Assembly: GCA_002773135.1 (NCBI GenBank) | Contig: PFCB01000021.1 | Coordinates: 961-39,246, forward strand | From: Candidatus Magasanikbacteria bacterium CG10_big_fil_rev_8_21_14_0_10_47_10 | GTDB lineage: Bacteria; Patescibacteriota; Patescibacteriia; Magasanikbacterales; UBA922 | Direction of reading: 5' to 3' | Length of the DNA: 38,286 bases | In this document: positions 1 to 38,286 of the stretch, piece after piece | Layout: every line of letters starts with the position of its first letter | Numbering within the stretch: the first letter of the stretch is position 1 | Notes under the pieces: generated by a model | Told to the model about the DNA's origin: nothing | The model's database searches: none | What the model saw: the letters and a program-made list of their open reading frames with translations, nothing else | Made by a program: the position numbers and the translations under genes

Positions 1-99
1 TTCTTTTGAGTCAATCATTCCCTCTGCCATGACTGCATCATCCCATGCATTGGCACAGCGCTCACCGATGTATCCTTTTCCAATAATGAGAATTTTCAT
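1..99 (-). CDS. NAD(P)-dependent sugar-nucleotide epimerase/reductase, N-terminal part (runs off window)
   Basis: Manual translation from ATG at 99: MKILIIGKGYIGERCANAWDDAVMAEGMIDSKE. Rossmann-type glycine-rich start; directly downstream of rfbB. Confidence 0.7.
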   Translation of the reverse strand, partial: MKILIIGKGYIGERCANAWDDAVMAEGMIDSKE

Positions 100-103
100 A
101 AAA

Positions 104-1123
104 TTAATGTTTCATTGCTAATTGATTTTCATACCATTCATCATAATACGTCTGATAGTCTCCGCTCTTACACCGGGCAACCCATTCCTGATTTGCCTTG
201 TACCATTCCACAGTCTGAAGCAACCCGTCTTCAAAGGTCACTAGCGGCTCCCAACCTAACGTTTCTTTCGCTTTTGCATAATCAATCGCATAGCGCCGGT
301 CATGTCCGGGACGATCCTTTACAAACTCAATAGATGCGTCATCTTTTCCTAGGAGATCAACAAGCTTTTTGGTAAGGTCAATATTTTTTACTTCATTTCC
401 ACCACCCAAACAATACGTTTCGCCCATTGTCCCCTTCTGAAGAATAAGATCCACCCCACGACTGTGGTCATCAACAAATATCCAGTCCCGCACCTGATGA
501 CCGTCACCATACACCGGCACTTTTTTCCCCTCCATCAAATTTGATATAAACAGTGGAATAATTTTTTCCGGAAACATGTACGGGCCGTAATTGTTCGAAC
601 AATTTGAAATTGTTGCTTGAATACCATATGTATTCACATATGCACGTACCAAATGATCTGAAGCGGCCTTTGATGCAGAATACGGACTTTGCGGATCGTA
701 CGCTGTTTTTTCAGTAAATGGCGGATCCTCAGGCTTTAGTGAACCAAATACTTCATCCGTGGAAATATGATGCAGTCTTTTGCCATATTCCTTCACAGCA
801 TCCAATATATGCTGTGTCCCCATAATATTGGTGCGAATGAATATTCCCGGGTCCATAATAGATCGATCCACATGAGTTTCAGCGGCAAAATGAACCACCA
901 CATCAACTTGTTTTACGGCATCAAATACAGCATCACGATCTGTAATATCCCCTTTTACAAACAAATACTTCGGATTATTTTCAATATCTTTCAAATTTTC
1001 CAAATTGCCGGCATATGTAAGGGCATCAAAACAAACGACGTCATCCTGAGGATGCGTCTGTAGCCAATAATGAATGAAATTGGAGCCAATAAACCCGGCC
1101 CCGCCCGTTACAAGTATCTTCAT
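104..1123 (-). CDS. rfbB: dTDP-glucose 4,6-dehydratase
   Basis: GGAGFIG, DALTYAGN, HFAAETHVDRSI, STDEVFG, YSASKA, NNYGP, DRPGHDRRYA motifs. Confidence 0.96.
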   Translation of the reverse strand: MKILVTGGAGFIGSNFIHYWLQTHPQDDVVCFDALTYAGNLENLKDIENNPKYLFVKGDITDRDAVFDAVKQVDVVVHFAAETHVDRSIMDPGIFIRTNIMGTQHILDAVKEYGKRLHHISTDEVFGSLKPEDPPFTEKTAYDPQSPYSASKAASDHLVRAYVNTYGIQATISNCSNNYGPYMFPEKIIPLFISNLMEGKKVPVYGDGHQVRDWIFVDDHSRGVDLILQKGTMGETYCLGGGNEVKNIDLTKKLVDLLGKDDASIEFVKDRPGHDRRYAIDYAKAKETLGWEPLVTFEDGLLQTVEWYKANQEWVARCKSGDYQTYYDEWYENQLAMKH

Positions 1124-1518
1124 AGTACATGGTATGGAAATGTATCTTCCTCATCTCTAATCGGCCTATCGCTAAAAAATATAAGTATAGCCTGATTGTA
1201 TCCAATATTTTTTGTAGCAATAGCCACATGTGGCGGCACATGAATCGCCTGCTTTGCGTATTCCAATTTCATCTCCTTTCGTTGCTTTGTCTTCACATGC
1301 TCAAATGCCGCAAGAATTTCTCCGCCACCGGCATAAAACATTTTTCGTGTTTTTTTGTGAAAATAATTTCCTGTGGTGATGCCGGGATCAATAACGAGCC
1401 GCGACATATACACGTCGCCGATTTTTGCCGTTTCAAGCGTCCGACCCGGCTTGCTTTTATCCGGCTTAAAGTCAAATATATCAATGAATTGTCCTTGGCC
1501 ATGAATCCGCTGGCTCAT
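1120..1518 (-). CDS. Cupin-fold sugar isomerase/epimerase-like protein (WxcM/FdtA-like)
   Basis: Cupin-like GNYFHKKT...IHVPPHVA motifs; ATGA overlap with rfbB. Start taken at ATG 1518 (GTG at 1533 also possible) rather than the track start inside the Nudix gene. Confidence 0.65.
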   Translation of the reverse strand: MSQRIHGQGQFIDIFDFKPDKSKPGRTLETAKIGDVYMSRLVIDPGITTGNYFHKKTRKMFYAGGGEILAAFEHVKTKQRKEMKLEYAKQAIHVPPHVAIATKNIGYNQAILIFFSDRPIRDEEDTFPYHVL

Positions 1519-1529
1519 ATTAGGGTTAT

Positions 1530-2081
1530 TCACCCTCCCATTATTTTTCTTATATGCTGCCCCGCAAGTGCCCATGCCGCCAGGGTTTGACCACACCAGA
1601 GATCATTGTGTTCAATCATTGTATCTATTTCTTCCGGCAATCGATAGAGCACGTCAATTTCTTCCGTATCATCCAACTGCTGCGCTCGCTGTTCTACCAC
1701 GTCACACAAAAAAACATACGTTTTATCCTTTATGCATCCTGCTGATGGTTCAAACGAACCGATGTGGATCCAATTATCTCCCACGCAACCGGTCTCCTCT
1801 AGGAGTTCCACGCGTGCTGCGTCCAATGTTTCAAGACCTTTTTGAATGCCTCCGCACGGAAGCGCGATGCTTTGTTTATCATCCAAATATCTGTATTGTA
1901 GCGTGAGCGCAATGCGACCATCCGGCAAAACCGGGATAATGACAACGGCGCCGGGCGTTTCCAAATAGTAATAATCGCCCTCTGCCCCATCCGGACGCTC
2001 ATATCTGTCTTGTTTGTAGCAGGTCCATGGATTTTCATGAATCGTCTGTTCAGACAATTTTTTTAATCGCTTCAATTTCAT
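1530..2081 (-). CDS. Nudix hydrolase (ADP-ribose pyrophosphatase-like)
   Basis: GAVVIIP, QYRY and a slightly degenerate Nudix box GGIQKGLETLDAARVELLEETG. Confidence 0.85.
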   Translation of the reverse strand: MKLKRLKKLSEQTIHENPWTCYKQDRYERPDGAEGDYYYLETPGAVVIIPVLPDGRIALTLQYRYLDDKQSIALPCGGIQKGLETLDAARVELLEETGCVGDNWIHIGSFEPSAGCIKDKTYVFLCDVVEQRAQQLDDTEEIDVLYRLPEEIDTMIEHNDLWCGQTLAAWALAGQHIRKIMGG

Positions 2082-2494
2082 ACGGCATGATCGCCAAACA
2101 TCTTTGCAATCTGCTCCGGTATCATGGCCCCGGGGTTATCAATAATGGAATGAATATTACCGCCGCCATCATTTTCCCATCGAGGCAGAATATGCACATG
2201 GATATGTGGGACAAGCTGGCCGCCCGCGCTCCCATGGTTCCACCCCACAGTATACCCATCCGGATGAAGCACGCGATCCAGGCGCTCCTGCGTTCTTTTT
2301 ACGACACGAAAGAAATCACCAAGAAGTTCGTCATCAAAATCCAATACTGTTTCGGCGTGTACCTTGGGAATCACAACCGTATGCCCCTTTGCGCGGGGGT
2401 GGATATCCAAAAAAGCCAAACCATGGGTATCCTCGAACACCGTATAGTTGGGGATTTCTTTGGATACGATGCGGCAAAAAATGCAGTCTTTCAT
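2078..2494 (-). CDS. HIT family nucleotide hydrolase
   Basis: DCIFC, AFLDIHP, GHTVVIPK and HIHVHIL histidine triad; ATGA overlap with the Nudix gene. Confidence 0.93.
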   Translation of the reverse strand: MKDCIFCRIVSKEIPNYTVFEDTHGLAFLDIHPRAKGHTVVIPKVHAETVLDFDDELLGDFFRVVKRTQERLDRVLHPDGYTVGWNHGSAGGQLVPHIHVHILPRWENDGGGNIHSIIDNPGAMIPEQIAKMFGDHAV

Positions 2495-2508
2495 AGCGGT
2501 AGAGTACC

Positions 2509-4779
2509 TTATTCATCTGAATTTTTCAACCCAAAGTGGACTATACTCAGGCCATCTCTCTCCACATATCCTGATCCGGATAATTGTGCTATGTTTAGCC
2601 TTTTTTCCTCTTCCAAATCCGATGAAAGGACAACATAACACTGATCAATCCCTGTCAGTTTAAATGCCCGGTTGAGCGCATCCTCTGAAGGTTTTTCTAA
2701 AAAAGACCGGTATATCTGCACCCGTTCAGGCTGCCCAAATTGATAATCAATGGGAAATCCCCCGCCAACAATGCTGCCGCTGGACGCAGTTTCCAGAGCC
2801 AACAGCACCCATGTATCGGCAAGAACACATTGCGCATCTCCTTGCTCCCACAAATACGCTGCCGCTGAAACTTCCGCGTCAGAAATAACGCGCATGTCAG
2901 GGCCAGACGCGTACACGCTGGTTCCGAACCAACTGAGCAGCAGCACAACCAAAAGCGCTATCCCACGTTTCTGCTGTATTTTCATTTCTCCAATCCGCTC
3001 CACAATTGGCATTCGAGCAATGGCGTACAATACAAAGCTCATCATGAAAAACGCCATCAAGCTATCTAAGCGTCTGATAAAGGATCTGTCACCCACCAAA
3101 ACAAACCAGCCAATAACATAACCGCTGAACACAGATACCGCTAACAAACCCATGAGCTGCCATTCAACTCTTTTTTCCCTACATGTAACGTACATGAGAC
3201 CGATACAAATGCACAACAGTGCCAGAACCGTAAGAAAAAATACATGCCAACGAAAATTTGTAAATACGGATGAAACAAACGCGTAACCGGGGGTATGATT
3301 GAAAAATACATTAAAAATAATGCTATCCTGCGGCAGAACCGAACGAGCAAAAAACCACCCGGTCGAAGCTCCCACAAGATGCTTGCCCTGTTCATACCAC
3401 GCCACAGACTGCGGTAATCTGCTCATACGCGTGACAATTTCCAACAGCGGAAAAAAACCGGTGGCCAGAATAACCGCAATACTTCCAAAAATCCATTTCC
3501 AGGCTGTCACTTCTTTCCTTTGCGCCACTGACCGAAATATTTTTTTTGTTTTGATAAGAAAAAATGCAGTGGCCATGGCCACAAATAAAAAAATAGCATG
3601 AAGTGTGTAAGAAAAAATCATTAAGACGGCAATAGTGACAAGTAGCCAAAGCTGCTGCCGAGATCTATCTCTCATATAGTACAATAGCAGCATGAAGGCA
3701 TATAAAAACATCAAAGTCCCCAGACTCACACCCAACGTCAATCCCCCAAGCGCCTGAAAGGTAAAAGGGAGCAATGACAAAGCGCTAAACCAAACGCTAT
3801 AGCGCCCATGTCCAAAAAGAAGTCTGCCAATGCGATACAATACCAGTGGCAGCATCAAGGACCAAAGGATGGGAATAAGCCAACTATTGATAGATGGTAT
3901 GGTAACCCGGAGCGTTTGGGCAAGCAAAACACTTCCACCCCACAGTTGCCCATAAACATACTTGTTGGAAATAAGGAATGCCTCCGGAACGGACCACCCA
4001 AAGATCTCTCTGCGGACAACGGCAGGCCCAAACAACACAGGCAGCACCGGATCACCCTGCACGAGCGTCTGTTCGACAGCCATCGTTCTCCATACATCTC
4101 CACCCCAGGGCTGATGATGCGACAATGGCAGGTACGCGTGCTGCAGCAGTGACTGCATGATGATAATGACGAGCAATGTTGTCGTGGTGTACTTGGATAC
4201 CAGCATCAGGCCAACAAGGACCAGCGTCGCGAAGTATATGAATAAATACTCCACGGGAATGGCTGACCATGGAGTTAGCAGCACGGCTGATGACGATGAC
4301 GAGACGAGCATAAGTATTCCCCCAAGCCAGAGCCCGCCATACGCGAGAAGAACAACCTTTGGCAGTGAAATGCACGTTTTTCGGCTCAAATGAATACGAT
4401 CGTCCGTCTTTTTTATGGATACCTTTTTGCTGATGACACATGACAACGTTGCACTAAAAACCGCAATCACTCCATATACTGCCGCTGTCACGTGTGGTGG
4501 GGTTATGTACCATACGGCCATCACGCCCTCTGCAAGCGACAAAAATAAAAAAACGCTCACCCATGCCAGTACTGTGGCAACTAACGATTGTCTTTTTAAG
4601 CCAAAACCGCGATGCAATATGTGCTGCCAAAACCTTCCCACAACCAACACATACGCGCCAAAGAGAGCCCACCCGACCGCAGAAACCTGCGCCGCGGTCA
4701 ACTGCCAAAAAAGCCCTGCCACAATAAGCAGAGCAAAACATACATGTGAAGCAAGCCGCGTCTGAACTGAAAGCCGCAT
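2509..4779 (-). CDS. Large polytopic membrane protein, possibly a GT-C-type glycosyltransferase
   Basis: 756 aa with many hydrophobic helices, a loop containing GGDVWR and a soluble C-terminal domain. Function is inference. Confidence 0.6.
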   Translation of the reverse strand: MRLSVQTRLASHVCFALLIVAGLFWQLTAAQVSAVGWALFGAYVLVVGRFWQHILHRGFGLKRQSLVATVLAWVSVFLFLSLAEGVMAVWYITPPHVTAAVYGVIAVFSATLSCVISKKVSIKKTDDRIHLSRKTCISLPKVVLLAYGGLWLGGILMLVSSSSSAVLLTPWSAIPVEYLFIYFATLVLVGLMLVSKYTTTTLLVIIIMQSLLQHAYLPLSHHQPWGGDVWRTMAVEQTLVQGDPVLPVLFGPAVVRREIFGWSVPEAFLISNKYVYGQLWGGSVLLAQTLRVTIPSINSWLIPILWSLMLPLVLYRIGRLLFGHGRYSVWFSALSLLPFTFQALGGLTLGVSLGTLMFLYAFMLLLYYMRDRSRQQLWLLVTIAVLMIFSYTLHAIFLFVAMATAFFLIKTKKIFRSVAQRKEVTAWKWIFGSIAVILATGFFPLLEIVTRMSRLPQSVAWYEQGKHLVGASTGWFFARSVLPQDSIIFNVFFNHTPGYAFVSSVFTNFRWHVFFLTVLALLCICIGLMYVTCREKRVEWQLMGLLAVSVFSGYVIGWFVLVGDRSFIRRLDSLMAFFMMSFVLYAIARMPIVERIGEMKIQQKRGIALLVVLLLSWFGTSVYASGPDMRVISDAEVSAAAYLWEQGDAQCVLADTWVLLALETASSGSIVGGGFPIDYQFGQPERVQIYRSFLEKPSEDALNRAFKLTGIDQCYVVLSSDLEEEKRLNIAQLSGSGYVERDGLSIVHFGLKNSDE

Positions 4780-4780
4780 A

Positions 4781-5404
4781 CTATAATCCGTGTGAAAACA
4801 AACTCATGATGGCAAATCCTATGGCCAAACCGAATGCCCAAGCCGCGTATGTCATCAACGCCGGCGACTGAATAACAAGAGCCAAAAGGGTAATGAACAC
4901 AGCCAACACCTGCAGAATCATTTTTATTTTGCCCCAACGGTTTGCCGCGCGAATCGTGTTGAACCGTATTTTTGCGATCATCGCAGTCAAAATAAATATG
5001 ATCTCAATCCCCAGGACAGCAATACCAAGTAAGATGTGAAAATTTTGCAAAACGACAAGAAGGACAACACTCCCGACCAACAATTTATCCGCGAGGGGGT
5101 CAATGATCATCCCGAATTTTGTGATCTTATTACGAGTCCGTGCCAATGATCCATCCAGAGCATCGGTAAAGGCGGCAAACAAGAACAATACGATCCCCGG
5201 AATATAGGCACCAACAGAAATGATGTATACCACAAACGGGGTTAAAAAAAACCGGAGGCCGGTTACTTGATTGGGCGTGACACGTTTTGAAATATATTGA
5301 ATAAAAAATTTATCCAAAAACTTATCGTGCGGAAATACATGCTCCGCACGCTGAAAGCGAAACAAATCAGGATGTTTCTGAACAAAGTCAGTGGTTATTT
5401 TCAT
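4781..5404 (-). CDS. pgsA: CDP-alcohol phosphatidyltransferase (PgsA-like)
   Basis: TPNQVT, DALDGSLAR...G..IDPLADK signature, GKIKM. Confidence 0.85.
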   Translation of the reverse strand: MKITTDFVQKHPDLFRFQRAEHVFPHDKFLDKFFIQYISKRVTPNQVTGLRFFLTPFVVYIISVGAYIPGIVLFLFAAFTDALDGSLARTRNKITKFGMIIDPLADKLLVGSVVLLVVLQNFHILLGIAVLGIEIIFILTAMIAKIRFNTIRAANRWGKIKMILQVLAVFITLLALVIQSPALMTYAAWAFGLAIGFAIMSLFSHGL

Positions 5405-5446
5405 ATCTTTACATACTATACCCTATATCGGCGAGACAATTCAAGG

Positions 5447-5474
5447 AAAAAAAATCCGCCAACGGCGGATTTTT
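5447..5474 (-). terminator. Rho-independent terminator of the ribosomal protein operon
   Basis: AAAAATCCGCC-AAC-GGCGGATTTTT hairpin followed by T8 on the minus strand, just after the rpsI stop. Confidence 0.85.
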
Positions 5475-5479
5475 GATAG

Positions 5480-5881
5480 TTATCGTTTTCTCCACTGGTG
5501 CGCTCTGCGAGCTCTGTGCAGACCGAATTTTTTTCTTTCTCGCGCGCGAGAGTCACGAGTTAAAAATCCTTCAGCTTTTAATATAGGCTTGAGGGCTTCA
5601 TCCCACGCGACTAACGCACGGGCAATACCATGTCGAACCGCTTCCGCTTGTGCGTTTGGTCCACCACCAAGCACTTTGACAGACACGTCCATATCTTTTT
5701 CACGTGACACTTTCTGGAGTGGAGCAAGAACCTTTTCAGACCAGAAAACGATCGGAAAATACTGTGTCAGTTCCTTTCCATTGATGGTAATAGTGCCGGA
5801 CCCCGGCTGAATGCGGACGCGTGCTGCTGCTGTTTTTCTTCGACCAACAGCTCGCGCTGAATTGTTATCAGATGTAGCCAT
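5480..5881 (-). CDS. rpsI: 30S ribosomal protein S9
   Basis: GRRKTA.ARV, GGG...QAEAVRHGIARAL, LTRDSR..ERKKFG, QWRKR. Confidence 0.97.
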   Translation of the reverse strand: MATSDNNSARAVGRRKTAAARVRIQPGSGTITINGKELTQYFPIVFWSEKVLAPLQKVSREKDMDVSVKVLGGGPNAQAEAVRHGIARALVAWDEALKPILKAEGFLTRDSRARERKKFGLHRARRAHQWRKR

Positions 5882-5888
5882 ACATGTC

Positions 5889-6248
5889 TTACGCTGTTAC
5901 GTCTAGTCTCTTAAACATGGTATCCCGCAGTTTATTCTTTGGCAGCATGCCGTACACAGCACGCTTTATCACTTCAGCAGGATCTTTTTCAAATACTTTC
6001 TTCATTGGTGTCCGTCTAATACCACCCGGATACATTGTATGGTGATAATAATCCTTTTGCACCAATTTCTTTCCGGTAAATTTGACTTTTGACGCATTTA
6101 CGACTCGAACACAGTCGCCGCCGTCAATGTGCGGAGTAAATGATGGCTTGTTTTTCCCACGCAAAATCATGGCCACTTCCGCGGCAACGCGCCCGGGGGC
6201 TCTATCCGTCGCATCGATTTCAATTGTTGAACGCTGAATAGTTGTCAT
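5889..6248 (-). CDS. rplM: 50S ribosomal protein L13 (short, 119 aa)
   Basis: IDA...GR.A..A..LRGKNKPSFTPHIDGGD, YYHHTMYPGG, AVYGMLPKN. Start at ATG 6248, just after the rplQ stop. Confidence 0.95.
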   Translation of the reverse strand: MTTIQRSTIEIDATDRAPGRVAAEVAMILRGKNKPSFTPHIDGGDCVRVVNASKVKFTGKKLVQKDYYHHTMYPGGIRRTPMKKVFEKDPAEVIKRAVYGMLPKNKLRDTMFKRLDVTA

Positions 6249-6249
6249 A

Positions 6250-6600
6250 TTATACAAATTCAATGCGTGCCATATCCGCCCCGTCATTCGGACGTGTCCC
6301 TATTTTTGTGATACGAGTGTATCCCCCGTTTCTTTGTGTATATTTTGGTCCAATTTCATCCAACATTTTTTTTACGGCTTCTCTGGTATACAACACGCTG
6401 GCAATTCGCTGTCGGTTAAACATGCCTCCCTTGCGGGCACGTGTTACCAACGGCTCTACCACGGTGCGAAGCGCCTTTGCTTTTGCTGTCGTGGTTTTAA
6501 TTGAACCGTGCAGCACCAAATTCGTCGCCAGTCCACGCAGCAATGCCTTCTTCTGCGCCGTTTCCCTACCAAATGTAAATTTTCTTTTTTTATGTCGCAT
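6250..6600 (-). CDS. rplQ: 50S ribosomal protein L17
   Basis: MRHK, IKTTTAKAK, RNGGYTRI, R..DGADMA.IEFV. Confidence 0.97.
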   Translation of the reverse strand: MRHKKRKFTFGRETAQKKALLRGLATNLVLHGSIKTTTAKAKALRTVVEPLVTRARKGGMFNRQRIASVLYTREAVKKMLDEIGPKYTQRNGGYTRITKIGTRPNDGADMARIEFV

Positions 6601-6623
6601 ATGTTTGTTTTTTCCGCCACGTT

Positions 6624-7397
6624 TTATGAAGCAACGTCGGTCATCTCTTCTTCCTCTGCCACTTCATCATTTGTCTCATCTGCTTTGTCCTCGGACATAT
6701 CGTTTTGTTCATGCATGTCCAAAATAACAGCAAAATGATCCATCAAAATTCTCGTCGCCTGCTCTACTGACTCTTTTGGCGTCATAGTACCATTTGTCTC
6801 AATTGTCATGACCAATTTTTCATAGTCTGTTACGTCTCCAACGCGCGTGTTCTCTACTTTGTAACCAACATCGCGAATAGGGGTATACAGAGAGTCGATC
6901 ATGATTGTTCCCAAATCCAAATCTTTTGTTTCTTTTTCTGATACGGAAACATATCCACGTCCCTTTCCGATCATCACATCCATCTCAATATTCGTACCAG
7001 CATCCGTGACGGTGCACAGCGTTAAATCCGGGTTGACTATCTCAACATCGGAATTTTTTTCAAAATCCGCTGCTGTTATAAGGCCCTTCCCCTTCTTTTT
7101 AATATGCAGTGTAACAGGAGCATCAACGTGCGAAATAACAGCCAACTGTTTCAAATTCAAAATAATTTGTACCATATCTTCGCTCACACCCTCCACCGCG
7201 CTAAATTCATGCTGCACGCCGTTAATACGGACCGATTCAACCGCAGCCCCGGGCAATGAAGACAACAGTACTCGACGCAATGCGTTCCCCAACGTTGTTC
7301 CATACCCCTGCTGACACGGTGACAAAATTAACCTCCCAACATTGGGTTTGTCTGTGGTCTCAAAGGTGATGGCATCGGGGAGCAAAATGTGTTCCAT
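6624..7397 (-). CDS. rpoA: RNA polymerase subunit alpha (N-terminal domain plus acidic tail only)
   Basis: GYGTTLGNALRRVLLSSLPG, HEFS..GV.ED, GRGY, DSLYTP, VENTRVG, ETNG. 257 aa. Confidence 0.96.
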   Translation of the reverse strand: MEHILLPDAITFETTDKPNVGRLILSPCQQGYGTTLGNALRRVLLSSLPGAAVESVRINGVQHEFSAVEGVSEDMVQIILNLKQLAVISHVDAPVTLHIKKKGKGLITAADFEKNSDVEIVNPDLTLCTVTDAGTNIEMDVMIGKGRGYVSVSEKETKDLDLGTIMIDSLYTPIRDVGYKVENTRVGDVTDYEKLVMTIETNGTMTPKESVEQATRILMDHFAVILDMHEQNDMSEDKADETNDEVAEEEEMTDVAS

Positions 7398-7426
7398 AAA
7401 TATGGTTTAATAAATGACAGGCTCGA

Positions 7427-8050
7427 TTACCGGGTCGCGTAGTACTCAATAATCAATTTGACATCGAAAATATTATCAAAATCTTCTTCTTTTGGAAGAT
7501 GCAATACTTTTCCCTCGATCTTTCCGGTGTCCAAAGACAACCACGACGGAAGATTCGCGCTTGCAAGCCGCTCGCTGATTCCTTCAAAAAGAATTTTTTT
7601 CTTTTTACTATCTTTTAGAGATATCACATCATTTGTTTTCACCAAATGTGATGGGATGTTCAACTTCTTACCATTTACCGCAAACATGTTATGGCTTACC
7701 ATTTGTCGTGCCTGGGCTCTTGTCGTGGCAAAACCAAGGCGGTATACAACATTATCCAAGCGACGCTCTAACAGCTGCTTCAAATTGTATCCTGAATCAC
7801 CTGTCAGCCGTTCCGCTTCTGTTACAAAACGGACAAATTGCGCTTCACGCATGCCATAAATATACTTGGCTTTTTGTTTTTCAGTTAACTGCTTTCCAAA
7901 TGTTGATTGTGAACCGCGACGTTTCTTCTGACCATGCGCACCAGGTGGTTGACTTAAGCGTCGCGCGACTTTTGCCGCATTTGTTTTCAAACCCAAATTC
8001 ACACCAAATCGGCGTGCAATCTTATTTTTTGGTCCAATATTTCGTCCCAT
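7427..8050 (-). CDS. rpsD: 30S ribosomal protein S4
   Basis: PPGAHG, QLTEKQK, LERRLDNVVYRLGFA.TR.QARQ, IIEYY. Confidence 0.97.
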   Translation of the reverse strand: MGRNIGPKNKIARRFGVNLGLKTNAAKVARRLSQPPGAHGQKKRRGSQSTFGKQLTEKQKAKYIYGMREAQFVRFVTEAERLTGDSGYNLKQLLERRLDNVVYRLGFATTRAQARQMVSHNMFAVNGKKLNIPSHLVKTNDVISLKDSKKKKILFEGISERLASANLPSWLSLDTGKIEGKVLHLPKEEDFDNIFDVKLIIEYYATR

Positions 8051-8124
8051 AGTTTATGCTTGATCGTTCATAGTCCTTCGTCCACCGGATTCCATAACCC
8101 GAGGAACAATGAACTATGAACCAT
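8048..8124. repeat. Inverted heptamer-repeat (GAACTAT-type) hairpin between rpsK and rpsD
   Basis: GAACAAT GAACTAT GAACCAT (8104-8124) opposite complementary units CATAGTT...GATCGTT CATAGTC (8048-8075). Confidence 0.7.
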
Positions 8125-8128
8125 GAGA

Positions 8129-8521
8129 TTATACGCGTCGTCTCTTTGGCGGACGACATCCGTTATGTGGAATAGGTGTGACGTCTTTCACTGAAAGTAC
8201 TTGCAGTCCGTTTCCGTTCAATGACCGGATAGCCGACTCGCGACCGCCGCCGATTCCTCGAACAAATACATTCACTTCTTTCAAACCGGTTGCTGCGACA
8301 CTTTCAACCGCCCGTTTTACCACTTGTGACGCGGCATATGGCGTTGCTTTTTTTGGCCCCTTAAACCCAACCATGCCGGCGCTTGCCCAGCCAAGGACAT
8401 CACCATTTTGGTCAGTAAGAGTCACCAGGGTGTTATTAAATGTGGCCTGAATATAGGCACGCCCCGTGCTGACCTGCTTAATTACTTTCTTTTTTTTACG
8501 AATTGTTTTCGTTTTAGCCAT
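8129..8521 (-). CDS. rpsK: 30S ribosomal protein S11
   Basis: [40 protein letters not shown]. Start at ATG 8521. Confidence 0.97.
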
Positions 8522-8531
8522 AATCAATCAA

Positions 8532-8918
8532 CTATGTCTTTTGTGCAGCCGGTTTTTTGCCGCTTGTCGCGACATTTCGCTTGTTTCCCCGCATTGTTCT
8601 GGAATTCGTCTTCGTACGCTGCCCGCGAACCGGCAACTTTTTCATATGACGAAGACCGCGATATGATTTAATATCCTTTAAGCGCTTTATATTGGCGCCA
8701 ACTTCGCGACGCAGGTCACCCTCCGTATTGTGGTTTTGCTCAATAATAGCACGGATGGCATCCTCTTGCTCTTGTGTTAAGTCCTTCACTCGCACCGATT
8801 CGTCGATATTTGCCGTTTTTAGGATGGCGGCGGCAGAAGTTTGCCCAATGCCGTAAATATATGTGAGTGCGGTGCCAACACATTTTTGCTTTGGAATTGT
8901 TACTCCTGATACACGCAT
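8532..8918 (-). CDS. rpsM: 30S ribosomal protein S13
   Basis: ALTYIYGIG, EGDLRR, YRGLRH, LPVRGQRTKTN. Start at ATG 8918 (MRVSGV). Confidence 0.97.
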   Translation of the reverse strand: MRVSGVTIPKQKCVGTALTYIYGIGQTSAAAILKTANIDESVRVKDLTQEQEDAIRAIIEQNHNTEGDLRREVGANIKRLKDIKSYRGLRHMKKLPVRGQRTKTNSRTMRGNKRNVATSGKKPAAQKT

Positions 8919-8925
8919 ATTTCTT

Positions 8926-8998
8926 GATTCATAGTTCATGATTCAGCGTTCACACTTCTCCGGATCGCGGAAACTATGAACGATGAACTATGAACGAT
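8926..8998. repeat. Inverted heptamer-repeat (GAACTAT/GAACGAT) hairpin between rpmJ and rpsM
   Basis: AAACTAT GAACGAT GAACTAT GAACGAT (8971-8998); 12-bp perfect pairing TTCATAGTTCAT (8928-8939) with ATGAACTATGAA (8983-8994). Confidence 0.75.
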
Positions 8999-9135
8999 TA
9001 AGCTGATTTCTTTCGCTGCTTGCTCCCCTGTCGCTGTTTATGACGAGGGTTTTTACAAAATATATAAAATGCGCCTTGGCGGCGAACCATTTTACAATCT
9101 TTACATCTTTTTTTTATTGATGACTGTACATGCAT
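8998..9135 (-). CDS. rpmJ: 50S ribosomal protein L36 (not in the ORF track)
   Basis: Manual translation: [45 protein letters not shown]. CxxC...C...H zinc ribbon and HKQRQG; canonical position between infA and rpsM. Confidence 0.95.
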
Positions 9136-9146
9136 ACTGATATCTC

Positions 9147-9283
9147 TGAACTAAAAAATATCAACCACTGCCGCGATATCAAGGTCTGTCTCTACTTTCC
9201 TCGCATCCCCAAGCTAACAAGCTTGTCTCGGCGTAGCCGAGCGAAGCGAGGTGAAGACGGACTCCACCGCACTGGTTGATATT
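9147..9283. repeat. Long inverted repeat enclosing a REP-like palindrome (infA-rpmJ spacer)
   Basis: AATATCAACCA...TGGTTGATATT terminal arms; internal GTCTCGGCGTAGCCGAGCGAAGCGAGGTGAAGACGG. Confidence 0.55.
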
Positions 9284-9295
9284 GTTCAAATGCCC

Positions 9296-9514
9296 TTAGA
9301 GCCTATATGTAATGCGCCCTTTTGTCAAGTCGTAGGGAGTCATTTCTATCTTTACCCTATCACCCACTCCAAGCCGGATCCTATGCATACGCATTTTCCC
9401 GCCAAGGTAGGCAATGATTTCATGGTCGTTTTCAAGCTGAACCCGAAATTTTGCTCCGGGAAGCACCTCGTCAATCAACCCTTCGACAATAATAGCGTCT
9501 GTGTTTTTTCCCAT
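9296..9514 (-). CDS. infA: Translation initiation factor IF-1
   Basis: EG...E.LP...[26 protein letters not shown]. 72 aa from ATG 9514. Confidence 0.97.
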
Positions 9515-9539
9515 GAAGGTGGACGTTGTAACTGTGCGC

Positions 9540-9568
9540 ATTATACTGAAGCATGGATTTTCTGTCAA
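9540..9568 (-). promoter_or_regulatory. Consensus sigma70 promoter of the infA-rpsI operon
   Basis: TTGACA-17 nt-TATAAT, a perfect consensus ending 25 nt upstream of the infA ATG. Confidence 0.85.
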
Positions 9569-9599
9569 GAAATTGCCTGTGAACAGATATGTAAACAGG

Positions 9600-9626
9600 A
9601 AAGACGGCCGCTATCGGCCGTCTTTT
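9600..9626. terminator. Terminator-like hairpin in the divergent intergenic region
   Basis: AAAGACGGCCG-CTAT-CGGCCGTCTTT, 11-bp perfect stem. Confidence 0.5.
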
Positions 9627-9666
9627 GCTCCATGCGGAGATACCCCTTCCTGAAATGCACTGTATG

Positions 9667-9733
9667 TTGACAAACGGTGAATTAACAAGTAAGGTGCCAA
9701 AAAATGATCCTTTTTAAACAAACTGTTTAAAAA
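9667..9733 (+). promoter_or_regulatory. sigma70 promoter plus palindromic operator candidate
   Basis: TTGACA(9667)-17-TAAGGT(9690); TTTTTAAACA-AAC-TGTTTAAAAA (9711-9733) immediately before ATG 9736. Confidence 0.6.
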
Positions 9734-9735
9734 TT

Positions 9736-10599
9736 ATGCTGATAAACGGCAAAACTCGCCTGGAAAATCATGTGATTGACTTTCTCACTGAGCACGGGGC
9801 ATGCTCTGCGAAATCTCTCTATCAAGCGATTCAGTCCACCTATGGTCCTTGCACAATTCAGGGACTCTACCGCGTTTTACGGCAGCTTCAGTCAAAGGAG
9901 GTTGTTGTAAAGCAAAAAAAACAGTATTGCCTCGCTATTCCCTGGCTGATGGGTATTTCTCGTTTAACTGATGAAATGGAGGAAACGTACTTGCGCCATA
10001 CATACTTGAGCCAGTTGCTGCCAAAGACAGAAAGCCGTCACGTGTGGACCTTTTCCAACCTGCTCAAGATGAACAGCTTTTGGTCACACCTCCTTCTTGT
10101 TATGGCAAAGGACAGCAATGACGCTGTTGCGCTTCACTACTCTCCGCATGCCTGGTACCTTATCCTGCACCGTGACCAATCCATGCAATTTTCCAAAGCT
10201 CTTTTGCGACAAGTCCCTGCGTCACTGACTGTTGTTGGGAGTAAAAGTTATCTGGATAAGATGTCCACGAGTGTGACACAAGACATTTATCCAAATAAAA
10301 AGTTCTACCTGGCGCCACCGGACGAACACATTGAAAAAAGTAGAAGTACACACATTGACGTCATTGGGGATTATGTGTTGGAAGTGAAGATGGATGAAAA
10401 AACAACAGCGCTTATTGAAAATTTGTTTGCCAATACTGTCGCTCCCCACGATATAGACTCGTCCGACATCTTTCCTTTTTACGAACACAAGGCTGCTGTA
10501 AAAATGACATTAAAAAAAGATCCCAAACGCGCCGGGATCTACAAGAAAAAATTTGAAAATCTATTTGGTCCACTGCACAAGATGAAAAAAGACAGCTAA
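9736..10599 (+). CDS. Putative transcriptional regulator with N-terminal winged helix-turn-helix
   Basis: N-terminal ...SAKSLYQAI...TIQGLYRVLRQLQSKEVVVKQKKQY wHTH-like pattern; C-terminal domain unassigned. Confidence 0.6.
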   Translation: MLINGKTRLENHVIDFLTEHGACSAKSLYQAIQSTYGPCTIQGLYRVLRQLQSKEVVVKQKKQYCLAIPWLMGISRLTDEMEETYLRHTYLSQLLPKTESRHVWTFSNLLKMNSFWSHLLLVMAKDSNDAVALHYSPHAWYLILHRDQSMQFSKALLRQVPASLTVVGSKSYLDKMSTSVTQDIYPNKKFYLAPPDEHIEKSRSTHIDVIGDYVLEVKMDEKTTALIENLFANTVAPHDIDSSDIFPFYEHKAAVKMTLKKDPKRAGIYKKKFENLFGPLHKMKKDS

Positions 10600-10657
10600 T
10601 ACATCCAAAACGAAACGACAGTCTAGACTTTAGTGTTGTTTTGAGAGTCTTGGCTTT

Positions 10658-12562
10658 CTATTCCAGTATTCCCTTGATGCGTCTGACGCCCGCACTGCAT
10701 GCTTCTTCTTTGGTTATCTTAAAATGCCCAAGGATTCCAGTATGTTCAACATGCGGGCCACCGCATATCTCCCGGCTAAATGTGGGATCTTCCGGATTTG
10801 CATTGCCACTATGGCCGGGATCTCCGACTGTGTATACTTTTATCACATCATCATACCGATCGGGAAAGACACCAATCACGTGCTGATTGTAGGCTGCCTC
10901 TACCGGCATCTCTTGCCAGGTGACTGCATAATCACGGGCAATAGCCGCGTTTACCAAGTCCTCTACCGACTGAATTTGCTCCGGTGTCATTTTTTCTGAA
11001 TGTGAAAAATCGAATCGCAGGCGTTCCGGTGTTATATTACTTCCCTTTTGACCTACATGATCTCCCAACACTCTCCGCAGGGCGATATGCAGCAAATGTG
11101 TTGCTGTATGGTACTTGACACTCATCTCCGAGTGATCAGAAAGTCCACCTTTGAACTTCTTTTCAGCGCCCTCACGAGAAGTGTTTTGATGTTTCGCTTT
11201 ATCCGCTTCAAACGCGTCCATATCTACCTGCAATGATCTCTCTTTTGCCAACTCTTCTGTCAGTTCAATAGGAAATCCATAGCTTTGATACAAATCAAAT
11301 GCATCAGTTCCACTGAGCACAGACCCTGCGTCCAAATCTTTTACCAAGTCCTCGAATCGTTTTAGCCCTTGACTGAGTGTATTGCGAAACTTCTTTTCTT
11401 CTTTTTCCATTTGTGAACGAATTTCTTCTTCCTTTTCTTTGAGCTCCGGATAGGCATGCTGATACACATTCACAAATGCCTGAGCAACTCCGGCGCAAAA
11501 ATTTCGCTCAACACCAAGCTGTTTGGCAAACCGAACAGATCGACGCATAAGTCGACGCGTAAAATAGCCTTGATCTTTATTTGATGGAAATGCCCCATCT
11601 GCAATCAAAAATGTAGCGGCACGAATATGATCCAATATGACGCGAAACGCATAGGTTTCAGTTTCATCATCTCCATACTGCTTTGCGCTTACATCTTGCA
11701 GCACCATACGCGCATCATCAAACAGATCAATCTTAAAAATGTCCGGATCATCGTTTAACGCGGCAGCCATGCGTTCCAGCCCGCCTCCAAAATCCACATT
11801 TTGTTGTGCCAATTTTTCAAATCCTGCTGCAGTCTTCTTATATTCCATGAACACATTGTTGCCAATTTCCAAAAATCGACCACAATCGCAGTTTACATGG
11901 CACAGTTCATCTTTCCATACAGAGCCGGCGTGCAAACCAAGCGATTCACCAAAATCCCAAAACATTTCTGAATCAGGGCCACCCGGCTCACCATCCGGCA
12001 TCTTTGATGGGACACCTGCGCGGCTCCACCAATTTTTAGTTTCATCGTAATAAAAAATGCGTCCGCCTTGCATACCCTTTTCTTCCGGCTGATCTACGAT
12101 TTCAGCATCAATTCCTTTTTGTAAAAATAATCCCTGCCACAGCTGGGCGGACTCCACGTCCTTTGGAATATCAAGCTCACTGTTTCCTCTAAAACAGGTT
12201 ATGTATATTCGGTTCGCGTCCAAACCAAGCTCTTGGGTCAAAAATGCAAACATCCATGGAATTTGTTCTTTTTTAAAATAATCACCTAAACTCCAATTCC
12301 CAAGCATTTCAAAAAACGTGGTATGACGATTGTCACCCACTTCTTCGACGTCTTGCGCACGAAAACATTTTTGAGAGTCAGTTAAACGTGATCCTTTTGG
12401 ATGTTGCTCACCCAAAAGATACGGTACCATGGGTTGCATACCCGATCCGGTAAACAATGTTGTCGGATCATTTTCCGGTAACAATGAAGCGGACGGCATG
12501 ACCTCGTGGCCTTGCTTCTTAAAATAATCCAAATATGTTTCTCGAAGTTGGTTCGTGGTCAT
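10658..12562 (-). CDS. alaS: Alanine--tRNA ligase (short form without C-Ala domain)
   Basis: DPTTLFTGSGM, HTTFFEMLGNWS.GDYFK, DFGGGLER, DHIRA; editing HTATHLL and EICGGPHV; ends at GVRRIKGILE. Confidence 0.96.
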   Translation of the reverse strand: MTTNQLRETYLDYFKKQGHEVMPSASLLPENDPTTLFTGSGMQPMVPYLLGEQHPKGSRLTDSQKCFRAQDVEEVGDNRHTTFFEMLGNWSLGDYFKKEQIPWMFAFLTQELGLDANRIYITCFRGNSELDIPKDVESAQLWQGLFLQKGIDAEIVDQPEEKGMQGGRIFYYDETKNWWSRAGVPSKMPDGEPGGPDSEMFWDFGESLGLHAGSVWKDELCHVNCDCGRFLEIGNNVFMEYKKTAAGFEKLAQQNVDFGGGLERMAAALNDDPDIFKIDLFDDARMVLQDVSAKQYGDDETETYAFRVILDHIRAATFLIADGAFPSNKDQGYFTRRLMRRSVRFAKQLGVERNFCAGVAQAFVNVYQHAYPELKEKEEEIRSQMEKEEKKFRNTLSQGLKRFEDLVKDLDAGSVLSGTDAFDLYQSYGFPIELTEELAKERSLQVDMDAFEADKAKHQNTSREGAEKKFKGGLSDHSEMSVKYHTATHLLHIALRRVLGDHVGQKGSNITPERLRFDFSHSEKMTPEQIQSVEDLVNAAIARDYAVTWQEMPVEAAYNQHVIGVFPDRYDDVIKVYTVGDPGHSGNANPEDPTFSREICGGPHVEHTGILGHFKITKEEACSAGVRRIKGILE

Positions 12563-12563
12563 A

Positions 12564-14468
12564 CTATTTTTCAGGTGGATAGGAGGTAATCACGCGTTTG
12601 ACGCCCAGAACCGGTCCGGTATCGCCACCGGAAAACACAACAGGGTAATGATACTGTTCAAACAGGGCCGGATCTGAAACAATAACGCTTCCATCTTTCA
12701 AGAGCGATACCCCTTGTTCATTTGGAAAAAAATGCTCAAACAAAAGTGTATACTGCTCATCAAATGTTCCGGGTCGTCTGTTATCTTCATATATACGATA
12801 TTGAGGCATGCCGTTGACCGGACTAACCAGCTCCATAACATAGAGATTATTATCCCGGTATTGCTTCACACAGTCAGAAAAAATCCCATTTTTATTAAAT
12901 GCAGCTGGACAGGAAGCTCTATTTTCTTCTGCCATTGCCTCTAAGAGAGTATAATAATTTATTTTTTTTACAACATCGGGACTACCACTTCTAAGCGAAT
13001 CAAACGCCCTCACGGCACGCTGCACACCAAAATGAAACTCAAGGATGCTTTCTCTGCGAGCATCTTCATTTGTCACTTTTGCAAGTGTTATGTACAAATT
13101 CTTTTTTTGACTTTCATCAAGAGAATGAAACGACTCGCTCGCGATCACTTGTGCTATGGATGGTGCCACGTCTATTGCCGACATATTCCATCGTAGATAC
13201 TTTGTATCAAGACTTTTTTCTTCTTCAACAAAACGTCTGATATTTTCTTGCGCGATGACAGCGTCAACATTTACCACACTCACGATGGTCAGCGCGACCA
13301 AACCAAGACCCGCGGAAGTAAAGAAAAAAATACGAAACGACGTGTTTTTCAATATACTTATTACTGAAAACAATAACACTGCAATAGTAAAGTAAATAAA
13401 CCACTCGACGTACAAACGCAGCACGGTAAAACCAAATACATCTTGATAGAGTTCCATTCTTCTTAACGCTGAAACAGCGACAACACCTACCTGCGCAATC
13501 AACAAAATTAAAAGAAAATTTACAAAACGTGAATGTCTATGATAGGTAAATGACCTATAAATAAATGAAATAAACAGCGCAGCAATCACCATGATCCAGA
13601 CAAGTTCAAAAAAACCATTTCTCGCGTACTCAGCAAATGTAATATCATTATCAAACACAAAGCTCGCGTTTCCAAAAAAATATTTTATCTGGATAGCAAC
13701 AAATATCAAAAACAACGCGTTTACAAGAGAGAGAACCACGCTTGTTACTATCTGATCATATTTTGCCGCCTTTAGTTCAATCTTTTCCAGTGTATGGCTA
13801 TCCTTGATCAATACATAAAAAAATCCAGCCGCCAGCAATGCCATAAGCCCTATTCTGAAAATTCTCCACACAATTTCAGCACTTATGTGCACATCAAAAA
13901 TTTTCTGAAAGTACGTCGCAAAGATATCATCTGCAGCATAAAAAAGCGCCGCAAACACGACCAATAAGGGTATGGCCAAACCAATTCCGACAATGACTTT
14001 TCTCACGGCCTGTTTTCGGCCGCCAAAGTCAATATAGAATACATCCTTAATGACATCGCCGATTTCTATCATCACTGCGGGGAACAAAAATAACTGAAAT
14101 ATGGGAATTCCTCGCAGTGTAAAGGTTGTGCCATGAGGATTGCGCAAAGTCAGCACCACCGACAAAAAAATCCCCTGCATGATAATCAAAAATGGAACCA
14201 ACTCGGTAACCAGTCTGTTCCCAAAGAACAACACTTCGCCGCTCATGATCAAAAAAGGAATAGTGAGCAACAAAAACGTACGCTGTCGAACATGGTCAAA
14301 TATTGCGTTGATTAGTACAAATCCGACCAAGTACGCCACAGAGAATAAGAAAAAACCCAAACCCAACTCATGATCCCAAACAAGGAAATCATAGGATATG
14401 GCCATGATGAACGCGAATGCAATGTAGATGAGGCGCTCTTTCTTTTTATTGTTTGCAACTGGTGTCAT
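12564..14468 (-). CDS. DUF4153/DUF4173-type polytopic membrane protein with C-terminal soluble extension
   Basis: AIPLLVVF..L..AD..F, YARNGFFEL, SALRRM.LY...FGFT.LR motifs. Start at ATG 14468 (track start 14492); overlaps the end of mnmA. Confidence 0.75.
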   Translation of the reverse strand: MTPVANNKKKERLIYIAFAFIMAISYDFLVWDHELGLGFFLFSVAYLVGFVLINAIFDHVRQRTFLLLTIPFLIMSGEVLFFGNRLVTELVPFLIIMQGIFLSVVLTLRNPHGTTFTLRGIPIFQLFLFPAVMIEIGDVIKDVFYIDFGGRKQAVRKVIVGIGLAIPLLVVFAALFYAADDIFATYFQKIFDVHISAEIVWRIFRIGLMALLAAGFFYVLIKDSHTLEKIELKAAKYDQIVTSVVLSLVNALFLIFVAIQIKYFFGNASFVFDNDITFAEYARNGFFELVWIMVIAALFISFIYRSFTYHRHSRFVNFLLILLIAQVGVVAVSALRRMELYQDVFGFTVLRLYVEWFIYFTIAVLLFSVISILKNTSFRIFFFTSAGLGLVALTIVSVVNVDAVIAQENIRRFVEEEKSLDTKYLRWNMSAIDVAPSIAQVIASESFHSLDESQKKNLYITLAKVTNEDARRESILEFHFGVQRAVRAFDSLRSGSPDVVKKINYYTLLEAMAEENRASCPAAFNKNGIFSDCVKQYRDNNLYVMELVSPVNGMPQYRIYEDNRRPGTFDEQYTLLFEHFFPNEQGVSLLKDGSVIVSDPALFEQYHYPVVFSGGDTGPVLGVKRVITSYPPEK

Positions 14469-15684
14469 ATACGTACTCAATAATTCCTCCACCTAAACAA
14501 ACACCATCTTTATACATGACAGCAAACTGTCCGGGAGTGACAGCGCGCTGCGGACTGTCAAAAACCATAACATGGAGCGATTCTTCGTCGCTACGCTCCT
14601 TGGGATAACGAACCATTACTTTTTGAAGCGGTTGCCGATGTCTAAGCCTTACTTCACATTCTAACTGGAAAAACCTTGAATGTCCACTTGCTCCTATCTG
14701 CTTGTCCGCCAGAGCTGAACAAAGTGAAGCGTCGGCGGATCCACCGATCCAGTGCATATTCTGCACGCCAATTTGTTTTTTGTACAAGAGCGGATCATCT
14801 TCATACCCGACCACCAATTCATTCTTCTCAAAATCTTTTTCTACAACGTAGAGCGGCTTTCTACCATCACTATGAACTATTGGCTTCGAACTATGAACTC
14901 CCAAATGCCGCTGACCAATCGTATAAAAGGCCAGCCCTTCGTGTTCACCGACTCCTTCACCGGAGCTCATGACAATCTTTCCCGGTGTTTTGTGTATTTT
15001 TTGCTGCAAAAAATCCTTCATTGGCACTTCACCGACAAAGCAAATCCCCATGCTCTCCGGCCTATTGGCTGTGGGGAGGTCAAACTCGTGTGCCATCTTC
15101 CGAACATCCGCTTTTGTATATTCTCCAAGCGGAAACATGGTGTGTGCCAGCTGCTCCTGGGACAGCTGGTGGAGAAAATATGTTTGATCTTTGTTCTCAT
15201 CCTTGGCCTGGAGGAGTTGATAATTGGTGATTGGTAATTGATCATTGTTTTGAATTTTGAGTTTTGTGTTGTTTTGAGTTTCCCGCCGAAGGCGAGCATA
15301 GTGCCCGGTCGCCAGATAGTCAAAACCCAGCTCATGCGCTTTATCCAGCCACGCGCCAAATTTAATAAATTTATTGCACATGACATCGGGATTGGGCGTG
15401 CGTCCAGCCTGGTACGCATCAAACATATATCCCATGACCCATTCTTTATATTCCTTTTCAAAATCCAGCGTCAAAAAATCAATGCCAAGCTTTGCGGCCA
15501 CTCGCATGGCATCTCGCCTATCTTCCTTCCACGTGCAAACACCAGATACCTCCTTTGTATCGCTCCACTGCTTCATATACGCGCCTGAAACGTAGTGCCC
15601 CTGCCGTACCAAAAGAGCGGCGGCAACTGACGAATCAACGCCCCCAGATAGTGCCACAAGAATTTTTTTACTCTGTGTATGCAT
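14446..15684 (-). CDS. mnmA: tRNA-specific 2-thiouridylase
   Basis: SGGVDS, GRTPNPDVMCN, ATGHYA, KDQTYFL, ESMGICF, YTIGQR, AVTPGQ, CLGGG. Confidence 0.96.
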   Translation of the reverse strand: MHTQSKKILVALSGGVDSSVAAALLVRQGHYVSGAYMKQWSDTKEVSGVCTWKEDRRDAMRVAAKLGIDFLTLDFEKEYKEWVMGYMFDAYQAGRTPNPDVMCNKFIKFGAWLDKAHELGFDYLATGHYARLRRETQNNTKLKIQNNDQLPITNYQLLQAKDENKDQTYFLHQLSQEQLAHTMFPLGEYTKADVRKMAHEFDLPTANRPESMGICFVGEVPMKDFLQQKIHKTPGKIVMSSGEGVGEHEGLAFYTIGQRHLGVHSSKPIVHSDGRKPLYVVEKDFEKNELVVGYEDDPLLYKKQIGVQNMHWIGGSADASLCSALADKQIGASGHSRFFQLECEVRLRHRQPLQKVMVRYPKERSDEESLHVMVFDSPQRAVTPGQFAVMYKDGVCLGGGIIEYVYDTSCKQ

Positions 15685-15733
15685 AAAACCCCATCAGAGT
15701 ACCTTACCCCCACAAAAAAATCAATGTTCGAGT

Positions 15734-15766
15734 AAAAAAAACGTCCCGACTGAGTCGGAACGTTTT
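15734..15766 (-). terminator. Rho-independent terminator
   Basis: Minus strand: AAAACGTTCCGAC-TCA-GTCGGGACGTTTTTTTT, 12 nt after the zinc-ribbon gene stop. Confidence 0.8.
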
Positions 15767-15777
15767 GAATGCGTGAT

Positions 15778-16062
15778 TTACGCGTCGCCTCTTCGTGCTC
15801 TGTTACAGTCCATGCAATAAATTGGTCTATCACCTGTAGGCTGGAATGGCAGCTGTGTAATATGCTTGCCACATTCAGCACAGTTCAGATCAACGTCATA
15901 CATGCGTCGTTCGCGCGGTGCGCGGGTCTGGCGCTTTGCGCGCAGACAGTCAGAACAGAAGACCGGTCTGTCACCGCTTGGTTGAAACGGCAGCTGTGAA
16001 ATATGCTTGCCGCATTCCGCGCAGTCCAGATCCACGTCATACATCTGTTTGTCGCTATCCAT
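15778..16062 (-). CDS. Tandem CxxC-x17-CxxC zinc-ribbon protein
   Basis: Two copies of MYDVDL.CAECGKHI.QLPFQP.GDRP..C.DC. Confidence 0.88.
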   Translation of the reverse strand: MDSDKQMYDVDLDCAECGKHISQLPFQPSGDRPVFCSDCLRAKRQTRAPRERRMYDVDLNCAECGKHITQLPFQPTGDRPIYCMDCNRARRGDA

Positions 16063-16184
16063 ACGTGTTTGGATGTTTGCTTTTAATAATCGACCTTTCC
16101 TGTCCCGTCATCCTGCCAATGGCTGGTGTGTACGGGATTACCGCGACAACTTGATGAATAACTCAATTTGTTACGCGTGGCCAA

Positions 16185-16214
16185 AGTATACTGGAAGCCA
16201 AAGGAGCATGTCAA
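16185..16214 (-). promoter_or_regulatory. sigma70 promoter of the zinc-ribbon gene
   Basis: TTGACA-18-TATACT, implying a leader of about 115 nt. Confidence 0.6.
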
Positions 16215-16231
16215 TAGACTCTCAGTACGCC

Positions 16232-16639
16232 CTATGTATCCTTGCTGCCGGTACCGTCAAACTCACCTCCGGCAACACTCGCGACGGCTACAATCAAAAC
16301 CAGGGTCGCGTACAATTTCCAATCCGTATAGAGCGCGGCGAACTGATCCAATGGCTGCTTTGCTATGTACGCGCCCAATGCGGAAAGCCCATCCAAGATC
16401 AAGGATACAGCCACAATGATAACGCCAAATTGAAACCCACGCGCTGTGCTTGGCTGAAGTTTTTTAAAAAACCACTTTGAAAAAATCAAAACGAGCGGAA
16501 TGATACAAACCCAAAAAAATATATAGCTCTTCAAACTATTTTGATCTTCAAAATATGGAACAGCACGGGTTAACGCGTACAAAAGAAATGATGAAACATA
16601 CAGTAATATGCTCATCCAAATAGCTCTTTTATAGTTCAT
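16232..16639 (-). CDS. Hypothetical 4-TM membrane protein
   Basis: 135-aa ORF with four hydrophobic segments; 1 nt from the upstream gene. Confidence 0.7.
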   Translation of the reverse strand: MNYKRAIWMSILLYVSSFLLYALTRAVPYFEDQNSLKSYIFFWVCIIPLVLIFSKWFFKKLQPSTARGFQFGVIIVAVSLILDGLSALGAYIAKQPLDQFAALYTDWKLYATLVLIVAVASVAGGEFDGTGSKDT

Positions 16640-16640
16640 A

Positions 16641-16973
16641 TTATACGAGTGTTAACACCAAACCCAATATAAAGAGAATAAGAAAAACGAACAGCCAGCC
16701 AATGGTTGACCACATCATAACTGTCGCGGCCTTAAAATGATGATGAAGCAACTTTTTGAGCGGCTCAAAGAAAATCAGCCAACCACACACCGCAACGGAC
16801 AAAAAGATAAGGAAAAAATTAAATGTATACCGTATTACCTGACCAATTTGATCCTGAAACATGAATTCAATGTTAAGGATGATCAGGGAAAGAAACAGTA
16901 AATAAATAACAACGAGCACAGCATGAAGAAATCCATGCCAGAACGGGTTGCGGTAGTCGCGATTGAGCAGCAT
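16641..16973 (-). CDS. Hypothetical 3-TM membrane protein
   Basis: 110-aa ORF with three hydrophobic segments. Confidence 0.7.
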   Translation of the reverse strand: MLLNRDYRNPFWHGFLHAVLVVIYLLFLSLIILNIEFMFQDQIGQVIRYTFNFFLIFLSVAVCGWLIFFEPLKKLLHHHFKAATVMMWSTIGWLFVFLILFILGLVLTLV

Positions 16974-17038
16974 AGTGACGGATGAATTATAAATTATTCA
17001 AAGCAAAGGGAAATGAGAAAGGATGTAAACAGTATACC

Positions 17039-17117
17039 ACAGCAAATGCATTTGCTGTAGCTGGTTGACATTTGATCAAAAATGCGCTAGCGTTGGTGCA
17101 CCAACGAGGAGGAGAGG
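17039..17117 (+). promoter_or_regulatory. Perfect 20-bp palindrome, sigma70 promoter and strong RBS
   Basis: ACAGCAAATGCATTTGCTGT (17039-17058); TTGACA(17065)-17-TAGCGT; GAGGAGGAG before ATG 17118. Confidence 0.65.
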
Positions 17118-17885
17118 ATGCGAGTCGAGAACTTCGTGGGTAGGATATTCCTGCTCCGTCACGTCGACAGGGACAAGCTGAATGTGGATCCGGAGGTCCG
17201 CGAGCTGCCCACCGAGCTGGGCGAGATCCAGGCGTTCACCATGGGATCGATGCTACGCCGGCAGTTCCGGGCGCACTTCATGCGGCGGATGGCGTCGCCG
17301 GCCGGGCGCTCGTTGCACACCAACGAACTGCTGCACCGCGCCTCGCTGCCACTGGTGGCTAGCCGCGGCCAGGCCGGTGCGCAGACTCTGCAGAAGTTCC
17401 GTGATCTCAAGGAAGACCCGCGGGTCGATGAGGCGGTTCAGAAGGAGATCCACGAGCTTGGGATCCTGGGCCATGGGGGCGAGCACCTGATGCTCGCCAT
17501 GTTCACCAACCCCGAGACCTACCCGGACTCGCGGCTAGCCGAGTTCCTCACGGTCAAGGCCAGCGAGATGACCGTGGCGGTCAACAGCATCGTTGAGCAG
17601 ATGATGCTGGACGAGTACCGTGGCACGGACACACTGGTGGCCGGCCTGCACGGTGGCCAGCTGGACTTCCTGCACCACCACTTCACCGCGGAGATCTTCC
17701 AAGGCCAGCCCCAGCGCAGGACCACGAAGATCTTCCGCAAGGGAGAGGGCTTCATGCTCGAGGCCCTCGACCTCCACCCGGACCTGCCGGCCGACAAGGA
17801 GTGGCGGGTCGGCCGCGTGACGGAGCTCCGCTGGCCCCTGTGGCTGGAGGAGGTGTGCACCGAGGCGATGGGCGGCGGCTCCTGA
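17118..17885 (+). CDS. Histidine phosphatase superfamily-like protein (GC-rich gene)
   Basis: FLLRHVDR (RHG-like), ASPAGRSLHT (SPxxRxxxT) and LVAGLHGG motifs in the expected order; strong G/C third-position bias. Confidence 0.65.
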   Translation: MRVENFVGRIFLLRHVDRDKLNVDPEVRELPTELGEIQAFTMGSMLRRQFRAHFMRRMASPAGRSLHTNELLHRASLPLVASRGQAGAQTLQKFRDLKEDPRVDEAVQKEIHELGILGHGGEHLMLAMFTNPETYPDSRLAEFLTVKASEMTVAVNSIVEQMMLDEYRGTDTLVAGLHGGQLDFLHHHFTAEIFQGQPQRRTTKIFRKGEGFMLEALDLHPDLPADKEWRVGRVTELRWPLWLEEVCTEAMGGGS

Positions 17886-17907
17886 GCGAGCAAGAGGGAA
17901 CATAACA

Positions 17908-17937
17908 CCTCCCGCGTGGCTACGGCTGCGCGGGAGG
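17908..17937 (+). terminator. GC-rich hairpin after the phosphatase-like gene
   Basis: CCTCCCGCGTGGC-TACG-GCTGCGCGGGAGG with a C(UACG)G tetraloop; the T-run is about 20 nt further on. Confidence 0.55.
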
Positions 17938-18060
17938 CAAAGGATACCTGATACGGTATTTTTTTATTTTCCAATAGCGCCTATAACCATCACAACCGCC
18001 TCTTCGGCACAAATCAGTACTGACTGATGCTGTGTCAAGCGTTGGAAGTGAACCCAAGGG

Positions 18061-18546
18061 CTACGAATTACCAAATTGTTTAACTCTAAACCCCACAACA
18101 TCTTTGGCAAGCGCGGTAATATCTTCTTCTGTTGTTTTTCTGTGCTGTTTCAGTTCATTGCTTACATCCTGAATGCGCGCATCCGCGTGATCCACCCGAT
18201 CTGAAAGCGCGTGGACATCTTCTTTTGTCGCGCCAGTATCAATGATGAACTGCGTCATCTCTGTTATCTCTTCAAAACCTTTTTTCATATCCGCCTGCAT
18301 AGCGGCATTATCTTTGATAAAAGAAACAGTCTCTGTTAATCCGACAATTTCTCTATCTACGCAGTCAAATCGCACGTCAATTTTGTCGAACCGTTCGTCC
18401 ACCTGCGCAAAGCGCGCGTCCACTTTGTCGAACCGCTCGTCCACCTGCGCGAAACGCGCGTCCATGTCCTGCTGCATGGCAGCATTATCCTTAATAAAAA
18501 GAACGACCTCATAGATGTCGTCCAGTGTCGTTTGCTTCCCAAGCAT
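18061..18546 (-). CDS. Coiled-coil heptad-repeat protein
   Basis: AAGGAGG RBS before ATG 18546; DARFAQVDERFDK repeated; FIKDNAAMQ repeated. Confidence 0.75.
   Translation of the reverse strand: MLGKQTTLDDIYEVVLFIKDNAAMQQDMDARFAQVDERFDKVDARFAQVDERFDKIDVRFDCVDREIVGLTETVSFIKDNAAMQADMKKGFEEITEMTQFIIDTGATKEDVHALSDRVDHADARIQDVSNELKQHRKTTEEDITALAKDVVGFRVKQFGNS
18382..18465. repeat. 42-bp in-frame tandem duplication (2 copies)
   Basis: 18382-18423 and 18424-18465 are nearly identical (TTTGTCGAACCG.TCGTCCACCTGCGC.AA.CGCGCGTCCA). Confidence 0.85.
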
Positions 18547-18610
18547 ATATCCCTCCTTTACCTCGCCAAAGTCCGTGAGACACAGGCGGGCAATCATAAA
18601 TAATATTTCG

Positions 18611-18639
18611 ATCGTAACATCGCTTCTTTAGCATGTCAA
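18611..18639 (-). promoter_or_regulatory. sigma70 promoter of the coiled-coil gene
   Basis: TTGACA-17-TACGAT. Confidence 0.55.
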
Positions 18640-18654
18640 ATCGGCCAAAAAAAT

Positions 18655-19599
18655 CTATTTACCCAAGGTGGTAATCGGCCTACTTTGGGTAATATAGAAT
18701 GTGTCCCCTTCCATGGCCCATTCAATATCGCAGGGAAATCCATAGTGGTCTTCTATTTTTTTGCACAGCTCTGAGAGCTCGATAATCTTTCTGCCTGAGA
18801 GCTTTTGCGCGGCACCACGTTCATGAAGCGCTTCCCATTCATTTGATTCTCCTTTTTTTACCAGCCGTTTGTGTTGCTCAGAGACATTCACATCCAAGAG
18901 CATCATTTCCTTTTTATCAATAATGTAATTATCGGGCGTGACCTGGCCACTGACAATTGCTTCGCCCAGTCCAAGCGCGGCTTCAATAATCATTTGATTG
19001 TAATCTTCTGTGACCGGATGCACAGTGAACGCCACGCCGGAAACATCTGACTGAACCATTTTTTGTACCACCACCGCCACAGACACATAGCTATCATGCA
19101 AATTCTTTTCAAATCGGTAAAAAATAGCGCGCGGCGTAAACAACGAACTCCAGCATTTTTTTACATTCTCAAGCAAACTTTCTTTAGTGGTATTTAAGAA
19201 GGTGTCCAACTCCCCTGCCCAGCTGGCAATTTCGCTGTCCTCTGCCGTGGCGCTGGAACGAACCGCGACATATTCCGCGCCAAGCTGATCAAAGGCTGCC
19301 ATAAGATCAATGGCGAGATCCTCAGGCATTTTGGTGTCGTGGATGACGTCCCGCAAAATGCTGCTCGCGTTTTCCACGGATTTCATGTCATCCTGATTCA
19401 CCCGCGCAATCTGTGATTCGATTTCTTGCTTAAGATTGGTTTCTTCAATAAATCGATCAAACGCGTCCGCAAGTAACACAAAGCCGGGCGGAACCTGAAT
19501 ACCGGCTTGCGTCATTTCTCCCAATGACGCGCCCTTGCCACCGGCAATGGCCACATCGGATTTATTAATTTGTTCAAAGGGTCGGATGTACATACTCAT
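18655..19599 (-). CDS. Stand-alone PEP synthase/PPDK-type N-terminal ATP-grasp (nucleotide-binding) protein
   Basis: GGKGASLGE, VPPGF, VAVRSSATAED, SWAG, VVVQKM, SGVAFT, GLGEAIVSG.VTPD, DIEWA, QSRPITT, then stop. No His domain and no pyruvate-binding barrel. Confidence 0.92.
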   Translation of the reverse strand: MSMYIRPFEQINKSDVAIAGGKGASLGEMTQAGIQVPPGFVLLADAFDRFIEETNLKQEIESQIARVNQDDMKSVENASSILRDVIHDTKMPEDLAIDLMAAFDQLGAEYVAVRSSATAEDSEIASWAGELDTFLNTTKESLLENVKKCWSSLFTPRAIFYRFEKNLHDSYVSVAVVVQKMVQSDVSGVAFTVHPVTEDYNQMIIEAALGLGEAIVSGQVTPDNYIIDKKEMMLLDVNVSEQHKRLVKKGESNEWEALHERGAAQKLSGRKIIELSELCKKIEDHYGFPCDIEWAMEGDTFYITQSRPITTLGK

Positions 19600-20978
19600 A
19601 TTTTTCTTACTATACCACTTTCACCGTCAACTTCCACAAGGTCGCCGTCTTTCAAAAGTGATGTAGCATTCCCTGCACCAATTATACACGGCTTCCCAAG
19701 TTCACGCGCTATAATAGCCGCGTGGCAGGTAATGCCGCCCTCGTCTGTGACAATTGCACATGCTTTTTTCATGACAGTCAAGAATTCAGGATGAGTCATG
19801 GTTGTCACCAACACATCGCCTTCCTTGAAACGACTAAATTCACCCCTATGGTAAACAATCGAAACCGGACCTATTGCACTTCCTGCGCTTGCTCCTTTCC
19901 CCACAATCACATTTCCTTCTTTTGGTTTGGGTAATCCAAATTCATCGGAAATATCTCTATCATACACATCCACATGCCCACCTTTCATCACAAAGGAAAA
20001 CATCTTTTGCCGACTATTTGCCACATCTGTCCACTTCTGATGGTCTTTTGTCTCAAGAAGTTCGACCAATTCTCTATCGATCAAATAATTGAGCTGTCTT
20101 GCCGTTAATTTTGTTCTCGACGCCATCTCGTGCCAAAAAGGCCGAAATGCAAAATAATATGGACGGCGATATCCGTCACGCGTTTCCTTTAGATACGCAA
20201 ACATGTGAGTGACCTCAACAAGATCGCGGAAGGACGGATCTTCAATTGATGACAAAAATTGATCATATACTCTGAGTTGATCCCCCTGCGCCTGTTCTAT
20301 GGCCGCTCGTTCACCGCGCGCATCTTCAATATGCTCCATTTCGTGTTTTACTTCATCGATTGTAAGCGGCGTGTCCACAAACTCATACATTGGCAGCCAT
20401 GCGTATTTATGTATATAGACTAGAAGGTCCTCGTCTGAAACGTGTCCGTCCACAACCATGTGAAGCAGCTCAAGCCGCGCCTGGGTTAATTTTGTCTGTC
20501 TGTATGGGGTTGATATAGATTGCAAAATCGCTTGTGCACCGCTATATTCTTTTTCAATTCTCTGCTCAACCATTTTTGTAGGTCCTTCCAGCGCCAAAAA
20601 TGCCAAAAACTGGAGTTGCCCAAAATCCGCAAGCTTATCTGAAAAAACATTCACAAAATCAATCAATTCACTATCAGTTTTTTCCTTCCAATCTTGCGCG
20701 GTTACTTTCAGCGCCCACTGCAAGTGATTATCAAGAGCGCGTTCATAGCCGGCGGCGTACGTTTTTCTGTCTTGCGCCAATACATCTGCGGTAAATATCT
20801 TCAACAACTCTTCAAATTGATCGCGCAAAAAATAGACCGCCTGCAAGCGCCCTTCCGGCACATACAGCTTGTCTGTCACAATGTTAAATGGCGACCCCAA
20901 CGTAAACGCGCGCAAGTATGACTGCGCGATAAATGGTGCATATGTTCGTGCCCAAAGTCGGGTCCATTTCTGTTTCAT
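19596..20978 (-). CDS. Phospho-His swivel-domain protein, paralog F (460 aa)
   Basis: C-terminal GDVLVT.MT.P, IVTDEGGITCHAAIIARELGKPCIIG, DGDLVEVDG; ATGA overlaps on both sides. Confidence 0.9.
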   Translation of the reverse strand: MKQKWTRLWARTYAPFIAQSYLRAFTLGSPFNIVTDKLYVPEGRLQAVYFLRDQFEELLKIFTADVLAQDRKTYAAGYERALDNHLQWALKVTAQDWKEKTDSELIDFVNVFSDKLADFGQLQFLAFLALEGPTKMVEQRIEKEYSGAQAILQSISTPYRQTKLTQARLELLHMVVDGHVSDEDLLVYIHKYAWLPMYEFVDTPLTIDEVKHEMEHIEDARGERAAIEQAQGDQLRVYDQFLSSIEDPSFRDLVEVTHMFAYLKETRDGYRRPYYFAFRPFWHEMASRTKLTARQLNYLIDRELVELLETKDHQKWTDVANSRQKMFSFVMKGGHVDVYDRDISDEFGLPKPKEGNVIVGKGASAGSAIGPVSIVYHRGEFSRFKEGDVLVTTMTHPEFLTVMKKACAIVTDEGGITCHAAIIARELGKPCIIGAGNATSLLKDGDLVEVDGESGIVRKI

Positions 20979-22402
20979 AGTTTTCTCACTATACCCCTAT
21001 TCGCATCGACTTCTACGGTGTCGCCGTCTTTCAGTGCTGTCGTCCCATTCCCAGTCGCGACTATACAGGGAATCCCCAGCTCGCGAGAAATAATAGCGGC
21101 ATGACAGGTCACGCTTCCTTCATCAGTCACAATGGCCGAAACCTTTCTTAAATATGGCACAAAATCCTGCCGTGTCATTGCAGTCACTAACACATCGCCT
21201 TTTTCTACTTTACCAAGATCTTTGTTTGTGAAGATAATTTTTACTTGCCCAGTTGCCGTTCCTTTTGATCCTGTTTTGCCTTTTACATCATGCGATCCGG
21301 TTTGCACTGCGCTGATTTCCTGCTTTGCTTTTTCTGTTGCTTGCTCACCCGAAAAAATATGATATTCATCTTCTTTTTGAATCAACAGGTATGCTTCTTC
21401 TCGCATTTTTATTTCTTCTGCATCAAATGCTTTACCGATTTGCAAGCAGGATGCGATTTCTGCGTTTGTCAGCAAAGCGATCTGTTCAACGGATAGCCCG
21501 ATTCGTTTACCAACCTCTGTATAAAACGTACGGAGTTGCAGATTCAACTTCTGCCGAATCATATCTCTGTAATCTCGCAAACATACGTTTTCTTTGAGGA
21601 ATGCGAGGAGTGCTTCCAGACGTTCATTTAAATTCGTTTGGTCTATAAAAGTCCGGTAGTGTTGTTTCGATTGTGCAAAACCCGCCTTAATTTTGTCCAA
21701 TTCTGTTTGCGGATCGTCTATCTGTTCCATTTCATCCAAAAAATGCTGCACCGAGTACGGCGCGTGATCAAAATCGAACAACGGAATGTGTTTATATTTG
21801 TCTGTATGCGCCACAATTCGCTGCCGCTTTTGCGTGTCATCCAATGAATCCCAATCTACTGCAACGGTAAGCAAGTCAATGCGTTCCTGTGTCACATCAT
21901 TTGGTTCAAGTGGCGATGAAAGTTGCAGCAACGCATCGCGCCGCTGATCCACATCGTTAATTACCTGTGTCAATTCGTTGTCTACCACTTCCGCCAACGG
22001 CGCACCAATGTTAAATACCGTCCACATGCGAACATAAAATTGTTCCACGTTTGGATGGACTATGTCTTCATACAAATTCAGCAATTCTTCATTTGTCAGT
22101 GAACCAAATTGCACGTCTGAAAATGCTCCTGTCATTTTTTCAAGAATGGATTCCATGACCGCTTGAGCATTAACATGAAAATTATTGAGAAACGTATTGT
22201 CTTCCAACTTCTGAAATAAACCTGCGACATATGCTTCATGTTGTTCCCTATCCACCCAATACTCTGTTTTCTTGTCGTCTTTATATACAAGAGTATTCAT
22301 CACAGACAGACCATATACCTCTTGCATGGCCTTTCCAAACCCAACATTCCAGGCTTGGGCTACCTGGACTGCCAGTCTGCGGGTAATGTACTTTTTCCAC
22401 AT
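20975..22402 (-). CDS. Phospho-His swivel-domain protein, paralog E (475 aa)
   Basis: IVTDEGSVTCHAAIISRELGIPCIV, DGDTVEVDA; helical N-terminal region. Confidence 0.9.
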   Translation of the reverse strand: MWKKYITRRLAVQVAQAWNVGFGKAMQEVYGLSVMNTLVYKDDKKTEYWVDREQHEAYVAGLFQKLEDNTFLNNFHVNAQAVMESILEKMTGAFSDVQFGSLTNEELLNLYEDIVHPNVEQFYVRMWTVFNIGAPLAEVVDNELTQVINDVDQRRDALLQLSSPLEPNDVTQERIDLLTVAVDWDSLDDTQKRQRIVAHTDKYKHIPLFDFDHAPYSVQHFLDEMEQIDDPQTELDKIKAGFAQSKQHYRTFIDQTNLNERLEALLAFLKENVCLRDYRDMIRQKLNLQLRTFYTEVGKRIGLSVEQIALLTNAEIASCLQIGKAFDAEEIKMREEAYLLIQKEDEYHIFSGEQATEKAKQEISAVQTGSHDVKGKTGSKGTATGQVKIIFTNKDLGKVEKGDVLVTAMTRQDFVPYLRKVSAIVTDEGSVTCHAAIISRELGIPCIVATGNGTTALKDGDTVEVDANRGIVRKL

Positions 22403-22441
22403 AGGTAAAACTACGCTAATTTAAGCCTAAATCCATATACC

Positions 22442-22487
22442 AGTATAGCCACAAGGGCTTGACAAAAGCAAGGTTTTGTGCTATTGT
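22442..22487. promoter_or_regulatory. Overlapping divergent sigma70 promoters
   Basis: Plus strand: TTGACA(22459)-17-TATTGT with TGn extension. Minus strand: TTGCTT-18-TATACT(22442-22447) ahead of paralog E. Confidence 0.5.
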
Positions 22488-22623
22488 ATGCAGTCAATTC
22501 AGTGTAATAATTCTGCTAAAACAAGCCACTTTTCGGTTCACCGTATCAGAGAATATTCCACAAGAGTCTTCTCTAATGCCGCGAACTGAATGCGGCAGAG
22601 ACCCCACCCAACAGGAGGTGAAC

Positions 22624-23271
22624 GTGGGGACCGACAAGACCGTGACCGTCGTCGTGATGCGCCACCCGCAGAAGACGGGACGTTCGGCCGACGCCATCAC
22701 CGCCTTCGGCGCCCAGCAGGCGTTCGCGGCGGCCCAGGCCCTGGCCGAGCGCTTCGACAACATCGGCATGCTGTTCTTCAGCGGGGCGAAGCGCACGCTG
22801 CAGACGGCCCAGATCATCGAGGCGGCGCTCCTGCTCAACGCGGAGCCGCCGATCACGATGCGCGGCTTCCACTTCGATGTCGTGTTCGACCAGTGCTTCC
22901 CCGGCGAGGCCGGGCGCTCCTACTTCTTCGAGCAGCTCGATGCGCTGAAGAGCGAGCACCACGACGCCCCCAAGCTCAGCCACGCGCTGGCGCTCAAGAA
23001 CGAGCTGGGCGTGTACGCGCGCATGGGGCGCGAAGCCGTGACCACGGCCCTCGCCGAGGTCGCGGACATCCTCGACCAGGAGAAGTGCGACACCGGCCTG
23101 GTGGTCTCGCACTCGCCGTGGACCGAGCTCGCCTCCCTCCACCCGGAGGAGACGCCGTTCGGCCTCGGCGAGGCCGACGCCGTCGCCTACACGCTCGAGG
23201 CCGACGCCGACGGATGGTACATCGCGTCCAGCGAGCTCATCCGCGCGCCGCTCGAGGGCAAGCCCCTCTAG
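22624..23271 (+). CDS. Histidine phosphatase superfamily-like protein (very GC-rich gene inside the array)
   Basis: AGGAGG then GTG at 22624; VVMRHPQK, ITAFGAQQA, FSGAKRTLQTA, LVVSHSP motifs; nearly all third positions G/C. Confidence 0.72.
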   Translation: MGTDKTVTVVVMRHPQKTGRSADAITAFGAQQAFAAAQALAERFDNIGMLFFSGAKRTLQTAQIIEAALLLNAEPPITMRGFHFDVVFDQCFPGEAGRSYFFEQLDALKSEHHDAPKLSHALALKNELGVYARMGREAVTTALAEVADILDQEKCDTGLVVSHSPWTELASLHPEETPFGLGEADAVAYTLEADADGWYIASSELIRAPLEGKPL

Positions 23272-23442
23272 AGCGCGCGCACCTGTCCCGGCGACCGTCG
23301 GGACAGAAGACAACCCCAACGACACCGACACTGTCGGTCCGCGCTTCACGCGCTGACCGGCGAACCACAACCATTGCGGCCGTGAGCACCTTGCTCGCGG
23401 CCCCAACTGATAAAGTTATAACTCGGTTGTAGCATTATCTCA

Positions 23443-23484
23443 AAAAAGATCCCCCATTGCTCGCGAGCGTCGGGGGATCTTTTT
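23443..23484. terminator. Bidirectional Rho-independent terminator
   Basis: AAAAAGATCCCCC...GGGGGATCTTTTT between convergent genes. Confidence 0.85.
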
Positions 23485-24541
23485 ATTTCACTTTTTTTAC
23501 TATGCCATTATCCGCGTCAACTTCCACCATATCCCCGTCCTTGAACACCCTAGTAGCAATTTTGGTGCCAATGACACACGGCTTCTGCATCTCCCTGGCA
23601 ACAATGGCGGCGTGACACAAAATGCCACCGCCATCTGTCACAAAGGCGGATGCTTTTTTCATCAACGGTAAAAATTCCGGGCGAGTCATGCCGGATACCA
23701 AAATATCGCCCTCTCCAAACGCGGTATCCGGAGTCGGATCAAATACGACACGTACCTTTCCGCGCACAACGCCCTTGTACGCTACCTGACCTTTCAGCTG
23801 TTCCGGATCATCCTTTCCCAAAATTATTTGTTCCACATTTTTTGCATCCTCATTCAAAAACACCTCCGTGCTCTTTTCGTCAAAAACCAACGCACTCAGC
23901 CCATATCTATTCTGCAATATTTCTTCATCCGGAAGCTTGCCACCCTTTAAATAAGCTACAAATTCTTCAGATATTGTCGCCAGTATAGACGCAGGCATGT
24001 ATCCTTCTTTTTCACCAACGATCTTTGCCAATGTCTCTAAATAGTCCTCATATCTTCTGTATACAGGCTCGGCATACAATCGTGCATCTTCCAACGGCTC
24101 CATATATTTGGTTAATTCTGATTCCGTCATAACGTCCGGCAAATTCTTGACAAATACATGCATCGGATAATATGAATAAAACCTATCTACAAAATTTTGA
24201 AACTGATCCACTGTAATATCTTTCCCTTCATCTCTGTCAATAAGGGATAAAAAGGCGTCGGTTTCATCTTTTAATGCGCTACAAATTTCTGTTATTGAAA
24301 AATCTCCACTTTGAATATGTTCTTTTACGTCATTGGCAAACTTCCGCCTATCTGTTTCTCTTATACATGTCGTTGTTAATCCATCTCTAAAAAGAAACAC
24401 GGCTCGCGACACAAATCGCTCTATCATCTGAGCATATGGGCGACGCATATACGACTGTCCAGCATAGGAGTCACTCAGCAAACTCCATCGGCCTGCCCAG
24501 TACACCATCCAATCATCTGCGCGTAATTCTTCTATAGACAT
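23483..24541 (-). CDS. Phospho-His swivel-domain protein, paralog D (352 aa, short form)
   Basis: FVTDGGGILCHAAIVAREMQKPCVIGTKIAT, DGDMVEVDA. Confidence 0.9.
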   Translation of the reverse strand: MSIEELRADDWMVYWAGRWSLLSDSYAGQSYMRRPYAQMIERFVSRAVFLFRDGLTTTCIRETDRRKFANDVKEHIQSGDFSITEICSALKDETDAFLSLIDRDEGKDITVDQFQNFVDRFYSYYPMHVFVKNLPDVMTESELTKYMEPLEDARLYAEPVYRRYEDYLETLAKIVGEKEGYMPASILATISEEFVAYLKGGKLPDEEILQNRYGLSALVFDEKSTEVFLNEDAKNVEQIILGKDDPEQLKGQVAYKGVVRGKVRVVFDPTPDTAFGEGDILVSGMTRPEFLPLMKKASAFVTDGGGILCHAAIVAREMQKPCVIGTKIATRVFKDGDMVEVDADNGIVKKVK

Positions 24542-24547
24542 ATTTTT

Positions 24548-26008
24548 TTATATTATTTTCTTTACAACTCCATTATCCGCGTCCACTTCAATCCTGTCCC
24601 CATCCTTCAAAAACTTGGTCGCTTTTTTTACGCCAATAACACAGGGTATGCCAAGCTCACGCGCGACAATAGCCGCGTGGCATGTGATACCACCTATCTC
24701 CGCGACAATGGCACGGGCTTTTTTCATGGCCGGGACAAAACGCGGGTCTGTCATATGTGATACCAAGATGGCGTCCTGCTCCATTGTTCCAATATCTTTT
24801 GGATCGACGATGATACAAACTTCTCCGCGTGCACTCCCGGGTGACCCACAATCGCCGGACAATTCATCCGGCAGCGTATCAAAGCCGGTAATATCTTCCA
24901 GGGCGGCAAGATACTCTCTTGCGATAGGCCCAGGTTCCTCCTGCATTGTACCCTCTTTAATAAAAATTACATCCTGTGTCCATCTCGCGTTCAATTGGTT
25001 TTCATCAAACCGGCCATGGAGTAACAAATCTTCCATCTCTGGTGGCAGGACCGCCTGCAACTGTCTTACACTTAAATGTTTACGCCGACCGATTTCTCTA
25101 AAATACGGCTCCATTGACCAATAATATTGATGTGATACATCCACGCGATATGCTTTCAGGCGAATGATATCTTCAACAAAACCGGCAAATGCCAATGTTT
25201 TTTCTGAAAAAGAATACTCTTTCTTCACTTCCCGTTTCTTTGCCTCGACATCCAGCGCGTACGCGTCTTCAGATTTCACGAACGAACGCGATCTCTCTCT
25301 ATCGCCCTCCAACAATTCCAAACGATCTTGATAATACGATATATCGTACGGCGGACCTGCCCAACCATAGCCCATCCATTGGTATTTTTTCCAATGATCT
25401 TCAACAGACGCTGACGAGTCCCCAGTCGCGATCTTCAAAAGATCCTGTTCTTCCGCTTGCATAAAACTGTATCGCGGTGATGTTGTCAGCACCATTAACA
25501 CAGACTGAACACGGCTTTGTGGAACACCATCTTCCAGCAACGAATTTTTTAGCAATGGCATGAGCAGCGAATTTTCATGTTCCAAATAATTCACGGCTTG
25601 ACCCAGAACCCACAGTGGCTCATGAATAGCGTACGTTTTTTTATACCACTCAAACAGTCCCCTATCCGTTAGTGCCGCAACCGTCTGCTCGCGCATACGC
25701 GAACTTGCCTGAAGCAACTCATCCGCGTATGTATCAATTCTTTGCAAAATGTTTCTCATTATCGAGGGATCTTCTTTGATCCTTTCAAGCAATCGACGTC
25801 CTGCCTGCATAAATTCATTGCTTTCAAAATACATATGCAGCTCACCGTCTACAAACAAAAAAAGCACATTCCGCACAATTTCACCGACTTCAGGCTCTAA
25901 TTTTTCGGCAAAGGCAATAATTGGCGACCATACAAACCATGGCGCGCAATCAGGCACGTCTTCAAACAAGGCCCAGGCATGCTTGTCTAGCCAGTGTGTA
26001 TCTATCAT
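24548..26008 (-). CDS. Phospho-His swivel-domain protein, paralog C (486 aa)
   Basis: IVAEIGGITCHAAIVARELGIPCVIG, DGDRIEVDA. Confidence 0.9.
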   Translation of the reverse strand: MIDTHWLDKHAWALFEDVPDCAPWFVWSPIIAFAEKLEPEVGEIVRNVLFLFVDGELHMYFESNEFMQAGRRLLERIKEDPSIMRNILQRIDTYADELLQASSRMREQTVAALTDRGLFEWYKKTYAIHEPLWVLGQAVNYLEHENSLLMPLLKNSLLEDGVPQSRVQSVLMVLTTSPRYSFMQAEEQDLLKIATGDSSASVEDHWKKYQWMGYGWAGPPYDISYYQDRLELLEGDRERSRSFVKSEDAYALDVEAKKREVKKEYSFSEKTLAFAGFVEDIIRLKAYRVDVSHQYYWSMEPYFREIGRRKHLSVRQLQAVLPPEMEDLLLHGRFDENQLNARWTQDVIFIKEGTMQEEPGPIAREYLAALEDITGFDTLPDELSGDCGSPGSARGEVCIIVDPKDIGTMEQDAILVSHMTDPRFVPAMKKARAIVAEIGGITCHAAIVARELGIPCVIGVKKATKFLKDGDRIEVDADNGVVKKII

Positions 26009-27450
26009 AGTTTCCTCACTATACCATTATCCGCGTCAACTTCCACAAGGTCGCCGTCTTTCAAAACCTTGGTCGCGATCTTTGTGCCGATGACGCAGGG
26101 CGTACGCAATTCACGCGCAACGATAGCCGCGTGGCAGGTTAGCCCACCTTGGTTCGTCACAAAGGCAGCGGCTTTTTTCATAATGGGCAATAAAGTCGGA
26201 TCTGTCACATTTGAGATCAATACGTCCCCATCTTTGAATTTCTCCATTTCCTTTGCCATATTCACAATCTTTGCCGGACCTGTCACCTTTCCTGGATATG
26301 CCACTTCTCCTTTCAGCTCATTTGTCTGTTCAACGGCGGGTAGCTGCTGAACCATAGGCGCAGCAAAAGAGCGAGCCTGGTCACCAATCAGCAGATAAAA
26401 ATCTTCTCCATCAAAATATTGGATCGAGTATTTTCTAATTTCATTTATTCGCTCAATATCAAATTCCCCTTTTCGCAGCATTTCAATGATCCAGTCAGGA
26501 TAGAGCGCATACAACTGGCCCAATGAAAGGAAATGATCGCGCGCGATTTTTTGCAATATGGGTTGACTTGCTTCATAACTCAAAAACAACGCGTCCATTC
26601 GATGTGCTTTGATATATAAGAGCTCTTCTAATTTTCGGAACAATCGGACAATATCGGCAGGCATCTTCGTTTCACTGATCCACCGCTTTTTTTCACTCGT
26701 CAACGCTTCATCTTGCGCAATGAAATTCTCAAAAAGTTGCTTCGCGTTCCCTTCGTTATATAAACCGGCATGGATTTGTTCAAAATACTCACGAGAGAGA
26801 GATGGCCCGGTCCATCCGAAATGCAGCCACGAATATGTTTCCCAGTGCTGTGTGAGCTTCTCTCCTGGATCCTTTTCTTGCGCTAAACGCAACATGTCAC
26901 GCTCCTCTCGCTGCGCCATTGAAAGTTCACGCGGTGTGGCGAGTGTCTGAAACGCCTCCGTCACCCGTTCATCCGGAAGGCCTTGCTGCTTGAGCCAGTT
27001 TTCAAGGTAATCTTTAAGAAAGGTATTTTCCAACTCCAAAAGGTTTGGGACTTGCCCCAGGGAAAAAACCGGATGATGTTTTTTATGATATGCATCTAAA
27101 TATGAAATTAACTCTTCGGCATCACACTGAGAAAAATCAACCTTTTTCAACTCCTGCGAGTAGGCAGCCAGGTCATCTGCAGCCTTGCGCAAATCTCTAT
27201 TCACACTGGTGAGCTTCTCCGGATCAGCAAGGACATCATTCAGATAGCGCTCACCAAGCTCGGTCCACTCAGAACGAGACATGTAGATACGCTGGACATT
27301 GCCTTCCAATTCACCGACCACCTGTGACAGTCCATAGCCGAGACGCTCATGGATAGTACGCGCCACCCCAGTCATATAGCAGCTTTGGAACCAGGCAACA
27401 TCAAACCATTCTCCAAACATGAATGGGTTTTGCATTTGTAGTGGCTTCAT
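26005..27450 (-). CDS. Phospho-His swivel-domain protein, paralog B (481 aa)
   Basis: FVTNQGGLTCHAAIVARELRTPCVIGTKIAT, DGDLVEVDA. Confidence 0.9.
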   Translation of the reverse strand: MKPLQMQNPFMFGEWFDVAWFQSCYMTGVARTIHERLGYGLSQVVGELEGNVQRIYMSRSEWTELGERYLNDVLADPEKLTSVNRDLRKAADDLAAYSQELKKVDFSQCDAEELISYLDAYHKKHHPVFSLGQVPNLLELENTFLKDYLENWLKQQGLPDERVTEAFQTLATPRELSMAQREERDMLRLAQEKDPGEKLTQHWETYSWLHFGWTGPSLSREYFEQIHAGLYNEGNAKQLFENFIAQDEALTSEKKRWISETKMPADIVRLFRKLEELLYIKAHRMDALFLSYEASQPILQKIARDHFLSLGQLYALYPDWIIEMLRKGEFDIERINEIRKYSIQYFDGEDFYLLIGDQARSFAAPMVQQLPAVEQTNELKGEVAYPGKVTGPAKIVNMAKEMEKFKDGDVLISNVTDPTLLPIMKKAAAFVTNQGGLTCHAAIVARELRTPCVIGTKIATKVLKDGDLVEVDADNGIVRKL

Positions 27451-27458
27451 AACGATAT

Positions 27459-27608
27459 TTACTTAATAATCATGAGTGTATCCTTTAGAGATACGCCAAC
27501 ATATTCCTTCATTTCTTTACACACACTCTCAAGCGACAAATAGTTCGGAAAAGGACTCATGCGCTGTCGCTGACTCAAAAACGAATAATCTGCAGTATTC
27601 AGATGCAT
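27459..27608 (-). pseudogene. Probable N-terminal remnant of a seventh array paralog (49 codons)
   Basis: Manual translation: MHLNTADYSFLSQRQRMSPFPNYLSLESVCKEMKEYVGVSLKDTLMIIK*. It fills the A-B gap and resembles the paralog N-termini. Confidence 0.55.
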
Positions 27609-27618
27609 AACGATCTGA

Positions 27619-29085
27619 TTATATTTTTTTCACGATCCCAGCGTCCGCGTCCACCTCCACCATATCGCCGTCTTTCAATACCTTGGTCGCGATCTTTGTG
27701 CCGATGACGCAGGGGATGCCAAGCTCACGCGACACTATTGCCGCATGAGACGTGACACCGCCTTGGTTGGTGACAATGGCACTTGCTTTTTTCATGGCCG
27801 GGACAATATCAGGATCAGTGGCAATGGAGACCAGCACATCGCCCGTCTCCATTTTATCCATATCGTCGGCGCGGATGATAATCTTCACCTTGCCGGTCGC
27901 CTGTCCTACGCAACCGGTCTCACCCTGTAATTCCTGTGTATCAGTATCAATATCTTCTTCCAGGCTGGCGATCAGATCGCGTGCGCTTTCTCCAGTGAAC
28001 ACATGCTCATGATCCCGTTCACTGTAATACACGCATTCCTTTGCCCGCTCACGCAGTATGTTCTCATCAAACCGGTCATGCATAATCAGATGCTCCATTT
28101 CTGAATACATCACAAAACGTATTTGCTTCTCTGTCAAAAACTTTCGCTTTGCGATTTCACGCAAGATTGGAGACATGTGATGCACTGCCAACAGCTGCGC
28201 GTACCGCCGATATATCTTGGTCACCATAAAATCGCCATAGGCCTGCAAAATGGTTCGCCATTCGCCGGCAATCCCAAGCTCACCCATGAGCGCGTCCTTT
28301 TCTTGTTTGCCACGCTCAAAATCGTCATTCAATTTCCGAAGAAGTTCCCCGGCCGTCTTTTGTGAAGATAACGCCTCTTGAATTTGTCTTTTGTAGTCGT
28401 CTACTGTGTACTCACCGCTGACCCACAAATGCTTGGTGTAATAATATTTTTGCCAATGCGCTTTGAGATCTTCTTCAATATCTTCGCCCTGTTCCATTTT
28501 CTGCGCAATGCGAAGCAAGTCTTCTTGTTCAATCAAAATCAGAGATTTTTTTGTTGGCTGTGTCAATGTGACAAAGGTTTGATTCAAAGTCTCCTTGGGA
28601 ACGCCAATGCCGGTCAGATAGTCTTTCACCTTCTTTGTCAGATTCCCATGAAACATATCGCAACAGACCGGCATCCAGCCCCATGTGTAGTATTCCTGAT
28701 GAATGCGGTAATGCGTATCGTAAATCTCCCAAAGCTGCCGGTCAGAAAGCGTGTGCAGATCTGTCTGAGGAATAGAGTCACTGTACTCCCGGAGTTTATC
28801 CGCATGCGCCACAATTTGATCGTTCGTTTCTGAGGCAAATTCGGGCTCGCCAATAAACTTGTTCGCTAAAAATTCACCCACGTCATATGAATCATCTTTC
28901 CCAAAATAAAACCAGAGATTGTAATCCTGATACCGACAAAGAATTTTCTTGTAGGCCTTGCCAACATGCGTATCAAACGTGTCGACAAAACCTTTCATCC
29001 AAATTGTGGAGAAAAAAAGATCGCAGTTCGGAATATGTTCCGCCAGCATCCAGGGGTCGTTGTCGTGAAGGTGTTTTGGTTGCAT
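27619..29085 (-). CDS. Phospho-His swivel-domain protein, paralog A (488 aa)
   Basis: IVTNQGGVTSHAAIVSRELGIPCVIGTKIAT, DGDMVEVDA. Start at ATG 29085 (track start 29115). Confidence 0.9.
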   Translation of the reverse strand: MQPKHLHDNDPWMLAEHIPNCDLFFSTIWMKGFVDTFDTHVGKAYKKILCRYQDYNLWFYFGKDDSYDVGEFLANKFIGEPEFASETNDQIVAHADKLREYSDSIPQTDLHTLSDRQLWEIYDTHYRIHQEYYTWGWMPVCCDMFHGNLTKKVKDYLTGIGVPKETLNQTFVTLTQPTKKSLILIEQEDLLRIAQKMEQGEDIEEDLKAHWQKYYYTKHLWVSGEYTVDDYKRQIQEALSSQKTAGELLRKLNDDFERGKQEKDALMGELGIAGEWRTILQAYGDFMVTKIYRRYAQLLAVHHMSPILREIAKRKFLTEKQIRFVMYSEMEHLIMHDRFDENILRERAKECVYYSERDHEHVFTGESARDLIASLEEDIDTDTQELQGETGCVGQATGKVKIIIRADDMDKMETGDVLVSIATDPDIVPAMKKASAIVTNQGGVTSHAAIVSRELGIPCVIGTKIATKVLKDGDMVEVDADAGIVKKI

Positions 29086-29133
29086 AACAAAAGCTGTTCG
29101 CTCAGCTTTGCACATTTTGGCCGTTTTGTCAAC

Positions 29134-31440
29134 CTACTGCAGCGACTGTATTTTATCCTTTACATCCTCGTTAAACGGATTGAGGGACTGCACGCGTCGA
29201 AAGTATGTAAGCGCTTCGGCTCTGTTGCCCAAACGCTCGTATAGCAGCCCCAAACTATATAAGGCATTTGCATAGGTGGGGTCTTTTTCAATGGCAGACA
29301 GCCACAACTGCTCGGCGCGAGTAATATCATCTCCCTTATTTCTGTTAAAGACCAGCCGCCCCTGCTCGTAGAGAGCGCGTGCCGGCTCAATATTTTTGTC
29401 CACCATTTGCTGATACACGGCCACTGCTTTATCAATTTGGTTATGGCGTTCATACAGAGCGGCCAAACTCTGATAAGCCGCAATAAAATCCGCCCGAAGC
29501 GCGATAGCGCCATTGTACGATTCTGCGGCTTGGATGACATCATCGGAATAGTCTTTCACCAACCCCATCTGCCAGTGAAGGCGTGGATTATACGGATCAA
29601 GCGTCACGGCATGTTCCAGCGCTTCTGCCGCGCGTGCGTTTGCCTGCTTTGCGTTTTCATCATCCACCAATCCGCGCGCATTCATATACAGGATTGCCAA
29701 AGTCTGCCACGCATCCTTGCTTCCCGGGTATTCCTTTGCCGCCTTCAGCGCGTGATCCGTGGCCGCGGCCAGGGCAGAACCCAATCTTTCCGGATCTGAA
29801 GGATTGAGCGATTGCAGTCGCGCCTGTTCCAAATACCCCTGCGCCAAAGACAGCCGATATTCCAAATTTTTTGGCGCAAATAAAAGAGCCTCTTCTATTT
29901 TTTCCTGCGCCGCTGCCGGCGACACTGCTGCTGCCTGCGCGTACGCGCGTTCCGCCCGCACCATGTTTGACACAGCCAGACCGCCCATGCCAATACCAAT
30001 CGTAAGCAATACAAGAATCACGGTAATGATAACGGCTGAGTACGAGGTAATACGAATATCTTTGACAACAGACCGCAGCTGCTTTGGTGCAAGACTAGCA
30101 AGTCCAACGACTGTCATGGCCGTAAGAAACCACCATAACCACCAAAGCGCCGGACCATACGTATAGACCGCCATGCCGAGTGTGGCCACCACCCATGCCA
30201 CCCCAACCACAATGCCATCAACCTGAAAATGATTTCTGCGAGATGTGTCACGGTACAATTTTTCACGGGAAAACGCATTATATAGCTTTGTTTCTGACGA
30301 CAATTCCAAAAATGCATGCGTGGCGATGATAAACACAAGAACAATGCACAGCAAAAAAGACAATGAAAACAAAAATCCAAACTCCGCAGCAAATGAAAAA
30401 AATGTGTTATATGGTCGAATAAACGCAGGCGCTTGTGTATCTATTGGACCGGCAAATTGCACCGGCCGATACAACGCAAATGCCGCGTCAAATGTTCCCG
30501 GCCCCACGCCCAAAAGAAACGATTCCGTCCCAGAACCAAGTGTACTTTTCGCAATAAACCAGCTCGCGTTTGGAGAAAGTGTAATCTCGGGAGCCAGTTT
30601 CACTTTCACGCCGGCGGGAATACCCTGAACCGCAAAAAATATGGATGCAACGGCAAAAAGGCTCAAGATGGCAATAACCCACAAACGCATCCGAGGCGCC
30701 TGAAACCACCCAACCAATACCAACAGCACCAACCCCCCCGCAAATAAGGCAATCGCAAACGCAAATCCAACGCGTACCAGCACAGCGGCCGATAAAAGAA
30801 ACGCTAGGGCCGGCAGCAGCTGCATCCACCAATGCTTTTCTTTGTGCATGAGCATGCCCGCGCCAACGAGTCCAACCAATGCTGTGAACATGGCCAGTTC
30901 ACTTGCGCGTAATCCAATCAAATTCGATGGGGGCAAACCAAAAGGAAGCGAAGCAAGAAACCCCTGTGTCACGTCAAACTGCCCAAACAAAAAAACAAGG
31001 GCACTCAACCCAGTGGCCGCGAACACCACTGTCCACAGCATGTGCCATTGTCGTACTGATACTGTTTCCTGAATTGTTATCCACGCAAAAACAATGAGAG
31101 CCAAAACAAAAAAAACAGACAGACCACCGGTACTGGGACGGCCAACAAAGCTCTGATAGGGCAATAAAGAAAGAAATCCTGATACCAGTGTGGCAGCTAC
31201 CACGCAAATAAAAGCAATATCAAGCAAGCTACTCCGAATACATACGCTCCGATCAAGCACGATGCGAGCAAGCCAAAAAAACATCAGCGCCGCGCTGGCG
31301 ATGATCACCCAAAGCATTTTTGCGTCGACCACCGGCGCGCGCAGGCCTGTCAAATAAATCAGTGGCAACCCTGTTGTTGCCACCAATAAAAGTGTGAACG
31401 GCAATTTTTGAATATAAAACGTATACCAGGGTTGCTTCAT
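29134..31440 (-). CDS. Polytopic membrane protein (O-antigen ligase-like) with C-terminal TPR repeats
   Basis: About 12 or more TM segments, LLGVGPGTF and PYNTF..FAAEFG (Wzy_C-like), followed by TPR helices (e.g. ANALYSLGLLYERLG). Confidence 0.8.
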   Translation of the reverse strand: MKQPWYTFYIQKLPFTLLLVATTGLPLIYLTGLRAPVVDAKMLWVIIASAALMFFWLARIVLDRSVCIRSSLLDIAFICVVAATLVSGFLSLLPYQSFVGRPSTGGLSVFFVLALIVFAWITIQETVSVRQWHMLWTVVFAATGLSALVFLFGQFDVTQGFLASLPFGLPPSNLIGLRASELAMFTALVGLVGAGMLMHKEKHWWMQLLPALAFLLSAAVLVRVGFAFAIALFAGGLVLLVLVGWFQAPRMRLWVIAILSLFAVASIFFAVQGIPAGVKVKLAPEITLSPNASWFIAKSTLGSGTESFLLGVGPGTFDAAFALYRPVQFAGPIDTQAPAFIRPYNTFFSFAAEFGFLFSLSFLLCIVLVFIIATHAFLELSSETKLYNAFSREKLYRDTSRRNHFQVDGIVVGVAWVVATLGMAVYTYGPALWWLWWFLTAMTVVGLASLAPKQLRSVVKDIRITSYSAVIITVILVLLTIGIGMGGLAVSNMVRAERAYAQAAAVSPAAAQEKIEEALLFAPKNLEYRLSLAQGYLEQARLQSLNPSDPERLGSALAAATDHALKAAKEYPGSKDAWQTLAILYMNARGLVDDENAKQANARAAEALEHAVTLDPYNPRLHWQMGLVKDYSDDVIQAAESYNGAIALRADFIAAYQSLAALYERHNQIDKAVAVYQQMVDKNIEPARALYEQGRLVFNRNKGDDITRAEQLWLSAIEKDPTYANALYSLGLLYERLGNRAEALTYFRRVQSLNPFNEDVKDKIQSLQ

Positions 31441-31446
31441 ACGCGA

Positions 31447-33099
31447 CTATTTGTCGAACGGATCAGTAAAATCGATATTATCCGACGTATCGACAGATTT
31501 TTGAAAATTCTGCGGCGGGGCTTCTGCGTTTGAATTATTCGTTTTCCCGCCACGCCGCCTTTTTCTCTTTCTCTTTTTGGGCTGTCCGGATGATTCCGGA
31601 GAACCGGGCGTGCTTTCTGTTTCAGGTTCACGAGCTGCCGGCTTCAAGGCCACCAATGACACAGTTTTTTGCTCCACTCTTTCCACTTTTTTAGGCGCAA
31701 TTGATGTGCGCGATCCAATAGGGTTTTTTTCTTTCACCGGACGTTCGTCCTCGCCATCCTCGTCATCACCGGATTCTTCGGCAGGGGCAAGGCCACTCCA
31801 TCGCATGATTTTATCCTCGATATCAGATCGACGTAGCGCGTAGCGTTCTCTGGATACGCGGATGACCTTTTCCATTGATTCCGTAGGCGAGCCCAACGGC
31901 GGCAACGTCAGCGAACTAAACGGCAATGATGCCACACCATCAATCATCAATTTCAAAAGTATTTGAAATTTCGATAAGTTCACAATATCTTCTTCAATAA
32001 AGGTTGGCGCAAATTCCTTCGCAAGCATTTCCGCGTCCCCGGCTCCGACTCGAAAAGCCACGATGGTGCCAACGTTTCCAAATACCGCGTCCGCGACCAC
32101 TTCATCCAACTGCGCGACATATTGATGGGCCATGACCAAACTCAAACGGTATTTCCTGGCCTCCGATAGGATATTTGCAAAACTTGGTGTCGCAAAATTT
32201 TGAAATTCATCAACGTACAAAAAGAAATCTTTCCGCTCCGCCTCCGGCGTGTCCACGCGTTCCATGGCGGAAAGCTGGATTTTGGTAATAAGCATTCCTC
32301 CCAACAGCCGACTATTATCCTCGCCAATACGGCCTTTGGACAAGTTCATAATAATAATTTTCCGGCTGTCCATGGCTTCTCGAACATCCACGGTTGATTT
32401 CACCTGCGCGACCATATTTCGAATAACATTCGCGGACAAAAACTGACCAATCTTGTTTTGAATCGGCGCGACAGCTTCCTTTTGATACCGCGGTTCATAA
32501 TTTTCAAATTCATTATGCCAAAATCCCTTAATAACCGGATCTTTGACCGCCCGAACAACTTTTTTTCTAAATGGCTTGTCGGAAAGCAAACGGTTTATAC
32601 CCAACAATGTTGACCCGGGATATTCCAATAAGGCCAAAAGAGTATTATTCAAAATATATTCCATGCGGCTGCTCCACACATCCGGCCATATCTTTTTGAA
32701 GGTGGCCATAAGTCCTGCCGCGACCAAATGCTTTTGTTCATCATTTTGAACTTCCAAAATATTAAACCCAATCGGATAATCCGTATCCGACGGATTGATG
32801 TATACCACATCATTCATTCGCCAGGTTGGAATAAAGTTAATAATCTTTTCTGCAAAGTCACCATGCGGATCTACCAACCCAACGCCATGCCCCGCATAGA
32901 TATCATGAAGCATCATGTTTTCCATCATCGTCGATTTTCCCATGCCGGTCTTCCCAATAATGTACATGTGCCTACGCCTGTCATCGAGCTTTATGCCAAA
33001 ACGCCGCGGCTGATTGCGGAACGATGTTTGGGCGAACAGACAAATGTCCTGATCTTCTGGTTTTTCCGCGCCCGCTGGGCGCAAATATGGAGCTGGCAC
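31447..33099 (-). CDS. VirD4/TraG/HerA-like P-loop ATPase
   Basis: RRHMYIIGKTGMGKS (Walker A), DPHGD, LYVDEFQNF (Walker B), SEARKY. Start uncertain (GTG 33099 or track start 33135); TGnTATAAT upstream at about 33159-33167. Confidence 0.85.
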   Translation of the reverse strand: MPAPYLRPAGAEKPEDQDICLFAQTSFRNQPRRFGIKLDDRRRHMYIIGKTGMGKSTMMENMMLHDIYAGHGVGLVDPHGDFAEKIINFIPTWRMNDVVYINPSDTDYPIGFNILEVQNDEQKHLVAAGLMATFKKIWPDVWSSRMEYILNNTLLALLEYPGSTLLGINRLLSDKPFRKKVVRAVKDPVIKGFWHNEFENYEPRYQKEAVAPIQNKIGQFLSANVIRNMVAQVKSTVDVREAMDSRKIIIMNLSKGRIGEDNSRLLGGMLITKIQLSAMERVDTPEAERKDFFLYVDEFQNFATPSFANILSEARKYRLSLVMAHQYVAQLDEVVADAVFGNVGTIVAFRVGAGDAEMLAKEFAPTFIEEDIVNLSKFQILLKLMIDGVASLPFSSLTLPPLGSPTESMEKVIRVSRERYALRRSDIEDKIMRWSGLAPAEESGDDEDGEDERPVKEKNPIGSRTSIAPKKVERVEQKTVSLVALKPAAREPETESTPGSPESSGQPKKRKRKRRRGGKTNNSNAEAPPQNFQKSVDTSDNIDFTDPFDK

Positions 33100-33204
33100 A
33101 AGATGGCAATGAATGATTAATACTACCGAGGGCAAACGGCGTGGTATCTGACAACTAGATTATAGCACAATCTGCTCCCACGGAAACGTACTCCAACGAG
33201 TATC

Positions 33205-34284
33205 TCATGAACTATTTGTTAAACTATTAAACAACTCAAGTGCTTTCCTCTGGTCAGCGGGCGGTACCACATCATGCAGTCGATTACCCATATCCTTCAT
33301 TTTTTTTCTATTGGAGAGCAATTCCTTGATAGATTGCGCCAAGTGATTGCCATCGGTCGTCCTTTCATCCAGGAGCACTACTGCTTCTGCCCCTTCCAAA
33401 AAAGCGACATTCTCTTCCTGGTGTCCGGGTTTTGGAATCAAAATAGCCGGCTTGCGCAACGCAGCAAGCTCTGTAATCGTGCCAAAGCCACCACGCGAGA
33501 TGACGAGACTGGCAACCGCGTACGCGTCCTTCATTTCATGGGTAAAAAACGGGTAGGCCTTATACATCGGGAACTGCCGCTTCATTGGCTCAACCATATC
33601 CTGCGGACGCTCTTTTCCTGTCAGGTGAATGATCTGGCAAACACCGTCCAAATGTTGCGCGGCCTGCGCGATCATCTGATTTACTTTTAATGATCCTGTC
33701 CCGCCGCCGGTCGCGAACACAACCGGCAAGCTGCTCGACAACTTAAATATTTTCCTGGCGCGGCTTACCCGACCTTTGGTCATCTCGGCGCGAATCGGAT
33801 TGCCAAGCCAATGCGTTTTTTTCTTTGGAAAAAAGGGAACAGACTCCTGCAATGCCGTTGTTACCACCCATGCCATGGGCGTCATGAGTTTATTGGCCAG
33901 CCCCACCTGCACGTCCTGCTGATGAATCCATGTGGGAATTCCCAAAAACCACGCAGCCCAATGAAGCGGCACAGACACAAAGCCACCGGCTGAAATACAG
34001 ATATCCGGATCTTCGTGCCACAAAAAAACAATAGAATGAAAAAAACCAATGAATATTTTTGTAATATCAATAATATTCCAAAACGAAATGTACCGACGAA
34101 ATTTACCGGATGGCAAAGCAAAAAATGGTATATCATGCTCGGCCACCAATTTTTTTTCCGGTCCTTTTGTTGTTCCAACCCAAACAAAGGCAGCGTCCGG
34201 ATGCGCTTTTTGAATAACATCTTTTAGTGCCAGCAGAGGCGTGACGGGGCCAAGAGTTCCACCCCCGGAAAAAACAATTTTCAT
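33205..34284 (-). CDS. murG: UDP-GlcNAc:lipid I N-acetylglucosamine transferase
   Basis: GGGTLGP, GGFVSVP, HQQD, GLANK, GNPIR, GGGTGS, SRGG, HQEEN. Start at ATG 34284. Confidence 0.93.
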   Translation of the reverse strand: MKIVFSGGGTLGPVTPLLALKDVIQKAHPDAAFVWVGTTKGPEKKLVAEHDIPFFALPSGKFRRYISFWNIIDITKIFIGFFHSIVFLWHEDPDICISAGGFVSVPLHWAAWFLGIPTWIHQQDVQVGLANKLMTPMAWVVTTALQESVPFFPKKKTHWLGNPIRAEMTKGRVSRARKIFKLSSSLPVVFATGGGTGSLKVNQMIAQAAQHLDGVCQIIHLTGKERPQDMVEPMKRQFPMYKAYPFFTHEMKDAYAVASLVISRGGFGTITELAALRKPAILIPKPGHQEENVAFLEGAEAVVLLDERTTDGNHLAQSIKELLSNRKKMKDMGNRLHDVVPPADQRKALELFNSLTNSS

Positions 34285-34300
34285 AGTATTGTATAACGCA

Positions 34301-35425
34301 CTATATATCGCTTGCGTGCTTTGACACATTAACCAGCACACCCACCGAGGCCATGGCCAGCGCAAGCGCGGTTCCACCATGACTGATGAATGGCAGTGGC
34401 ACCCCGGTGATAGGCATCAGGCCAAGCATCGCGCCAATATTAAAAAAAGACTGAGCCATAAGCCAAATAATAATACCCACAACCAACAGTCTTCCAAAAT
34501 CATCTGGAGCATGACCGGCAACATGAAGCACCCGACGCGCGATCAAAAGCAAGAGAAAAATCAATCCCGCTGTCACGATAAATCCCATCTCTTCGGCAAT
34601 AATTGCGAAGACACTATCGGCATGCACTTCCGGCAAATACTGAAATTTTTGCTTTGAACCACCCAGACCCTGCCCCAGCCACCCACCGGAACCAACAGCT
34701 AAAAATGCTTGGTTAATATGATACCCTATCCCCTGTGGATCCAGCTCCGGATGCAAAAAAGTGGTAAAACGAGCCGCACGATATGGGGCAATAAAAATGA
34801 GGATAAAAAAAGCAATGACCGCGCAAGCCATAAGACCGGATAAATGAGACATTTTCGCGCCGGCCGCAAACAGCATCCCGAATACGATGACAAACAAAAT
34901 AGACGCAGTCCCAACATCCGGCTGAAGGATGGTGAGCACGATCGGTATCATGCCCAAACCAAGCGCGACAAGAAACCCATGCCTAAAATCATGCACGCCG
35001 CGTCCCAATTTGACGAGATACGCTGCAAGGAAAAAAATAGTCCCCAATTTCGCCAACTCGGCCGGCTGAAATGATACCGCCCCTATGCTGATCCAACTGC
35101 TGGCGCCGGTTCCCAAATTTGCGCCCACGCCCGGGATTAACAGGGTTACAAGCAATGCGACTGAAATATAAAATATCCAGGTTCCAATCGGCTTGAGTGT
35201 TTCGTATGGAAGTTTCGCGAAAAATAAAAAAGCAAAAAAACCAGGAGCAATGCCATAGACCAGCTGCCGTTTTACAAAAAAATATGTATCTTGAAACTTA
35301 TCAAAACCAATCACGGAACTGGCGGACGTCAGCATGATAAGTCCAAAAATGATCAAAATGATAAAATAAGAAAGCAGCACATAATCGGCCTCGCCTTTTT
35401 GTCTTTGGTGCGCCAGATGCTGCAT
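34301..35425 (-). CDS. ftsW: SEDS peptidoglycan polymerase FtsW
   Basis: SFQPAELAK, QPDVGT, GSGGWLGQGLG, YLPEVHAD, IAEEMG, PITGVPLPFISHGG; adjacent to murG. Confidence 0.92.
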   Translation of the reverse strand: MQHLAHQRQKGEADYVLLSYFIILIIFGLIMLTSASSVIGFDKFQDTYFFVKRQLVYGIAPGFFAFLFFAKLPYETLKPIGTWIFYISVALLVTLLIPGVGANLGTGASSWISIGAVSFQPAELAKLGTIFFLAAYLVKLGRGVHDFRHGFLVALGLGMIPIVLTILQPDVGTASILFVIVFGMLFAAGAKMSHLSGLMACAVIAFFILIFIAPYRAARFTTFLHPELDPQGIGYHINQAFLAVGSGGWLGQGLGGSKQKFQYLPEVHADSVFAIIAEEMGFIVTAGLIFLLLLIARRVLHVAGHAPDDFGRLLVVGIIIWLMAQSFFNIGAMLGLMPITGVPLPFISHGGTALALAMASVGVLVNVSKHASDI

Positions 35426-35430
35426 AGGTG

Positions 35431-35799
35431 CTATACGTTGAGAAAAACCAAAAGCGCGGCAACCACAATCAAAAAAATCTGACTCAGTAAGGCGGCGCCA
35501 TTTAATACATGAGCGGCAAATTTATCTTTGGGGAATAAAAACCAGCCAATAAACGCATTGACCAGGATGATGGACAAACCCGCCAGTGGAACATAAAAAA
35601 CTCTCTGCCACGGCCCGATCAAATCCACGCCAAACAAGACATTGTAATGCAAAAAAATGGCCGCTTCTTGGGGTCTGATATTCCAGGCAAGCCACCCCCA
35701 AATCAACAAATTTGCCGTCACGCTGGAAAGAAGCATGATTCTATTTGGCAAATGCCGGAGGTAGAGCTTCATCGGGTAGGTATCGAGAGGCATAGGCAT
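35431..35799 (-). CDS. Conserved small 3-TM membrane protein
   Basis: LHYNVLFGVDLIG loop between hydrophobic helices; 5 nt upstream of ftsW. Confidence 0.75.
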   Translation of the reverse strand: MPMPLDTYPMKLYLRHLPNRIMLLSSVTANLLIWGWLAWNIRPQEAAIFLHYNVLFGVDLIGPWQRVFYVPLAGLSIILVNAFIGWFLFPKDKFAAHVLNGAALLSQIFLIVVAALLVFLNV

Positions 35800-35812
35800 T
35801 GATAACGATCAA

Positions 35813-35863
35813 AGTATACTCTACACAGGTCCTCTTGACAACGCAATATACTTCTATTATACT
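35813..35863. promoter_or_regulatory. Divergent promoters with overlapping -35 boxes
   Basis: Plus strand: TTGACA(35835)-17-TATACT for rpmA. Minus strand: TTGTCA-17-TATACT(35813-35818) for the ftsW operon. Confidence 0.65.
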
Positions 35864-35939
35864 GGCGCCACTGACTATAGATGGCTTTCCTTAACCTGGA
35901 ATGCTCCCTCTGGTCAATTACTCTTAAAATGCGGACCGT

Positions 35940-36221
35940 ATGGCACATAAAAAGGCCGGTGGTTCTACAAGACTGGGGCGCGATTCGCAGCCACAATATC
36001 TTGGCACGAAGGTTGGCGACGGACAAACCGTGAAAGCCGGTATGGTACTGGTCCGACAGCGTGGTACGCGCATTCATCCGGGCAAGCATGTTGAAAAAGG
36101 CAAGGATGATACGCTGTACGCCATGATCGCCGGAATTGTAAAGTTTACCCAAAGAAAACGCATGCGTTTTGACGGGAAGCTCAAACCGGCGAAATTCGTG
36201 AATATTGAACCCGCCAAATAA
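35940..36221 (+). CDS. rpmA: 50S ribosomal protein L27
   Basis: [32 protein letters not shown]. Confidence 0.97.
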
Positions 36222-36247
36222 AAAAATCCGCCATGGCGGATTTTTTT
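36221..36247 (+). terminator. Rho-independent terminator of rpmA
   Basis: AAAAAATCCGCC-AT-GGCGGATTTTTTT. Confidence 0.85.
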
Positions 36248-36307
36248 ATTATTGACTTTCAACTATATCATCTGTATCTTTATTTTGTCACTTCCATGAG
36301 GGGAACT

Positions 36308-36511
36308 ATGAGTTCTAACAAGGTTAAAGACTCGGACCGCCGCCTGAGTGGACCGTCGACCATGCTCGTCTGCGTGGTACTGATGGTAGGCATCCTGCTC
36401 GTCAGCTGCATGGACAGCGTCGACACGGCGGGAAAGATCCTACTGTGGACCTGCCTGACCCTGATCGCGCTGCTGCCGATCCCCTTGGGAGGCGTGCCGT
36501 ATGATGCGTGA
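36308..36511 (+). CDS. Small hypothetical 2-TM membrane protein
   Basis: TTGACT-17-TATCTT at 36252-36280, GAGGGG RBS, ATG 36308; two hydrophobic helices; raised GC. Confidence 0.5.
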   Translation: MSSNKVKDSDRRLSGPSTMLVCVVLMVGILLVSCMDSVDTAGKILLWTCLTLIALLPIPLGGVPYDA

Positions 36512-36538
36512 TGAGCATCACCACAATAGAGCCTACCG

Positions 36539-36748
36539 ATGAGGCGCGTGCGACCGCGCATCAGCATGGTTGACGCCATTCTCTGCATCTACGGTATGAT
36601 GATGTGCCGAGATGGACTGGTGATGGTTTCATCTTTGCAGATTGCCGGCAGTGTGACAGAGGCACAAATAGCTGTGGGAGTCTGGTGCATAATTGCAGGC
36701 ACCATCTTCACCTACTCTCTTTTCTCACCCTTCCTGCCACGACGATGA
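36539..36748 (+). CDS. Small hypothetical 2-TM membrane protein
   Basis: 69-aa hydrophobic ORF following the previous one. Confidence 0.35.
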   Translation: MRRVRPRISMVDAILCIYGMMMCRDGLVMVSSLQIAGSVTEAQIAVGVWCIIAGTIFTYSLFSPFLPRR

Positions 36749-36915
36749 CCGGGCAGCCGAGCCAAAGGACTTGTGCTGCCTGCCCACTCCTCAAAATTTT
36801 TATGCGAACCATTTGGTTCGTTTTTACATGCAAAAATGCTATACTGGGGTGCAGAATGACAAACTATAAAATTTCATTTGACATTTGTGCTTGATCATTT
36901 GTCATTTTCCTTTTT

Positions 36916-37722
36916 ATGCAGCAATTCGCCCTCACACTTCTTCAAACAGTGGCAATGGAACTGATCGCTGTTCTGGGAATTTTTTTTGCACTCGGATTTT
37001 TACTTTCCAAAGTCCAAAAAGCAACACATGAAAATTATACACGGACCATTGGTTGGAAAGGGATATTGCTTACCGCGTGGATTGGCACACCTATTCACGA
37101 ACTGGGACATGCTTTTTTTGCCAAGCTGTTTCATCATAAAATTTCCAACATCACCCTGTTTCAGCCGAACAAATCAACCGGTGGCTTGGGCCATGTTGAA
37201 CACAGCTTCAACAGTAACAGTGTTTACCAGCGCATAGGAAATTTTTTTATTGGTGCGGCTCCGCTTTTTTTTGGTGGCGCAGCGCTTATAGGCATACTTT
37301 ATTTTGTGCTGCCAAATGGAAAAGACATCATTGCAATGCTCAATGTTCAATATGATTCCGTGCCGTCCGCAATAGACACATTGAAAAATGTTTTTTTTGC
37401 GCTCATTCAGCGGGATAATCTCAACAATACGATATTCTGGATTTTTGTCTATATTTCTTTTTGCATCAGCGCGCACATGGCGCCAAGCAAACAAGACGTA
37501 AAAGGCATGTGGCGCGGTTTTGCCTGGCTTGTCGGGTTGCTTGTTATCTTCAACTTCATTCTTATGCTCATGAACATTGATCCGCGTGAATACGTGATGC
37601 GCATCGCCTCTTCGCTGTCAATAATTGTCGCTGTTTTTGTGTACGCGCTTCTTATTGCGACAGTCCACTATGTTGTTACCTTCATCCTTCTGCGCCTTCC
37701 CTTTCAGCTGCTGAGGCGTTGA
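36916..37722 (+). CDS. Membrane metalloprotease-like protein (M50-like)
   Basis: IHELGHA (HExxH) in a hydrophobic context, LGHV, FIGAAP, APSKQD. Confidence 0.7.
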   Translation: MQQFALTLLQTVAMELIAVLGIFFALGFLLSKVQKATHENYTRTIGWKGILLTAWIGTPIHELGHAFFAKLFHHKISNITLFQPNKSTGGLGHVEHSFNSNSVYQRIGNFFIGAAPLFFGGAALIGILYFVLPNGKDIIAMLNVQYDSVPSAIDTLKNVFFALIQRDNLNNTIFWIFVYISFCISAHMAPSKQDVKGMWRGFAWLVGLLVIFNFILMLMNIDPREYVMRIASSLSIIVAVFVYALLIATVHYVVTFILLRLPFQLLRR

Positions 37723-37775
37723 TCTTTGCGCGAAATAGTGTACAATCAATCAACCTGTTGTTTGTAATTTTTTTT

Positions 37776-38286
37776 ATGAAACAAAGACACATATCCATAC
37801 TGCTTTTCATTGCGTCTTCCCTTCTCTTGGGGGTGGGATGTGGATCGTCCACACCGGAGCCCCCACCGCGCCCGGTATCGGATACAAATCCGCAGGCGGC
37901 AGTGACACTCAAAGCCACGGTGAAAGCCGCCAATCATGAAACACAAAACGGTACGGTTGTTATCGATGAAGTGGATGTATCCGGACCGGCATGGGCTGTG
38001 CTGTATTCTGACGCCGGAAAACGCCCCGGAACGGTCATAACGTCAACCAAATTACAAAAAGGAAAAAATGAAAAGGTACCACTGGAAAGCGGCCAGGTCA
38101 CTCTTGGCGAACATTCATTTTTTATTTTGATCCACGAAGACGCCGGTATTCAGGGTCAATTTGAGTTTCCACAAACAGATTTGCCCGCGAGTGACCTAAA
38201 AGCTGTTGCGATTACCATTACCAATATAGCTCCGGCCGATGATGAAAATCCTGTTTCCTGTACAAGCGATGCGCGTGATTGCGCTG
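37776..38286 (+). CDS. Putative lipoprotein (runs off window)
   Basis: Manual translation: MKQRHISILLFIASSLLLGVGCGSSTPEPPP...VVIDEVDVSGPAWAVLY...IHEDAG...CTSDARDCA. Lipobox-like GVGC; frame open to the window end. Confidence 0.75.
   Translation, partial: MKQRHISILLFIASSLLLGVGCGSSTPEPPPRPVSDTNPQAAVTLKATVKAANHETQNGTVVIDEVDVSGPAWAVLYSDAGKRPGTVITSTKLQKGKNEKVPLESGQVTLGEHSFFILIHEDAGIQGQFEFPQTDLPASDLKAVAITITNIAPADDENPVSCTSDARDCA

Follow-up and report, generated by a model that had tools for sequence, protein, structure and literature searches.

Our data suggest that the locus analyzed here probably encodes a split small-molecule dikinase of the RPH/HpeHI type, in which six paralogous subunits share one ATP-grasp protein for the binding of ATP. 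The locus lies in a DNA stretch of 38,286 nucleotides from Candidatus Magasanikbacteria bacterium CG10_big_fil_rev_8_21_14_0_10_47_10, which in its full length is called the window. A preliminary description of this DNA had proposed that one charging subunit serves six specificity subunits. This proposal gains support from the RPH-type N-terminal domains of the six subunits (modules), from the gene ratio, from natural gene fusions and from a complex prediction that passed its controls.

Organization of the array

According to the ORF listing, the array consists of six co-oriented minus-strand modules (G1–G6, 352–498 aa), which are followed by the gene of a lone ATP-grasp protein of 314 aa (Table 1). 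The window and its genome carry six modules per lone ATP-grasp and not a 1:1 pair. Several ATGA-type overlaps had been described before, and we found 4-nt overlaps at three of the six junctions (G2/G3, G5/G6, G6/ATP-grasp); the remaining gaps between the array genes comprise 168, 6 and 1080 nt. For the previously given gene lengths of 352–488 aa, the lower bound was reproduced but the upper one was not, since the longest G1 ORF involves 498 aa. The value of 488 aa fits a later start within G1.

Table 1. Coordinates of the array genes in the window
Feature	Position	Strand	Properties
G1, module 1	27619..29115	-	498 aa, swivel GGVTSH; helical RPH-like substrate-binding domain (predicted) and C-terminal swivel
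G2, module 2	26005..27450	-	481 aa, swivel GGLTCH
G3, module 3	24548..26008	-	486 aa, swivel GGITCH; module modelled and docked
G4, short module	23483..24541	-	352 aa, swivel GGILCH; minimal version of the module fold
His_Phos_1 histidine-phosphatase gene	22624..23271	+	PF00300; inside the array
G5, module 5	20975..22402	-	475 aa, swivel GSVTCH
G6, module 6	19596..20978	-	460 aa, swivel GGITCH
Lone ATP-grasp subunit	18655..19599	-	314 aa, PPDK_N only; final gene of the array

G4 and G5 lie 1080 nt apart, and the space between them contains an opposite-strand histidine-phosphatase gene, which had been overlooked before (PF00300, E 1.9e-5, 24.8 bits vs. a Pfam cut-off of 21.7). Its longest ORF begins at position 22459, and the likely start is a GTG at 22624 behind an AGGAGG. 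The gene has a GC content of 0.70 and a GC3 of 0.97 compared with 0.43 in G4 and G5, and no counterpart was found in the 40 relatives searched with this query. It appears to be a foreign-looking, high-GC gene that breaks up the array. A single Logan contig covers positions 19628–26063 with zero differences.

No pyruvate-binding barrel had been recognized in the window, and the Pfam scan confirmed this: PPDK_N was found on the ATP-grasp protein and PEP-utilizers on all six modules, but PEP-utilizers_C (PF02896) on none of the seven proteins. The sole PF02896 match of the genome is located on contig C22, in a full-length PEP-synthase-like gene (1052-aa frame) consisting of PPDK_N, swivel and PEP-utilizers_C. 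This gene and the lone ATP-grasp are the only carriers of PPDK_N in the genome.

Domains, folds and catalytic residues

In the lone ATP-grasp subunit, PPDK_N (PF01326) covers residues 18–313 of 314 (E 5.2e-97) and no second domain was detected. The protein ends in QSRPITTLGK, in line with its earlier reading as a lone ATP-grasp domain that stops after QSRPITT. The NCBIfam models of PEP synthase and RPH align to it via their first ~315–340 positions only. As a PEP-synthase (water-dikinase) type, it scores 336.7 bits vs. 71.9 bits for PPDK. Water-dikinase chemistry yields AMP and Pi and is not readily reversed. The suggestion that the system might run in reverse to regenerate ATP is, therefore, the weakest part of the preliminary description.

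The swivel domain (PF00391, PEP-utilizers) forms the very C-terminal end of each of the six modules, with Pfam E-values of 1e-24 to 2e-27 (G1, residues 423–493, E 1.1e-25; G2, 405–476, E 1.1e-24; G3, 410–480; G4, 276–346; G5, 400–470; G6, 384–455, E 2.3e-27). The six His motifs (Table 1) read exactly as described before and each swivel is intact. The C-terminal 105 aa of the modules share 46–70% mutual identity, and the catalytic His is present in the six window modules and in 102 of the 102 swivel domains of the loci examined. For two-component dikinases, the catalytic-His loop near the C-terminus is given as T/S-x-x-G-G-x-x-x-H (PMC12167813). In profile searches, PEP synthase was a closer match to the swivels (8a8e, E 3e-49) than RPH was, and the PEP-synthase-type Thr two residues ahead of the His is mostly kept in the loci and in five of the six window modules.

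No Pfam family was found on the N-terminal 250–390 aa of the six modules. Their strong divergence, as claimed earlier, can be seen from identities of 19–27% where BLAST aligns (G2 with G1 and G3, 22–25%; G6 with G5, 26%), and G4 aligns with none of the others. The NCBIfam RPH/PRK06241 models reach into G1 (residues 244–495), and a G3-family profile matched RPH (5hv2, 5fbs, 5hv1) with an E-value of 4e-31 over profile positions 173–494. We modelled G3 and G4 with AF2 (pLDDT 93.7 and 90.6), and the other four modules are tied to these two by sequence. Foldseek, which had been recommended for comparing the N-terminal domains with RPH, returned RPH as top matches (E 2e-13). In VIA-align, residues 8–486 of the G3 model map onto residues 326–867 of the RPH chain 5fbu (Z 19.4, rmsd 5.2 Å, 422 residues), and residues 3–352 of the G4 model onto residues 317–867 (Z 19.8, rmsd 4.7 Å, 289 residues). 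Both alignments span the rifampin-binding and swivel domains of RPH, and the sequence identity of the modules to RPH is 14–19%. By sequence profile and predicted structure, the N-terminal domains are homologous to the rifampin-binding domain of RPH but have diverged from it. They thus look like substrate-binding domains rather than nucleotide-binding folds of their own, the finding that would have spoken against a shared charger. Because of this homology, the array can be read as a split RPH-like dikinase.

Mutation of RPH Arg666 to Ala abolishes rifampin phosphorylation, and the Arg666-Glu667 pair, together with Lys670, holds the phosphate in place for the second transfer step (PMC4844700). 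In an HMM alignment of about 15% identity, a nearly invariant basic residue (K285 of G3) lies opposite Arg666 and R288 of G3 one position off Lys670, and no conserved acidic residue is found opposite Glu667.

By analogy with RPH and HpeHI, we infer the following phosphotransfer. A module would dock transiently onto the ATP-grasp protein, and its swivel His would attack the beta-phosphate of the ATP bound there. The gamma-phosphate would leave as Pi and AMP would be released. The swivel would then swing back to its own helical domain and hand the phosphate to the acceptor located there. Complex prediction, which had been proposed for each paralog, was carried out for G3 as the only module paired. 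Here, the combination ATP-grasp + G3 + ATP gave a score of 0.74, compared with 0.00 for the best of three controls; among solved complexes, 58 of 80 attain the score mark applied, and among mismatched pairs 2 of 110. At least 96% of the contacts were shared between the runs, and the pLDDT of the partner was at least 85. A point against a shared ATP-grasp is the conservation of the predicted docking surfaces, which on G3 exceeds that of the remaining N-terminal domain only weakly (random sets match this in 3–9% of draws) and on the ATP-grasp protein is below average. Since the RPH structure has been solved, the successful prediction may mirror the likeness to RPH.

In five cases out of six, the partner of a module is an orthologue from a different genome, and the sixth module pairs within the window. 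The orthologues of G1, G3, G4 and G5 share 43–55% identity with them at SH-like supports of about 0.99–1.0 (G1 in genome G152, 50%, support 0.987; G5 in the same genome, 52%, 1.0; G4 in genome G105, 55%, 1.0). Compared with their window paralogues, these four modules reach at most 35% full-length identity, and G4 matches the paralogues over the 104-aa swivel domain only. This cross-genome pairing suggests old and distinct module specificities. Because the subfamilies appear to be old and separately conserved, the six modules most likely phosphorylate six different acceptors.

As to the class of these acceptors, which leaves the mechanism untouched, the array might be a resistance panel whose modules each inactivate a different antibiotic or xenobiotic instead of acting on own or scavenged metabolites. 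We consider this rather unlikely. RPH is the sole solved structure that aligns across the whole module, and a survey of CPR genomes lists rph-like hits (PMC8651080). However, the NCBIfam RPH equivalog model (NF041857, cut-off 999) scores the modules at only 59–79 bits and the ATP-grasp protein at 291.6 bits, and the low identity to RPH given above points in the same direction. Moreover, the module family involves 6531 representative clusters, and this size together with subfamilies conserved across classes fits a housekeeping role at least as well. A resistance context was not seen in the window.

One ATP-grasp and many modules in other genomes

A complete lone ATP-grasp frame (321–398 aa) was present in 12 of 41 relatives, a set that includes the window genome; three carried a partial frame and none carried two. 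The number of swivel matches outside full-length PEP synthase frames varied between 1 (genome G011) and 22 (genome G010). In the genomes checked, we never counted more than one lone ATP-grasp vs. 1–22 modules. Five distant genomes each contain 1 lone ATP-grasp and 7–11 modules. In another family of the phylum, locus L015 shows the same design as the window array: six modules, then a swivel-only ORF of 104 aa, then the ATP-grasp. Co-orientation of the ATP-grasp with modules was observed in loci L013, L019, L026, L025, L018 and L020. In addition, we found two natural fusions, a single 1130-aa ORF with PPDK_N and 2 swivels (L005) and a single 3181-aa ORF with PPDK_N and 7 swivels (L022). Taken together, the hub-and-spokes layout recurs widely in Patescibacteria.

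The lone and fused ATP-grasps, those of L005 and L022 included, form one clade that is separate from PEP synthase. The window ATP-grasp shares 50–68% identity with 15 lone counterparts in other genomes and 55–59% with the fused ones, vs. 33–38% with PEP-synthase ATP-grasp domains, that of its own genome included.

These data bear on the quite improbable scenario that the modules do not need the lone ATP-grasp and operate either by phosphoryl exchange via the swivel His or by charging from a full-length PEP-synthase-like enzyme or PEP, so that the ATP-grasp serves at most its immediate neighbour. ATP-independent module activity is possible, since HpeH alone is reported to have moved phosphate from 4-phosphoacetophenone to acetovanillone (PMC12167813). 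The PEP-synthase-like swivels and the full-length gene on contig C22 would also fit, and in genomes G010, G171 and G301 the largest arrays are located on contigs other than that of the ATP-grasp. Sharing in these three genomes would have to act in trans, as judged from gene counts. However, in genome G137 (98% complete) the lone ATP-grasp is the sole PPDK_N next to 8 swivel matches, of which seven are single modules and one belongs to a 915-aa ORF that combines a single swivel with two N-domains, and genomes G024 and G025 have one PPDK_N match apiece in a lone-size frame. The single ORFs in which one ATP-grasp is joined with 2 or with 7 modules, the separate ATP-grasp clade conserved across the phylum and the overlapping or co-oriented genes in many loci likewise argue for a shared ATP-grasp.

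Alternatively, a single module (the short G4 type or the overlapping G6) might be the true kinase partner, and the remaining paralogues would sense ligands or exert regulation in a nitrogen-PTS-type signalling via swivel phosphorylation, instead of being enzymes for substrates of their own. Modules of 350–375 aa indeed recur as immediate neighbours of the ATP-grasp (L013, L014, L019, L025), L002 also has one beside or near it, and the L005 fusion begins its series of modules with one of this short type. In addition, L002, L009 and L015 have stand-alone swivel ORFs of 104–106 aa adjoining the ATP-grasp, which resemble phospho-carriers. Nevertheless, we regard this scenario as very improbable. 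The His is kept in every swivel, the basic residue opposite RPH Arg666 (about 15% identity in the alignment) is retained, long modules have the full RPH substrate-domain fold and are also fused to ATP-grasps (L005, L022), and the Pfam scan of the six window proteins revealed neither a DNA-binding nor an output domain.

Returning to a shared ATP-grasp, we tentatively suggest a broader and still rather doubtful scenario. Patescibacteria might possess a combinatorial phosphorylation platform, in which one conserved ATP-grasp charger serves up to ~20 interchangeable acceptor modules, which occur singly, in tandem or strung together in proteins as long as 3181 aa. For these reduced cells, it would be a main route to trap and activate the many small molecules that they have to scavenge. 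Database names indicate that it may extend to DPANN archaea. If true, the platform would correspond in design to a PTS that is cytoplasmic, driven by ATP and made of RPH-like parts.

Comparison with known systems

The preliminary description had named phenylphosphate synthase (PpsAB) as the split precedent, but CreHI and HpeHI are also characterized two-component dikinases (PMC12167813). Measured against this source, the separation of ATP-grasp and module is known and the novelty is the one-to-many layout. As described there, HpeHI, CreHI and PpsAB operate as 1:1 pairs, their H subunits (~600–640 aa; HpeH, 71 kDa) act on phenolic substrates, HpeH, CreH and PpsA share about 45% pairwise identity, and a Met occupies the position of the regulatory Thr of PEP synthase. 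Like the array, these systems combine a separate ATP-grasp with a partner in which a substrate-binding domain similar to that of RPH precedes a C-terminal His swivel, and their complexes are transient; for the array, a complex with a plausible interface was predicted. In contrast, the array has six H-type genes per ATP-grasp, shorter modules (352–498 aa), the Thr in five of six modules and swivels closest to PEP synthase, and its hosts are Patescibacteria of about 1 Mb. No aromatic-catabolism genes were seen in the window. HpeH and the modules do not appear to be close kin, as judged from the PEP-synthase-like swivel and the Thr. NCBIfam models of 568–633-aa proteins (PRK08296 group) match the swivel part of the modules only.

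RPH (5FBS, 5FBT, 5FBU, 5HV1; PMC4844700) shares with the modules the acceptor-binding and swivel fold (Z 19–20) and has an ATP-grasp of the same type. However, it is one chain of ~865 aa with a single acceptor domain, whereas the array splits these domains over separate genes, stays far below the RPH equivalog cut-off and, in the HMM alignment, shows no conserved counterpart of Glu667. PEP synthase and PPDK have the ATP-grasp (PF01326) and the swivel (PF00391) in common with the array, but their swivel is central and they carry the PF02896 TIM barrel; in the window, the barrel is missing and the swivel is C-terminal.

In the PTS, the general proteins Enzyme I and HPr feed many sugar-specific Enzymes II. 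As an analogy only, one energy-coupling component charges many specificity components via phospho-His in the PTS, as the ATP-grasp would in the array, and Enzyme I shares the swivel fold of the modules (Z 15–16). The PTS differs in its phosphoryl donor, which is PEP and not ATP, and in its specificity components, which are unrelated membrane transporters. Unlike the PTS, the array carries the carrier His on each specificity subunit.

Gene content of the array and fold of its modules

The ORF listing of the window contains seven ORFs on the minus strand between 18655 and 29115 (Table), and together with a Pfam scan it confirmed the arrangement given in the preliminary description, six swivel-ending genes plus a lone ATP-grasp. 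In all six modules (G1–G6), the extreme C-terminus matched the PEP-utilizers swivel PF00391 (E 1e-24 to 2e-27), and for the N-terminal 250–390 residues the scan gave no family. The last of the seven genes encodes the ATP-grasp (PPDK_N, PF01326 at 18–313, E 5e-97). Four-base overlaps were found at G2/G3, G5/G6 and G6/ATP-grasp, and the remaining gaps measure 168, 6 and 1080 nt. The array's seven genes make up 0.9% of the 1.04-Mb genome (36 contigs, 98.9% complete). Outside the array, this genome has one swivel, one PPDK_N and its sole pyruvate-binding barrel (PEP-utilizers_C); the three lie on a different contig in one frame of 1052 aa, an ordinary full-length PEP-synthase-like enzyme. As described before, the window lacks the barrel. 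Housekeeping genes surround the array in the window (MurG, FtsW, AlaRS, MnmA, RpoA, S4). Transcription units could not be defined from promoter-like sites (26 vs. 18.6 ± 4.6 after shuffling) or from terminator-like ones (18 vs. 14.2 ± 4.1). Several sizeable ORFs of the window (Table), one of 756 aa, lack a Pfam match at E ≤ 0.001.

Coordinates of the array genes and of related or neighboring features in the window and in loci of other genomes (L numbers), with the nearest orthologue of each module (genome; identity; SH-like support)
Feature	Sequence	Position	Strand	Length (aa)	His loop	Nearest orthologue or remark
G1	window	27619–29115	−	498	GGVTSH	G152; 50%; 0.987
G2	window	26005–27450	−	481	GGLTCH	
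G3	window	24548–26008	−	486	GGITCH	G083; 43%; 0.992
G4	window	23483–24541	−	352	GGILCH	G105; 55%; 1.0
G5	window	20975–22402	−	475	GSVTCH	G152; 52%; 1.0
G6	window	19596–20978	−	460	GGITCH	G010; 28%; 0.874
Lone ATP-grasp	window	18655–19599	−	314		
Histidine-phosphatase-superfamily insert	window	22459–23271	+			His_Phos_1; longest ORF; likely start GTG 22624, after AGGAGG
TPR protein	window	29134–31440		768		
TrwB/VirD4/HerA-like ATPase	window	31447–33135	−			
TrwB/VirD4/HerA-like ATPase	L004	242–2119				
TrwB/VirD4/HerA-like ATPase	L007	1720–3435				
TrwB/VirD4/HerA-like ATPase	L012	3–1256				
TrwB/VirD4/HerA-like ATPase	L018	3–2027				
ORF without Pfam match	window	2509–4779	−			
ORF without Pfam match	window	16007–16973				
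ORF without Pfam match	window	17118–17885	+			
Multi-module fusion	L022	2802–12347	−	3181		no stop codon
Swivel-only ORF	L015	4623–4937		104		
Swivel-only ORF	L002	5800–6120				
Swivel-only ORF	L009	514–834				
HAD-family hydrolase	L012	8925–10136				
HAD-family hydrolase	L015	15025–15636				
HAD-family hydrolase	L025	2811–3416				

The last 105 residues of the modules share 46–70% identity, and the N-domains within one genome 14–27%. In BLAST, the N-domains of G1, G2 and G3 were 22–27% identical, those of G5 and G6 26%, and that of G3 connected to both G5 and G6; for the G4 N-domain, no alignment with any of the other five was obtained. The A2 profile, built from G3 together with four window paralogues and 48 homologues from databases, matched with its positions 173–494 residues 517–878 of the rifampin phosphotransferase (RPH) chains 5hv2, 5fbs and 5hv1 (E 4e-31), and the nearest profile match of the swivel part alone was PEP synthase 8a8e (E 3e-49). 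With the AlphaFold2 model of G3 (pLDDT 93.7, pTM 0.90), Foldseek placed RPH on top (E 2e-13 to 1e-12), and VIA-align superimposed residues 8–486 on residues 326–867 of RPH 5fbu (Z 19.4, rmsd 5.2 Å, 422 residues). Similarly, the G4 model (pLDDT 90.6) aligned with residues 317–867 of an RPH chain (Z 19.8, rmsd 4.7 Å, 289 residues). Since profile search, Foldseek and VIA-align all point to RPH, the models of G3 and G4 identify the N-domains as predicted RPH-type acceptor-binding domains, which are mostly helical. The preliminary description had named a nucleotide-binding fold of the N-domains' own as the outcome that would contradict it; RPH-type helical domains were found instead, and structure comparisons of the two models revealed no nucleotide-binding fold.

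In the HMM alignment, Arg666 of RPH pairs with a nearly invariant lysine of the modules (K285 in G3), R288 lies one residue off Lys670, and Glu667 is without a conserved counterpart. In the RPH study (PMC4844700), Arg666Ala and Glu667Ala exchange abolished rifampin phosphorylation. Labels of UDP-GlcNAc 2-epimerase (PF02350) on some homologues were rejected as substrate clue: they are sub-threshold and overlap the swivel, and the proteins are tandem double modules.

FastTree analysis of 82 single modules placed every window module except G2 beside a module of another genome (Table), and none of these five beside a window paralogue. G2 groups with the G3 pair (support 0.942), and the highest full-length identity among the window paralogues is 35%. 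Judged by these sequence comparisons, the modules are old, separately retained subfamilies, which fits with distinct acceptors. The arrays may have moved between lineages by transfer.

The insert between G4 and G5

The 1080-nt gap between G4 and G5 holds an opposite-strand gene that the preliminary description lacks. Its product matched His_Phos_1 (E 1.9e-5; 24.8 bits, cut-off 21.7), and its G+C content is 70% (GC3 97%) compared with 43% G+C in the neighbors. A search of 40 relatives with this query did not recover the insert; a large database yielded four distant non-self homologues (38–45% identity). The insert also has the region's best promoter-like site. A Logan contig of 6436 nt, from a run that may be the source sample, covers 19628–26063 at even depth. 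Short array fragments were present in three further Logan runs. Within 22510–23502, some depth is seen in X2, X3 and X4, and one X4 contig of 208 nt lies at 23169–23376. Other groundwater runs contain parts of the insert. An assembly chimera was rejected as explanation, since one contig joins the insert and both flanks at even depth without differences. Because of the G+C contrast, the lack of matches in the relatives searched and this spanning contig, the insert looks like a real foreign acquisition.

One ATP-grasp proposed to serve several modules

When we counted PF00391 and PF01326 in 41 genomes (the window's own and 40 relatives), PF00391 was present in 31, and ten genomes had at least four matches (23, 11, 9, 8, 7, 7, 5, 5, 4, 4). 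A complete lone ATP-grasp frame (321–398 aa) was found in 12 of the 41 and a partial one in three more; not one of the 41 had two. Swivel matches outside full-length PEP synthase frames ranged from 1 (genome G011) to 22 (G010), and a relative of 1.4 Mb carries 22 modules. In each of five distant genomes from this phylum, we counted exactly one lone ATP-grasp (frames of 315–321 aa) and 7–11 swivels outside PEP synthases. In genome G137 (98% complete), the sole PPDK_N is the lone ATP-grasp.

The N-domain alone (profile A4) was detected in 43 genomes out of 301 and 36 genera out of 248 in the phylum. Because scoring stopped at six candidates per genome, the copy numbers of this profile are lower bounds. 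Its matches among 1.84 billion representatives show a large family: 6531 (representative clusters at 50% identity) at E ≤ 1e-3, 4857 at ≤ 1e-10 and 1675 at ≤ 1e-30. The sources name homologues "PEP-utilizing enzyme [Patescibacteria group bacterium]"; a few entries belong to Woesearchaeota and Nanoarchaeota, and CPR and DPANN clusters are listed in the Atlas.

For the gene layout, the ORFs of 26 loci from other genomes were scanned with our own HMMs. In L015, a locus of another family in the phylum, six modules in tandem are followed by a swivel-only ORF of 104 aa and, in last position, the ATP-grasp; this is essentially the design of the window. Seven modules precede the ATP-grasp in L018 and L020; it lies amid eight modules in L019, ahead of two in L026, and is overlapped by a 367-aa module in L013. 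For L011 (at least 12 modules), L016 and L017 (eight each), it is located outside the fetched stretch, on another contig of those genomes. Fusions were also observed: a single module is fused in an 832-aa protein of L014, PPDK_N and two swivels share a 1130-aa ORF in L005, and a single ORF of L022 encodes the ATP-grasp followed by seven swivel-bearing modules. Among the best 150 A4 matches, 27 proteins of up to 2648 aa contain two to four N-domain stretches, and proteins of 2309 and 2648 aa with four each are among the best library representatives. These sequences indicate that this ATP-grasp has repeatedly been joined covalently to several modules in evolution.

A broken PEP synthase was considered as origin of the lone ATP-grasp and rejected. 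In the domain tree, lone and fused forms constitute one clade, 50–68% identical to the window's domain, separate from the PEP-synthase domains (33–38% identical for genomes G000, G152 and G010), and this separation marks the lone ATP-grasp by sequence as a dedicated conserved lineage.

Swivel-only ORFs of 104–106 aa lie directly upstream of a lone ATP-grasp in three loci (Table), and Atlas clusters include N-domains without a swivel; therefore, three-piece versions of the system may exist. Of 27 loci compared, five have a TrwB/VirD4/HerA-like ATPase upstream of modules or ATP-grasp, including L018 of a distant family. The window's own ATPase is separated from G1 by a TPR protein. HAD-family hydrolases, possible phosphatases, flank three arrays, a small DUF5674 ORF recurs in four loci (L004, L016, L017, L021) and a Carb_kinase gene (NAD(P)H-hydrate dehydratase) in three. 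None of the recurrent neighbors indicates a pathway.

The physical complex was predicted for one module of the six, G3 (profile A2), with the ATP-grasp (alignment A3) and ATP. It scored 0.74, compared with 0.00 for the best of three controls; that mark was reached with 58 of 80 complexes of solved structure and with 2 of 110 mismatched pairs. At least 96% of the contacts agreed between runs, partner pLDDT was at least 85, and the interface comprises ATP-grasp residues 231–273 and G3 residues 304–340. Since RPH was solved as a single chain, the pass may reflect likeness to RPH. With 53 sequences, random residue sets matched the conservation of the G3 docking surface in 7% of draws by BLOSUM and 3% by majority fraction; with the six paralogues they did so in 9%. 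The ATP-grasp surface showed the opposite tendency, with 96% of draws reaching the observed conservation. Weak on the G3 side, the conservation test thus provides no real support for the docking surface.

Taken together, the single lone ATP-grasp per genome, the L015 layout and the multi-module fusions back the earlier proposal that one ATP-grasp serves all six modules, and we consider this shared use quite probable. The ATP-regenerating reverse mode suggested alongside is disfavored, since the ATP-grasp scores as PEP-synthase type (336.7 bits vs. 71.9 for PPDK) and water-dikinase chemistry is hard to reverse.

Comparison with known split dikinases

To our knowledge, two-component dikinases have been recognized recently and solely as 1:1 pairs acting on phenolic compounds. 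In the HpeHI system (Dexter et al., 2025, PMC12167813), the ATP-grasp is a protein of its own, HpeI, whereas HpeH combines RPH-like substrate-binding and swivel domains, and the complex is transient. In this family, histidine is pyrophosphorylated from the β-phosphate of ATP, the γ-phosphate is hydrolyzed and phosphate is then passed to the acceptor; the systems described there pair one H subunit of about 71 kDa with one ATP-grasp, act on phenolics and have methionine in place of the regulatory threonine of PEP synthase (PMC12167813). The enzyme kind, a split RPH-like dikinase, is already known. MarK (PMC12624787) was rejected as a relative, since it has an unrelated kinase fold and forms ADP.

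The window modules are shorter than HpeH. The catalytic histidine is kept in 102 of 102 swivel domains of the loci compared, and the PEP-synthase-type threonine two residues N-terminal of it (e.g., GGITCH) in most of them and in five of the six window modules, whereas RPH and HpeH carry methionine at this position. PF03618, the kinase/phosphatase regulator acting on that threonine in PEP synthase and PPDK, was not found in the window's own genome.

The preliminary description knew of no characterized one-to-many version, and the papers listed in literature searches contained none; neither did they contain earlier accounts of the hub-and-spokes multiplication, its spread among Patescibacteria or the multi-module fusions, although the supplementary tables of PMC8651080, a study that counts rph-like matches in CPR genomes, may list such genes. 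Judging from this array and the related loci, there may be a second dikinase design, in which the ATP-binding half is strongly conserved and shared and the acceptor half multiplied and diverged. The metabolism of the hosts is thought to rely on scavenging, and identified acceptors would close a visible gap in CPR physiology. For enzymology and engineering, one charger with swappable specificity subunits would offer a potential modular kinase scaffold. Compared with the known split dikinases, what appears new from the literature searched is the hub-and-spokes multiplication, its spread among Patescibacteria and the fusion of several modules.
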